A DNA stretch of 57,638 nucleotides, from contig BTVV01000032.1 of the NCBI GenBank assembly GCA_045863855.1, positions 1 to 57,638 on the forward strand, given 5' to 3'. The notes beneath the pieces are model-generated. The model was given only the letters and a program-made list of their open reading frames with translations, was not told the DNA's origin and searched no databases. Shown piece after piece: positions 1-57,638 of the stretch. The stretch comes from Planctomycetota bacterium. GTDB taxonomy: Bacteria > Planctomycetota > SZUA-567 > H5-PLA8. The translations under genes were made by a program, and so were the position numbers. How positions within the stretch are numbered: the stretch's first letter is position 1; every line of letters starts with the position of its first letter.

Positions 1-914
1 ACGCAGGCTTGGCCCAGCGCGTCCACGCGCTGCGCGCGGCGGGTGAGTTTGTTGAAGACCAGGTGCCGGTACTCGTTTTCTCCGTAGGGGCGTATCTTGA
101 GCAGAACCAAGTTCTCGAGCAGCGCGAAATGTATCTCGGCGTCATCGAGCGACTGGTCCGGATCGTCCACGGGCTCGGCGTAGATGCCCAACCCGCTTTC
201 GGTATTGTTTTCGACTTTAAGCGTCAGGTCGCCGCCCACGCACTCGACGAACACCTCGTCGTGAATCGCCACGTGCGGGTGCTTTCCGGCCACATGCATC
301 TCGCGTGTCGCGCGCGTCCACTCGAAATCGTGCTGAGGCGGCAGCACATACTCTCGCTCGCCGCGAGCGTCGAGGTAATGCACCGATCCGTCGGGTTTCA
401 GTGCCCAGCGGAAAACTTTAAGGTCCAGCGGCCCCTGTCCCGACTGAAACGCAAGCAGGAGATGCTTGCCCGTATTGCGCAGTTGGAGCAACTTCGCGGC
501 GCGGTAGTACTTGAAGAGCTCCTTAAAATCGCGCTCGAAGGCTGGATCGGCCAGGAAATCGGAGCCGCGCGCGTGGAATTCTTTGCCGTCGAAATCGAAG
601 ACTGAAAAGACGTCCGCGATCTCGGTTTCCTGCTTGAGCCCCAGGAAGACCTCATACCCCAGAATCAGCTTGGGACCGAGGTGAATCATGTCGCGAGGAA
701 CGCAGGCGTGCGAAGTGGCGATGCGCGCGCTTCCAACCAGCGCGGTGTCGCTGCCGCCGAAAACCTCTTTACGGCGGGTGTTGAGCGCTTCGATGCGTCC
801 GCGCAGTTCCTGTCCCGACCGAGCGAGCCGCTCGCGGAGCACCTCGTACGCGCCGCCGGCCAACGCGGCTTCGGGCGTGTTGGGGAGAGCGTCGTTGCGG
901 GGTTCGTCGGCCAT
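1..914 (-). CDS. DUF3686-type AAA 'DNA repair ATPase' family protein, N-terminal part (runs off the window start)
   Basis: Not in the ORF track because it has no stop in the window. Manual translation from ATG 914 (AGGA upstream): MADEPRNDALPNTPEAALAGGAYEVLRERL...LNTRRKEVFGG...HACVPRDMIHLG...FERDFKELFKYY...HPHVAIHDEVFVECVGGDLTLKVENNTESGLGIYAEPVDDPDQSLDDA. This resembles the N-terminus of the large ATPases found downstream of YqiK-like flotillins. Confidence 0.85.
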   Translation of the reverse strand, partial: MADEPRNDALPNTPEAALAGGAYEVLRERLARSGQELRGRIEALNTRRKEVFGGSDTALVGSARIATSHACVPRDMIHLGPKLILGYEVFLGLKQETEIADVFSVFDFDGKEFHARGSDFLADPAFERDFKELFKYYRAAKLLQLRNTGKHLLLAFQSGQGPLDLKVFRWALKPDGSVHYLDARGEREYVLPPQHDFEWTRATREMHVAGKHPHVAIHDEVFVECVGGDLTLKVENNTESGLGIYAEPVDDPDQSLDDAEIHFALLENLVLLKIRPYGENEYRHLVFNKLTRRAQRVDALGQAC

Positions 915-993
915 GAGCGGATTCCTGGAGCTGCGGCGGAGAACGCTTGCGGCGCGCGGCCTCTGGTGAGGGCCGGCCGCGCGCCGCTTGAAA

Positions 994-3081
994 CTAGGCG
1001 CTCGAAACCTCCAGGCTCTTCGCGCGATTCAACGCGCGCTGCAAGGACTTCTTCATCCCGTCGTCTTTGCTCTCCGCCATCAACTTCGCCAGCAGCGCGG
1101 TGACGGATAGGTTTTTCAGGTCTTCGGTGCCAAGGTTGCTCTTCGCAAAGACCTCCTTGAGATCCTCGACCAGGTCACCGTCCCCGTTGAGGTACGACTT
1201 GCCGAGTTTCTGCACGACTTGGCTGCGGTCCACGAAGGCATCCACGGCCTTCCCTCCGCTCACCGCGCCGACGAACTTCTCGAAGAAGGTCCCGTCGCCG
1301 CCCACGATGTCGATCTTCGCGTTCTTGAAGGCTTCGGCCATGATCCGAGCCTGACTCGCGACGATCTCCTTTCGCGCATCGATTTCGGCTAGCTCGACAT
1401 CCTTCTGCTTTTCGAGCTGCAATCGGAACTCTTCATGGTCGCGCGTCGAGTCATCCAGCGCCTTCATGGCTTCGGCTTTCTGGGTCAAACCTTCGGCCTC
1501 GGCCAACATGCCCTGCCGTGTACCTTCGGCATGCGCGAGCATCTTTTCGCGCGTTGCCACGGCTTCGGCCTGCCCCTTCTTATGGATGCCTTCGGCTTCG
1601 GCATCCACTTTCAGCTTCATGGCCTTGGCTTCCGCGGCGCCAACCTTCTCGATCGCGTTGGCGTCGGCTTCGCGGACCCGGACCTTCGCGAGCCCCTCGG
1701 CGGCCACTTCGGCCTGGACGCCTTCGGCCAGCTTCATCTTGGCTTGTGCGAGCTTCTCGGCCTTCACGAGTTCGGCCTGAGCCATAGTCAGTTCTTCGGC
1801 GGCCAAGTGCTTGGCGGCCTGCTCCTTCGCTTCCGCGGCCTTGATATCCTTGACCAGCGACTCCTGTGCGTGCTGTTCGGCGGCGGTGATCGCAACCTTC
1901 TTCTGCCGATCGGCGGTCATAAACGCCCGCGCATCCTTGATGCGTTCCTCTTCTTCCGCGACGCCCTTTTCGACGGCGACGCGCGCGCGGATTACGTCCT
2001 GGATGTTCTTGCGTTCCACCTCCAGCGCCTTTTCCTTTTCGATGCGCTGCAACTCCGTCTCGCGCTCGCGATCGATGATCTCCAGATCGCGTGCCTTCGT
2101 GACGCGTTCGTGCTCGATCGCCACCACGCGTTCGCGGCCTTTCGCAGCGACCTGCACCTGGCGTTCCTTGTTCTCGTTCGAGATTGCAATCTCCTCGTCG
2201 GCCTTGATGCGGGCCTGCTCGGCCCGGTTGCGTTCTTGCGCGACAATCACTTGAGCTTCGGCTTCCTCCCGTGCGCGGATCATCTCCACTTCCTTCTTCT
2301 GCTTGATCTCCGCTTCGGCCTGCTGCCGCTCCATTTCCAGGATCTTCTCGCGCGCGTCCACGTTTTGCTGCGTGATCACCTTGTCCTGGTTGCGGCGGAT
2401 CTCGTTGGCCTTCATGCGTTCGGCGGCAGTCAACTCCGTGATCTTCTTGATGCCTACCGCGTCGAGGATGTTGTTCTCGTCCAGGGATTCCAGCGGGGTC
2501 TGCTCCAGGTAATCGATGGCGGCGTCGGTGAGCACGTAGCCGTCGAGGTCTTGCCCGATAGTCTCGATGATCCGGTTGCGGAAGGTCTCGCGCTCCTTGT
2601 AGAGGTCCTCGAAGTCCATTTGCTTGCCGACGGTCTTGAGCGCCTCGGAGAACTTGGCGAGGAAGAGTTCTTCCAGCGTTTCCTGCTTGCTGGCGCGCGC
2701 GCAGCCGATGGTCTGGGCCACGTGGAGCACGTCCTTTTCGGTCTTGTTAACGCGCACGAAGAAGGTCACTTTGATGTCCGCACGGATGTTATCTTTGCAG
2801 ATCAAGCCGTCCTTGCTCCGGCGGTCAATCTCGATCGTCTTCACGGAGATGTCCATCACTTCACCCCGGTTGACGATCGGGTACACGACGCCGCCGGTGA
2901 AGGTAACGCGCGGCTCGCCGGTCATCGGGTTGACGATGAGCGCCTGCCCCTGGTCCACCTTGCGGTACCAGCTCAGCAGGAACTTGAAGATGCCCAGAAG
3001 AATCACCCCGCCGATGAACACCGCGGCGAGAATCAGCACCGTTCCCGGGCCGGGCATGCCGATATCGAATGCGAGCAACAT
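994..3081 (-). CDS. Flotillin/SPFH family protein (YqiK-like)
   Basis: N-terminal TM helix, SPFH domain (DGLICKDNIRADIKVTFFVRVN) and long EA/AE-rich coiled coil, ending in IDIVGGDGTFF. Start moved to ATG 3081, which follows a GGAGGAGGA RBS. Confidence 0.92.
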   Translation of the reverse strand: MLLAFDIGMPGPGTVLILAAVFIGGVILLGIFKFLLSWYRKVDQGQALIVNPMTGEPRVTFTGGVVYPIVNRGEVMDISVKTIEIDRRSKDGLICKDNIRADIKVTFFVRVNKTEKDVLHVAQTIGCARASKQETLEELFLAKFSEALKTVGKQMDFEDLYKERETFRNRIIETIGQDLDGYVLTDAAIDYLEQTPLESLDENNILDAVGIKKITELTAAERMKANEIRRNQDKVITQQNVDAREKILEMERQQAEAEIKQKKEVEMIRAREEAEAQVIVAQERNRAEQARIKADEEIAISNENKERQVQVAAKGRERVVAIEHERVTKARDLEIIDRERETELQRIEKEKALEVERKNIQDVIRARVAVEKGVAEEEERIKDARAFMTADRQKKVAITAAEQHAQESLVKDIKAAEAKEQAAKHLAAEELTMAQAELVKAEKLAQAKMKLAEGVQAEVAAEGLAKVRVREADANAIEKVGAAEAKAMKLKVDAEAEGIHKKGQAEAVATREKMLAHAEGTRQGMLAEAEGLTQKAEAMKALDDSTRDHEEFRLQLEKQKDVELAEIDARKEIVASQARIMAEAFKNAKIDIVGGDGTFFEKFVGAVSGGKAVDAFVDRSQVVQKLGKSYLNGDGDLVEDLKEVFAKSNLGTEDLKNLSVTALLAKLMAESKDDGMKKSLQRALNRAKSLEVSSA

Positions 3082-3128
3082 TTCGGGTCCTCCTCCCACC
3101 GGCCCGCGGGCCGGGATGCTTTATGGTG

Positions 3129-3956
3129 TCAGCTTCGCTCGCCCAGATGTTGGGCGGGCGGCGGCGCTTCTTTCGTCCAATCGGTTTCGATTTCGCCTTC
3201 GGCGGCGCGGGCTACGGCTTCGTGTTCCGGCGCCAACTCCCCGACCAGATAGGTCTGCGTCTTCGGATCGTAGCCTGCGATCACCGCATACTGTCCCTTG
3301 ACGAGCTTGTTCTCGTGGGCACAACGCACCGGAAGCACCAAGGGCGCGGCGTTGGTCTTAAGTTCGGCCTGCCCGAAGGTTCCTGTCACCTTCGCGGTCA
3401 GGATCGTGCAGACCTGCCCGATCAATGCCTGCTGCCCGTGAATCGTCTGATGCCTGAAGACACCGCGCAGCGGACGCGTGGCTAGTGCGCCGAGCGTCAG
3501 GCCGCCCAAACCGGCCAGCGCCAGGCAAGCCATGCCGGAAATTAGCCCCGCACCGAACGCGCCCAGCGCCGGCCGGCCGTACAGCTCCAGGAGCATGCTC
3601 CCGAACCAGGCCGCCAGGATTCCCACGCTTCCGACGATCGAGATCGGCACCTTGCCCACGTTCAGGAAATCGAAGATTGCACCGCCTAGGCCCTTGGCGC
3701 CGCCGGCTAGGTGCGCGCCGCTTGCGCCGTCTACATCGGCGTCCCCAGCCGCGTCCGGCGAGGCGTCCGCGCCGTCCACGTGCAAGTCGGCACCGCCCAC
3801 CTCCATATGCAGGTCCGTGCCCTCGGCATGGAAGTCCAGCGACTCGGTATCCACGCCGGCCATGAGGACCAATAGCCAGAAGAGCAGCACCAAGCCCAGC
3901 AGGCCGGTGAAGATCACCGTGGGAAAGTTCAGCGCCGCCTGGAAGAACTCCAGCAT
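3129..3956 (-). CDS. YqiJ-like membrane protein with C-terminal NfeD-type OB fold
   Basis: FPTVIFT plus TM helix, Asp/His-rich linker, LNVGKVPISIV, two more TMs, then LIGQVCTILTAKVTGTFGQAEL. Directly upstream of the flotillin. ATG 3956 follows GGAAGG. Confidence 0.85.
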   Translation of the reverse strand: MLEFFQAALNFPTVIFTGLLGLVLLFWLLVLMAGVDTESLDFHAEGTDLHMEVGGADLHVDGADASPDAAGDADVDGASGAHLAGGAKGLGGAIFDFLNVGKVPISIVGSVGILAAWFGSMLLELYGRPALGAFGAGLISGMACLALAGLGGLTLGALATRPLRGVFRHQTIHGQQALIGQVCTILTAKVTGTFGQAELKTNAAPLVLPVRCAHENKLVKGQYAVIAGYDPKTQTYLVGELAPEHEAVARAAEGEIETDWTKEAPPPAQHLGERS

Positions 3957-4231
3957 GCGGGACCCTTCCATAAAATACGGGCCGTAGGTACGGCGACTTC
4001 GATTCGCCCTGCGCGTTCGATTTCGCCGTGAAGATATTCAGGAGAGTGTCGAGTTTCTACTAATGTTCACATGTGATTTAGCATGCCCTAGTCGGAGCGG
4101 CCTGGAAATGGGGATAAATAGGAATCCGCCGAAAGGAAGCGGGGCATGATTTGAAGAGTGAGCCGATTGAACCGGCTCCGAGGCGCTTTACGAGGCGCCC
4201 ATACGCGAAGTTAAATGTTGCAAATCGCTCG

Positions 4232-7200
4232 TTACGGCGCAGCGATGGGCAGAGCCGGGTCGCCCAGCAGGCATTGGCCGTAGGCTTGATCGAAAATGGC
4301 CGCGGCTTCCGGATCGCCTTTGCGTTGCAAGAGCTGACCTTGCTTCCAAACCTCCGCCTGCGCGCGTTGCAGCGCTTCACCCCAAGTTCGTCCCGGCCGG
4401 ACCTCGCGGAAGAATGCACGGTCGAACTGAATCAGCGCATGCGGCGTCGTATAGCCCGAGGAACCGATGGAAGCCGCGATGCCGCCCTGCGCCTGGGTCA
4501 GCAGTTGCTCGGCCAGGGTGGCTAGAATCGCTTCGTCGTGGAGGAAGTAATTGAAGGTACAGGTGGCCGTGACCAGAACGCAGTTGCCCGTCCAGGCGGC
4601 GGCTTTGGCCGCGTTAAGCACGTTCTCTTTGGAGAGCTGCGAGCTGGCGCCGTGGCCGACGAACACGATGAGGTCCGTCCCGCCGTTGGCGGCCGTCTGC
4701 ATGGCCGTGGTCACTTCCGCGGCCGTGGAATGCGTGATACCCAAATACACTTTGTCCCAGTTCAGCGCCGGCGCGGCATTTTGAATTTGCTCGCAGCCCA
4801 ACTCGAAGTGGCCGGCTTCCGCGTCGTTACGATCGGCGACCAGCAGGCCCTGACCTCCGCTGTCGCCCTGCATGGGCGTGAAGTCGAGCGTGCGCTGTAC
4901 GGCCACATCCAATTCGGCGCTGGTGTTAACCGGAAAGCGTCCGACGGCGAGCTGCGGCCCGCGGCCGAAATCGCCGTAACGCGAATCGGCCGGCAACTCG
5001 GCAAAGCTGCTGGAAGAACTCAACACCGTGGGGCAGAGCGGATCGATCCCCGCCGGCGCCACGCGGTCGCGATAGTCGTGGGTCGTACGGCCCACGAGAC
5101 AAAGGAAGCGCAGGGAGCCGCGATTCGACGCGGCGGCGCGATAAATCCCGGCCGGACCGAAGCGTCCGTATCCGTAAGTGTCGAACAGGCGCTGCTGATC
5201 GACGAAGCTCGCCACAAGCCCTTCTTGATTGCGGCGCTCGATCAGCGGCGCGACGGAGGCCGCAAACGCCTGGGGCCCAACGGCGAGATACTTCAGCCCC
5301 TTCGGGAGCGGCTCCAGCCTGGCGGTGCTAAGCGCAACGGGGGCGGACTCGGCTCCGCTGGGGACCACCAAATACCCGTCGCCTTTGCCGGTTGGCTGAG
5401 CCACGAACCGCGCATGGAACGATCCGTCGAGTTGCTCGACCGCTTCGTACGGCACCAGCTTGGGTTTGGCGGGAACGCGCGCATCCACGACCCAAAGTTG
5501 TCCGGTCGTGAAGCCACGCAATTCGACCAGCCCGTTTACTCCGCCGGTGATCGCGACCGGCCCCGGTCCAAGCAGTGCCTTGCGATAATCGATCTCGATG
5601 CCGTAGAGGAACGAAAGCTGCGTCTCGACCCCGGCCAGTACGGGCGTTACCAGTTCCACCGTGTTGGGCGTCGACTCGTTAAGCAGGCCGGCCGGAATCT
5701 CCCAAGTCAGACGCAACATCCGTTCGGCGCCTTCCCATTGCGCCACGCCCAGCGGCGTGCCGTTCAGGGTCACCTGCAGCTCATGATCGGGGTCGGCGTC
5801 GTCGTCGAACGATTGGCTGTACACGACGACGGATAGTGTCGCGGCGGCGGCCGTCGCGTGAGGCGTCGCGAGCGCGAACGAATGGGTGCTGCCACCGGTC
5901 AGGAACTTATTGGAGAAGTAGGGCCTGAACGTGCGCGGCTTGCGGTTGAACTGAAAGTAAACCTCGTGAAATTCAAGCTCGGCATGACCGTCGGCTACGG
6001 TCGCGGGCGTCTGAGCGCTTTGAAACAGTCCGCGCGCCTGAAGCACCTTTCCGGTGGACGTACGACCGGCAATGGCCTCCAGGAAGAACGCGTCGCGCTC
6101 GGTGTACGCGTCGGTATACCCCGTTGCGTACAGTGCCAGCGCCCCGGTGTCCGCGTCGAGCGCCAGTGGGCGATACGGGCGGCCTTCGTACCAGACGCGC
6201 AGGTGCTCCGCAGAATACCCGAGCGGCAGGCTGGCGGGAGGAATCAGAACCACGCCCCGTCCTTGCGTCACCGCTTTGGCCACGTCCTTCGGCCGGTTGG
6301 AAGGCGGCACGAAACGACCGCCGAACGGCTCCGACGCATATGCCGGAAGATCGGTCACCGTTTGCGCGACTGCTCGAGCGGAAACGGCCGGCGCAAGATC
6401 CGGCTCTTCGTAGGCCGCTTCTTGAGTTTCGTGCGCGTTCGTCCGCGGGATCGCCAAATCCGAGATGCGCGCTCGGCTGAGCGTCTCGCGCGCGGCCGCC
6501 AGGCGCGTGAGCGCTCGATCTCCCTGATACGATCGGAAACCGCGCTCGATGCGATCCATCCACGCGTCCAAGCCTTCGGCGGTGGCCGAAGCCGTGTCTT
6601 CCGCGTTCCGCGTTACCTGCGGCGAAGCCTGCGCAAAGCGTTCCCGCTTCCCGTCCAAGCCGATCGTCTCGAGGGCATAGACGTACGTGCCGGGCGGGGC
6701 AAGGTCCAGCCAACGGTACGTGCGCGGCGCCGGGTTGCTGAGGCGCCCGGCCACCGGCTGCTCGGTTACGCGTTCCCAGCCCGACCGCGCCAAACCTTCG
6801 TCTTCGAAGAGCACCGCTTGGGGCAACGCGCGCTCCTCCTGACCCGCAGCGTTCGGATCGCACGTGCGCCGCCAAAGATGAAAACCGAGATTCTCGATCT
6901 CCGAGGCCACTCGCCATTCCACGAGGATTCCGCCGGCGTCGGCCCGAGCCTCGAGGCTCGTGATCGAAACCGGCAGCGTTCCGCCATTCATGTGAATAAT
7001 CGACTTGCTGTTGCCCTGAACGAGCACCTCGCCAATAGAAAGCGTGCCCGCGTTCAAGAAGACTTCCGCGTTTTGCTGCAGGTAAAAGGTTCCGTCCGTG
7101 CGGACGAGCCCGCCGTTGATGATCATGTCGGAATTGTTATCGACCGTGAAGTCGCCCACCGAGATGAACGTGCCGGAGGAGATTGTAAAGAGCGAGTTAT

Positions 7201-7732
7201 TGGAGCCCAGTGTGGTAGTCCCGCCAATCAAAACATTGCCGCTGAGCATGCGCATGACGCCATTCACGCCAAGGGTGAAGTTCCCTCCCACCGAAATGGT
7301 GTTGGTTCCCGTGCCGGCCAGCGCGAATCCCGGAGTCGTCGAACCGTTCACCACCCAGTTTCCGGTGACGGTCACATGGTTGTTCAGCGTCATCGTGCCC
7401 AGATAATTACTCATGGTCAGTGCGGCCAGATTGACGGGCACATTGACTACGACACTTCTGTTGTTGTTACTGAATGTGACGCTATCGCCGCTGGCGGGCA
7501 CCTGCCCGCCCACCCAATTGGCGGCGGTGCTCCAATTGGCGTTCGCGCCGGCGCCGCTCCAGGCAATGGTGGCCGCCCAGGCCGCATCTCCCGCGAGCAG
7601 TACGCTAAGTGTAAGCAGAAAGACTGTGGCGAATCGTGCGCGCGGCATCCGGGCCGGGCGTTCCGGATCGCCGGCTTGTGGAGCGGGGGGCTCCGCGGCG
7701 CCGCGGCCGGACTCGAGAACGTGATTGATCAT
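4232..7732 (-). CDS. Secreted C25 (gingipain-family) cysteine peptidase with N-terminal beta-helix-like passenger region
   Basis: Signal peptide ending AAWA (alternative start ATG 7648). WSGAGANANWSTAANW motif, Gly/Asn/Thr beta-helix repeats and an LPVSITSLEA...VEWRVASEIENLGFHLWR Ig-like module. C-terminal C25 motifs: LAVGRFPV, FVGHG (His), ATCTFNYF (Cys), LLGDPAL. Confidence 0.8.
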   Translation of the reverse strand: MINHVLESGRGAAEPPAPQAGDPERPARMPRARFATVFLLTLSVLLAGDAAWAATIAWSGAGANANWSTAANWVGGQVPASGDSVTFSNNNRSVVVNVPVNLAALTMSNYLGTMTLNNHVTVTGNWVVNGSTTPGFALAGTGTNTISVGGNFTLGVNGVMRMLSGNVLIGGTTTLGSNNSLFTISSGTFISVGDFTVDNNSDMIINGGLVRTDGTFYLQQNAEVFLNAGTLSIGEVLVQGNSKSIIHMNGGTLPVSITSLEARADAGGILVEWRVASEIENLGFHLWRRTCDPNAAGQEERALPQAVLFEDEGLARSGWERVTEQPVAGRLSNPAPRTYRWLDLAPPGTYVYALETIGLDGKRERFAQASPQVTRNAEDTASATAEGLDAWMDRIERGFRSYQGDRALTRLAAARETLSRARISDLAIPRTNAHETQEAAYEEPDLAPAVSARAVAQTVTDLPAYASEPFGGRFVPPSNRPKDVAKAVTQGRGVVLIPPASLPLGYSAEHLRVWYEGRPYRPLALDADTGALALYATGYTDAYTERDAFFLEAIAGRTSTGKVLQARGLFQSAQTPATVADGHAELEFHEVYFQFNRKPRTFRPYFSNKFLTGGSTHSFALATPHATAAAATLSVVVYSQSFDDDADPDHELQVTLNGTPLGVAQWEGAERMLRLTWEIPAGLLNESTPNTVELVTPVLAGVETQLSFLYGIEIDYRKALLGPGPVAITGGVNGLVELRGFTTGQLWVVDARVPAKPKLVPYEAVEQLDGSFHARFVAQPTGKGDGYLVVPSGAESAPVALSTARLEPLPKGLKYLAVGPQAFAASVAPLIERRNQEGLVASFVDQQRLFDTYGYGRFGPAGIYRAAASNRGSLRFLCLVGRTTHDYRDRVAPAGIDPLCPTVLSSSSSFAELPADSRYGDFGRGPQLAVGRFPVNTSAELDVAVQRTLDFTPMQGDSGGQGLLVADRNDAEAGHFELGCEQIQNAAPALNWDKVYLGITHSTAAEVTTAMQTAANGGTDLIVFVGHGASSQLSKENVLNAAKAAAWTGNCVLVTATCTFNYFLHDEAILATLAEQLLTQAQGGIAASIGSSGYTTPHALIQFDRAFFREVRPGRTWGEALQRAQAEVWKQGQLLQRKGDPEAAAIFDQAYGQCLLGDPALPIAAP

Positions 7733-7773
7733 ACGAGGAAGAGAAAGCCTCCGGATGCGGGTCGTGCGGCCGG

Positions 7774-9159
7774 TTAGCGCTTGACCAGAGACAGCGCGCT
7801 ATCCGCTTCGGCTTGCGCCGCCTGCCGCTCTTTGATGCGAAGGGTCTGATGCGCTTCGAAGACGGTTTTTCTCAGGTGGTCTTTCTCGCGCGTGCCCTGC
7901 TCGAGCCAGGACTTCCAGACGCCCGTGTAGGGCCCCAGATTACGCCCGTACGTTTCGACCAGGAGTCTGTGCGCCAGGCCGCGCACCGCGTAATCCCGGC
8001 TGTCCAGCAATTGCACCGCTTTAGGAACCAGGAGCAACTGCGGGCGGTCGACCAGTACGCGCAAGCAGGCGATCTGCACTCCCGGATCGCTCTCGCCCTG
8101 CAGCACGGTGGACAGCCGATCGATCGTAAGCGGGTTCTGGCTCAACCCTTCCACGCCCATGCGCCGAACTTCAGCAACCGGACTGATCAGCGCTTCGGAC
8201 AACATCATATGGTCGCCTTGCCCCGGCATGCGGACCAGAGCGGTAAGGTAGGGGACGAGATCTTCGCCGCGCTTGTCGCGCGCGATCCCGTCAAACAACT
8301 CGCGTATGCGTATGCGCAGCTTGTCGTTCGTGTCCAGCGCGACGAGCACGGCGGCGGCGCCTTGGCGGTCTTCCCCGCGTGCGCTCTGTAGCGCCGCGAA
8401 GGCCGGCTCCAGGTCAACGGGCTCGGCCGATTTCGCAAGCACGGCCCATAGCGCCGTTCGAAAGGCGGTATGGTCGGTCTGCGCCAGCTTCTCGCGCGCG
8501 AACGCTGCGGCGTCCGGCCCCCCCAAACGGCCTAAGGCATCCAGCAGCATGAGCTGAATGCGCGGCTCTTCCCGCTCGTATCGCGCCAGGATCGGGCGCA
8601 CGGCCCCGGTCGCATTCAGACGCGCCGCCGCGTCCGCCAGCCAAGTCACGGCCTCGGGTCCGCTGGACTCGACGAGCGCCGGTAAGCGCGGCGCGGCTTT
8701 GTCGCCCAGCGCGACGACGGCATCGAGCGCGGCGCGGCGTTCCGGCAATGAATTGCTGACGGTGAGGATCTCGGTGAGCTTATTCAAGCGTGCGATCGCT
8801 TCTTCCGGCGTAGCCACCGGCATGCGCAGTTCGGGCGGCAGGGCTTTTGTATCCGGCGCGTCGGCGTGCGGCGCGTTCGTTCCCGGCGCTCCGGTTTCCG
8901 CGGGCCGGGGCGGCACGTTCCACGCGGGGGTAGCTTGAGCCGCGGGCGCGGCAGGAGATGCGGACGCAGGCGAGGGGGCCGCCGCCGGAGCAGGCGCAGC
9001 CGAGCCGCCGGGCCAGAATGCGTATCCCAGCGCGCCGAGCAGCAGCAGCGAGCCGCCCGCCAGCGAAAGTCCGGAGGCTCCGCGACCGCCAGCCGCGGCG
9101 GACGCAGGCGCCGCGGAGCCGGGGCGAGCAGCCTTGTTCTTCTTGGGAAGGATGTACAC
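7774..9159 (-). CDS. Membrane-anchored HEAT-repeat protein
   Basis: GTG start with GGAG RBS. Basic N-terminus, single TM helix, Pro/Ala linker, then helical repeats (ERRAALDAVVALG, LLDALGRLGG, EVRRMGVEGL, LLDSRDYAVRGLAHRLL). Confidence 0.75.
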   Translation of the reverse strand: MYILPKKNKAARPGSAAPASAAAGGRGASGLSLAGGSLLLLGALGYAFWPGGSAAPAPAAAPSPASASPAAPAAQATPAWNVPPRPAETGAPGTNAPHADAPDTKALPPELRMPVATPEEAIARLNKLTEILTVSNSLPERRAALDAVVALGDKAAPRLPALVESSGPEAVTWLADAAARLNATGAVRPILARYEREEPRIQLMLLDALGRLGGPDAAAFAREKLAQTDHTAFRTALWAVLAKSAEPVDLEPAFAALQSARGEDRQGAAAVLVALDTNDKLRIRIRELFDGIARDKRGEDLVPYLTALVRMPGQGDHMMLSEALISPVAEVRRMGVEGLSQNPLTIDRLSTVLQGESDPGVQIACLRVLVDRPQLLLVPKAVQLLDSRDYAVRGLAHRLLVETYGRNLGPYTGVWKSWLEQGTREKDHLRKTVFEAHQTLRIKERQAAQAEADSALSLVKR

Positions 9160-9213
9160 GCGTCATCTCCAAAAGGAGGAGGGCCTAAACGGCCCTCGCG
9201 GCTTCGGTCGGAC

Positions 9214-9247
9214 AAAAAGGCGGCTCGCGGTCGCCCCGCGAGCCGCC
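9214..9247 (-). terminator. Intrinsic terminator after the pilin operon
   Basis: 12-bp stem GGCGGCTCGCGG/CCGCGAGCCGCC with a 5-nt loop, followed by T5 on the minus strand just after the 9256 stop. Confidence 0.8.
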
Positions 9248-9255
9248 CGATGGAT

Positions 9256-10350
9256 TTACTGGTATGGCTGTACGACGCGCCACGAACGGACTTGCACCGA
9301 GGACTTCGATTCGACTGTCACGTTCGTCTTGTTCAGCGCATCGAAGGAGTACTTGATGTCCGAGGTCCCGCGCGTGCGGTAGAACTCCTTGCCGTAGATC
9401 GCGCCCGGGTTGCTCGACGAATTGGCATGGTTGCGCAGGTACAACATCAAGCCGCCGGTGACGTGGTTGCTGTTACCGCCGCCGCGAATGTCCACCAGCG
9501 CGTCGCTGCCCGTCGGGCGCTTGTTGTACACCACCATCACCAGCCCGACCCACTTGTACCCGCCCGACATGATGAACTGCGCCTGATCCGGGTTGTCGAT
9601 CTCGACCACCAGAATCCCGTAGCTCGTGCCGTTCCCGGACAGATGCAGCGTATTTTCGGTGAAGGCTCCGTTCTGGGTGCTCCCCTTCGCGTAGACGATC
9701 TTGAAGTCGTCGGGCGTGCCAATGTGGTTCCCCGATCCGGTCAGTGAAATCACCGTCCCGTCGGTCGTGGATACCGCGTCCGAGGTACTGGTACCCAAGT
9801 CAATGTTGTACTGCGCCAGGTTTTTTACCGACTGCACGAAGGCTTCCAGATCCTGGTACTTCTTGGGCAGGTCGTTGCCGACGCGGCCCTGGATGTTCGC
9901 ATCGTTGTGCTGCCCGGAGATGGTAATCCCGGTCTGACCGCTGCCGGAACCGTTCACCCAGGAACCGTCCACGTCGGCCACGCCCACCGCGTTGGGCGCC
10001 TTGTTCGTCTGCGCGTCACTGGGCTTCTCGGTGCCGTCAATGGCGTGGTCGTCGCCGTCAATGGTGTTGGGTGAGCCGTTAATCTGCAGTTCAATTCCGT
10101 TGGTGGCCGGATCGAAAGTGTCCTGGGTCTGGGGACCGGTGGAGCCGCTACCACCACCACCGCCGCCGCCACCACCACCGCCGGAACTTCCGCCACCGGT
10201 GCTGGTGCTGCTGGATCCACCGCCGCCACCGCTACCGCCACCGCTGCTCTTGCCGCCCGAGGCGCCCCAGACGTCATTCGCGCCCAAACCCAGCAAGAGT
10301 CCCGCCAGGAGGAGCAGCCAGCCTGCGTTCGACCGTTCTCCGCGTTTCAT
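9256..10350 (-). CDS. Secreted Gly-rich protein resembling the C-terminal beta domain of long PilX-like proteins
   Basis: ATG 10350 with AAGGAG RBS. Sec signal peptide, ~40 aa Gly/Ser linker, then a beta-rich domain (LHLSGNGTSYGILVV...YKWVGLVMV...IKYSFDAL...VRSWR). Confidence 0.7.
   Translation of the reverse strand: MKRGERSNAGWLLLLAGLLLGLGANDVWGASGGKSSGGGSGGGGGSSSTSTGGGSSGGGGGGGGGGGSGSTGPQTQDTFDPATNGIELQINGSPNTIDGDDHAIDGTEKPSDAQTNKAPNAVGVADVDGSWVNGSGSGQTGITISGQHNDANIQGRVGNDLPKKYQDLEAFVQSVKNLAQYNIDLGTSTSDAVSTTDGTVISLTGSGNHIGTPDDFKIVYAKGSTQNGAFTENTLHLSGNGTSYGILVVEIDNPDQAQFIMSGGYKWVGLVMVVYNKRPTGSDALVDIRGGGNSNHVTGGLMLYLRNHANSSSNPGAIYGKEFYRTRGTSDIKYSFDALNKTNVTVESKSSVQVRSWRVVQPYQ
10141..10250. 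repeat. (CCA/CCG)n trinucleotide tract encoding a poly-Gly/Ser linker
   Basis: ccaccaccaccgccgccgccaccaccaccgccg and similar; encodes a run of 11 consecutive Gly. Confidence 0.85.
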
Positions 10351-10398
10351 GTTTCTTCTCCTTATCCCCGTCAATCCAAGTGCGCTCCGGATCCACCG

Positions 10399-11133
10399 TC
10401 AGGGTTGGAACGGAGCAATCTGCAGTTCCAGCGCCGCGTCGAGCGTGATCGAGGTGCTGTTGCTGGTGATGACGCGCCGCGCGATCGCCTCCACCGTGAT
10501 GAACTTCCCGTCGGGCGTCGCAGGGTTGCTGAACCCCGTTGAGTAGATCGTGTACCACTCCCGTTCGGCTGGATCGTCCACACCGTTCACGCCGTCGTTG
10601 TCGATGCCGTCGTCCTCCCAGCGGTGCGCGTAGGTGAAGTAACGCACATCGCCAAAGACCTTCGAATGCGTGTAAAAATCGAACTCCGCCGACTCGGGCC
10701 GGGGCTTCGAGATCACGCTTCCGTTCTTCTGAGTAAATTGATTGGGCCAAGCCGCGGTTTTGGGACGGCGCAGGTCCGTGGACGGATAGAAATTGATGCC
10801 GTCCAATCCGACGTGCCAGCCTCCGGCGGCGACCTCGCCGGAGTCCGGACGGCCGTTGGAATTTCCGTCGCCGTTCCAGCCGATGCCGATCGTCCCCGTG
10901 CCCCCCGTATTGATGCTGCGAATCGCCGCGTCCAGCCCCGCTTCGGCGGCCTCGAACGCCTTGATGTCTTCCGAATCCGCCTCGGTACGTTCCGAGCGCG
11001 ACTGCATCTCCAGCAGCAACGAAGTGGCCAGCCCGGTAAGCAGCATCACGATCACCATCGCCACGATCAGCGCGGTGCCCCGCGGCGGACGGCCCGCGGT
11101 CTGAAGCCAAAGCTTTCTCAGGTTCCCGTTCAC
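10399..11133 (-). CDS. PilX/GspK-like minor pilin (N-terminal pilin domain only)
   Basis: Class III leader RG|TALIVAMVIV lacking Glu+5 (typical of PilX/GspK), AFEAAEAGLDAAI, YTIYSTG. GTG start with GAGGAG RBS. Confidence 0.8.
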   Translation of the reverse strand: MNGNLRKLWLQTAGRPPRGTALIVAMVIVMLLTGLATSLLLEMQSRSERTEADSEDIKAFEAAEAGLDAAIRSINTGGTGTIGIGWNGDGNSNGRPDSGEVAAGGWHVGLDGINFYPSTDLRRPKTAAWPNQFTQKNGSVISKPRPESAEFDFYTHSKVFGDVRYFTYAHRWEDDGIDNDGVNGVDDPAEREWYTIYSTGFSNPATPDGKFITVEAIARRVITSNSTSITLDAALELQIAPFQP

Positions 11134-11164
11134 GAACGCACTCCTCTCGAATGCCCTAACCGCG

Positions 11165-11914
11165 CTACGGAGCCGGCGGAATCTGATTACGCAAGAAAAC
11201 TTGGCTGCTGCACTGAACCAGGTGCGGGAAGCGGTCTTCCGAGACCGTCAGCAGCCAGAGGTTGATTTCCAGGATCGAGCCGTTGTTCTGCAGGCGGAAG
11301 AGCTTCCCGCTTTCGGCGCCGGCGCTCGAAACGATGGGCTGCCCCCAGTTGGCAGCGCCCGCTACCTGAATCACGTTCGTCACGCCCACCAGCCGCGGCA
11401 CGTCGCCCGAGAGCGAGGTGTTGCGTTCGATGTAGCCCATGTCGTAGCTGTCGCTCTTGTCCCCGTCGCCGTTCAGATCGATCCCCATCGTCCCTTCCGC
11501 CAAAACCTCCCGTGGAACGAAACGGAAGGTCATCGTTCCGCTGTTCTCCATGCCGTCGGTCGAGGCGCCGTAGCGCAGGAAGCCCGGATTGGATTCCGAG
11601 GAATCCTGCAACACCGTGCCGCGCCCGTTCGAATCCACGATCGGCACGAAAAAATCCACCTGCGTGTTGCCCGTACCGGACACGATCCCCAACTGCGCCG
11701 CCGAAATCAGATCCTCGGTCAGGAGCTTCAGCGTGCGTTCGCCCTTGACCTCCACGTTGCTTCGGGTCACGCGTTCGGAGACCGAACGCGTCGAGTGCGC
11801 GCTGATCTGGAAGGCCAGCCCCACCAGCAACGCCATCAGGCCGGTCGAGACGACCACTTCCAGCAGCGTCATGCCGCGCGCGCGCAGGCGGCGCGAGGGA
11901 ATGGCTAGGTTCAT
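11165..11914 (-). CDS. Type IV prepilin-like protein (PilW-like minor pilin)
   Basis: RARG|MTLLEVVVS N-methylation motif; C-terminal SQVFLRN typical of PilW/PulJ. ATGA overlap with the upstream gene. Confidence 0.85.
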   Translation of the reverse strand: MNLAIPSRRLRARGMTLLEVVVSTGLMALLVGLAFQISAHSTRSVSERVTRSNVEVKGERTLKLLTEDLISAAQLGIVSGTGNTQVDFFVPIVDSNGRGTVLQDSSESNPGFLRYGASTDGMENSGTMTFRFVPREVLAEGTMGIDLNGDGDKSDSYDMGYIERNTSLSGDVPRLVGVTNVIQVAGAANWGQPIVSSAGAESGKLFRLQNNGSILEINLWLLTVSEDRFPHLVQCSSQVFLRNQIPPAP

Positions 11915-12612
11915 AGGTTCCCCAATCGGTCGGTCAGGAATGTCACGAGCTGAATGCGGGTTTCCATCCCCGCTTGACTACGCCAGCGCACCACCACCAC
12001 CACCGGCACGAAGCGCAGCAAGTTCAGGCTGTTCATCAGGTTGTCCGTAATGGAAGCCGAACCCGAAAGGTCCATCGGGAATGGATGCACGGGCGACGAA
12101 ACGGTCAGGACATCGTCGTAGCGCCCGTTTCCGTTCAGATCGACCGGGAAATCCAGGTCCCCGTCGCCGTCCACGTCGCCGAAAACAGACTCGTCCGGCG
12201 ATTCCATCCCGATCACTTGCACGCCCAGTTCCTGCGGCACCTTGTCGCCGTCCCCGCCATCCACCACGATCGCGCCCAACCGTTGGTTAGGGGCATTGGG
12301 GCCCGCCAGGTTCACCGGTTCGACGTAATTGTGATACGCCCAGACCGGGCGCGACTCGGGCGAATCGGTGGCCGGGTTCCACGTGTCGTTCTCGAACGGA
12401 GCGGCGCGCATACGATTGATCACGCCCTTGGCCGCGTACATCGCAATGGACTCTTCGCGCGAAAGCGTCGCCAGCATCTCCGAGGTGATGAAGAGGCTGT
12501 ATACGCCCATGATCGCCGTAGTCAGCACCACCATCGCCAAGCTGACCTCCAGCAAGGTCAAGCCCTTGGGATGCCGGCTCGGCTTTCCGAAGGATCTGAA
12601 TCCCCAGCCCAT
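11911..12612 (-). CDS. Type IV prepilin-like protein (PilV-like minor pilin)
   Basis: PKG|LTLLEVSLAMVVL motif; C-terminal VVVVVRW...IQLVTFL. ATG 12612 follows GAGGAG. Confidence 0.85.
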   Translation of the reverse strand: MGWGFRSFGKPSRHPKGLTLLEVSLAMVVLTTAIMGVYSLFITSEMLATLSREESIAMYAAKGVINRMRAAPFENDTWNPATDSPESRPVWAYHNYVEPVNLAGPNAPNQRLGAIVVDGGDGDKVPQELGVQVIGMESPDESVFGDVDGDGDLDFPVDLNGNGRYDDVLTVSSPVHPFPMDLSGSASITDNLMNSLNLLRFVPVVVVVRWRSQAGMETRIQLVTFLTDRLGNL

Positions 12613-12716
12613 CTGCGTACTCCTCGCAATCAAAGAAGGGCCTTATGAGCCCGCTTCCCGTTTCAAAACAATGCCCTAGGGCGGAAATCGGACAGGGTCC
12701 GGTTTCTCATCATGCA

Positions 12717-12744
12717 CAACGCGCAGAACGGGGTGGTGTTGGCG
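12717..12744 (-). promoter_or_regulatory. Candidate ECF-sigma promoter for the pilin operon
   Basis: Minus strand reads CGCCAAC-N16-CGTTG, fitting the generic ECF AAC...CGT pattern. Lies ~105 nt before the pilV-like start and downstream of a terminator. Confidence 0.35.
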
Positions 12745-12854
12745 AAATCCCAAACGTTAAAATAACGGTTAAAGTCAATACTGGTAATGTGTTATGGAAT
12801 ACATGGCGAATCGTTCAAAAAAATACACCAACGCCAAAGGATTGCACATGAACG

Positions 12855-12882
12855 AAAACCGCCTGCGCAAGGCAGGCGGTTT
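12855..12882 (-). terminator. Intrinsic terminator after the anti-sigma gene
   Basis: AAACCGCCTGC-gcaag-GCAGGCGGTTT hairpin with a T-run on the minus strand, ~30 nt after the 12911 stop. Confidence 0.8.
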
Positions 12883-12910
12883 AGGGGCTCGTGGTTGAGC
12901 CAAGTTATTC

Positions 12911-14941
12911 TTAACCCTTACCGGGCTTATCCGGTTTGTCTGGCTTTTCCGGTTTATCGGGCTTGTCCGGTTTATCGGGTTGATCCGGTACCTCAGGTTT
13001 ATCGGGCTTGTCCGGCTTATCGGGTTGATCCGGTTTATCCGGCTTATCGGGCCTGTCCGGCTTGTCGGGCTTATCCGGACTCTCGGGCTTATCCGGCGCG
13101 CTGCCGCGGTCGGGGCGATCCGGTCCGCCTACGTCCGATCGGCCGCTCTCCGGCTTCTCGCTCGGCTTGGGCGACTCGTGCTTTTCGCTCGGACCTTCCG
13201 AGGAATCGTTCTCCGGGGCTCCGTGTATGGCTTCGCTCTTTCCGGGCCCACCGGGGCTCTTCACCGATTGAACGCCCTTGCCGAGCACCTCTCCGCCATT
13301 AGGGCCCTTCCCGGCATTTCCCGAAGACGGATTCGCAACGCCACCCTTGCCTAAGGCCGCGGCACCCGACTTCCCATGGGCCTTACTCGAAGCATCGCCC
13401 GAGTTTGCCTTACCCTGCGCAGATGGCCCGGATGCTTCTTTACCTTGGGCGTGGGCCGGCGGGCCGATTCCATTGGCCTTGCCGTTACCAGATCCGTTTT
13501 CGTTCCCGCCGGCCTGGGCGTGTTCCGGCGGGCCGCCGGCCGTGGCGCTCTCGCCGCCTTGGCCGGATCCTTGCCCTTCCGGTCCGGTATTCTGCGCGCT
13601 GTCGGATCCTTCTTGCGCATCCGTCTTGGGCAGCAGGGATTCGGGCGCAGGTGAAGAATCCTGAATCGGCAGGCGCTCCTGCAACTCGGGAGCGGCAGGA
13701 TTCAGTTGCTCTTGCCCATGGGCCGAACTGGGCAGGAGATCCTGGGTTCTGGCATTGCTCTGAAGCGCGTCCGAGATCGAACCGACGGCCACTTCGCGCT
13801 GCGCCACGGGCAAGCGGCTTAACTCGGCCTGCAGCGCGTTCAAGCGTGCCTGATCCTGTTTGAGCAGCTCGGCGTATTGCGGCTCGTTAACCACCGCGTC
13901 CTTGTGCCGGACCGCGATGGATTGCAAACCTTCGGTCGAGAGCGTGGTCAGCATGCGCTGCAACCGTACCGAATCGGCGGGCGGCAGGTGCGGGCGGTGC
14001 ACGGCCAAATCCAGGCGGTTGGCCAACCCATTGAGCAGTTCGGCGCGCGCCAGCGGATCGACGACCGAACGCATGCTGAGGGCGCCTTCGGCCAGTTGGG
14101 CCGTAAGGGTCAGCCCCGGCGCGGGCGGCGCCACCAGCGCCGGTTCGAGCGTGCGGCCTTCCAGCAGATCGCACGCATATGCCGTGATTGCGATGGCCGC
14201 GGCCAGCGTGCTGTCGGAGTTTTCGTCGAGCGCATCCAGCGCGTGGCGGCGAGAACGGAAAGCGCCGGCGCGGTCGAGCAGGATCTGTCCTTCCTGGATA
14301 GCCGGGAGCAGTCCGAAGTGGAACGTGCGCAGGTACGCCACCGCCACGACATGCCGTTCCGTTTCTGAATTGCGGTAGAAGTACAACGCTCCTACAAGGT
14401 CGTCGGCCAGGCGCTCGTGGGTCTGCGCCATCTCGGGGCCGGGCGCGTACTGCGCGGCGGAAAGCAGATCCTGTTGAAGCGCCTCGAGGATGGCGAGCTG
14501 ATCGCCGAAACGCTGCGTGAAGAGCGGCGAGACTTTCACGACCGGTTGCACCGGCGGGGCGCTCTGCGACATCCAAATGCCCCACCCGCCCGCCGCCAGC
14601 ATGGCCAAACCCATCCAAATCGTCATGGGCCGGCGATACCAACTGGGCTTGCTCAGCGCTTTCTTCTTGGTCTGTTCGCGAGCTTGGCGCTTGCGCGCTT
14701 CGGCGGCGGGTACGGCCAGCACCAGACCCAGCAGGCGGCGCTTGCCCGTCTCGTTCGGCTCGACCGGCAACGCCGCGTAGGCGCGTTCGATCAACTGGGT
14801 GCGCGCCAACTCGCGGCGCGCCACAGGATCCTGACGCAGCAGGCGCTCGAAATCGGTGAGTTCTTCGCCGTCCAACTCGTCGTCGAGGGCGCGGTTGAGC
14901 AGCACCTCGGTGCGGTAGCGGTGGGAGGAATGGTCGCTCAT
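12911..14941 (-). CDS. Transmembrane anti-sigma factor with helical periplasmic domain and low-complexity (PDK)n tail
   Basis: N-terminal anti-sigma-domain-like LLNRALDDELDGEELTDFERLLRQDPVARREL (no His/Cys zinc ligands), TM helix near aa 106-124, ATGA overlap with the ECF sigma gene. Confidence 0.8.
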   Translation of the reverse strand: MSDHSSHRYRTEVLLNRALDDELDGEELTDFERLLRQDPVARRELARTQLIERAYAALPVEPNETGKRRLLGLVLAVPAAEARKRQAREQTKKKALSKPSWYRRPMTIWMGLAMLAAGGWGIWMSQSAPPVQPVVKVSPLFTQRFGDQLAILEALQQDLLSAAQYAPGPEMAQTHERLADDLVGALYFYRNSETERHVVAVAYLRTFHFGLLPAIQEGQILLDRAGAFRSRRHALDALDENSDSTLAAAIAITAYACDLLEGRTLEPALVAPPAPGLTLTAQLAEGALSMRSVVDPLARAELLNGLANRLDLAVHRPHLPPADSVRLQRMLTTLSTEGLQSIAVRHKDAVVNEPQYAELLKQDQARLNALQAELSRLPVAQREVAVGSISDALQSNARTQDLLPSSAHGQEQLNPAAPELQERLPIQDSSPAPESLLPKTDAQEGSDSAQNTGPEGQGSGQGGESATAGGPPEHAQAGGNENGSGNGKANGIGPPAHAQGKEASGPSAQGKANSGDASSKAHGKSGAAALGKGGVANPSSGNAGKGPNGGEVLGKGVQSVKSPGGPGKSEAIHGAPENDSSEGPSEKHESPKPSEKPESGRSDVGGPDRPDRGSAPDKPESPDKPDKPDRPDKPDKPDQPDKPDKPDKPEVPDQPDKPDKPDKPEKPDKPDKPGKG
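12920..13097. repeat. Degenerate 9-bp tandem repeat encoding (P-D/E-K/Q/R)n
   Basis: Plus strand units such as cttatccgg / tttatcggg / cttgtccgg. Protein: PDKPESPDKPDKPDRPDKPDKPDQPDKPDKPDKPEVPDQPDKPDKPDKPEKPDKPDKP. Confidence 0.9.
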
Positions 14942-15552
14942 TCGTCCGCTCCTCCCGCTTCCGCTTCCAATTCGACTTCCCGGCCGCGAGAAGTGCTCTC
15001 CAGGTCGAACTTTCGGCCCAGCTTCTGACGCAGGATGCGCCGCGCTTCGTACATGTGCCAGCGCGCCGTACTCTCCTTCACGTCCAGAACCTGAGCGATC
15101 TCCGTATAGTCCATACGTTCGACCGTGCGCAGGACCATCGCGATCTGCTGCTCCTTACTCAACTCTTGCACGGCCTGCCACAACGCCTGCACCAACTCGC
15201 GCTCGATCAGGACCGTCTCGGGACCTTCGCCAACCTTGACCGGACCCTGGTTCGACATGTCCAGGACCACATCGCGCGCCCGGGGCGACTTGCGGAGGTC
15301 CAGCACCAAGTTGGTCGCGATACGCAGCAACCATGCCTTAAACTGTCCTTCGGGCTTGTAGTTGGAAATATTCCTGAAGGCGCGCAGGAATGTCTCCTGC
15401 GCGATGTCTTCGGCGTCCGACTTCCCAAGCGTCAGGCGGTAGGCATACGAATATATGCGATCCCAATACGCCTCCACCAACGCTTCGGCGGCCGAAGCGT
15501 CTCCTTGAAGGTAGGCATCGACGAGTTCGTCGTCGCTGGGCGGAGGATTCAC
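14938..15552 (-). CDS. ECF-family sigma-70 RNA polymerase sigma factor
   Basis: SDDELV...GDASAAEALV, DAEDIAQETFLRAF, FKAWLLRIATN, region 4 YTEIAQVLDVKESTARWHMYEAR. GTG 15552 preceded by AAGGA; TATAAT at 15570-15565. Confidence 0.93.
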   Translation of the reverse strand: MNPPPSDDELVDAYLQGDASAAEALVEAYWDRIYSYAYRLTLGKSDAEDIAQETFLRAFRNISNYKPEGQFKAWLLRIATNLVLDLRKSPRARDVVLDMSNQGPVKVGEGPETVLIERELVQALWQAVQELSKEQQIAMVLRTVERMDYTEIAQVLDVKESTARWHMYEARRILRQKLGRKFDLESTSRGREVELEAEAGGADE

Positions 15553-15855
15553 AGGCTTCCTTATATTATAGACTGGGTTTGGCTCACCTAACGCACGTCG
15601 TGATCCGATCAAAATGGTCTTAGCAAATGGTTGGCGCAAAAGACACTGAAATTCATTCACTATCTTAACTACTTGATGTGCATAGCTTATTTAAGTTACC
15701 CGCCCATACTTGCGATCTAAAACCGGGACGTGCAGCACACGTGCGGCCAATTTTTCTTCCTCTGCGGAGTAGTTTTTAGCGCCTATTCGTCGCACGAAGC
15801 ATCTGCCGGAATGGCTTCGATGCCGCATCCCACGACGTTGCGGAGCGGTATAGCA

Positions 15856-17529
15856 TCAGAAATTGAAGGTGAATCCGGCGTCGATCTGGTGTCGGCCGTA
15901 CTCCTGGTCGGATCGCGTGGAGTCCTGTGCTTCGTACGTATAGCCCCAATTAAAAGAGAAGTGCTTCCAGAGCTGGTAATCGAGCCTCGCTTCGCCGCGC
16001 AGGCGCTGGTCGGTGCGCTGCGGCGCCGTCGCGGACTGGCTTTCGGGGTAGTCGTCGCGCCGGTAGGTCCCTTCCAGTTGGCCGTACAGATCGCGCCAGA
16101 TCTTCGCTCGATACATCAGCCGGACGCGCTGCGTGAACCGCTGCGAGACATCGGCTTGGCTCCAGCGGTAATCGAGGTTCCCGCGCAAGCGCAGCTCGTG
16201 GTCCCAGAGCGGCAGCGTGCGCCGCCAATCCCAAAAGACCCGCGCGCGCGTGCCGGTGAGACCCTCGGATGCGCGGAAGTAGTCGGGTTCGCCGTAGCTC
16301 GCGCCGAAACGCAAACGGTGCGGCCCGCTGCGGTACTCGGCGCTCGCCTCGACAAAGTGCTCGCGCGAATAAGGCTGGTAGTCGAACTGCGCGTACTTGA
16401 AGCCGTACTTCAACTCCATCGTACGAAACGGTCCTGCCTGAAGAAACCGCAGCGAGATCGTGCCGGTGTCTTCGAAGTAATCGTTGTCATGCACACGCGG
16501 GTAATGCAGGCCGAAATGCTCGCCGCCTACCCAAAACTCGAAGCGCTCCCGACGCAACAGGCGCCCTTCGCCCAGCGCGTAGATCTGCGTGAAGGTATCG
16601 CGTTCGTTGAGCACCTCGCTTTCGTCGCCGGTGGCGATGATGCCCGTATCGAATCCTTCGAGCACATCCAGATAGAGCCGGAAAGGCCGGCCGGCGATCC
16701 GGTCGGCCGCCTTAGCCGCCTCGACCGACCACTCGCCCGAGCCGCCGCGGCCCAAGTCGGCGTAAGCGGACTCGGCTTCGCGGGAACGGCCCAATCCTTC
16801 CAGGCAGGCGGCCTCGTAGTACCGCGCGGCATCGGCCCGGGCGGAGCTTTTCTCGCGAACGAATTGAAGGTGCGGAAGCGCTTCGGCGAAGCGCTTGGCT
16901 TTGTACAAACTGCGCGCCAGCATCCAGCGCCGATACGGATCGTCCGGGAGCGCCTCGGCCAGGCGTGACCAGGCGTCCGCGGCTTCGGCATATTGGCCCG
17001 TATCGTAGTAGCAGTGCGCGACGAACTCCCGCGCCGAAGCGCCCCAATCGTCCTCGCGTTCGGCAAGCGCCTTGAACGCCGGCAGAGCTTCGGCCGCGCG
17101 ATCCTGATTGTATTGTGCCGAGGCGAGCCCGAACTGCGCCGCTACCAGATCCGCGTCGTGCTTCAGCGCCTCGCGGAAAGCCTGTTCCGCCTCCGCATGG
17201 CGCTTGAGCTTGGCCAACGTGCGTCCCAATCGATGCTGGATATCGGCCGGCGTGTGGCCCCGTTCGGCGGCTTTGCGCAACGCGTCGAGAGCTTCCTCGT
17301 ACTCGGCGGAGTCGTACAGCGCACGCCCCAGCCGATACCAGACCGACTCGGCTTGCGGGTACTTTTCGGCCAGCTTGCGCCAATACGGAAGAGCGTCGGC
17401 GTCGTGGGCCAGTTCGGCCTCGCGCCAAAGCGGATCCTGTTCGGGAAGCTCCTGCGCGCAAAGTGGCAAGCCGCATGCCAGCGCGAGACCGAGCACGAGC
17501 CAGCCCATAAATCCAAAATCAACGCGCAT
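15856..17529 (-). CDS. TPR-repeat outer-membrane beta-barrel protein (Slam/DUF560-like architecture)
   Basis: Signal peptide, about 6 TPRs (VWYRLGRALYDSAEYEEALDALRKA and similar), amphipathic beta strands, C-terminal aromatic beta-signal AGFTFNF. Start ATG 17529. Confidence 0.75.
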   Translation of the reverse strand: MRVDFGFMGWLVLGLALACGLPLCAQELPEQDPLWREAELAHDADALPYWRKLAEKYPQAESVWYRLGRALYDSAEYEEALDALRKAAERGHTPADIQHRLGRTLAKLKRHAEAEQAFREALKHDADLVAAQFGLASAQYNQDRAAEALPAFKALAEREDDWGASAREFVAHCYYDTGQYAEAADAWSRLAEALPDDPYRRWMLARSLYKAKRFAEALPHLQFVREKSSARADAARYYEAACLEGLGRSREAESAYADLGRGGSGEWSVEAAKAADRIAGRPFRLYLDVLEGFDTGIIATGDESEVLNERDTFTQIYALGEGRLLRRERFEFWVGGEHFGLHYPRVHDNDYFEDTGTISLRFLQAGPFRTMELKYGFKYAQFDYQPYSREHFVEASAEYRSGPHRLRFGASYGEPDYFRASEGLTGTRARVFWDWRRTLPLWDHELRLRGNLDYRWSQADVSQRFTQRVRLMYRAKIWRDLYGQLEGTYRRDDYPESQSATAPQRTDQRLRGEARLDYQLWKHFSFNWGYTYEAQDSTRSDQEYGRHQIDAGFTFNF

Positions 17530-17828
17530 AGCTCGATCTTCGATCGGCGAGACACCCCCCAAACTCAAAGCATTCGTATTTTCCAGAAGGGGTCAAGGGT
17601 GTTCGTCCGGATCCGTGCCATGGGGACCGTTCCGCTCGATCGCGCGGGACACTAAGCGGTCGCAACGGTGGTTTTTGCGACTTATTGCTTTCGCTGGGCC
17701 CTGCATGAGTTCGTGCTACGCGGCCGAGAATGATTAATTGCGGCTTTAGGCACAGACCCCTTGATGCGGTGGTGCGACCTTTCCTCCCTCCCCGGCCGCA
17801 AGTCGCATGCAAACTGGAGCATGCCTGG

Positions 17829-18061
17829 TTACGTGTTAAGCATCTCGGTCGGTTCCGAGACTACGGACGCCGCCGGCACCCACGCGCGCACGGCGGCTAC
17901 CTCGACCGCGGCCAATCTGTATTCCGCCTCTTTGCTGTTCGGATCGAGCGCCGCGTGGGTCAGGCAGTTCGCGTTGCCGTGCGGCGCGTGCAGATCCCCC
18001 ACTAGAACGTGGTAAATACCGTGCCGGGCGGGATCGTTTCGGTTACCTCAGCGGCGACACG
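17829..18061 (-). pseudogene. Remnant of the C-terminal molybdopterin-dinucleotide-binding domain of a nitrate reductase / formate dehydrogenase-type oxidoreductase
   Basis: One frame reads RVAAEVTETIPPGTVFTTF*(TAG 18004-18002)WG. After a 1-nt shift in a G5 run it continues DLHAPHGNANCLTHAALDPNSKEAEYRLAAVEV. Together this matches the consensus VTDRIRPGTVFxPFHWG...ANxLTxxAxDPxSKxPExKxxAV. Confidence 0.75.
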
Positions 18062-18185
18062 GCTATTCCAGTTGCGGAAAGTCCACCGACCTTGCCAGGG
18101 TGGCCGGGTTCCCACGCCCACGGATGCGCCGCAACCGGTCTCCCCCTGAACTCGAGTCTGTTCTTGACCACGGGACCTTGAAAAA

Positions 18186-18284
18186 CTATTGCATATATAA
18201 ATAGCTTGATATCCAATACAGTGGCGCGCCTTGGGGTAAACTGGACTTGGGCTGACTTCAAGCGAGATCAATTTTGATCGCGCG
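18186..18284. promoter_or_regulatory. AT-rich promoter region with two inverted repeats upstream of the porin
   Basis: CTATT-N9-AATAG (18186-18204) and GATCAA-TT-TTGATC (18266-18279). Confidence 0.35.
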
Positions 18285-18318
18285 TTATCGTCGCAGCGGG
18301 TCTTGGAGGTAGGTCGCC

Positions 18319-19776
18319 ATGCATCAGGTAGGGTCATGCAGGTTCCGAACCCTGCGCGGAAGTTTGGTGCTGGCGGCCGCCCTTTCGCTGCTTGCCGCGC
18401 ATGCGGGCGAAGCCCCTAAAGAAGCGTATGCCGATCCCAAAGAGGCGAAGCAGGAACTGCGTGAACAGTTAAAGGCGCCTCCGGCGCCCAAGCCGCCGCC
18501 CGAACTGGTTCCGATGCCGGCCTTTACCTGGGCCTCCGAAAAGCTCAAGAAGCTTCCCTTGGGTTCCACACGCTTCAGCTTCGGGATCGAGCACCGCACG
18601 CGAGTGGAAGTCTGGGACAATAAGTTTATCGGCGGCGGCGCGACGATCACCAATGGGTTCACGCTCTTCCGGCACCGCGTCTGGATGGATGCCGACCTCC
18701 ACGAGCACGTGCGCGTCTTCGGCATGTTCCAGGATGCGCACAAAGACGGCGACATCGCGCCGCAGGCGCGCGCGCACGAGGACCGCGCAGACCTGCTGGA
18801 AGGCTACCTGGATCTGCGCAAGCTTTTCGGCCAGGACTTGACTTTGCGCGTGGGGCGCCAACCTCTTGTCTACGGCCGGCAGCGCTTGGTCGGCGCATTC
18901 GAATGGTCGAACCCCGGACGCCGATTCGACGCGCTCAAACTTATGTGGATGAGCCCGGACCAGACCTGGACGGCCGACGCCTTCGCCAGCAAGGTGGTCG
19001 AGATAGACGCCATTCATCCCGACGAGATGCATTCGAGCGAAGAGTTTTACGGCTTGTATGCGACCAACGCGAGTTTGAAGCCGCATCGCTTCGACCTGTA
19101 CGCGCTGTTTCGCTCCAACGAGATCAAAGAGCGCGACCAGGAGATCGTTACGCTCGGTTTCCGCGCCTACGGAAAAGGGCTCTTCGGCGGGCTCGACTAC
19201 GAAGTCGAGGCCGCCGGACAGTTCGGCAAGACGCCCGTTGCCGCCGACGAACTCGATCACCGCGCGGCGGCGGCGCACGCCGAAGTCGGCTGGACCTTTG
19301 CCCCGGCATGGAAGCCGCGCCTCATGGCGGAATTCAATTACGCCAGCGGCGACGAGGATCCCACAGACGGCGATAATCAGACCTTCAACAATCTCTTCCC
19401 CACCAACCATCTCCATTACGGCTATGCCGACTTCTTCAACTGGTCCAACCAGGTCAGCGTGGCGGCGGGTTTCGAAGCGCAGCCGCTCAGCGGGTTGACC
19501 GTGTGGTCCAAAGCGTACTGGTTCCGCCTCGCCGAAGAGAAAGACGCCTGGCGTAACGCCGGCGGCGTGGTGCTGGCACGCGATACGACCGGACGCGCCG
19601 GCCGGGAAGTGGGCTTCGAATTTGACGTCGGCGCCACCGTGAACGTCAACCGCCACCTGAACGTAGAACTAGGCTATGCGCTGTTCGACGGCGGCAAATT
19701 CACCGGCGCCCGGCGTCCCCCGGGCCAAGGCGAAACCGCGCAATTCTTCTGGGCGCAAGCGGTGCTAAAATTCTAA
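18319..19776 (+). CDS. Alginate export (AlgE-like) family outer-membrane beta-barrel protein
   Basis: GGAGG RBS and signal peptide. LRVGRQPLVYGRQRLVGAFEWSN, RRFDA, YASGDEDPTDGDNQTFNNLFPTNH, C-terminal AVLKF. Confidence 0.88.
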   Translation: MHQVGSCRFRTLRGSLVLAAALSLLAAHAGEAPKEAYADPKEAKQELREQLKAPPAPKPPPELVPMPAFTWASEKLKKLPLGSTRFSFGIEHRTRVEVWDNKFIGGGATITNGFTLFRHRVWMDADLHEHVRVFGMFQDAHKDGDIAPQARAHEDRADLLEGYLDLRKLFGQDLTLRVGRQPLVYGRQRLVGAFEWSNPGRRFDALKLMWMSPDQTWTADAFASKVVEIDAIHPDEMHSSEEFYGLYATNASLKPHRFDLYALFRSNEIKERDQEIVTLGFRAYGKGLFGGLDYEVEAAGQFGKTPVAADELDHRAAAAHAEVGWTFAPAWKPRLMAEFNYASGDEDPTDGDNQTFNNLFPTNHLHYGYADFFNWSNQVSVAAGFEAQPLSGLTVWSKAYWFRLAEEKDAWRNAGGVVLARDTTGRAGREVGFEFDVGATVNVNRHLNVELGYALFDGGKFTGARRPPGQGETAQFFWAQAVLKF

Positions 19777-19831
19777 GCCGAGACGCCTGCCGGTAAGGTA
19801 CTCGGATTGGGGATCCAGCGCCGTCCGGAAG

Positions 19832-20695
19832 TCAGGGCTGTTGCGGCGCATGTGGCTGCGGCGCGGGAGCCGTCGATCGCGGCGCGGGCGGCTGCGAAAC
19901 GGGAGCCGTGGATTTCGGCGCGGGCGCAGTCGAGTTCGCCTCGCCTGCCGCGGCGGGCGCGACCTGCACCGTCACCGTCTTTTCGAGCCGCAGCGACGGG
20001 ATCTGGCGAATCCGCTGCGCCACCTCACCAAGTCCGCCTCGACGCTCCACCGGACCGTTCCATTCCAGTTCGCTGGGCGCGTCGTACCGGATCGAGAAGG
20101 TAATCTTATGCGCTCCGGCTTCGGCCGGCGTCCATTCGGCCAACTCCGCTCCGAAACTGCGTTCGTGCGTCAGCGGTTCGAAGCGCTCGCCGGGCTTTAA
20201 CTCGATCAGGTCGGCTTCGCCGAGCGAGTTGCAATTTCCGCAGCCCATCGGCATGGCCTGCGGGCCCGCGGGCGTCGGCGCCACGATCGTCCGGGCGAAA
20301 TGAGGAAAGCGCTTGGTGCGTGTGCTGCCGTCCAGGCAAGGAACCACGGTCACCGTTCGGTCGCTGGTGTTGTGCAGGCGCACCTTGATCTTCAACGGCT
20401 CGCCGGCACGCGCCACACCCTCGGTCTCGACTTCCAGCACCAGCGGCGGATCGATCCGCGCGACCAGCCGCCGCGCACGGGCCGCCACTTCCGGCTGCTC
20501 CGATTTCAACGCCGCACGGAGTTCCGCCAGCGCAGGTTTGCCCAGGCGCTGCAATTCCGCCTCGGCCTGTTCGCGCAACTCGAACGCGTCCGAGCCTAAT
20601 TGCTGGACCAGCGCCGCGTAATCGGCTTCCGCGCCCCAAGCGCCGCAAGACAGCGCCAACGCCGCACCCAGAATCATTTTGCTCACACTCTTCAT
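19832..20695 (-). CDS. Secreted hypothetical protein: N-terminal HEAT-like helical module plus Ig-like domain with CGNC
   Basis: Signal peptide, LVQQLGSDAFELREQAEAELQRLG, GEPLKIKVRLHNTS beta-sandwich, Pro-rich tail. 32 nt downstream of the A2M gene. Confidence 0.7.
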   Translation of the reverse strand: MKSVSKMILGAALALSCGAWGAEADYAALVQQLGSDAFELREQAEAELQRLGKPALAELRAALKSEQPEVAARARRLVARIDPPLVLEVETEGVARAGEPLKIKVRLHNTSDRTVTVVPCLDGSTRTKRFPHFARTIVAPTPAGPQAMPMGCGNCNSLGEADLIELKPGERFEPLTHERSFGAELAEWTPAEAGAHKITFSIRYDAPSELEWNGPVERRGGLGEVAQRIRQIPSLRLEKTVTVQVAPAAAGEANSTAPAPKSTAPVSQPPAPRSTAPAPQPHAPQQP

Positions 20696-20727
20696 TTCGG
20701 TCGCTTCCTATTCGATGGCTCAAGGAT

Positions 20728-23700
20728 TTAGTCTTTAATGCCCAAGCGCATCTCGTCGCTGATCGCGCGCACGTCCGGCGAGTACATCGTCTGCACGCTC
20801 GTCGGCAGCGCGTGGAACGTGCCCGGAATTTCCGCGCGCAGCTTGTACTTCAGCGTGTGCTCGCCCTTCGGAAGCCAAGTCATGAAGAAGACCACTTTCG
20901 TGTCGCGCAGTTCCATGTTGCTGCACAGCCCGTCGCCGTAGCGCCCGCCGCTCACCAGATCCACCGGCTCGCAACCCGCCGCCTTCGGATCTTCCACGAT
21001 CACGTACTCGTAGTCGTTCGGCGCTTTAACCTTCAGCTCCACTTCCACCTGCTCGCCGCTCTTCACCACCGCGCCCATCTCCAACGCGGCGCGGTCCCAT
21101 TGCAGTTCCTTGATCTCCACCTCTTCGCCCTTCGCGTTCTTGACTTTTTTGACCTCCTGCTTCGGCGTGAGTTTGTAGTAGGTGCGCACCACCGAGATTT
21201 CGTTGCCGGCGGCTTTGATGTCGCCTTCCTTCGTGAAGTATTTCACCTGCGCGCTGTAGTACAGAGCGCCGGGGCCGTCCTTCTTCAGCGTTACCTTGCG
21301 CGCACCGCTCGGAATATCCGCGCCGCGGATCACGAACTGGTTGTCGAAGGTGAAGAAGTTTTCCTTGTTCACCGCGACCGTCTTTTGCGCCAGCCCGTCG
21401 AAGTCGATCGTCACCGTATAGTTCGGCTCGGTCTCCCCGCTCGCGACCATGTAATCGGCCAGCGCGAAGATCGAGATCGCCGTGTCCTTGGTCGTGTGCC
21501 AGCGGTGCCCGTGGCGCTTGCCCAGCAGGTGCTTGGTCAGCTTCGGGGCCAGTTCCCCCTTCGGATCGAACTTCGCCACGGCCTTCAGCGCCCATGCGTT
21601 CGACTCGATCTCGTTGTTGTACCAGTACCACGCGCGCGTCGCCGGCGTCTCGACCCACGCCGTCCCGTGTTCCTTATCTTCCTTCACGTACTGCAGCACG
21701 TTTTCGTAAGCCGTCTGCTTGCGCTCGTCGGCCAGCTCGTTCAGCGTCAGAGCCAGGAGCGCCTTGCCGTATACGTTCAGTTTGTCGCGCTGCTCCCAGA
21801 TCATGTTCAGCGCCTTGTCGTCCTTCTGCTTGTCCAGCGCCAGGACGTAGGACGCGTACGCCTCCTGCTCCAGCCCGTAGTAGCGCTGCCGCCACCACTC
21901 TTCCTTCTCCTGGTGGATGCGCCCGACTTGCCCGAGCAGGAACTTCAGCCCGCGCTGCCGCCGCCCTTCGTCCATCCCCGCCACCCCCGCGTCCTTGGCC
22001 ACCTTCAAGCCGTACAGCACGTATGCGGTCATGTTCGGATTGCTCTGGTCCTGCTTCCACCAGCCCCAGCCGCCGTCGCCATTCTGGAAATCGTACAAGC
22101 GCCGAGCGCCGGCCTGCACGATGCTCGCCAGCTTGCTGCTGTCGAAGACCGGCGACTTCAAGTAGCCGTACTTCGCCTGCAGTTCCGCCGGGTTGATCTG
22201 CTTCCGCTTCGTCTCCAGATCCTCGAGGTTCACGCCCAGTTGCTTCAGCGTCTGCTGGCTCAGCACCGCCGGCAGGAACCGGCTCATCGTCTGCTCCGCG
22301 CAGCCGTAGGGGTATTCCAGTAGGTACGGCAGCGCGTCCAGCATCGCGCCGGCCAGGCTCGGGCTCAGCGTCACCCGCAGTTCCGTCGCTTCCGGCTTGC
22401 GCTCTTCCGGAATCGAGAAGCTCACTTCGCGCACGCCTGCCGCGTCCGGACGATAGCTGCCGTTATCGGCGAGGAACTTCTCGGTCCCGTGCACCAGCGC
22501 CGGGAACGTCAGCGCCATCGCGTCGCTCTCTTCGTCCGTCAGCGCCTTGACCAGCACCTTCGGCGCGCCTTCCTGCAGCACCTTGACCGTCCAGTCGAGC
22601 CGCTTCTCGCCGCCCGCGGGAACCTCGACATCCACCACCAGCGGCTGCGTGCACGCCAGCACCGCGCTGGGCAGTTGGATTTCGCACTTCACCTTTTTGG
22701 CCGTCGGCAGGTAGTTGTGCACGTTCGCGCTCAGCACCACTTCGTCGCGCTCGACGAAAAAGCGCGGCGCTTGCAGGCGCACCAGCAGATTCTTGGTCGT
22801 GATCACCGAAGTGCTCGCCGAACCTACCTGCGTCGCGGCGCTCATCCCGTACGTGCTGCCCTTCCAGGTCGTCAGGCTGTCGGGGAAGGTCACTTCCAGC
22901 GTCGCCTTGCCGTCGGGACCGGTCAGCAGCCGGGGCGCCCAAGCCGCCGAATCCGCGAAGTTGCTGCGCACTTCGGCTTCTACCAAGCTTCCCCCGTCGC
23001 TCTTATCGCTCTCGCGGTCGGCATTCTTCTCGTCGGCCTGCAGTTTGCGTCCGGCTCGGCGCCGGTTCTCGCCGCCTTCGGCCGGCGGCGCTCCAGGCAT
23101 CGCCGCGGCCGTGGCCGCTTTGCCGTCGGCGTTCTTGGCCGCTTGCTCCATCTCGCCGGCCTTCTTGAGTTCTTCTTTCCGCTCGCGATACCCGAATGCG
23201 CCCCCGCCTCCTTGGCCCGCCTGCTGGCCCGATTCCCTCGTCAAACCGCGCAGCTTCTCTTCGTTGTCATTGGCCCAATTGCCCCAGTACGCCGGCGGAT
23301 AGCCGTGCAACTCCTTGAATTCCTCGCGTGCCGCGTGCTGCGCCACGATCCCGCGGAACGAGACGTTGTGCGAGCTGTCGAAGCCGAGTTGCCGGCTGCG
23401 CTTTTGCCCGAAGAAGAACGTTTTCACCTCCGGCGCAAGCTCGCGCTGGAAGTACAAGATCGAACTGTCGAAGAGCGTGAAGGCCAATTCTGCTTGCACC
23501 GGCTGACCGTCGTGGCCGCGCGTCTCGAAGCTGAACGTCCCCTTTTCGCCCGGCTGGTAGCTGCTCTTGTTCGAGCTCACCTTCACATCCAGGAACTGCT
23601 TCACCGGCGGCACGAAAATCTCGCGGTTCTCCGTGAACACCTGCCCGTCGCGCAGCGACAAGGCCTGGATGAAGAAATTCGGAGCGTGCTTCTTCTCCAC

Positions 23701-26700
23701 TTTCAGGTCGATCAGCTTCGACTTTTGAGGCAGGTGCAGGACCGTGAAGCTGTCCATCCGCCCGTCGAGGTCGTGGACCAGCAGCACGTGGCTGTCCGGG
23801 CGGTTCGTATTGATCATCAGGTGCGCGATATCGCCTTCCTCGTAGCTGCGCTTGTCGGTGATCACCTCCAGGTCGCGGAAGCGGTACTTCCCGGCGTCGA
23901 AGTCTTCCGCGCGAATCCACACGAACGCCGTGCCTTCGATCGCCGTCTTCCAGGCGTCCTCCGTCACGAACGCGAACTTGTACTGCGCCGACTCGTCCAG
24001 CGTCTCCTCGATCAGCCCCCGCCCTTCCGCGTCCGTCTCGAACGCGCGCTCGGTCAGCTTCGTCTCGACCATCTTCTCGTTCTTCTCGCCCTCGTACGCC
24101 ACCTTGCTGACCACCAGCTTGCCCTTGGCCGCCACCGGAGCCCCGTCGGGCGTCTGCGCGGTAACTTCCAGCTTCACCTTGTCGCCGGGGCGGTAGAATC
24201 CCTGCTCGCCGTTCAGGAAGACGTAGAACTGATTGCGCGTCACCGTGATCGCGCCGCTGCCCGTAATCGTCCGGCGGCTGGCGTCGACCACTTCGGCTTC
24301 GATCTCGAAGCGGTGGTCCTGGTCGGGGAAGCGCGCGGCCAGGTCCTTCGTCTCGAACGCGACTTCCGCCGTCCCGTCCTTCGTCAGCGGGCGCGTCTCT
24401 TCGGAGATCAGTTCGCGCGCCTGCTGGCCGTAATGCTGCCAGCGCCAGTACCCGCCCCAGCTGTCCAGCGGGTACGCGCACTTGCCGTAGCCTTCGCCGT
24501 ACAGCCAGTCGTAGCGTCCGCGCTGCGTGTAGCTGTGGTAGTACGGCGTGCGGAAGACGCGGTACGTCACCGTGCCTTCGGCCACCGGCGCGCCGAAGTA
24601 GTACTTCGCCTGAATCTGCGCCTTCACCGGCTCGCCCATCTTCGCCTGCGTCGCTTCGGGCTTCACCGATACCTCGAACTCCGGCTTCTTGTACTCCTCG
24701 ACGCGGAAGTTCAGCGAACCCCAGAAGCGCCCGCCCTTCTGCTTCGCCAGCGCCGGGCTGCTGATGTCGATGCGGTACATCCCCAGCGGCGTCTCGGCCG
24801 GCAGCACGAGCTGGTCGGCCAGCGAGCCCTGCGCGCTCAGCGTCAGCGAACGGTTATAAATCTTGTTGTTCTTCGGATCCTGGATCGCCACCTGCACCGC
24901 GATCTCGCCCGGAAGCGCATACTCGCCGCCTTCGAAAAGCCGCGCACTGGCCTTGAAATACACCGTCTGACCCGGCCGGTAGACCGGGCGGTCGGTGGTC
25001 GGATACACGCAGTAGAACTTCGCGTCCTCGCGCCCGCGCCCATTCGCCCATGAATGGTGCGTCATCGCGTAACGGCCGCCCGTATGCGCGAAGGCCTGGA
25101 CGTAGCTGCTGTTCGGACGCTGGATCCGGTGCTCGTACAGCCCCAGTTCGCCGCTCGCCACCGTCGCACGCGCGTGGCGGTACGCGTTGTTCTCGTGCCA
25201 GGCTTCATCGACGAGCAGCGCGGCGCCTTCCACCGGCTTGCCCGTGATCGCGTCGGCCACGAAGAAGCGCTGCGAACCCGCCGCCGAAAGCCGCACCACC
25301 GACAGGTCGCTCACCACCAGGAGCTGACGCGCCACCACCCCGCCGGCCTTCGCTTCGATCAGGTACGCGCCCAGGCCGTTGAACGGAACCGCCACCGGAT
25401 CATGGACGAAGCGGTGATCGTTCTTGTCCGTGGTCGGCGTCTTCCACGCCGCCACCTGCTCGCCCTTATGCTTCAGCAACCGGTCGCCTTGCCAGATCGA
25501 ATTCACGTAATCGTCGTAACCGCGGGTTTCATCGCGCGGCTCGGCCATCACGTCTTCGAGCTTCACGCGCCAGGCCGTGAATTCGATCTCCTTCAGGTTG
25601 CGCGACTGAATCGTCAACTTCGTCTCGCCGCCGGGAAGCTGCGCGCCGGACGGCTGAAGTTCCAGCCGCGCGACCACGATCTCCTGCTTCTGATGCGCCG
25701 CGTCCTTCACCCAGACGCTCTTCGGGAACTTCGCGATCACCGTCTCGAACGCCTTGACCGCCTCCACGAATTCGCCGCGTTCGGCCAGCAGCAGCCCGCG
25801 CGCGTACTGAGCGTCGGCGCCGACCTCGATCGCCGCGTATTTCTCGGAGACTTCGTTCAGCAACAGGGCCGGATCCAGTTCCTTCGGGCTCGCCGCGCTC
25901 CAGTAGCTTTTCACGTACAGCGCGCGCCGGTACCCGGCCAGCGCCGTCGGTTCTTTCGATTCGCTCTTGTCCCAGCCCGGAATCTCGCCCAGCAGGTACA
26001 GAACCTTCTGCGCCTCGCTCAGTTCCGCCGCGTACTTCTCGACCGGCTTCCACAGTTCGGCGTGCGGATCGGTTTGCACTTCCGGCGCCGCGCCTGGAGC
26101 CTGAATCCGGCGTTGTTCGCCGCGGTAGTGCCTGCGGTAGCCGTACCACTGGGCCTGCTGCGCGAGGTACCCCGAAAGCTCGAAGTTATTCGCGACCACT
26201 TCCGAAGGAATGGTCTTGGCGTCTTCCGCGCTCAACGTGTCCGCAGCCGCCAGCAGCGCCAGGTAGCGCTCGCGCGCCAGTTCGCCGTGCTTCACCGCAG
26301 CCGCACGGTCTTCCTGTTCGAAGTACACGTACTGGTAACCCGCCTTGTGCTGCCCGCGGATCAGCTCATCGCCCTTCTTCGAACCCCAGTGCGGCATGCT
26401 CCAGTACACGCTGGCCAACAGGTTGTTCGCGCGCGCTTCCCAGACCGTACCGGCCGCCTCGGCGGCCAGCGCCTTGCCGTGCTCCAAGGCTTGGTCCCAC
26501 TCGCTCAAGCGCTGCCCGCAGACCACCAGCCGCAGGCGCACATGGGTCTTTTGAGCGAATTTCGGGTCGGCCTTCAGGACCGCGGCATACGCGTCGGCCG
26601 CATCCTTATAGTTCTTCTTTTCGAAGGCCGTCTCGGCCCGCTTGAACGCCTCTTCCGCGTTTTCGGCCAGCGCCCAAGCCCCCATCGTCAGAACCAGCGC

Positions 26701-26733
26701 ACAGCCCAGGAACCAACCCGAGAACCGCTTCAT
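20728..26733 (-). CDS. Alpha-2-macroglobulin family protein (TPR N-terminus, MG domains, thioester domain)
   Basis: TDRPVYRPGQTV (MG2), FRVEEYKKPEF, VRSNFADSAAW, FPDSLTTW, LQAPRFFVERD, thioester YPYGCAEQTMSRF (CAEQ at 22302-22291), FQNGDGGWGWW, RAEIPGTFHALP...MYSP. Confidence 0.95.
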   Translation of the reverse strand: MKRFSGWFLGCALVLTMGAWALAENAEEAFKRAETAFEKKNYKDAADAYAAVLKADPKFAQKTHVRLRLVVCGQRLSEWDQALEHGKALAAEAAGTVWEARANNLLASVYWSMPHWGSKKGDELIRGQHKAGYQYVYFEQEDRAAAVKHGELARERYLALLAAADTLSAEDAKTIPSEVVANNFELSGYLAQQAQWYGYRRHYRGEQRRIQAPGAAPEVQTDPHAELWKPVEKYAAELSEAQKVLYLLGEIPGWDKSESKEPTALAGYRRALYVKSYWSAASPKELDPALLLNEVSEKYAAIEVGADAQYARGLLLAERGEFVEAVKAFETVIAKFPKSVWVKDAAHQKQEIVVARLELQPSGAQLPGGETKLTIQSRNLKEIEFTAWRVKLEDVMAEPRDETRGYDDYVNSIWQGDRLLKHKGEQVAAWKTPTTDKNDHRFVHDPVAVPFNGLGAYLIEAKAGGVVARQLLVVSDLSVVRLSAAGSQRFFVADAITGKPVEGAALLVDEAWHENNAYRHARATVASGELGLYEHRIQRPNSSYVQAFAHTGGRYAMTHHSWANGRGREDAKFYCVYPTTDRPVYRPGQTVYFKASARLFEGGEYALPGEIAVQVAIQDPKNNKIYNRSLTLSAQGSLADQLVLPAETPLGMYRIDISSPALAKQKGGRFWGSLNFRVEEYKKPEFEVSVKPEATQAKMGEPVKAQIQAKYYFGAPVAEGTVTYRVFRTPYYHSYTQRGRYDWLYGEGYGKCAYPLDSWGGYWRWQHYGQQARELISEETRPLTKDGTAEVAFETKDLAARFPDQDHRFEIEAEVVDASRRTITGSGAITVTRNQFYVFLNGEQGFYRPGDKVKLEVTAQTPDGAPVAAKGKLVVSKVAYEGEKNEKMVETKLTERAFETDAEGRGLIEETLDESAQYKFAFVTEDAWKTAIEGTAFVWIRAEDFDAGKYRFRDLEVITDKRSYEEGDIAHLMINTNRPDSHVLLVHDLDGRMDSFTVLHLPQKSKLIDLKVEKKHAPNFFIQALSLRDGQVFTENREIFVPPVKQFLDVKVSSNKSSYQPGEKGTFSFETRGHDGQPVQAELAFTLFDSSILYFQRELAPEVKTFFFGQKRSRQLGFDSSHNVSFRGIVAQHAAREEFKELHGYPPAYWGNWANDNEEKLRGLTRESGQQAGQGGGGAFGYRERKEELKKAGEMEQAAKNADGKAATAAAMPGAPPAEGGENRRRAGRKLQADEKNADRESDKSDGGSLVEAEVRSNFADSAAWAPRLLTGPDGKATLEVTFPDSLTTWKGSTYGMSAATQVGSASTSVITTKNLLVRLQAPRFFVERDEVVLSANVHNYLPTAKKVKCEIQLPSAVLACTQPLVVDVEVPAGGEKRLDWTVKVLQEGAPKVLVKALTDEESDAMALTFPALVHGTEKFLADNGSYRPDAAGVREVSFSIPEERKPEATELRVTLSPSLAGAMLDALPYLLEYPYGCAEQTMSRFLPAVLSQQTLKQLGVNLEDLETKRKQINPAELQAKYGYLKSPVFDSSKLASIVQAGARRLYDFQNGDGGWGWWKQDQSNPNMTAYVLYGLKVAKDAGVAGMDEGRRQRGLKFLLGQVGRIHQEKEEWWRQRYYGLEQEAYASYVLALDKQKDDKALNMIWEQRDKLNVYGKALLALTLNELADERKQTAYENVLQYVKEDKEHGTAWVETPATRAWYWYNNEIESNAWALKAVAKFDPKGELAPKLTKHLLGKRHGHRWHTTKDTAISIFALADYMVASGETEPNYTVTIDFDGLAQKTVAVNKENFFTFDNQFVIRGADIPSGARKVTLKKDGPGALYYSAQVKYFTKEGDIKAAGNEISVVRTYYKLTPKQEVKKVKNAKGEEVEIKELQWDRAALEMGAVVKSGEQVEVELKVKAPNDYEYVIVEDPKAAGCEPVDLVSGGRYGDGLCSNMELRDTKVVFFMTWLPKGEHTLKYKLRAEIPGTFHALPTSVQTMYSPDVRAISDEMRLGIKD

Positions 26734-26901
26734 CGTATAAGCCCCCATCGATTCTTAAGTTATGGAATTGACCAACTCCGCCCCATACCGGCGGCGCTTC
26801 CATTGGACACTCGGCTGCACGTGCGGTTACGACAAATTTATGCCTTCCGTGCCGGGTCAGGAGTCTAAGATCGCGGCACAGGTAATGGAAGGGTACGGCC
26901 G

Positions 26902-27996
26902 ATGCGCGCTTGCTGGTTGGGAATCCTGATCCTTGCCGGTTCGCTATCGGCCGCGGAACCGCCCCTCGACCCACTCGTCGAAGGACTCGGCGCCGACGAA
27001 CCCCAGGCGCGCGAGCGGTCGTACGAACAACTCGCCAAGCGCGGGCGCGAGGCGCTCCCGATTTTGCGCCGAGCCACCTACCACGCCAAGCACGAAGTCC
27101 GTTTCCGCGCCGAACAGCTCCTCGCCGAACTGGCCCCCAGCGAAGTCTGGAACGAAGAGTCGCGCAAGAAGCTGCGTGAAGCGAACGTCACGCTGCACCT
27201 GAAAGACCTGCCCCTCGCCGAGGCGCTCCAAGCGCTCGCGGCCCAGGCCGGCGTTCCGCTGCTGATCAGTCCGCACGTCGAAGCGCTGCTGAAGGCCGAG
27301 CCCCGGCGCGCGAACCTCGACGTGACCGCCTACGGCGCCGAACTCGCCCTGCGCCGCATCCTGGCCGATGCCAAGCTCTCCTACTCGCTCGTCTTTAACG
27401 CCGTCGTCGTCGAAGCCGGCGCCGGCTCGCAGGCCGCGCTCCAACGCGGCGTCCTCGACACCAAAGTCGGACCGCTGGCCTTCACCAACCGCCCGCTCCG
27501 CGAAGCGCTTCAGGAAGTCCACGGCGCTCTTGGCGCGGGGTTGGCTTTCGATCCCGAAGTCTTCAAGCGCGCGGACATCCAGAAGGCGGCCGTCACACTG
27601 ACCACTCAGCGCCCGCTGCGCCTCGAAGGCGTCTTGGCCATGCTGCTGGAAGGATACGATCTCGGCTACGCCTTCGACGAACGGCGGCTCTTCATCAGCA
27701 GCCGCGCCCGCGTCCAGAACGAACGCCTCGCGCGCACCTACGAACTGCAAGGCCTGCTCAACTCGCTCCTCAAACGCCGCGGCGATGCCGCGCAGCAACT
27801 GGTGGCCGAGGCGCTGCGCGAGAGCCTCGATCCCTTAAGTTGGGAGCAAGGCGCCGCCCTGAATTGGAAAGCCGAAGGCGAACTCGTCGTCACGCAGGGA
27901 CTCGCCACCCATGCGCGCATCGAAGCCTATTTGAAACTCTTGCAGAAGGTGGAAGGCACGCTCAACGAGCCCTCCGGCGAGTACATGGAATTCTAA
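26902..27996 (+). CDS. Secreted hypothetical protein with HEAT-like module and two STN/secretin-N-like domains
   Basis: Signal peptide; LGADEPQARERSYEQL; VTLHLKDLPLAEALQALAAQAGV and LAFTNRPLREALQEV repeats; RTYEL...LVVTQGLATHARIEAYLKLL. Confidence 0.65.
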   Translation: MRACWLGILILAGSLSAAEPPLDPLVEGLGADEPQARERSYEQLAKRGREALPILRRATYHAKHEVRFRAEQLLAELAPSEVWNEESRKKLREANVTLHLKDLPLAEALQALAAQAGVPLLISPHVEALLKAEPRRANLDVTAYGAELALRRILADAKLSYSLVFNAVVVEAGAGSQAALQRGVLDTKVGPLAFTNRPLREALQEVHGALGAGLAFDPEVFKRADIQKAAVTLTTQRPLRLEGVLAMLLEGYDLGYAFDERRLFISSRARVQNERLARTYELQGLLNSLLKRRGDAAQQLVAEALRESLDPLSWEQGAALNWKAEGELVVTQGLATHARIEAYLKLLQKVEGTLNEPSGEYMEF

Positions 27997-28059
27997 GCAC
28001 GCCTGACGGCATCCGGCGGCGTGACCGAAGAACCCGCCGTCTCCGGCGGCCATGGGCCC

Positions 28060-30630
28060 CTACGCCCAGGTAATCAGCCCCGGCACATACGGGTTGCTCA
28101 TATTCGCATGGCGCGGAATCACCCGCACCGCGAACCCGAAGCGCCCGGCCTCCTGCCCGTCCACGCGGCTGCGGAACAAATGGAAGCCCTCGCCCAGCGC
28201 CGCGCCGGAATCGCGAATCATGCTCAGCGCCTTGCCGCGCACGATCTGGCCCTGGTCGTTCAGCGGACCCACGAAGACCTGCACGTCCACCCAATCCGGC
28301 TTGATCGGGCCCAGATGCACCCGCGCCACGATGTCCAGCGCGCTGCCCACCGCGATCTCCCCGTTCGCCGGAGTCTGCACTTCTTCGATGCGGATCTGCG
28401 CCCACTTCTGGAACAGCGTCATCTTCCAGTCCCACAGATCCCGCGCGGCCTGGCAGTGGTCGCGCGTCATCTCCGCCCAGCGTTCGCCCGACGGCAGGTA
28501 GAACTTCTGCGCGTAATCGCGGACCATGCGGTGCGTGCTGAACGTCGGGATGCACGTCTGCATCGTGCGCTTCATGCGCTTGATCCAGGCGCGCGGCAAT
28601 TCGTCGCGCCCGCGCTGGAAAAACTCCTGCACCACCTGCTTCTCCAGCAAGTCGTACAGCGCGCGGCTCTCTACGTTGTCCTGATACTGTTCGTCTTCGT
28701 AGTCCTCGCCCGCCCCGATTGCCCAGCCGTTCGTCCCGTCGTAGCCTTCGCACCACCAGCCGTCCAGGATGCTGCAATTCAGCACCCCGTTGGCCGCGGC
28801 CTTCATCCCGCTCGTCCCGCTCGCTTCGTGCGGGCGCCGAGGCGTGTTCAGCCACACGTCCACGCCCTGCACCAGAAACCGCGCGGTCGTGATGTCGTAA
28901 TCTTCCAGGAAGACGATGTGCTTCCGGAAGCGCTCCTCGCGAGCGAACTTCACGATCTTCTGGATAAACGCCTTGCCCGCGTCGTCCTTCGGGTGCGCCT
29001 TGCCCGCGAATAAGATCTGCACCGGGCGGTCCTTCATGTTCAGCAGCGCAGCCAGCCGGTCCGGATCGTGGAACAGCAGCGTCGCGCGCTTGTACGTCGC
29101 GAAACGCCGAGCGAACCCGATCGTCAGCGCTTCCGGATCCAGCAGCTCGTCCGCTTCTTCGATCTCCCGCGGCCCCGCCCCGCGCTTCGTCAACTGCTGC
29201 TTCACGCGCTTGCGCGCCCACGACACCAGGTTCGCGCGGCAGCGTTCGTGCACGCGCCACAGTTCGCCGTCGGGCAGCAGTTCCGGACCGTTCCACTTGC
29301 GGTCTTCTTCGGCCGCTTCGTAGCTCCAGCGCGCGCCCGCATAGCGCACGAACAGCTCGTTCAGCGGATCGCTCACGTAGCTGCGCACGTGGACGCCGTT
29401 GGTGATGTGGTCGATCGGCAGGTCGTGCTCCGGCACTTCCGGCCAGATCCCCTGCCACATCCGCCGGCTCACCTCCCCGTGCAGCGCCGATACGCCGTTG
29501 CTTCCGCCGGCCGTCTTCAGCGCCAGCACCGCCATGCTGAACGGCTCCTGTTCGTCGTGCGGATACTGCCGACCCATCGCCAGGAACGTGCGCCGGTCGA
29601 TCCCCAGCTTCTTGAACCACGAACCGAAAAATCGGTCGATCAAGTCCGTCCCGAAGCGGTCGATCCCCGCGGGCACCGGCGTATGCGTCGTGAATACGTT
29701 CCCCGCGATCACCGCCTCGCGCGCCTGCTCGAACGAAAGCTTGTGCTCCTCCATCAGCGTCCGGATCCGCTCCACCGCCAGGAACGCGCTGTGCCCTTCG
29801 TTCATGTGGCAGACGTCCGGATCCAGCCCCAGCGCCCGCAGCGCGCGCAGGCCGCCGATCCCCAGCGCCAGCTCCTGCATGAAGCGGTGCTCGTAGTTGC
29901 CGCCGTAAAGCTGGTCGGTGAACGATCGGTCTTCCGCGCGGTTCTGGTCGATCTTGCTGTCCAGCAGGTACAGCGAGACGCGCCCGATCCGCACCCGCCA
30001 GACCTGGAACCACACCTCCCGGTCGGGGTTGGGCAACTGCACCGAGACGCGCACCGGCTGCCCCTGCGCGTCTTTCTCCAGCGTCGCCGGCATGCTGTGG
30101 AATTCGTTCGGCGCCAAGTACTCCTGCTGCCAGCCGTCCGCGTTGAGATACTGGCGGCAGTAGCCGTTGTAGTAAGCCAGACCCACGCCCACGAGCGGCA
30201 GGCCCAGGCCCGAGGCGCTCTTGAGGTGGTCGCCGGCCAGCAGCCCCAAGCCGCCCGAATACACCGGGAGGCATTCGTGCAGGCCGAACTCCGCCGAAAA
30301 ATACGCGATGCGATGCCGCGGCCGGTCCCCGATCGCCTGGTCGTACCACGTCTTCGCGCTCAGGTAATCGCGCAGGCTGTCGTGCACGCGTTCCAGATGA
30401 GCCAGAAAGCCGTCGTCCTGCGCCAGCTCGGCCAAGCGCTTCTGGCTCGTCCGGCCCAGCAGCGCCACCGGGTTATGCCCGCACGCCGCCCACAAGTTCC
30501 CGTCGATGCGCACGAACAGTTCCCGCGCATCCTGGTTCCACGTCCACCACAAGTTGTACGCGATCTCGCGTAACGCCTCGACGGGCTTGGGAAGCAAGGG
30601 CACCACGGTAAAAGGGCGAACGACGCGCAT
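28060..30630 (-). CDS. glgP: Alpha-glucan (glycogen/starch) phosphorylase
   Basis: IAYFSAEFG, YSGGLGLLAGDHLKSAS, HMNEGH, FTTHTPVPAG, FARRFATYKRA, EASGTSGMKAAANG (PLP lysine). Confidence 0.97.
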   Translation of the reverse strand: MRVVRPFTVVPLLPKPVEALREIAYNLWWTWNQDARELFVRIDGNLWAACGHNPVALLGRTSQKRLAELAQDDGFLAHLERVHDSLRDYLSAKTWYDQAIGDRPRHRIAYFSAEFGLHECLPVYSGGLGLLAGDHLKSASGLGLPLVGVGLAYYNGYCRQYLNADGWQQEYLAPNEFHSMPATLEKDAQGQPVRVSVQLPNPDREVWFQVWRVRIGRVSLYLLDSKIDQNRAEDRSFTDQLYGGNYEHRFMQELALGIGGLRALRALGLDPDVCHMNEGHSAFLAVERIRTLMEEHKLSFEQAREAVIAGNVFTTHTPVPAGIDRFGTDLIDRFFGSWFKKLGIDRRTFLAMGRQYPHDEQEPFSMAVLALKTAGGSNGVSALHGEVSRRMWQGIWPEVPEHDLPIDHITNGVHVRSYVSDPLNELFVRYAGARWSYEAAEEDRKWNGPELLPDGELWRVHERCRANLVSWARKRVKQQLTKRGAGPREIEEADELLDPEALTIGFARRFATYKRATLLFHDPDRLAALLNMKDRPVQILFAGKAHPKDDAGKAFIQKIVKFAREERFRKHIVFLEDYDITTARFLVQGVDVWLNTPRRPHEASGTSGMKAAANGVLNCSILDGWWCEGYDGTNGWAIGAGEDYEDEQYQDNVESRALYDLLEKQVVQEFFQRGRDELPRAWIKRMKRTMQTCIPTFSTHRMVRDYAQKFYLPSGERWAEMTRDHCQAARDLWDWKMTLFQKWAQIRIEEVQTPANGEIAVGSALDIVARVHLGPIKPDWVDVQVFVGPLNDQGQIVRGKALSMIRDSGAALGEGFHLFRSRVDGQEAGRFGFAVRVIPRHANMSNPYVPGLITWA

Positions 30631-31004
30631 CGGCGAAGGTCCTCGCGGCTGAACGGGCCACTCTAAGAAGGGTGTTTCCGGGTAGCGTTATCGAAGGGAA
30701 CCCGAGCCTTGTCAACCACCCGGCTAGGTTTGCCCAGCCGCAAGGCGCGCGCTAAGGTCCGCCATGGACTCTATTTGAACATCCTGCGCAGCCTTGGCCA
30801 TTTTAGCCGCACAAAACCGCCGGCCGCCTAGGACACCACCTACCGCCAGCGTCCCCACCGGCGGCCCCACCGGCGGCCTGAACCCGCACCATCCGTTTCA
30901 AGTTTTAAGTTTGATGTGGCCGTTGAATGTGACCGTTGAATCTTGCCGTTTGATGTTTGCAACTTGTTGGGTTCTTCGCGTTTGCCGTTTCTAACTCCAG
31001 CCCC

Positions 31005-31337
31005 CTACGCCCTCTTGCCCCGCCAAGCCCAAAGCAACACCACCGCTTCCACCATGCTGAACGCCAACGTAATCGCCAAACGCACGTCCACTCCGTCCGA
31101 TCGGCTCTTGTTCGCGAAAAAGCCGCCCACGAAGACCACCACCAGCGCCGCGACGATCAATCCCGCTGTGCGCTTCTCCTTAAAGAAGAGTCCCGCCGCC
31201 GCCACGCCCAGCGCGCCCATCACCACCCCGAACCACAACGCCGCCTGGCTTCCCGCCTCGACGTAGCGCCACACCCCGCCGGCTATCACCCACAAGCCGT
31301 AGGCCGCCGTGACACCCGCTGCCGCTTTCAGATTCAT
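31005..31337 (-). CDS. Small membrane protein, TMEM14-like
   Basis: Four hydrophobic segments; YGLWVIAGGVWRYVEAGSQAALWFG resembles the TMEM14 YG...GG..GY...GS..SL..G pattern. Confidence 0.6.
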   Translation of the reverse strand: MNLKAAAGVTAAYGLWVIAGGVWRYVEAGSQAALWFGVVMGALGVAAAGLFFKEKRTAGLIVAALVVVFVGGFFANKSRSDGVDVRLAITLAFSMVEAVVLLWAWRGKRA

Positions 31338-31355
31338 GAGCGCAATCGATCGCCT

Positions 31356-32417
31356 TTAGGCCCGAGCCAGCCCGTTCCACGCGCCGTCGTTGGCCAACCG
31401 CTCGCCCACCTTCACGCCGAACAGGAGTTCCAGCGTCGCGAAGAGTTCCGGCGCCGCCGCGTAAACCTCGCGCACCGCCTGCCGGCATGCGGCCACCCCC
31501 GGAGCGCTCAGTCTGCCCAGCGGCGCGCGGCTGAACCCCGCCGGCAGCCCCAGCCCGTTCATCATCGCCTTCACCGCCAGCGGATTCGGGAACTTGTCCT
31601 GCACCTCCACCGTCGCGCCGCCCGGAATCGAACGCTTGGACGTCACGGGGCAGACCACCAGCTTGAAGATCGGGGCGAGCTTCCGGCCCAGGTCGCCGGC
31701 CGTGGCCGCGTCGCCGCTGCGCTGAGCGTGCACCATCTTGCGCACCGCGCCCGGCAGCAGGTTCGTCATCACCGAGATCACGCCGCACGCGCCGATCTGG
31801 GGATCTTGCATCATCGCCAGCGTCAGGTCGTCGTCGCCGCTGAAGATGCCCAGGGTTGGGCCGGCCAGCGCGCGGTCCTGCCGCATCCGCTCCAGGTCGC
31901 CGGTGGCCTGCTTCACCGCGGGAACGCGCTGCGGGTGCTGCCGGTGCAGAATCGCCAGGTCGGCCGCGGACAACGCCGTGACGCTCCGCCCCGGAATCAC
32001 GTACGGCACCAGCGGGATCTCCGGCACCCAGTGCAGTACGCGCTCGTAGTACTCGGTGCGCAGCTCCAGGCTCGAAGGCTTGTTGTAGTAGCAATCGACC
32101 AGCAGCGCCGCGTCGGCCCCGGCCTCGCGCGCGTGCTTCGTCGCCGCGATCGCTTCGTCCGTGCAGTTGCTTCCCGTTCCGGCCAGGATCGACGCCTTGC
32201 CTCCGGCGGTGCGGATCGCCACCTCGATCGCTTCGTTGTGCTCGTCCCAGCTCAACGTCGGCGACTCCCCTGTCGTCCCGCACGGCACCAGCCCGTCGAT
32301 CCTTTCGGCGAGCTGGTATTCGATCAGCTTGCGGTACGCGTCGATATCCAGCTTGCCTTGACGGTCGAAGGGCGTGACGAGCGCCGTCCACGCTCCGGCG
32401 GCTGTAAACGATCCCAT
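31356..32417 (-). CDS. dapA: 4-hydroxy-tetrahydrodipicolinate synthase
   Basis: TALVTPF, GTTGESPTL, AGTGSN, YYNKP, PGR, Schiff-base Lys in VKQA, SGDD. ATG 32417 follows GAGGAG. Confidence 0.88.
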   Translation of the reverse strand: MGSFTAAGAWTALVTPFDRQGKLDIDAYRKLIEYQLAERIDGLVPCGTTGESPTLSWDEHNEAIEVAIRTAGGKASILAGTGSNCTDEAIAATKHAREAGADAALLVDCYYNKPSSLELRTEYYERVLHWVPEIPLVPYVIPGRSVTALSAADLAILHRQHPQRVPAVKQATGDLERMRQDRALAGPTLGIFSGDDDLTLAMMQDPQIGACGVISVMTNLLPGAVRKMVHAQRSGDAATAGDLGRKLAPIFKLVVCPVTSKRSIPGGATVEVQDKFPNPLAVKAMMNGLGLPAGFSRAPLGRLSAPGVAACRQAVREVYAAAPELFATLELLFGVKVGERLANDGAWNGLARA

Positions 32418-32539
32418 GGCCTGCTCCTCGAGAATGCGGGCGCACCGCGACGGCTTGAATGGCAAAAACCCGGACGAACGGCCCGAGTGCTACGGCGGAA
32501 TACGCAGGATAAACTTCGCGCGGAACTACGGCGCGTCCG

Positions 32540-32833
32540 TTACTCGGCTTGAGGCGCGTCCGCCGGTTTAGGCGCCGCGGCGGCCGGCTTCGCAACGGCG
32601 GCCGGTTTGGGCGCGGCGGCGGGCGCCGGAGGCGGCGCGTCTTTCTGCTTCAGCTTGATCCAGCCCAGCCCCTGCACCGGCGGGCGCGTCTGGAACAGGA
32701 TCGCCGCGGCCTTCGCGCCTTCGAACGCCTTCTCGGCCTTCGCCAAGTCGGTGTAATCCGCGCGGTCCGGAGGCAAGCCCCGGTGCTTGTAGGTGCAGAC
32801 GCACCAACCGATCTCTTCTTCCTGGTCGGCCAT
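32540..32833 (-). CDS. Small hypothetical protein with Pro/Ala/Lys-rich tail
   Basis: GGGAG RBS before ATG 32833; host-like codon usage; MADQEEEIGWCVCTYKHRGLPPDRADY... Confidence 0.6.
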   Translation of the reverse strand: MADQEEEIGWCVCTYKHRGLPPDRADYTDLAKAEKAFEGAKAAAILFQTRPPVQGLGWIKLKQKDAPPPAPAAAPKPAAVAKPAAAAPKPADAPQAE

Positions 32834-33074
32834 GCACGGACTCCCAACGTAAGCTGTAGCCACGCGGCGCCATGAGCGCCGCCGGCCGACCAAGATACGC
32901 CACCCCGGCGCGACTGTCCACCGCCGGTGGAACCGCGCCTAAGTCTTTACAGGGCTCGCCAAGGGCCGCTCGAAATCGCATGGGACCGCGGCAGCGCGCG
33001 GACCGGCCACCGCCCCCAGATCGCACGCCCCCAATCCAATACCGGCAATCCCACCGCCCCTCCCCGCAAGGTCT

Positions 33075-33102
33075 TTGACTTGCCCCCGCCGCGTACTAAT
33101 CT
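33075..33102 (+). promoter_or_regulatory. Putative sigma-70 promoter of gap
   Basis: TTGACT-N16-TAATCT ~97 nt upstream of the gap ATG. Confidence 0.5.
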
Positions 33103-33198
33103 TACCCGCTTGCCCGGGTCGCGTTTTCCGGCCCTGTACCACCCGTGGCATTTCAACTTAGGGGCCGCACGGAAGCTTTACGCAGGAGAAGAACTCAG

Positions 33199-34215
33199 AT
33201 GGGCATCAAGGTAGCGATCAACGGCTTCGGGCGCATCGGGCGGCTCTTGTTCCGCGTCATCGCGCAGCGCAGCAACTTCGAAATCATGGCCATCAACGAC
33301 CTCGGCGACGCTCCCACGCTCGCCCACATGCTCCGCTACGACAGCGTGCACAAGCAATTCCCCGGCACCGTCGCCGCAGACGGCAACAACCTCGTCGTCA
33401 ACGGCAAGAAGATTCCCGTCCTCGCCGCACGCAGCCCCAAGGAACTCCCCTGGAAGGACCTCGGCGTCGAGATCGCCTGCGAATGCACCGGCATCTTCAC
33501 CGCCAAGGAAAGCCCCAAGGGCGGCTACGGCGACCACCTTCTCGCCGGCGCCAAGAAGATTCTCCTCAGCGCTCCCGCCAAGGACAAGATCGACGCCACC
33601 ATCGTACTGGGCGTCAACCAGGGACAGCTCAAGGCCGAGCATAAGACCTTCAGCAACGCGAGCTGCACCACCAACTGCACCGCGCCCGTCATGAAGGTGC
33701 TCCACGACAAGTTCGGCATCGCCAAGGGCATGGTCACCACCATCCACGCCTACACCAACGACCAGCGCATCAGCGACCTCGTCCACAGCGACCTGCGCCG
33801 CGCCCGCGCCGCCGCCTGCAACATCATCCCCACCACCACCGGCATGTCGAAGGCCATCGGCGCCGTCATCCCCGACCTTCTCGGCAAGATCGAAGGTGTC
33901 TCGTTCCGCGTCCCCGTGCCGGACGGCAGCCTCATCGACTGCTCGCTCCAGCTCAACACCGACGTCACCAAGGAAGAAGTCAACGCCGCGCTCAAGGCCG
34001 CCAGCGCCGGACCGATGAAGGGCATCCTCGACTACACGGAAGACCCCATCGTCAGCAGCGATATCGTCGGCAACCCGCACTCCAGCATCATCGACGCCGA
34101 CCTCACCGCCGTCCTCGACAAGCGCACCGTCAAGGTGGTGAGCTGGTACGACAACGAGTGGGGTTTCTCGAACCGCATGGCCGACCTGATCGAACTCGCC
34201 CACAAGCTGGGTTGA
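33199..34215 (+). CDS. gap: Type I glyceraldehyde-3-phosphate dehydrogenase
   Basis: INGFGRIGR, NASCTTNC, SWYDNEWG; AGGAG RBS before ATG 33199. Confidence 0.98.
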   Translation: MGIKVAINGFGRIGRLLFRVIAQRSNFEIMAINDLGDAPTLAHMLRYDSVHKQFPGTVAADGNNLVVNGKKIPVLAARSPKELPWKDLGVEIACECTGIFTAKESPKGGYGDHLLAGAKKILLSAPAKDKIDATIVLGVNQGQLKAEHKTFSNASCTTNCTAPVMKVLHDKFGIAKGMVTTIHAYTNDQRISDLVHSDLRRARAAACNIIPTTTGMSKAIGAVIPDLLGKIEGVSFRVPVPDGSLIDCSLQLNTDVTKEEVNAALKAASAGPMKGILDYTEDPIVSSDIVGNPHSSIIDADLTAVLDKRTVKVVSWYDNEWGFSNRMADLIELAHKLG

Positions 34216-34331
34216 TGCCGTTCCGCGGTCCGCGGGCGGCCGGAACCACCGGCCGCCTGCGGGCTTCAGCCGTACCGGCGTAGACGCAACGTGCCGCGGT
34301 CTGCCTCCGTCTACTGGAAAAGGAGCCCGAC

Positions 34332-34985
34332 ATGAGCGCCCCCAAGAAGACGATCGTCGCCCCCTCGATCCTCTCCGCCGACTTCACCCGACTGAAGGAC
34401 GAACTCCAGGCCATCGAAGCCGCCGGCGCCGACTGGGTTCACGTCGATATCATGGACGGCCACTTCGTCCCCAACCTCACCATGGGGCCGTTCATCGTCG
34501 AAGCCTTCAACAAGCTCACCGACCTCCCGCTCGACTGCCACCTGATGATCCAGCAGCCCGAGCGCTACGTGGAACGCTTCGTCAAGGCCGGCGCCGATTG
34601 GATCAGCGTGCACCCCGAAGCCGAAGGCAATCCGCGCCTGGCCCTCGAAATCGCCAAGAAGCACGGCGCCAAAGCAGCCATGGCTCTCAAGCCCGCCACC
34701 GCCGTATGGGCCGCCGACGGCGTCAAAGACCTCATTGAAATGCTCCTGATCATGACCGTCAATCCCGGCTTCAGCGGCCAGGAGATGATGACGCACTGCC
34801 TCTCGAAGTACGCCGAAGCGCGCGCGAGATTCGGGCCCGATCTGCTTCTCGAAATCGACGGCGGCGTCAAGGCCAGCAACGTCGCCGCCGTACGCGAAGC
34901 CGGCGTCCAGGTCATCGTCGCCGCCACCGCCGTCTTCGGAGAACGCGACTACACCGCCGCCATCCGCGGCCTGCGCGGCAACTGA
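34332..34985 (+). CDS. rpe: Ribulose-phosphate 3-epimerase
   Basis: APSILSADF, HVDIMDGHFVPNLT, MTVNPGFSGQ, EIDGG. Confidence 0.98.
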   Translation: MSAPKKTIVAPSILSADFTRLKDELQAIEAAGADWVHVDIMDGHFVPNLTMGPFIVEAFNKLTDLPLDCHLMIQQPERYVERFVKAGADWISVHPEAEGNPRLALEIAKKHGAKAAMALKPATAVWAADGVKDLIEMLLIMTVNPGFSGQEMMTHCLSKYAEARARFGPDLLLEIDGGVKASNVAAVREAGVQVIVAATAVFGERDYTAAIRGLRGN

Positions 34986-35056
34986 TCGCCGACCGCACCG
35001 GGCACCGGCAAACCGAAGTCGCCGTCGCCGTGAACTGGAAACTGGAAACCGTACCC

Positions 35057-36043
35057 ATGGCCTTAACCGGAAGACGCGCCGCTACCGAATCCCGCGCCAG
35101 CGGGCGGCGCAACGTCCAGACCGAGTCCCAGTTCCGCAAGTGCGGCAACGCCGAATGCGGAGCCACGCTCTTTGTCGGCGACATCGAACGACATCACGAT
35201 TGCTGCAAGGACTGCGGCTACCACTTCCGCGTCGGTTCGCGCCGCCGCGCCGAACTCACCGTCGATCCCGGCTCCTGGGTCGAACTCTTCGACCACCTCG
35301 AAACGATCGATCCGCTCCAGTTCAGCGGGCGCAAGTCGTACCTCAAGAGCATCGAAGAGGGCATCGCCAAGTCGGGCGAGAAAGAAGCCGTCATCTGCGG
35401 CGAAAGCACGCTCGAAGGCCGCCCGCTCGTCTTCTGCGCCATGGACTTCCAGTTCATCGGCGCCTCGATGGGCTCCGTCGTCGGAGAAAAGATCGCCCGC
35501 GCCATCGAACACGCCACCGAACGGCGCTGGCCCGTCGTCATCTCCTGCTGCTCCGGCGGAGCGCGCATGCAGGAAGGCGCGCTCTCGCTCATGCAGATGG
35601 TCAAAACCAGCGCCGCGCTGCAGCGCCACAACGAGGCCGGACTCCCCTACATCACCATCCTCACCGATCCGACCCTCGCCGGCGTCTCCGCCAGCTTCGC
35701 CTTCCTCGCCGACGTCATCATCGGCGAACCCGGCGCGATGATCGGCTTCACCGGCGCGCGCGTCATCGAACAGACGATCAAGGTCAAGCTGCCCGAAGGC
35801 TTCCAGACCGCCGAGTTCCTGCTCAAATACGGGCAGATCGATATGGTCGTCCCGCGCAAGGACATGCGCGGCACCCTTGCGCGCATCCTCGGCTACGCCG
35901 AACGCACGGCCGGGAAAGCGGCAACGCCGCCGGAGCGCGAAACCGCCGTGGCCGCCGTCGCGCGCAAAGCACCCGCCGCCGCACCGAACCGCACCACCAA
36001 AGCGGCCCCCGCCAAACCGAAGCCCACACGCAAGAAGCGCTGA
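35057..36043 (+). CDS. accD: Acetyl-CoA carboxylase carboxyltransferase beta subunit
   Basis: N-terminal Cys zinc ribbon, MDFQFIGASMGSVVGEKI, SGGARMQEG, IGFTGARVIEQT, FQTAEFLL. Confidence 0.96.
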   Translation: MALTGRRAATESRASGRRNVQTESQFRKCGNAECGATLFVGDIERHHDCCKDCGYHFRVGSRRRAELTVDPGSWVELFDHLETIDPLQFSGRKSYLKSIEEGIAKSGEKEAVICGESTLEGRPLVFCAMDFQFIGASMGSVVGEKIARAIEHATERRWPVVISCCSGGARMQEGALSLMQMVKTSAALQRHNEAGLPYITILTDPTLAGVSASFAFLADVIIGEPGAMIGFTGARVIEQTIKVKLPEGFQTAEFLLKYGQIDMVVPRKDMRGTLARILGYAERTAGKAATPPERETAVAAVARKAPAAAPNRTTKAAPAKPKPTRKKR

Positions 36044-36180
36044 ACCCATAAGCTAGCTGGCGCGCAGGACCGCTTTCTGACAGAATGTTTCGGCGCACGG
36101 GGGCGTGCGGCGTATTATGTCCAAGGCCACTTCTAACGAGCGGCTGCAACGGGTCGGACCGGGGTCTGGCGGAACGTTCC

Positions 36181-36531
36181 ATGGAGATTCAAAAGGTCAA
36201 GGATATCGTCTTCCTGCGCCTCACCGGCGAAGACCTCTCCAATCCTCAAGCCACCTCCGAAATCGTCGAAGAACTGCTCACCACCGACGGCGAACGTAAA
36301 TTCGTCGCCGACCTCAGCGCCGTCGAACAAATCACCTCGCTTCAAGTCGGCGCCGTCGTCACCCTCCACCTGCTCTGCTACGAAAACCTGGCCATCCTCA
36401 AGCTCGCCGGCGTCCACGAACGCGTCAAGACCGTCATGCGCCTCGTCGGCCTCGACAAGATCATGGAAATGCACCACGGCGCCGAAGTCGCCAAGTTCTC
36501 CTTCGGCGAAAGCTCCGACAAAAACGGCTGA
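36181..36531 (+). CDS. STAS domain protein (anti-sigma factor antagonist-like)
   Basis: IVFLRLTGE, FVADLSAVEQITSLQVG, LKLAGVHERVKTVMRLVGLDKI. Confidence 0.85.
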   Translation: MEIQKVKDIVFLRLTGEDLSNPQATSEIVEELLTTDGERKFVADLSAVEQITSLQVGAVVTLHLLCYENLAILKLAGVHERVKTVMRLVGLDKIMEMHHGAEVAKFSFGESSDKNG

Positions 36532-36596
36532 CCCCGGCCCCGGTATCGCGCGCCTCTCGCGCGCCAATCGTCTCGCGCAAGCCCCCCGCCGGCCTA

Positions 36597-36625
36597 TTGT
36601 TCCCGACCCGCCTTCGTGCCATAAT
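36597..36625 (+). promoter_or_regulatory. Putative sigma-70 promoter (extended -10)
   Basis: TTGTTC-N17-CATAAT with TG upstream of the -10, 42 nt before ATG 36668. Confidence 0.45.
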
Positions 36626-36667
36626 GCCCGCTCGCGGCAAACGGCTCTCTTTTGAGGCACGCCGGCC

Positions 36668-38026
36668 ATGAAATTTTACTTTTGCGAAACCTGCGGCAAG
36701 CGCCTGACCGACGCCGAGATTGCGGCCGGCCAGGGTCGCGACAAAAAGCTGCGAGGCGTCTACTGCGCCGCCTGCGCCCAAGGCGTCATGACGATGGAGA
36801 ACCTCCCCATGACCGAGGGGGAGGCCCAGGCGCTGCTCGTACAGGAGTCTTCCCCCGAACGCCCAGCCGCCCGCCGCGCCAGCGGAGCCCACGCCCTGCC
36901 TGCCGCCGCCGCGCATCCGACCAGCAGCGCCGCGCACCGCATACCCACCGGCGTCCATCCGCCCAGCAGCGCCGCGCATCGCATACCCACCGCGGCCGCC
37001 GCCCGCGTGCGCGGGCACTCGTCCGCCGCCGCGCCGCACCGCCCGCCGCAGGCGTCGGCCAGTTCCACGCCCATGCTGCTGCTCGGCGTGGGAGGCGCCG
37101 GCGTCCTCGCCGTCCTCGTCCTGCTCTTTTCCGGCGGCGGCAAACCGCCGGCCGCGCCCAAGCCCCCGGCCGCTACGCCTTCCGTCACCGTCGTCGCGCC
37201 GGCCGCGCCCACACCGGTGGCGTTGCCTCAGCCGTCCCCCGCCGCCAAGACCGTCGATATCGCCGCGCCGCCGCCGCGCACCGAAGCCGGTGCACCCGCT
37301 ACCCCTGAAGCGCCGCCGCAAGCCGAACTCAACCGCGAACAGCTCGCGCAAGCCGCGTTGGATCGAGTCATGCGCTTCGAAGGGCTCGCGCCGGACGACA
37401 AAGACGGGCGCGTGCAGCGCCTCAACGCCTTCGCGCAGGAATACGCCGACACCATCGTCTCCGCTCGAGCGCGCCGCGAAGTCACGCGCCTCACCGCTCC
37501 GCCCGAACCGCCGCCCGTCGCCGAACCCGCGCCGGCTCCCGCGCCGGCCGCCGCCGCGCTGGTGCTCCCCGAAGGCGGCGAATGGACCCCGCTCTTCAAC
37601 GGCCAGGATCTCACCGGCTGGGCCTACGGCCACAACAATTACGGGGCAGTCGAAGTGAAAGACGGCTGTATCGTCAAAGTACCCGGCGACCGGAGCAGCA
37701 ACATCCAGTGCCCGCTCCCCGACGGCAACTTCGAAGTCACTTTGCAGATCTTCCTCAGCCGCGGCGAACGCCGCGGCAATATCGATATCAACACCGGAGC
37801 AGGCAACGCCTCCACCGAGGTCGACCGCCACGGCTTCCCGGCCGATAAGTGGGTCAACGCCAAGCTGACCGTTCACCAAGGCCAGATTCAGATCGTCGTC
37901 AACGGCCAGACCGAACTCAGCCAAGCCATTCCCGAAGGCAAGAAGCCGGGCCAGCTCAATCTCTGGTTCCGCCAGGGCAATCAGGTCCAGAAAATTCGCG
38001 ACCTCAAGATCCGCAAGCTGCCCTGA
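36668..38026 (+). CDS. Membrane protein: N-terminal Zn-ribbon, TM helix, C-terminal DUF1080-like (lectin-fold) domain
   Basis: CETC...CAAC; Ala/His-rich linker; TM LLLGVGGAGVLAVLVLLF; WTPLFNGQDLTGW...IRDLKIRKL. Confidence 0.75.
   Translation: MKFYFCETCGKRLTDAEIAAGQGRDKKLRGVYCAACAQGVMTMENLPMTEGEAQALLVQESSPERPAARRASGAHALPAAAAHPTSSAAHRIPTGVHPPSSAAHRIPTAAAARVRGHSSAAAPHRPPQASASSTPMLLLGVGGAGVLAVLVLLFSGGGKPPAAPKPPAATPSVTVVAPAAPTPVALPQPSPAAKTVDIAAPPPRTEAGAPATPEAPPQAELNREQLAQAALDRVMRFEGLAPDDKDGRVQRLNAFAQEYADTIVSARARREVTRLTAPPEPPPVAEPAPAPAPAAAALVLPEGGEWTPLFNGQDLTGWAYGHNNYGAVEVKDGCIVKVPGDRSSNIQCPLPDGNFEVTLQIFLSRGERRGNIDINTGAGNASTEVDRHGFPADKWVNAKLTVHQGQIQIVVNGQTELSQAIPEGKKPGQLNLWFRQGNQVQKIRDLKIRKLP
36914..36991 (+). 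repeat. 42-bp-period tandem duplication encoding HPxSSAAHRIPT twice
   Basis: catccgaccagcagcgccgcgcaccgcatacccacc vs catccgcccagcagcgccgcgcatcgcatacccacc. Confidence 0.85.
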
Positions 38027-38035
38027 TTCCGCGCG

Positions 38036-38539
38036 TCAACGCGACCTTAGCATCAGGTAAACCACGTAAATTGCCGCGGTCGGAAGCAGCAGCGGTAAGC
38101 ACACCACCAGCAGGAACCAACCCAAGCCGCCTACGGCCCAACCGAACGGCGGCAGCAGCGTCCCCGCCGCCGAGAAAAGCCCCACCCACCCCGCGCCTTC
38201 CCACACGCCCATCGGATCGGACTGGCGCGGAGCCGTGTTGTGCATGCGCCCCACCAGCGCTCCGCAAAGCTGTCCCGTTCCCACCTGAATCGTCAGCAGC
38301 AGCAGCATAAGACCTTCCGACTCCCCGCCGAACGACGAGCATTCCAGCGTCCGAGCCAGCAGTACGTGCGTCGGCGCCAGCGCCACGATCGCCGCGAGCA
38401 GTTCCAGGAGATGAAATCGAAGCAGCGAGTCTTTCAGGTGTTCGCGGTACAACGCCAGAGCCGTGCGCGCCGTCCAGGCGATTAGAATCGCGTGCAACGG
38501 GAGATAGTACAGCAGCAGGTTCGCTTCGCCGTACCGCAT
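38036..38539 (-). CDS. Hypothetical multi-pass membrane protein
   Basis: 167 aa with about 5 hydrophobic segments; fills the gap between convergent genes. Confidence 0.55.
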   Translation of the reverse strand: MRYGEANLLLYYLPLHAILIAWTARTALALYREHLKDSLLRFHLLELLAAIVALAPTHVLLARTLECSSFGGESEGLMLLLLTIQVGTGQLCGALVGRMHNTAPRQSDPMGVWEGAGWVGLFSAAGTLLPPFGWAVGGLGWFLLVVCLPLLLPTAAIYVVYLMLRSR

Positions 38540-38680
38540 ACGCCTATTTTACGAAGCGCGGCGCCGGGCCTTTCGCTCTAGGCTTTGTCCCGAAACGCTT
38601 CCTCGGCGTCTGCTAGCGGGAACCTGTACAGAGCTTTGTCCGCGCGGCGCATCCGCCTTCGAAGCGTTTCGGGACAGAGC

Positions 38681-41600
38681 TTAATCGCCCGCGCCCGAAG
38701 GCTGCGGCCGAGCGTGAGCGGCGTGCAGCGGAGTCTGCTCTTTATCCCAGCCCATTGTGCGGTACACGGCCGTGCGCCCCTCGTCGGCCAGACTGTAGAA
38801 GCACGGAATCACGAACAGCGTCAGGACCGTCGATACGATCATCCCGCCGATCACCGTCACCGACATCGGCACGCGCAATTCCGCGCCAGCGCCCGTGGCG
38901 ATGGCTCCCGGCAGCGCCCCCGCGATCGTCGCCACGCTCGTCATCAGAATCGGACGCAGCCGGATCGGGCACGCATACCGCAGCGCGTCGTCGCACGACA
39001 TCCCTTCGTCGCGCGCCTGGTTCGTGAAATCGACCAGCAAAATACCGTTCTTCTTCACGATCCCCATCAGCAGGATCACGCCGATCATGCTGTACATGTT
39101 CAACGAAAGACCGGACAGTGTCAGCGCGAAGAGCGCCCCGCTCACCGCGAACGGAAGCGTCAGCAGCACCGTGAACGGATGCAGGAAGCTGTTGAACTGG
39201 CTCGCCAGCACCATGTACGCCACCAGGATGCCCATCACCAGCGCGAAGACCAGGTTCCACTTCGCTTCTTCGAATAGCTGCGACTGCCCCGAAAGCACGA
39301 GGTTGTAGCCCGGCGGAAGAAGCTCGTCCCGGATCTTGAAGACCGCCGCCATCGCGTCGGCCTGGCTGGTGCCCGGAGCGTTGTTCGCCGTCAGCTTGAT
39401 CGCGCGCTCGCGGTTCTCGCGCGTGATCTCCTGCAACGAAGGACGCAGCGCGATGTCCACCAGCTCGCCGAGCTGCACCGGCGCGCCTTCGCGGTTGCGT
39501 ACGTAGATCCGCCCGATGTCCTCGGGGCGCACCCGGTCGTCGCGCAGCAGCCGCACGCGCACGTCGTATCGACGCCCGTTGTCGGTGAACTTGGCGATCC
39601 GGTTGCCGCCCACCAGAGCGCTGATGGCGTCGCTCACCTCCTTCGTATCCACGTTCAGCGCCATCAGCCGGTCGCGCCGCGGCGTGACGCTGACCTCCGG
39701 CATACCCACCCGGTAGCTGGTATCGACGTCCACCAGCGCACCGCTCTCCGTCATCGCGTCCGTGAACTGCTGGGAAAGCTGGCCCAGCTTCTCCCAACTT
39801 GGCCCGCGCACCGTAAACTCCACGGCGCTGCGGCTGCTGCGCACCCCTGGCAGGCTCTGACGAGAAAAGTCGATCGGGAAGACGGTCGTTCCGGGGAAAA
39901 TGTTCAGCGCCTTGCGCAGTTCGTCGATCGATTGCTGCTGCGAGAGCTTCCGCTCTTCGATCGGCTTCATCGTGATGAACATGTTCGCCTGGTTGGCCAT
40001 CCCGTCGAAGCCGCCGACGATCGCGTACACCCCCGCGATCTCGTCCCGGCCCGCCATGATCCGCTCCACTTCCAGCACCACTTTATCGGTGTAATCGATC
40101 GACGAGCCGACCGGCGTGCGCACCGATAGCATGAAAATTCCCTGGTCCTGCGGCGGCGCCATCTCGCTGGGAAGTTGAGGCACCCAGTCCTGCTTCAGCC
40201 CCACGTACCCCGAAATCGGCAGCAGCGAGCCCGCGAAGAGCAGCCCCGAGACGGCCAGCGTCGCGAAACGCCAGCGCAGCGAATAGCCCAGCGTCCAGGC
40301 GTAGACTTGCGCGAGCTTGTCCAGGCTCCAGCCCACCGCACGCTCGATGAAGTTGTTGCGCTGACCCACGCTCAGGAATTGCGCGCAGCGCGACGGCGCC
40401 AGCGTCAGCGCCTCCAGCAGCGAGATCGCCACCGCCACGCTCAACACCACCCCGAACTCGAAGAAAAACTCGCCGATCACCCCGTACATGAAGGCCACCG
40501 GCAGGAAGATCGCGATGATCGCCAGCGTCGCCGCCAGCGCCGCGAAGCTGATCTGCTCCGAGCCCTCCTTCGCCGCGGCCAGCCGGTCCTTCCCCATCTC
40601 CGCGTGCCGGTAAATGTTCTCCAGCACCATCACCGCGTCGTCCACGACGATCCCGATCGACAAGGTCAGCGCCAGCAGCGTGAACGTGTTCAGCGTAAAG
40701 CCGCAGAAGTACATCACCGCGAACGTCCCCAGCACCGAAACCGGGATCGCCAGCACCACGTTGAACGTCGATGAAAGCGAACCCAGGAACAGCCAGCACA
40801 CCAGCGCCGTCAGCAGCACCGCCAGCACCAGCGTCTCTTCGGTCTCGTAAATCGCGCTGCGGATGTACGTCGAACTGTCGAAGCGCACCGAGAGCGTCAG
40901 GTCTTCCGGAAGCGTCTGGTTCAGCTCCGCCACGCGTTCGTGGCACGCCTCCGCCACCGCCACCGTGTTCGCCCCGTGCTGCTTGATGATCCCCAAGCCC
41001 TGCGCCGGCATCCCGTTAATCCGCGACAGCCGCCGCCGGTCCTCGAAGCCGTCCTCCACCAGCGCCACGTCTTTGAGGTACACCGGCGAACCGTCGCGCT
41101 CGCTCACCACCAGCTTCTTCCACTCTTCGATCGAAAGCGCCTCGCCCTCCACGCGCACGTTCGCTTCGCGGTTCTTGGATTCGATCCGGCCCGCCGGAGC
41201 CTCGACGTGCTGGCGCTGAATCGTCGCGACCACTTCGCCGATCGTCAGATTGCGCGCGTTGAGCTTCTCCGGATCGATCCACAGCCGGACGTTGCGTTCC
41301 AAGTACCCGCCCATGCGCACGTCGCCGTTACCCGGCACCGTCAGGAACCGGTCGCGCAGCAGGTTGCGTGCGTAGTCGGCCAGTTCCTGCGGGCTGCGCG
41401 GGCCCGTCAGCGCCACCCACATGATCGGACGGTCGTCCGGATTCGTCTTCGAGATCACCGGGGGATCCAGGTCCGGCGGCAGGTTGCGCTGCGCCGCGCT
41501 CACCCGCGCCTGAACGTCCTGCATCGCCAGGTCGATGTTCCGCTCGATGTTGAACTCCACCGTCAGCTCGGCCCGGCCCAGCATCGCCGTCGCCGAAATA

Positions 41601-41836
41601 TTCTTCACGCCCTCCACCGCCATCACCGCGTCTTCGAGTATGTCCAGCACTTCCGATTCCATCACTTCAGGCGCCGCGCCTTCCAGGTCCACGCGCACGT
41701 TGATCACCGGCACGTCCACGTCGGGATACTGGCCCACCCCGAGGCGGAAAAAGGCGATCGCCCCGAAGACGATGAAGCCCAGCATCAGCATCCAGGCGAA
41801 GACCGGATTGCGAATCGCGACCGCGGGAATGCTCAC
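38681..41836 (-). CDS. RND efflux transporter permease subunit (AcrB/AcrD/AcrF family)
   Basis: AIRNPVFA, IGIVVDDAVMVLENI, GIVKKNGILLVDF, RLRPILMTS. Confidence 0.97.
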   Translation of the reverse strand: MSIPAVAIRNPVFAWMLMLGFIVFGAIAFFRLGVGQYPDVDVPVINVRVDLEGAAPEVMESEVLDILEDAVMAVEGVKNISATAMLGRAELTVEFNIERNIDLAMQDVQARVSAAQRNLPPDLDPPVISKTNPDDRPIMWVALTGPRSPQELADYARNLLRDRFLTVPGNGDVRMGGYLERNVRLWIDPEKLNARNLTIGEVVATIQRQHVEAPAGRIESKNREANVRVEGEALSIEEWKKLVVSERDGSPVYLKDVALVEDGFEDRRRLSRINGMPAQGLGIIKQHGANTVAVAEACHERVAELNQTLPEDLTLSVRFDSSTYIRSAIYETEETLVLAVLLTALVCWLFLGSLSSTFNVVLAIPVSVLGTFAVMYFCGFTLNTFTLLALTLSIGIVVDDAVMVLENIYRHAEMGKDRLAAAKEGSEQISFAALAATLAIIAIFLPVAFMYGVIGEFFFEFGVVLSVAVAISLLEALTLAPSRCAQFLSVGQRNNFIERAVGWSLDKLAQVYAWTLGYSLRWRFATLAVSGLLFAGSLLPISGYVGLKQDWVPQLPSEMAPPQDQGIFMLSVRTPVGSSIDYTDKVVLEVERIMAGRDEIAGVYAIVGGFDGMANQANMFITMKPIEERKLSQQQSIDELRKALNIFPGTTVFPIDFSRQSLPGVRSSRSAVEFTVRGPSWEKLGQLSQQFTDAMTESGALVDVDTSYRVGMPEVSVTPRRDRLMALNVDTKEVSDAISALVGGNRIAKFTDNGRRYDVRVRLLRDDRVRPEDIGRIYVRNREGAPVQLGELVDIALRPSLQEITRENRERAIKLTANNAPGTSQADAMAAVFKIRDELLPPGYNLVLSGQSQLFEEAKWNLVFALVMGILVAYMVLASQFNSFLHPFTVLLTLPFAVSGALFALTLSGLSLNMYSMIGVILLMGIVKKNGILLVDFTNQARDEGMSCDDALRYACPIRLRPILMTSVATIAGALPGAIATGAGAELRVPMSVTVIGGMIVSTVLTLFVIPCFYSLADEGRTAVYRTMGWDKEQTPLHAAHARPQPSGAGD

Positions 41837-43107
41837 GAGTTCTTCCCTTCTTCGCTCTTGGATTCACGCTTCCCGTCGCCGCTCTTGCCCGCCGCACCGT
41901 CGCCGTCGAGGATCTTCACTTCCACCCCGTCCTGCAGCGCGTTCGCGCCTTCCACCACGATGCGGTCGCCCGATTTCAGGCCCTCCAGAATTTCGACGCT
42001 GTCGTCGGTGACGTGCAGACCCAGCTTCACCCCGCGCCGTTCGGCCTTCGTACCGTTCAGCACGTACACGACGAAACCGTATTCCGTGGGCAGCACCGCC
42101 GTCTGCGGCACGATCACCGCCGATTGCTTGGCGTCCGAAACGATCTTCACGCTCGCGAAGAATCCGGCTTTCAGCTCGGCGTCGTTCGCTTCCACGTGCG
42201 CCCAGCCGACAACCGTACGAGCCATGGGATCGGCGAGGTCGCCGATCCGGTAGACCTTCGCGCTGAAGTCGCGACCCGGGTAGCCCGGCACCCGGAAGGT
42301 CAGCGTCGAGCCCGTCTTCACGTGCGAAGCCTCGCGCTCCGGCAGCGTGAACTGCAAACGCATCCGGCTGTGGTCCACCAGCAGCGCCAGCGATTGCCCC
42401 GCCGGCACGTGCTGCCCGGCGCTGACCGAGCGCTGTTCGATCGTGCCTCCCAGCGGCGCGCGCACGATGCTCTTCTTGCGGTTCACTTCCGCCTGTTGCA
42501 GATCGGCTTGCTTCTCCAGAATCCCCGCCCTGAGCACCGCCAGCAGCGTCTGGATCTGCTGGCGCATGTCCTCGAGCTGAACCTTCGCCATCGCGTGCTT
42601 CGACTCGAAGAGCTGCACTTCCTCTTCGCTGATCGCGCCTGCCGCGCGGACCGTGCGCCGCCGCTCGAACTCGATCCGCGCCGATTCCAGGTTGATCTCG
42701 CCCTCGCGCACGTCGTTCGTCAGCCGCCGCTCCGTATCCTTCAAATCCGCTTCCGCGCGCTTCAACGCCGCCTCAGCCTTCACCACCCCCAGCTCGTACA
42801 GTTCGGGACTGATCCGCGCGAGCACCTTCTCCGGCGTCACCACGTCGCCTTCGTTGAACGCGACGTCTTGCAGCACCCCGGCCACCTGAGCGTCGATGCG
42901 GTACACGTCCTGCGCGCGCAGCGTCCCCGTCGTCTCGATGTAGTAGTTCAGCGGCTGGCTCGAGGCCATCGCCGTGCGGACCGTATAAGGACGCGGACCT
43001 TTGGGAAAACCGCCCGCTTTGGCGCCCGTGGCGGGCTTGCCGCAGCCCGCCGCAACCCAAACGAGCGTCGCGGCCGCGCCGGCCAGTACGAATCGAATCC
43101 GGTTCAT
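41833..43107 (-). CDS. RND efflux periplasmic adaptor (membrane fusion protein)
   Basis: Lipobox-like AAGC, IDAQVAG, VRAPLGG, VEILEGLKSGDRIVVEG. Start/stop overlaps with both neighbours. Confidence 0.95.
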   Translation of the reverse strand: MNRIRFVLAGAAATLVWVAAGCGKPATGAKAGGFPKGPRPYTVRTAMASSQPLNYYIETTGTLRAQDVYRIDAQVAGVLQDVAFNEGDVVTPEKVLARISPELYELGVVKAEAALKRAEADLKDTERRLTNDVREGEINLESARIEFERRRTVRAAGAISEEEVQLFESKHAMAKVQLEDMRQQIQTLLAVLRAGILEKQADLQQAEVNRKKSIVRAPLGGTIEQRSVSAGQHVPAGQSLALLVDHSRMRLQFTLPEREASHVKTGSTLTFRVPGYPGRDFSAKVYRIGDLADPMARTVVGWAHVEANDAELKAGFFASVKIVSDAKQSAVIVPQTAVLPTEYGFVVYVLNGTKAERRGVKLGLHVTDDSVEILEGLKSGDRIVVEGANALQDGVEVKILDGDGAAGKSGDGKRESKSEEGKNS

Positions 43108-43712
43108 GCCCGGGCATCTCCTTGGTGTGAAGTCCGGCGCCGGCGCGAAGCCAGCCCGTTCAGGTACGCGTCGAGCACCCGGGAAGCCAGCGCCTCGGGG
43201 CTCTGTTTCGGATCGCCGAAGCGCAACTGGCTCCGGATCATCCCCAGCAGCAAGTCCGCCGCCACCGTCGGATCGAAGCGCCGCAGTTCGCCCGCGCGCT
43301 GCCCCTCGCGGATCACCTCCGCGAACGCATCGCGCAGCACCTCGCGCTTGCGCAGACGCTCCGGATGCACCGAGCGCCCGCCGTTCAGTTCTTCGCGCTG
43401 CATCACCTCGAAAAAATCGCGCTGCTTACGGTACTGCACGGCCACCGAAACGACCATCGCCTCCAGCCGCTCCACCGCGCCCAGCGGACGCCGCGCCGCC
43501 TTGCGCAACTCCGCCGCAAGACGGTCCATCCAGTCCAGCGTGATCGCCAGAAACAGCGCTTCCTTGTTGGGGTAATGCCGGTAGATCGTGCCCTTCGCGA
43601 TCCCGCACGCATCCGCCACGTCGTCCATGTGAACTTCATGGAACGGCTTGCGCGCGAAATACCGCGCAGCGGTTTTCAGAATCGCGGGACTGTGATCAAC
43701 GGCAATGCGCAC
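43104..43712 (-). CDS. TetR/AcrR family transcriptional regulator
   Basis: ILKTAARYFARKPFHEVHMDDVADACGIAKGTIYRHYPNKEALF helix-turn-helix. Confidence 0.95.
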   Translation of the reverse strand: MRIAVDHSPAILKTAARYFARKPFHEVHMDDVADACGIAKGTIYRHYPNKEALFLAITLDWMDRLAAELRKAARRPLGAVERLEAMVVSVAVQYRKQRDFFEVMQREELNGGRSVHPERLRKREVLRDAFAEVIREGQRAGELRRFDPTVAADLLLGMIRSQLRFGDPKQSPEALASRVLDAYLNGLASRRRRTSHQGDARA

Positions 43713-43737
43713 GGAGCCAATGCTCCCCCAGGCTCAT

Positions 43738-43786
43738 AACTGACTCGCCGGTCATTTAAGCTAAGGGGAGCCCCACTCGGCGTCAA
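43738..43786 (-). promoter_or_regulatory. Sigma-70 promoter with adjacent TetR-type operator
   Basis: Minus strand TTGACG(43786-43781)-N17-TAGCTT, immediately followed by the palindrome AAATGAC-cggcga-GTCAGTT (43757-43738) over the predicted transcription start. Confidence 0.75.
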
Positions 43787-44079
43787 TAGCCCGTGTACGT
43801 ACTTTCTGCGCGATTCCTGCCCGCCCCCCGGCAAACCGCCGGCCCGTTCCATACGCTGCTGTGTTTACTCCACACGCTTCTCTACATAAAGGTAGCCAAC
43901 CCCGACCTCTCCATCCTGGGACGTTCGCCTGGCCCTGTCCGGTCCTGTCCAGTTCGCCCAAGCCGGTTCGCCCTTGCCCTTCACTCCCCCCCTTTGTTCA
44001 AGGGGGACAGGGGGGCGCTCTTTGCCGTTTGCCGCTTTCGGTAGGTTCGGTGCTTGCCGTTTTCCGTTTGAAGTAGGTC

Positions 44080-44841
44080 CTAAGCCCCTGGCTTCTCTCC
44101 CACGATCGCATCGTTCAAATGCCGCTCGTCTTTCCCGCGCACCAGGAACGTCTTGATCCGCCCCGCGTCGCCCCACTGCTCCACCAGGAACTTCACCTCC
44201 GGCGTCGTGTACCGCACGCTGCACGCCACCCGCGGCGTCGTGGACGTATTCGCCTCGCTCCCGTGGAACGTCGCTTCGTTGAAGATCACCACCTCGCCCG
44301 GCCGCATCTCGATATCCACCGCCTTCGACTCGTCGATGAATTCCTTCTTCAAGCCCTGCCCGAACGCGCTGTTGGCATCGTTGAGTTTCTCGTGCTCCAG
44401 CATCTTCGTGTGCGATCCCGGGACCAGCCGCAGGCAGCCGTTGGCGCGGAACGTCGGCCCCAGCGCGAACCACGCGCTCACGTTCTTCACCGGCGTCATC
44501 GGCCAGTACGCGCCGTCCTGGTGCCACGGAATCCGCTTCGTGCTCCCCGGCTCCTTGTACCAGAAGTGCATCGCCCACATGATCAAGTCCGGCCCCAGGA
44601 TCCGCTCCATCGCGTCCAGCACCGCCGGATTCGTCGCCAAGTCATAGCACCACGGCAGGCGGTGATGCCACGCCGAGAAGTACGCCTTCGTGGGCCCAGC
44701 CTGTGCTTCCTCCTGGCCGATTTCCTTGAAGAAAACCGTCCGCAATTGAGCGGCCTGCTCTTCGCTCATGATTCGAAACGGACCCGTGAATCCGTCCCGC
44801 GTATACTGCTCCAGCGAAAACGTCCGCTCCAGCGTCAGCAT
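44080..44841 (-). CDS. Phytanoyl-CoA dioxygenase (PhyH) family Fe(II)/2OG oxygenase
   Basis: YTRDGF, PWHQD (HxD), NGCLRLVPGSH, FHGSEANTSTTPR. ATG 44841 follows GGAAAGGG. Confidence 0.93.
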   Translation of the reverse strand: MLTLERTFSLEQYTRDGFTGPFRIMSEEQAAQLRTVFFKEIGQEEAQAGPTKAYFSAWHHRLPWCYDLATNPAVLDAMERILGPDLIMWAMHFWYKEPGSTKRIPWHQDGAYWPMTPVKNVSAWFALGPTFRANGCLRLVPGSHTKMLEHEKLNDANSAFGQGLKKEFIDESKAVDIEMRPGEVVIFNEATFHGSEANTSTTPRVACSVRYTTPEVKFLVEQWGDAGRIKTFLVRGKDERHLNDAIVGEKPGA

Positions 44842-44929
44842 CGTCGTGCCCTTTCCGATTGAGTGTTCTCGAACCGCGCGGCCGCAATGGGGCCATCCGT
44901 ACTCCATGCCTTTACAGTAAAGGTTGCCC

Positions 44930-44960
44930 TTCTCCGCGTACTCCGCGCCTTCGCGGTGAA
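44930..44960. repeat. Solo arm of the REP-like repeat family
   Basis: Reverse complement TTCACCGCGAAGGCGCGGAGTACGCGGAGAA resembles the arms at 52728 and 56423. Confidence 0.55.
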
Positions 44961-44966
44961 ACCCGC

Positions 44967-46091
44967 CTAAAGTACTTCCTCCTCCAACTGCCGCTTCAGC
45001 GCCTTAGCGAAGCGCCGCCCGAAGTCGCGCGTCGACTCCGCCGTGATCGCCGTTCCGCGTGCGTCGGCGTACGGAAATTCGGTGCTCGCCGCGAGCTTCA
45101 CGTTCGGAAGCGTCCGCGCCCACGCCGAACAACTCCGCGGCGGGCCGTCCAACGTATTCCAGTCCTTGCCCCAAGGCAGATCGTCGGCGCACGCATACGG
45201 CACCGGACCGCCGGCCGCTTCGCGCTCCAAGCGCGCCGCGAAGCCCCGGATATCCTCCGCCTGCCGCGCGTCCTTCGGCAGCACGAAGTAAAAGCATTCG
45301 TGCCCGCGACCATGAAGGTAGGGGCCGTGCAGATCGAACGTCAGCAGCGCCTTCTCGGCGCTCCAACGCCGCAACGTCTCCTTCACCGCGCGCACCTCCG
45401 GATAGATCGGCTCGCCGTCGTAATCCCGGTTGTGATCGTACGGTTTGCGGTTCTTGCCCTGGTCGCCTTCTTCCACGCCGTCCTTGTCCAGCAGCGGCAC
45501 CGCGCAGAACTCCACCCGCTCGCGGAACCACGCGCCCAGTTCGTCGTCCGCCAGCACCGCATTTAAGATGCCTTCCAGCATGAAATTCGGCGTCGATTCG
45601 CAGCAGTGATGCCGCACCGTGAAGAAGATCCGTACCGCGGCTTTCCCGTCCAGCCGCCCCGCGCGCAGCAACTCCACCTCGCGCCCCTTGCGCGTATGGC
45701 AGAAGGTCTCTTTCCGCAGCGCCGCGTTTCCGGCATGGCTTTGGAGATACGCCGCCAGATCCGAAGCCTGATACGGAATCCCCACCGCGAAGCGCACCCG
45801 CGATTCGTCCGGCCCGAAACGGTAAGTAAACGCCGCCGATCGCGCCCACTCCGCGCCCAGCCAGCGCCACGTCCGTCCCTCGTCCGCACTCACCGCCGGA
45901 CCGTGCACCCCCACCACCCGCCCGTTCGTGAACTCGAACCGCACCGTCCGCCCTTCCGCCCCCGTAACCCGGAACGACCAGTAGAACCAATGCCCCTCCG
46001 TGTCCCGGATATCCTGCCTCACATACGCCGTATGCCCCTCGATCTTCTCGACGATCAAATTCCCGCCCGGAAACTCCGTATCGATAACCAT
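44967..46091 (-). CDS. M14 family zinc carboxypeptidase (cytosolic-type N-terminus)
   Basis: IDTEFPGGN...WFYWSFRV, RHHCCE (HxxE), DKDGVEEGDQGKNRKPYDHNR, DLH. Confidence 0.85.
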   Translation of the reverse strand: MVIDTEFPGGNLIVEKIEGHTAYVRQDIRDTEGHWFYWSFRVTGAEGRTVRFEFTNGRVVGVHGPAVSADEGRTWRWLGAEWARSAAFTYRFGPDESRVRFAVGIPYQASDLAAYLQSHAGNAALRKETFCHTRKGREVELLRAGRLDGKAAVRIFFTVRHHCCESTPNFMLEGILNAVLADDELGAWFRERVEFCAVPLLDKDGVEEGDQGKNRKPYDHNRDYDGEPIYPEVRAVKETLRRWSAEKALLTFDLHGPYLHGRGHECFYFVLPKDARQAEDIRGFAARLEREAAGGPVPYACADDLPWGKDWNTLDGPPRSCSAWARTLPNVKLAASTEFPYADARGTAITAESTRDFGRRFAKALKRQLEEEVL

Positions 46092-46160
46092 CGCAATTCC
46101 CCTGTCTTGCCGCCGCCCTTGCCCTTGTCGTTTACTCTTTACTTCTTGCCGTTCACCGCC

Positions 46161-48491
46161 CTACGCATACGCCCGCACATCGTACACTTGCGCCCGCGGC
46201 GTCCCGTGCGTCGCCTTCACCTCCAGCCGCACCGCGTCGGCCTGGTAGCGCTTGTCCAGCACCCACACGTTCCGCCGCAGCCGGTTCCCGCGCACTTCCT
46301 TCACCGTCTGCCACGCGCCGTTGACGCGAAGCTGAACGTCGTAATCCTTCACCAAATCAGGCTCGCACGCGTGCGGCATCGGCAGCCACATGCTTGTCAG
46401 GTGCCGGTCGAGGTCGCTGTCGAAGAGGAACTGGACCTCGCGCACCGCCAGCGGCTGGCCGAAATCCACCTCCAGCCACTCCGGGCGCTCGAAGTTCGTC
46501 GGCGCCGAGATCCACAGATTGGGAAGCTGGTACGGCCGGCCGTAGCCGTTCGTCACGTTCGCCGGACCGTACACCGCGCGGTCTTCGGGCAGGCGCACGC
46601 ACGGGACCCAGCCGCCGAGCTTCTGCAAACGGCTGTGCACGTTGCTGTGCCGCGGCGTCTTGTGGATGCCCACGTCCTGGAACGCCTTCACGCCCGGCAG
46701 GCGCCCGTCCTGAGCGTGCCAGTGCACGGCCGGATTCGCCTTCAGCTCCAGCATGTGCCAGCCGCGCTGCGTGATCGCCGCGTTCACCGGCAGCGTCACC
46801 CACTGCGCGCCGCCCGGCTGCAAATTGACGCTCCCTTCAGCCACCGTATCCTTCGGGATGTACAGCCCCGAGCCGTCGTTGCGGTGCAGTTGCCAGCCCA
46901 GCGTCGTCGGCTGCTCCACCGTCAGGAGCACCTCTGCCTGCTCGAGGCGCTTGGAAGCCACCGGAATCAGCACGACGCGGTTCTTGTCCAGCGCGACCGA
47001 CTTCGACGGCCGGTCCAGCGCCACGCGGTCGAGCTGCGAGCTGCACGTCACCGGCGCGGCCGCGGCCAGATTGCCGACCTCCGCGCTCTTCACGCCCACG
47101 ATGTAATGGTCGTCGCGCAGCAGCCGCTCCTGAAGTTCCTGGATCGCCGGGCCGTTCGCCACTTCCCGCGGGCTTAAACCCTTGCGCACGCACAGAGCCG
47201 CGCACGCGCCCGCCGCTTCGCCCAGCTGAGCGCACGTCAGCATCACCCGCGTGCTCGTCAGAGCCACGTGCGTAGCCGAGATGTTGCGACCCGCGAAGAG
47301 CAGGTTCGGAACCGTCTTCGAGTACAGGCAGCGCAGCGGGACGTTGTACAGCCCCGGGATCTGCGTATGGATGCTCGGAGGCACGTGATCGTCGAAGAAG
47401 CCCAGCGGAGCGTGGTCGTCCAGGTTCCACCCGCCGAAGGCCACCGCGTCCGGCCACTTGCGGCATTCGACGATGTCCTGTTCGCGCAACACCACGTCGC
47501 CCACGAAGCGCCGCGACTCGCGCTTGCCCGGAATCGCGCCCACCCATTCCAGCGTAAAGTTCGCGTACTTCTCCTTCTGAGCCGGATCGTTCTTCAGGTA
47601 ATGGAAGATCCCGTACGCGATCTTCAGCAACTCGTACTTGATCGCCTCGTTGTCGTGAATCGTGTCCAGCGTCCCGCCCCACTCGACCCACCAGAAGCCG
47701 CCGTGAATCCGGTCGAATTCCGGGATCGGATTGCGCCCCTCGCGGAAGTCCTCCGCCGTGAAGCGGTGCGCGAAGGCCGGAGCCTCGAAGAGCACCGGCT
47801 TGCCCACGTTCTTAGCCTTGAACAGGATCGATCCGCCCAGCGTGTACTTCTTCGGCTCGTCCGGAGCCATGCTCTCGCCGAACTCCGCCTTGCTCTCGCG
47901 CCCCGTCACGTACGGAGCGTCGGCCAGGTAGCCCACCGTCCCGTCGCCGGTGCAATCCAGGAAGTAATCGGCCTCGAACGTCGTCAGCGTCTCGGCCTGC
48001 AAGGTCAACGCCGTGATCGACCGGATCTTCTGCTGCCCGCGCGGAGCGCTCCCGCCGGCAAGCTGAACCTCGTAGACCGAGGTGTTCAGGTACAGGTCCA
48101 GGTTCGGCTGCTTCAACACCAGCTCCAACAGCACCGCGTCGAAGACCTCGCCTTCGCCCGTCGGATTGCGGTACTGGTTCTCCAGCAGCAGCTCTTCCAT
48201 CAAGCCCGTCTCGCGGAACCAGACCGCGTTCGCGCCGCCGCTCGCCCCTTGCAGCCAGACGCGCACCTCCTTCGAGCCGTTCCCGCCCAGGCACGGCCGG
48301 TCCTGCAAAAGCGCCACGCTCGCGCCGTGCCGAGCCGCCGTCAGCGCCGCGCCGATCCCGCTCATCCCCCCGCCGCAGACGACGATGTCGTAACGCTTCC
48401 CGATCCGGCGCAGGCCGCGCGGAGCGTTCGGGTCTTCGTCCTGATGCCCGGGGCCGGACGGTTGAGCGACAGGAGCAGGGATGCGAGACAT
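46161..48491 (-). CDS. FAD-dependent oxidoreductase with C-terminal discoidin/F5-8-like domain
   Basis: DIVVCGGGMSG, QDRPCLGGNGSKEVR, DCTGDG, RESRRFVG, NLLFAGRNISATH...STRVM; C-terminal WLEVDFGQP...VKDYDVQ. Confidence 0.9.
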   Translation of the reverse strand: MSRIPAPVAQPSGPGHQDEDPNAPRGLRRIGKRYDIVVCGGGMSGIGAALTAARHGASVALLQDRPCLGGNGSKEVRVWLQGASGGANAVWFRETGLMEELLLENQYRNPTGEGEVFDAVLLELVLKQPNLDLYLNTSVYEVQLAGGSAPRGQQKIRSITALTLQAETLTTFEADYFLDCTGDGTVGYLADAPYVTGRESKAEFGESMAPDEPKKYTLGGSILFKAKNVGKPVLFEAPAFAHRFTAEDFREGRNPIPEFDRIHGGFWWVEWGGTLDTIHDNEAIKYELLKIAYGIFHYLKNDPAQKEKYANFTLEWVGAIPGKRESRRFVGDVVLREQDIVECRKWPDAVAFGGWNLDDHAPLGFFDDHVPPSIHTQIPGLYNVPLRCLYSKTVPNLLFAGRNISATHVALTSTRVMLTCAQLGEAAGACAALCVRKGLSPREVANGPAIQELQERLLRDDHYIVGVKSAEVGNLAAAAPVTCSSQLDRVALDRPSKSVALDKNRVVLIPVASKRLEQAEVLLTVEQPTTLGWQLHRNDGSGLYIPKDTVAEGSVNLQPGGAQWVTLPVNAAITQRGWHMLELKANPAVHWHAQDGRLPGVKAFQDVGIHKTPRHSNVHSRLQKLGGWVPCVRLPEDRAVYGPANVTNGYGRPYQLPNLWISAPTNFERPEWLEVDFGQPLAVREVQFLFDSDLDRHLTSMWLPMPHACEPDLVKDYDVQLRVNGAWQTVKEVRGNRLRRNVWVLDKRYQADAVRLEVKATHGTPRAQVYDVRAYA

Positions 48492-48560
48492 GCAAAAACC
48501 TCCAAGAATGGGATGAAGCGAATGCTCGGCACAATCCGTAAAGTTTATTTTCGAGTGGTT

Positions 48561-48601
48561 TACACCGAATCGTTTCTTATGTATACACCGAAACCTTTCG
48601 G
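48561..48601. promoter_or_regulatory. Tandem LacI-type operator-like sites
   Basis: TACACCGAATCGTTTC (48561-48576) and TACACCGAAACCTTTCGG (48584-48601), 23 bp apart, each with a GAAnnnTTTC dyad. Located in AT-rich DNA upstream of the oxidoreductase. Confidence 0.55.
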
Positions 48602-48666
48602 CAACGCAAGCCGAGCGCCCCGGAATCCAAAAAGAACTAGGTTCTTATGCGCTTAAAACGATATAA

Positions 48667-49368
48667 TCAGACCGCCGGAAGCACGTCCGCGAACCAGAAT
48701 CCGTCCCGTTCGACCACCTCGCCTACCTTATATGAAATCGCTTCTTTGAAGCACGGCCCGGAGAAACAGAATGTATGGAACTCGCCCTTCTCCCCGCACG
48801 GATCGACGCTGGAAGGTAGCTCTGCCAATAGACTTGCATCCCAAACCCGGCCCGCGAAACGCGGCTCCAGTTGCTTCGGGTCCACGCTCACCAGTACCGC
48901 TTTAAGTCCCGAAGCCTGCATGGTTTGCGCCAGCGCCGCCGTATCGGCGGCACTGCCCCAGAGCGGAAAGATCGGTGTAACTCCTGTCCCGGCCATCTTT
49001 TCCACACGATAACGCCGGATCTCCTCCAAAAACAGATCCCCGAACGCAACCTGCGTAACGCCCTCCCCGCGCGCCCGCTCGATCACCGCCGCCATCCGGC
49101 TTTCATACTCCTTATTGTTGCACGGCCACGGCAAAGGCACATCCCATAGGGGTAGGCCCGTCACCTGCGCCTGAGCTTCCGCCAGCACCCGCCGCGTCCC
49201 GTGCATCGCCACCCGGTCGAAGGCCGCGTTGAAGGTCGTCAGCAGCCCCACAACCTCAATGCTGGCATCCTGTTGTAATCGATGGAGCATCCACGCGCTA
49301 TCCTTTCCGGTACTCCAGGAGACCAGCGTCTTGAGCCGCTTCGATTCCGGCATGGAGTTTATCTCCAA
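48667..49368 (-). CDS. PP-loop ATPase (diphthamide synthase / MJ0570-like adenine nucleotide alpha-hydrolase)
   Basis: SWSTGKDS, RVAMHG, FGDLFLEEIRRYR, FPLW, DPCGEKGEFHTF. Start could be 49353. Confidence 0.9.
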   Translation of the reverse strand: MEINSMPESKRLKTLVSWSTGKDSAWMLHRLQQDASIEVVGLLTTFNAAFDRVAMHGTRRVLAEAQAQVTGLPLWDVPLPWPCNNKEYESRMAAVIERARGEGVTQVAFGDLFLEEIRRYRVEKMAGTGVTPIFPLWGSAADTAALAQTMQASGLKAVLVSVDPKQLEPRFAGRVWDASLLAELPSSVDPCGEKGEFHTFCFSGPCFKEAISYKVGEVVERDGFWFADVLPAV

Positions 49369-49453
49369 TCCCTCATTTGAGTTATATAAGCGGTTAAAAA
49401 GACTTGTTGACTTTGCACCTGTTCCAGCTTAACAGAGAAGCGCCTGAAAACTG

Positions 49454-49666
49454 AATACCGAAAGCCCTGTTCGGTGCCCAACGCATGGGCCGAAAGAGGG
49501 AAGGCGGTGCAAATCCGCCGCTGTGGTCGCCGCTGTAACCGGGGACGAACCGTTGCAACTCTGGATCGCGTAAGGCGTTCCAAGTACCACTGGCAGCCCG
49601 CAAGGCCGCCGGGAAGGGCAACGGGTAGGACGAACCGGAAGCCAGAAGACCTGCCGACTACGGTAC
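49454..49666 (+). ncRNA. Cobalamin riboswitch
   Basis: CGGTGCCC...AAGAGGGAA-GGCGGTGCAAATCCGCC...CTGTAA...CCACTG...GGGAAGG...AAGCCAGAAGACCTGCC (B12 box); upstream of a TonB-dependent receptor. Confidence 0.95.
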
Positions 49667-49917
49667 GCGTGGTCCGGACGCTCGAGCCTCTAACGAGCTT
49701 CCACCAAACCACTTAGCGTACCGCGCGCTGCATCCAGCGCGGGGCTTTCACGGGTTTCCTCGAACCAAGGAAGCCGTGATGCCACCGGCCCGCGAGTGCG
49801 GCCGGTCTCGAATCCCCCATGCGCTAAACCCAATGCGCGTAAGGGCTTCCTTCACGGCAAGGAAGCCCGCGTTCCCGTTCCAGCCCCGCCGACCCAGCGG
49901 AGCGTAGGAGCACGCGC

Positions 49918-51909
49918 ATGTCTCCGTTCCGCCTGGCCGCGCTCGCGGCCTTAGTCCTTTCCTATTCTATACTTGCAGGAGAAGCCGAGGCGCCGCCCGC
50001 GCCCGAGCCGCCCCAACCCGCTCCGGCCGAAGCGCCCGAAGCGAAGCCCAACGAATCCGCTAACTCCAAGACAGATCAGGAGATCGTAGTCACCGCCACG
50101 CGCCTCCCTACGCCCCGCGAACAGACCGGCGTCTCGATCACCAGCTTCAGCGCCAAGCGCATGGAAGAGAGCAACGACGACCAAGCCGCCGAAACCGTAC
50201 GCATGGCCCCCGGCGTCTCGATCGCTCAAAGCGGGCGCCGTGGAGACTTTACGGAATTACGCATCCGCGGCGGCGAGACCAACCACAACCTCATTCTGTG
50301 GGACGGCTTCCGCGTCAACCAGGTCGGCGGGCTTTACGGCTGGGACAGCCTGGACCCCGTCGGCGCCGACCGCATCGAGATCGCCGCCGGGCCAGGCTCC
50401 GCCCTCTTCGGCAGCGACGCCATGACCGGAACTGTACAAGTCCTAACGGCTAAAGGAGAAGGAGATCCAAAAGCCAGCGTCTCCGGCGCCGCCGGCACCT
50501 ACGGCACCGACCGCGAAACCCTCTCCGTAGAAGGCCAGCACGCTTGGTTCAGCTACAACGTCGCCAGCTCCCGGATCCACCGCCTGGAGGCCTCGGTCAA
50601 CAACAGCGAACTTGAATCGATCAACTACGCCGGACGCTTCGATTTCCAGCTCGCCAAGCAACATACGCTGAAACTCATCGGTCGTGGAAACACTTTCAGT
50701 AAAGGAGGTTACGAAGTTACTCCGCTCACCAACGGAACCGCCCTTTCGCCGCCCGACCCCGACGACCAGTTCCGCAAAAACGAGAACCTCTACGGCGTCG
50801 AGTACGCCGGCCATCCCCTCCCGATCTGGGAAGTGATCGCCCGTTCCGGCTACTACGAACTCGAAAGCGTTAACCGCACCAGTCCCCAGCAGGACTTTGG
50901 TGGCGATCGCTTCTTCGCGCGTAACTATAGAACCTCGTGGGAGATACAGAACAACGTCACCGCCTTCGAAAGCGAGCACATTCGGAACGTCGTCACCGCC
51001 GGATACTACGGCGAATACGAAGGTTTCAAGACCACCTTCTTCGGCTTTGGAAGCTTCTCGCGCGACCACTACGGCCGCGTCGTGCAGGCTTTTTACCTCC
51101 AAGATCGCTTGGAACTCTTTGACAGGGCTTTTCTTACAGCAGGCGTGCGACGCGAAGAGAACGAGGACTTCGGCGACTTCCTCACCGCCCGCGCCGACGC
51201 CTCGATCCTGATTCCCGAAAGCGATTCGCGCATCTTCGGCAGTGTCGGTAACTCCTTCAGGGCGCCCGACTTCTTCGAACTCTTCAGCGCCTTCGGCGGG
51301 AACCCGTCGCTCCAACCCGAAGAGAACTTCGCCTGGGACGCGGGCCTCGAACAGCATTTCTGGAAGCGCCGTATCGTCTTACGCGGCACGTACTTCCGTA
51401 ACGAATTCGACTCCCTGATCGGCCCCGGCCCCAGCGCCCAAAGCCAGAACGTCGCCGGCGCGCTGACCCAGGGCTGGGAGTTCTTCTTCGGCTTTAACCC
51501 GTTGAAGCAAATGTCCTTAGAAGCCAGCGCCACCTTCCTGCGTTCCCGCGACGACAACGGCACGCGCCTCCTGCGCCGCCCGCCCCGTACCTACACCGGT
51601 CGCCTCGTCGCCCGGCCGCTCATCGACCTCGTGCCCGATCAACACGACGGCCTCGAGATCGCCTTCGAACTCCTGAGCGTCTCGAGCCGCAGCGATTCGT
51701 TTTTCCAGCCCGGCTTCGTTCGCGTTAACACCCATAACGACGGGTACTTACGCGCGGACCTTTCGATCAACTACCGCTTCTGGCACGATCGCTTCCGGGC
51801 CTTCGCGCGCTTCCAGAACGTCTTTGACGAGAAGTACCAGGACGTCCTGACCTTCCCGGCCGACGGTGCTAACATCATGTCAGGCTTGGAGTTTACATGG
51901 CAGTTCTAA
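49918..51909 (+). CDS. btuB: TonB-dependent receptor, probable cobalamin transporter
   Basis: Signal peptide, TonB box EIVVTATR, plug IRGGETNHNLILWDG, IEIAAGPGSALFGSDAMTG, FRAPDFFEL, NPSLQPE, NVFDEKY, C-terminal F. Under a B12 riboswitch. Confidence 0.9.
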   Translation: MSPFRLAALAALVLSYSILAGEAEAPPAPEPPQPAPAEAPEAKPNESANSKTDQEIVVTATRLPTPREQTGVSITSFSAKRMEESNDDQAAETVRMAPGVSIAQSGRRGDFTELRIRGGETNHNLILWDGFRVNQVGGLYGWDSLDPVGADRIEIAAGPGSALFGSDAMTGTVQVLTAKGEGDPKASVSGAAGTYGTDRETLSVEGQHAWFSYNVASSRIHRLEASVNNSELESINYAGRFDFQLAKQHTLKLIGRGNTFSKGGYEVTPLTNGTALSPPDPDDQFRKNENLYGVEYAGHPLPIWEVIARSGYYELESVNRTSPQQDFGGDRFFARNYRTSWEIQNNVTAFESEHIRNVVTAGYYGEYEGFKTTFFGFGSFSRDHYGRVVQAFYLQDRLELFDRAFLTAGVRREENEDFGDFLTARADASILIPESDSRIFGSVGNSFRAPDFFELFSAFGGNPSLQPEENFAWDAGLEQHFWKRRIVLRGTYFRNEFDSLIGPGPSAQSQNVAGALTQGWEFFFGFNPLKQMSLEASATFLRSRDDNGTRLLRRPPRTYTGRLVARPLIDLVPDQHDGLEIAFELLSVSSRSDSFFQPGFVRVNTHNDGYLRADLSINYRFWHDRFRAFARFQNVFDEKYQDVLTFPADGANIMSGLEFTWQF

Positions 51910-52721
51910 GAAGCGCGAGCGCTCCGACGACGTGGAAGTGGTTGACCCTCGGCGGGATCGCCACGGGGCTCCACGCCGTCGGGTTTTTCTGGATCCTTGG
52001 TCAGGGACAGGACTTATCGAACCCGGGCCAGAACGCCCAAGGGTTGGACGTGCTCTTGAGTCTCGGTGCGCGGGAGGCCGAATTTCTCCCTGGAAGCGCC
52101 GAATTTCGCGGCGAACTCCCCGAGCCGGTGCCCGTCCGGCCCTCGGAGAACTGGCAACCCGAATCGGCGCAGCCCCTTCCAGAGATCACGCCGCAGCCGC
52201 CCTTGGCCCAGCCGCGCGCCGAAAGCGCCCCAGCCGGCGTGCCCGAACTCGCATTGAACCTGGAAGGTTTGAATCGCCAAGGAGTTCCCGAAGGCGCCGG
52301 GCGCAACGGCGGCGCTTCGGCCGCATCCGATCCGCCGCTCACCGTGGGGCCCTTAGCCGAAGCCACGCAACCCACCGGCGCGCCTGCCACCTCTAGTGCT
52401 AACTCTAAATCCAGCAAAGGATTGGGTAGCGTACCGGCCCCCGGCTCCAGCGCCCAACCGCCCGAACTGCGCCTGCCCGGACAGCCCGCCTATCCACGCG
52501 AATGCCGCGGCGGGCTCTGCCGCCACGGCGCCCCCTGCCAAGGGACCGGAACCTGGCGTCTCACCGCCGCCCAATCGGGTCTGCAACCCTTGGAGGTCGA
52601 ACAAGTTACCTCCACCGGCTGTGCCCGCCTCGACGCCAGCGCCACCCGCTTCCTCAAAGCCGCCCAGATCCCCCAAGCCGGCCGCTTTACCGTCCGTATC
52701 CGCTTCCAACTTGAGCCTTAG
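51897..52721 (+). CDS. TonB-like energy transducer
   Basis: N-terminal TM with His (GLHAVG), Pro-rich linker, PAYP...STGCARLDASA...VRIRFQL. Overlaps the btuB stop. Confidence 0.7.
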   Translation: MAVLRSASAPTTWKWLTLGGIATGLHAVGFFWILGQGQDLSNPGQNAQGLDVLLSLGAREAEFLPGSAEFRGELPEPVPVRPSENWQPESAQPLPEITPQPPLAQPRAESAPAGVPELALNLEGLNRQGVPEGAGRNGGASAASDPPLTVGPLAEATQPTGAPATSSANSKSSKGLGSVPAPGSSAQPPELRLPGQPAYPRECRGGLCRHGAPCQGTGTWRLTAAQSGLQPLEVEQVTSTGCARLDASATRFLKAAQIPQAGRFTVRIRFQLEP

Positions 52722-52727
52722 GCTGGG

Positions 52728-52845
52728 TTTACCACGGAGATCACAGAGCACACAGAGAACGACACCTCAGGACTGGGAGCTTGCTTACTCGAGCCGTCCC
52801 CAAAATCCCGCCCTTCTCCGTGTGCTCTGTGCTCTCTGTGGTGAA
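52728..52845. repeat. REP-like long inverted repeat between convergent genes
   Basis: 32-nt arms 52728-52759 and 52814-52845 match at 28/32 positions (TTYACCACRGAGAKCACAGAGCACACRGAGAA). Confidence 0.85.
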
Positions 52846-52847
52846 TA

Positions 52848-53510
52848 TTACCTCAGTCCACAGAACGGGTTACCCCGCTTCTCCGCCCCGATCGTCGTCT
52901 CCGGCCCGTGCCCCGGATGTACGATCGTCTCGTCGGGCAGGATGAAGAGCTTGGACTGAATCCCCTCGATCAGAACCTCATGTCCGCTGCTTCCCGGGAA
53001 GTCGGTTCGCCCTATGGAGTTCTGAAACAGGATATCGCCGTCGAAAAGATGCGGCGGCCCGCTCTTATCGGCCACGAAGTACGCCGTCCCGCCCGGCGAA
53101 TGCCCCGGCACGTGAATCGATCCAAGCTCGAACCCACCGAGGCGCAAGATATCGCAGTCCCGCACCAGCACATCCGCCGGTGGCGCCGTAACCTTCCCGC
53201 CCACGAAGTAGCTCAGGTTCTTCATCGGCTTGCCGAGCCAATCCGCTTCGGCTTCCGGAACGTAAAGCGGCACTTGAGGATACGCCGCCTTCAACCCGTG
53301 CAGCCCGCCGATGTGATCGCCGTGGCAATGGGTGAGCACGAAGGCCGCCGGCTCAAGCTTCCGCGCCACCAGCTCCGCCCGGATCCGTTCCGCCTCATCG
53401 CCCGGATCGAAGACGATCGCCGGCGCCGCGCCGGTCTTCCAAAGCAGGTAGCAATTTTCCTGCAAATCGCCGACGCAAAGCTGGAGCGTTTGAAGACTTG
53501 CGGAAGACAT
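52848..53510 (-). CDS. MBL-fold metallo-hydrolase (glyoxalase II / YcbL-like)
   Basis: ENCYLL, THCHGDHIGG, PGHSPG, GDILFQNSIGRTDFPG, PGHG. Real start is ATG 53510; the upstream extension in the ORF track is an antisense shadow. Confidence 0.92.
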   Translation of the reverse strand: MSSASLQTLQLCVGDLQENCYLLWKTGAAPAIVFDPGDEAERIRAELVARKLEPAAFVLTHCHGDHIGGLHGLKAAYPQVPLYVPEAEADWLGKPMKNLSYFVGGKVTAPPADVLVRDCDILRLGGFELGSIHVPGHSPGGTAYFVADKSGPPHLFDGDILFQNSIGRTDFPGSSGHEVLIEGIQSKLFILPDETIVHPGHGPETTIGAEKRGNPFCGLR

Positions 53511-53618
53511 GCGCGCGCATTCCTTGAAGGTCCGAAAGGGCTTTCTCTTGACGTTACCGAATCCTTGTCTACCTTCCCAAAGCAGCTCCTCCAACCTCAA
53601 ACGAACGGAAACCCAATC

Positions 53619-54971
53619 ATGGCCGGCATCTTCAAGTCCTATGACGTCCGCGGCATCGTGCCGACGGAGCTTACCACCGGCGACGCGTACCGGATCGGCA
53701 AAGCGACGGCGGCGTTCCTGAAGGCCAAGACGATGGCCGTCGGCCGCGACGCGCGCCTCAGCAGCCCGGATCTGCAAGCCGCGCTGCTGGCGGGGATTGC
53801 CGCGGCCGGCTGCGACGCCTACGACTTGGGTATGGGCCCGACGCCGATCAGCTACTTCGCCGCGGGGCACCTCGGTAAATCCAAGTGCGGCGGCGCGATA
53901 CAAGTCACCGCGAGCCATAATCCCGCCGAGTACGGCGGCTTCAAGTTCACCAAAGCCGGCGCGCTTCCGATGAGCTACGGGCAGGGTTTGGAAGAAGTCG
54001 AGAAACTCTTTCTCAAGGATGAGCCTCATCTTGCGAAGAAACCCGGCAAGATTAAGTCCCTGAATTTGTGGCCGAAATACATCGCGCATTGCCGACGCTT
54101 CGCGCAGCTCGACAAAAAGCGCCCGCTCAAGATCGCCATCGATTGCGGCAACGGCGCCATGGGCCAATGGCTCCCCGCGTTGCTTAAAGGCCTGCCGCTG
54201 AAGACGATACCGCTTTACTGGACCCCCGACGGACGCTTCCCGAATCACGAAGCCAATCCGCTGAAGCTCGAGAACATCGCGAAGCTCCGCGAAGTCGTCG
54301 TGGCCAAGAAGTGCGACCTCGGCGTGGCCTTCGACGGCGACGGCGATCGCGTCGCCTTCGTCGACGAGCGCGGCGAGCCGATCCCCGGTGACGTCGCCGG
54401 CGCGCTGATGGCGCAGGTGCTCCTGAAAGCAAACCCAGGAGCGAACGTGCTTTACGACGTCCGCGCGACGCGCGCCTTCGCCCAGGCCGTCGAAGAAGCC
54501 GGCGGCCACGCGCTCGAGACCCGCGTCGGGCACAGCCACATCAAAGCCGGGCTGCGCGAACACAAAGCCGTGATGGCCGCGGAGTTGTCCGGACACTTCT
54601 ACTTCCGCGACTTCTTCTGCAGCGACAGCGGCGAAACTGCCTTCTTCCTGGTCCTAAGTCTCGTCAGCCAAAGCGGAAAGAAAGCCAGCGAACTCGTCGC
54701 CCCGCTGCAGCGCTTCTTCCACACCGGCGAAATCAATTTCCACGTCCAGGACGCCAACAAAACCGTCGAAGCCGTCGAAGCCGCCGTAAAGGGCCGCGCC
54801 AAAGCGATCAGCAAAGTCGATGGCGTCACCATCGATATGGGCCCGTGGTGGTTCAATCTGCGTAAGTCCAATACCGAGCCCGTGGTACGCCTGAACCTCG
54901 AGAGCCTCAATTCCAGCGCCGAGATGGAAGCGGCCCGGAACGAGATCGTTCGGCTGATCGAAGGAAAGTAG
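53619..54971 (+). CDS. Phosphomannomutase/phosphoglucomutase
   Basis: FKSYDVRG, TASHNP, DGDGDR, AELSGHFYF, RKSNTEP. Real start is ATG 53619. Confidence 0.95.
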   Translation: MAGIFKSYDVRGIVPTELTTGDAYRIGKATAAFLKAKTMAVGRDARLSSPDLQAALLAGIAAAGCDAYDLGMGPTPISYFAAGHLGKSKCGGAIQVTASHNPAEYGGFKFTKAGALPMSYGQGLEEVEKLFLKDEPHLAKKPGKIKSLNLWPKYIAHCRRFAQLDKKRPLKIAIDCGNGAMGQWLPALLKGLPLKTIPLYWTPDGRFPNHEANPLKLENIAKLREVVVAKKCDLGVAFDGDGDRVAFVDERGEPIPGDVAGALMAQVLLKANPGANVLYDVRATRAFAQAVEEAGGHALETRVGHSHIKAGLREHKAVMAAELSGHFYFRDFFCSDSGETAFFLVLSLVSQSGKKASELVAPLQRFFHTGEINFHVQDANKTVEAVEAAVKGRAKAISKVDGVTIDMGPWWFNLRKSNTEPVVRLNLESLNSSAEMEAARNEIVRLIEGK

Positions 54972-55107
54972 TGAACGGTGAACGGAATTTACACCGAAAT
55001 GACACATGGAAATAAGGAGCAGCCGTTCCTTATTTTTGACTTTTTGCTCTTGGCCTGCCCATTCCATTCCTAACCCCCATCCCCATCTCCCCTTCTGAGG
55101 TGCCTCC

Positions 55108-56421
<1,314 letters not shown>

Positions 56422-56422
56422 G

Positions 56423-56570
56423 TTCACCACAGAGACCGCAGAGTACACCGAGAACGGCGCACTGCTCAGGCGGGGGAACGGCGGGGCGACAAAAAAAACG
56501 CCAAGCCGAGGCTTGGCGTTCTTGGTGCTAATGCGCCGTTCACTGCGGTCTTTGTGAGCTCCGTGGTGAA
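56423..56570. repeat. REP-like inverted repeat enclosing a terminator
   Basis: 39-nt arms 56423-56461 and 56532-56570 share TTCACCAC.GAG...GAACGGCGCA; same family as 52728. Confidence 0.75.
56491..56523 (-). terminator. Intrinsic terminator, probably bidirectional
   Basis: A8-CGCCAAGC-cgag-GCTTGGCG-TTCTT between the convergent hemL and isomerase genes. Confidence 0.85.
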
Positions 56571-56575
56571 CGCCG

Positions 56576-57451
56576 TTACGCGTAGCGCAGATACCAGAGC
56601 GACGCCGTCAGCGCGTCCTTCTCGCCTTGCTCGCTGCCGTTGAAGTTCTCGTCTTCCAGCTCCACGCTCACCGCGCCGTCGAATTTCGCATCCTTGAGGA
56701 TGCTGAAGATCGTCTTCCAGCGCGCTTCGCCGTGCCCGGGAATCGTGTAGCGCCAGACGTACTTGCCGAAACCGTGGCCCTTCACGAACGCGCTGTTCTG
56801 TTCGTGGCCGACTTCGTACAGCGCATCGGAATCGATCTCGGTGTCCTTCGCATGGACGTGCCCGACGCGCGGCGCGAACTCCTTCAGAAAGCGGATGTGA
56901 TCGATGCCCATGCGGATCAGGTGCGACGGATCGTAGTTGAGGCCCAAGGCCTTGCTGGGGACTTCCTTAAAGAGCGCGCGCGTCGTTTCGGGGTTGCATA
57001 CGGGATGGCTACCTCCGCCGGGCCAGCCTTCGAAGCAGAGCCGCGCGCCGGTGGATTCGATGTTCTGCGCCAGCGCTCCGTACCCTTCGACCGCTTGCTT
57101 GAACGCGTCGCCGATGCCGGTGGCCTTGTCGTCGGGAATCGCCACCGTGAAGTAGCGCTTCGCGCCGAGTTCGCTCATTTCCTTCACGAAGCTCGTCAGG
57201 CGCGCCACGCCGTCCTTGCGCTTCGCGGCGTCCTTCGTCATCAGATCCGACCAGCCGGGCAGATCGACGGAACCCACGTTCAACCCCGCGGCCTTCAACG
57301 TCTTGATGTCCTCGGCTTTGGTCTGGCCGGTCAGATCGATCACTTCAAAGCCGGTCTCTTTCGCCCACTTCGCGGCGGCCGGCAGATCCTTCTGCCAGTC
57401 GCTCCACCCGCGGCGAAAGCCGGTCGGAAATTGTCCCGTGCGCGTCGGCAT
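56576..57451 (-). CDS. Sugar phosphate isomerase/epimerase (AP endonuclease 2 TIM-barrel family)
   Basis: FEGWPG, GLNYDPSHL, HVHAKD, YTIPGHG, SVELED. Start ATG 57451. Confidence 0.9.
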   Translation of the reverse strand: MPTRTGQFPTGFRRGWSDWQKDLPAAAKWAKETGFEVIDLTGQTKAEDIKTLKAAGLNVGSVDLPGWSDLMTKDAAKRKDGVARLTSFVKEMSELGAKRYFTVAIPDDKATGIGDAFKQAVEGYGALAQNIESTGARLCFEGWPGGGSHPVCNPETTRALFKEVPSKALGLNYDPSHLIRMGIDHIRFLKEFAPRVGHVHAKDTEIDSDALYEVGHEQNSAFVKGHGFGKYVWRYTIPGHGEARWKTIFSILKDAKFDGAVSVELEDENFNGSEQGEKDALTASLWYLRYA

Positions 57452-57594
57452 GCGTGTCTCCGAATGAATGAAAAGGGAACCGTGAAAAGCGCGACCCATC
57501 CACCTTGGATGAACTCGTTGAACCTCTGAACTTTACCCCGCGCCGAGAGCCCTCGCCACCGCTGGAGGATGCAGTTATCCGGCCTGAACATGGA

Positions 57595-57638
57595 TTAATT
57601 CGCGCCGAACTCGTAATCACGCCGTGCAGTCGTCAGCT
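57595..57638 (-). CDS. Possible 3' end of a gene entering from beyond the window
   Basis: Minus frame reads ...LTTARRDYEFGAN* with GC-rich codons; too short to assign. Confidence 0.3.
   Translation of the reverse strand, partial: LTTARRDYEFGAN

Follow-up and report, generated by a model that had tools for sequence, protein, structure and literature searches.

The locus between positions 4,232 and 17,529 of the window (the whole 57,638-nucleotide stretch of DNA analysed here) probably carries an accessory cassette of type IV pilus tip genes, in which a secreted protein, SecX, is predicted to lock onto the minor pilin PilX, likely replacing the tail of PilY1, and whose transcription is likely driven by an ECF sigma factor; we assign to this reading a probability of roughly 65%. 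The nine open reading frames of the locus, all on the minus strand, were found where a preliminary description of this DNA had placed them. Their order is real, but the unit comprises eight genes rather than nine, the C25 gene being excluded. The features, in the direction of transcription, are the following:

15856..17529, minus strand: TPR/beta-barrel outer-membrane protein (TPR families; signal peptide; ends in Phe)
14938..15552, minus strand: ECF sigma factor (Sigma70_r2 and r4_2 over cut-off)
12911..14941, minus strand: anti-sigma-like membrane protein of 676 aa (zf-HC2-type N-terminus, D-K-P repeat tail)
12856..12882, minus strand: terminator-like hairpin after the anti-sigma gene (hairpin scan)
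12718..12742, minus strand: CCAAC-N16-CGTT, a candidate ECF promoter lying about 105-130 nt ahead of pilV
11911..12612, minus strand: pilV, minor pilin of the PilV/PilI type (Glu at +5, class III leader; TIGR02532 at cut-off)
11165..11914, minus strand: pilW, minor pilin of the PilW/PilJ type (Glu at +5, class III leader; weak GspJ)
10399..11133, minus strand: pilX, N-terminal half of a split PilX/PilK (class III leader; weak GspK)
9256..10350, minus strand: secX, encoding the C-terminal part of the split PilX (signal peptide of the Sec type, SWR terminus)
9218..9248, minus strand: 13-pair hairpin with T-run, between secX and HEAT (hairpin scan)
7774..9159, minus strand: HEAT, membrane-anchored HEAT-repeat protein (HEAT_2; constant last cassette gene)
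about 8080..12430, minus strand: block of raised silent divergence from the sister locus (from about codon 60 of pilV to about codon 360 of HEAT)
4232..7732, minus strand: secreted PorU-like C25 protein (Peptidase_C25 at residues 815-1162, E 5e-44)

The same nine-gene order occurs in a sister locus (L001), and a single contig from a separate run covers positions 7577-15298, including the HEAT-C25 junction; these two observations rule out an assembly artefact for the gene order. As for the two terminators proposed previously, both hairpins were seen, but the scan returned 20 terminator-like sites in the window against 20.1 in shuffled sequences, so that only the 13-pair hairpin is notable. Most of the relatives viewed by eye have hairpin-like inverted repeats between secX and HEAT. 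A sigma-70 scan gave 0 sites.

The core cassette, pilV-pilW-pilX-secX-HEAT, was found in 11 copies distributed among 9 of 41 related genomes, with a constant gene order in all of them. The matches of the three pilin-like genes to PilV/GspI, GspJ and GspK are weak and below cut-off (the best NCBIfam matches being GspK for pilX and GspJ for pilW), with the exception of TIGR02532 on pilV; characters by which PilI, PilJ and PilK are recognised were observed, namely class III leaders, a Glu at +5 in the I and J types only, and the syntenic I-J-K order. A FimU/PilE-type gene and PilY1 are absent from the locus and, as already reported for this DNA, the 36 open reading frames scanned in the window contain no match to a major pilin, PilB, PilC, PilQ or PilY1. 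Core machinery is encoded elsewhere in the genome, with four PilB/GspE-like, seven PilT-family, four full secretin, two PilC-like and two prepilin-peptidase matches; genome searches for PilY1 and DUF560 were blank, the controls being silent as well. These data support the earlier idea of an exchangeable accessory set of minor pilins relying on a core machine encoded elsewhere. The product of the last gene, HEAT, is a candidate tip chaperone or adaptor; in the ESM Atlas, it and the TPR-barrel fell only into generic clusters.

According to the sequence comparisons, pilX and secX are, in this group of uncultured Planctomycetota, two halves of one PilX/PilK gene, that of the pilin capping a type IV pilus. 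A natural fusion (P0005) aligns end to end with both, sharing 42% identity with PilX (E 6e-63) and 46% with SecX (E 6e-67), and the two genes are likewise fused in P0028 and G026. The PilX half consists of a pilin helix lacking Glu at +5, a small sheet and a C-terminal tail predicted to enter SecX, while SecX (364 aa, with a conserved region of only about 290 aa) comprises a Sec-type signal peptide, a Gly/Ser linker, a beta-rich domain and a terminal SWR strand. The preliminary description was right in regarding it as secreted and PilX-related, but missed that it is the split-off half of PilX itself. The best 29 profile matches, classified by eye, include 19 proteins with a signal-peptide-like start and no pilin helix, nine fragments and one fused form; more distant matches are mostly pilin-led. 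An automatic tally recognised fused forms in 45 of 107 long matches, which is an undercount, many of the missed ones being pilin-led by eye, and the PilX_N cut-off was reached by six of 14 chosen fused proteins. SecX has no family match in Pfam or NCBIfam, beta-propeller (PF05567) included; its profile retrieved nothing from the PDB sequences (best E 0.15), and its single-sequence fold (pLDDT 41) is too poor for use. All 11 split SecX proteins end in S/A-W-R followed within two places by a hydrophobic residue, and the tails of PilC/PilY carry the same terminal motif, W-charged-hydrophobic (PMC13711793). SecX probably stands in for the PilY1 tail, without its propeller.

The model of the PilX-SecX complex scored 0.87, against 0.00 for the best of three controls, a value to be read as likeness to the fused fold and not as binding, since the halves of split genes tend to pass this kind of test; the mark adopted for complex models is reached by 116 of 157 solved pairs and by two of 215 mismatched ones. 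Across the runs, contact agreement was at least 67%, with pLDDT of at least 75 for the partner and of 55-64 for PilX. The confident interface involves residues 193-204 and 207-225 of PilX and residues 44-51, 225-235 and 276-286 of SecX; the PilX tail takes part in all 25 best contact pairs listed, and the pairing of the terminal SecX strand with PilX 193-204 is taken from the interface residue lists only. The model supports a two-way strand swap between the two proteins.

The same genes might be read as the pseudopilin tip of a type II secretion machine, SecX then being a substrate adaptor or cargo instead of a retained adhesin. The GspK and GspJ matches, even if below cut-off, the lack of FimU/PilE and PilY1 in the locus, and a genome with numerous secreted giant proteins, several PilB/GspE-like ATPases and four full secretins would all agree with it. 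We consider this unlikely, given that type II systems, as described, have their terminal strand provided in cis and payloads that add no strand (PMC13533445), that all seven PilT-family matches are over cut-off, and that a rapid exchange of the block, discussed below, would better fit an exposed and retained tip.

Concerning the regulation of the tip cassette, three genes lie directly upstream of it. The barrel protein was modelled by AlphaFold2 as about seven TPRs followed by 14 strands (pLDDT 85); searched alone against Pfam (E ≤ 0.05), the barrel matched only BBP2_2 (over cut-off) and OMP_b-brl, and its fold matches include CymA (Z 21.0, rmsd 4.0, 269 aligned) and OmpG (Z 20.0, rmsd 3.2, 233 aligned), Slam being absent among the fold matches listed. 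It may act as a sensor or a channel within the ECF unit. The ECF gene likely starts at the GTG at 15552, although its reading frame is extendable to 15660; orthologues with 53-99% identity, adjoining the same anti-sigma gene, occur in five other genomes. In the anti-sigma-like protein we could distinguish a zf-HC2-type N-terminus, a weak transmembrane segment, a conserved region of 400 aa, and a tail rich in Gly/Asn/His and D-K-P repeats. Of the transmembrane anti-sigma factor with a charged tail that had been proposed, the repeat tail is present but the membrane segment is weak (hydropathy ≤ 1.5 at residues 107-125). The zf-HC2 domain is over cut-off in both orthologues tested, whereas the copy in the window has lost Cys and matches neither FecR nor any other Pfam family. 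Full-length orthologues of this protein were found in six of the 41 genomes.

The trio precedes five of the 11 cassettes, in five genomes of three genera, and the linkage is maintained at anti-sigma identities as low as 27-37%; it is absent at the other six, one of which lies 0.7 kb from a contig end. The barrel gene is upstream of the ECF gene in six of eight mapped orthologues, the remaining two barrels having no ECF gene. The sequence CCAAC-N16-CGTT, whose expected chance occurrence is about 0.002 per 450 nt, has in the window one exact site only, at 12718..12742. An exact copy stands before pilV in four of five trio-linked cassettes and in none of the six unlinked ones, and before the ECF gene in four of six cases, counts to be read knowing that the motif was derived from the data on which it is scored and that kin are not independent, the pilV site representing three lineages. 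The spacers of the sites before the two genes are unrelated; in the window and in the sister locus, the ECF gene is preceded by a degenerate form of the motif, and the pilV of G007 has a near match only. Throughout the genome the motif is not enriched (61 sites, versus 28-63 at other spacings); close to gene starts there are 12 sites, versus 2-8 at other spacings. Two of the five matches obtained with an extended motif were unrelated to any cassette. A second extended-motif site in G004, near a giant C25-type reading frame, was discarded: it falls inside the coding region of a polysaccharide-type locus and, for this reason, provides no evidence for ECF control of C25. The conserved synteny and the shared promoter-like motif support the proposed link between the ECF/anti-sigma pair and the pilin genes, and it is likely the upstream sigma factor that activates the cassette.

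One could also regard the trio as a separate unit, with a different sigma factor or regulator acting at the motif and with the barrel serving its own small secreted cargo in a type XI-like manner. The six trio-less cassettes and the hairpin dividing the trio from the pilin genes speak for this, as do sigma-54-like sites at some of those cassettes (two strict and two loose), the 39 tblastn matches to the ECF protein in the genome, the small secreted low-complexity proteins adjoining the barrels of G007 and G010, and the Slam topology itself, i.e. TPR plus 14 strands (PMC8406197). Nevertheless, the position directly upstream is kept in three genera, the ECF gene and pilV have the motif in common, ECF and anti-sigma-like genes also precede fused cassettes of two other families (G026 and G097), and DUF560 gave no match; such a separation appears quite improbable.

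The C25 gene had been considered a member of the module, and the preliminary description proposed that all nine genes form one inducible unit displaying or exporting the protease through alternative pilins, to which the barrel may be added as a possible route. In agreement with this, C25 lies 41 nt after HEAT on the same strand in both the window and the sister locus; in G001, a secreted protein with weak metallopeptidase matches and PKD domains is located about 680 nt past HEAT, hinting at a cargo slot; and no T9SS gene that could export C25 was found (SprA_N and Por_Secre_tail had no match in the 94% complete genome, the controls being silent). However, C25 adjoins only two of the 11 cassettes, those of the window and the sister locus, and a cassette lies upstream of only two of 25 mapped C25 reading frames; its nearest relative, found in G001 (57%), stands alone. 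No motif was detected upstream of HEAT or C25, and the protein has no SWR tail. The family is abundant where the cassette is missing: the four genomes of genus g10 (79-91% complete) have from 2 to 29 C25 matches each and no orthologue of the split pilX, the barrel or the anti-sigma gene, and at least 22 C25-ended giant proteins are encoded by one genome in which no cassette was found. Moreover, C25 lies outside the block that diverged between the two loci (see below). The nine-gene reading therefore seems very improbable to us: the C25 gene is likely a lineage-specific neighbour only, and the idea of protease display is removed from this locus.

The C25 protein itself probably starts at Met29 and consists of a passenger of about 200 aa, joined through an LPV junction (residue 253) to a PorU-like module of about 900 aa with the dyad His1027/Cys1058, whose His and Cys motifs align with those of PorU. 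The label "gingipain-like" did not hold, the PDB search (E ≤ 0.1) having retrieved PorU and no gingipain, and Peptidase_C25 being the only family over cut-off, with no match to the propeptide or C25_C domains. In this family the module follows variable passengers in cis, in reading frames of about 1,000 to 10,000 codons; of 80 loci obtained in a scan of contigs, one held a relative over the full length, and the others matched mostly the N-terminal passenger. A role as a trans sortase for proteins with LPV junctions was also considered and rejected, a profile of 28 junctions having matched only the two C25 genes of the genome, which would fit an action in cis.

The comparison with the sister locus disclosed a difference in divergence at four-fold sites, i.e. 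263/569 (0.46) in the block and 305/1748 (0.17) in its flanks; gene by gene, C25 stands at 0.18 and pilV-HEAT at 0.36-0.79. This pattern, from one genome pair, is consistent with the replacement of pilV-HEAT as a block by recombination, and the tip was likely swapped between relatives. A strain devoid of the block was not seen in the four runs examined, three of which are too fragmented to be informative.

On this basis, we can depict the following possible scenario for the tip cassette. An envelope signal, perhaps passing from the TPRs of the barrel to the periplasmic part of the anti-sigma factor, would free the ECF sigma factor, which would read CCAAC-N16-CGTT before pilV. The PilX tail would then enter SecX, whose terminal strand would complete the PilX sheet, and the completed sheet might license the binding of PilV-PilW and pilus initiation, by analogy with PilC/PilY1. 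HEAT may hold or chaperone the tip in the periplasm (the weakest step), and homologous recombination would exchange the pilV-HEAT block. A bolder version, which we regard as possible but rather doubtful, would see in the barrel, the zinc-type anti-sigma and the ECF sigma factor an undescribed trans-envelope switch to an exchanged tip, and in the fission of PilK the origin of a strand-swapped, propeller-less adhesin with a dedicated HEAT chaperone, intermediate toward the PilY1/MshQ donors. The locus yields a concrete ECF-promoter-target prediction, and its barrel may be an outer-membrane partner of a new kind in ECF signalling.

Some of these features recall known systems. In FecA-FecR-FecI signalling, an outer-membrane protein is encoded together with an ECF sigma factor and a membrane anti-sigma factor; here, unlike in that system, the barrel is not a TonB-dependent receptor and the anti-sigma appears to be of the zf-HC2 type rather than FecR. 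With the type XI system (Slam/DUF560; PMC8406197) the barrel protein shares the TPR plus 14-stranded barrel, but it has no DUF560 (PF04575) match, and no TbpB-type cargo was matched among the 36 window reading frames. The C25 protein resembles PorU, the T9SS sortase (PDB 6za2), which was its only PDB sequence match (E 6e-5; NF033707 E 1e-32), and differs from it in scoring 112.5 bits on NF033707 against a cut-off of 420 and in having no T9SS tail, the protein ending four residues after C25.

As for pili, a literature search retrieved no paper on the minor pilins of Planctomycetota. In type IVa pili, the complex that initiates the tip is PilV-PilW-PilX-PilY1 (PilI-J-K-PilC), with a counterpart in MshD-O-P-Q (PMC13533445, PMC13711793). 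The cassette shares with it the gene order, the Glu at +5 in PilV and PilW and not in PilX, and a Sec-secreted fourth product, encoded directly downstream, whose W-charged-hydrophobic end is predicted to touch the PilX sheet. It differs in that the donor is a protein of 364 aa with no propeller match, itself the split-off C-terminal half of PilX, in the predicted insertion of the PilX tail into this donor, in the constant HEAT gene, and in having no FimU/PilE. Myxococcus xanthus has alternative minor pilin/pilY1 clusters and, as in our case, several differently regulated tip clusters with the core machine elsewhere; those clusters carry a true PilY1, and are described with FruA, MrpC and HsfA as regulators and with no adjacent ECF, anti-sigma or barrel gene (PMC13190605).

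A single beta-strand licenses the initiation of a pilus, and its donor is either PilK itself or a large adhesin of the PilY1 type (PMC13533445). A cis-type PilK with a large insertion is known in GspK, Caulobacter CpaL, and the competence PilK of Thermus and Vibrio (PMC13533445), and the fused relatives (370-620 aa) are built likewise, with a pilin sheet, an inserted domain and their own terminal strand; in the cassette, on the contrary, the gene is cut between the sheet and the inserted domain, and the second half carries a separate signal peptide. Since the family includes fused, long-linker fused and split forms (42-46% identity), a pair of about 500 residues could serve to study the switch from cis to trans. 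A pilin encoded by two genes lying side by side is also known in Geobacter, PilA-N/PilA-C, a major pilin split after the helix (PMC10710030), whereas the split described here affects an apical minor pilin and falls after the sheet.

The nine co-oriented minus-strand genes proposed at 4232..17529 were borne out by open reading frames and family matches at their places. All nine recur in identical order at a sister locus (L001; stretch L113 of genome G002 has identical gene calls, and the two were counted once), where the C25 protease is 94% identical; moreover, a contig from another run spans the HEAT-C25 junction.

A total of 41 genomes were searched with five queries (C25 module, barrel, secX, anti-sigma and pilX), and the neighbourhoods were mapped. 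Full-length pilX matches numbered 11, from nine genomes, and the order pilV-pilW-pilX-secX-HEAT was found in all 11 cassettes, with one small gene inserted ahead of HEAT in G007. The trio of barrel, ECF and anti-sigma-like genes lies immediately upstream of five (window, sister, G001, G004, and G007; three genera) and is absent from five others, each with 4.7–7 kb mapped; for the remaining one (G018), the stretch stops 0.7 kb upstream. In G013, the trio sits at a contig end, and two out of eight barrel orthologues have no adjoining ECF gene. The C25 gene directly follows HEAT in only two of the cassettes; in G001, a PKD-bearing protein of 1,218 residues, with sub-threshold metallopeptidase matches, is encoded about 680 nt downstream, and the other cassettes are followed by unrelated genes. 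In G001, pilV and the anti-sigma tail (L147 11770-12831 and 13158-15077) each seem to carry a frameshift close to the 3' end. Beside the barrel gene or inside the cassette lie genes for small secreted proteins of low complexity, rich in Lys/Asp/Gly or in R-P-E (L152 14525-15082 and 6653-7312; L154 16366-16701), the first of them with an ECF-type motif upstream.

The comparison with the sister locus revealed two divergence classes. The barrel, ECF, anti-sigma and C25 genes and two downstream genes are 94–99% identical, with a four-fold-site divergence of 0.14–0.20, versus 62–81% and 0.36–0.79 for pilV, pilW, pilX, secX, and HEAT (pooled differences, computed from rounded values, 305/1748 in the flanks and 263/569 in the block). 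Divergence falls to 0.16 in pilV codons 1–60 and to 0.06–0.11 past HEAT codon 360. Since silent divergence is raised and the edges are sharp, replacement of pilV-HEAT by recombination would fit this one genome pair better than selection alone, and the cassette is probably exchanged en bloc.

The protease lies outside this block, and no CCAAC-N16-CGTT motif was found in the window upstream of C25 or HEAT. The preliminary description had made it a member of an inducible pilus-tip module; these data, together with its occurrence after HEAT in so few cassettes, argue against membership, and C25 is a neighbour of the cassette whose family is separate from the locus. What stands of that interpretation is an accessory tip set, probably ECF-controlled, with its core machine elsewhere. 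Members of the C25-module family are the following:

Window 4232-7732 (-), the C25 gene after HEAT
L081 12294-17165, C25-module gene
L115, L116, L120, L121, L123, L124, L126, L129, and L130, stretches with further C25-module genes

The window protein is PorU-like: its single PDB match is PorU, with the His and Cys motifs aligned (His1027, Cys1058) and a score far under the PorU cut-off. The module of about 900 residues, from the LPV junction onward, has matches in 20 of the 41 genomes and forms the end of reading frames that range from some 1,000 to 10,439 codons; the family comprises giant secreted proteins in which a conserved LPV/TPV junction precedes the module. G015 carries 22 or more near-full copies (22 out of 49 candidates scored), yet the four genomes of its genus (79–91% complete) gave no orthologue of split pilX, the barrel or the anti-sigma. 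Among 25 C25 ORFs with a mapped downstream gene, two are preceded by a cassette, and in seven the next gene belongs to the PqqD family (one match below cut-off); G004 has one additional C25-PqqD pairing, and kinase-like or radical SAM genes follow some members. Many of these proteins carry a short C-terminal G-x-F tail (L087, L089, L090, L093, L095, L096, L119–L121, L129, and L130), and three an extra terminal domain of about 150 residues (L091, L094, and L127), which might be export or anchoring signals; they are rare in the own genome (two unrelated genes). In the window, a bacterial alpha-2-macroglobulin gene (20728-26748; 2,006 residues, a protease trap) lies 13 kb from C25, and downstream of C25 (994-3971) are what we take to be flotillin-like and YqiJ-like genes, neither having a Pfam match.

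The own genome (6.9 Mb, 94% complete) encodes core machinery away from the locus: four full PilB/GspE-like ATPases, four full secretins, seven PilT-family matches above cut-off, two PilC-like genes, and two prepilin peptidases. Its 37 prepilin-motif ORFs, at least one of them a false match, are spread over several clusters. Other minor-pilin sets (contigs C113, C180, C198, and C33) include very large PilX-like proteins of 830–1,991 residues, which would carry their tip domains in cis.

The pilX product has a PilK-type leader, lacks Glu+5, and ends after a short tail; in secX, a Sec-type signal is followed by a low-complexity linker and then by a conserved domain of about 290 residues, which ends in S/A-W-R in 11/11 copies. 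Both halves are joined by a low-complexity linker in the fused relative P0005 (620 residues), whose first half matches pilX (42%, E 6e-63) and second half secX (46%, E 6e-67); P0028 and a G026 protein are further fused forms. Matches to the secX profile occur in 20 of 401 genomes across the phylum. In the distant set (16 stretches, 14 genomes), the match is a called pilin-led protein of 370–500 residues in 15; the called ORF of L225 is longer, a separate listing giving the match as 405 residues. A HEAT gene lies downstream in at least five of the 16. A whole-library profile search gave 191 matches, the best 150 being considered; the best 29, judged by eye, comprised 19 signal-peptide-led proteins, nine fragments, and one fusion, and the distant ones, among the matches listed, were mostly pilin-led. 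The PilX_N cut-off was reached by six of 14 chosen fused proteins. The fused form being widespread and the split form local, gene fission would be the simpler reading. The sister secX (L001 7336-8444) is frameshifted inside its G-rich linker, by assembly error or phase variation, and two stretches (L238 6695-9582; L239 4210-6765) have two fused PilX-like genes in tandem within one cassette.

A complex model of PilX (residues 18–225 of its alignment) with secX scored 0.87 versus 0.00 for the best of three controls, bearing in mind that split-gene halves tend to pass such a test and that PilX pLDDT is only 55–64. The score mark, roughly applicable to this pair, was reached by 116/157 solved and 2/215 mismatched pairs. 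At least 67% of contacts agree between runs, and partner pLDDT is 75 or more. In the best contacts, the PilX tail (214–222) lies between secX 46–50 and 227–233; the confident interface includes the last PilX strand (193–204) and the terminal secX strand (276–286), and we infer that these two may pair. The model thus supports PilX-secX binding without demonstrating it.

ECF promoters typically have AAC/CGT halves. An exact CCAAC-N16-CGTT, found post hoc in related genomes, lies upstream of pilV at four loci (the window, where 12742-12718 is the single exact site; the sister locus; G001; G004) and upstream of the ECF gene in G001, G004, G007, and G013; in G007, another precedes a small secreted gene. 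Degenerate versions stand before the ECF gene of the window itself and before pilV of G007. Spacers are unrelated, the window/sister pair excepted. The motif is missing before pilV in 6/6 unlinked split cassettes and in G026, and lacks genome-wide enrichment (61 sites versus 28–63; near gene starts, 12 versus 2–8). For an extended motif in five genomes, two of five matches were unrelated, with two control matches. An own promoter upstream of ECF genes is often seen, according to PMC7826278. Fused cassettes of G026 and G097 (L177 2174-7941; L237 7161-11111; two other families) also have ECF and anti-sigma-like genes upstream. Overall, the cassette is likely under a dedicated ECF. Strict sigma-54-like sites precede two unlinked cassettes and that of G007, with loose sites in two more, suggesting that the regulator may have been swapped between lineages; such sites were seen upstream of pilV in L171, L174, and L152. 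The G026 anti-sigma-like protein is FecR-like by eye, with an SGSGSKK-repeat tail. At window positions 13053 and 13481, other runs have 27 and 6 extra nt, in frame, in the repeat tail of the window's anti-sigma-like gene, so that tail length varies among strains. The barrel protein, with predicted TPRs and 14 strands in an OmpG/CymA-like fold, matches the BBP2_2 family; from synteny, one might guess that it is the sensor partner of the anti-sigma. An alginate-export-family porin gene (18319-19776) is divergent from the barrel gene.

The barrel shares its topology with Slam, as described in PMC8406197, but has no DUF560 match and does not qualify as a member of that family. No matching paper was found in the open-access literature, the scope of this search; papers on Myxococcus tip clusters (PMC13190605) and Geobacter PilA-N/PilA-C (PMC10710030) were among the sources. 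[quoted passage not shown] That tail consists of Trp, a charged residue or two, and next a hydrophobic one (PMC13711793), a pattern matched by the secX terminus. Compared with known type IV tip initiation complexes, the locus is a variant with three new features: a split PilK, a propeller-less trans donor, and a constant HEAT gene.
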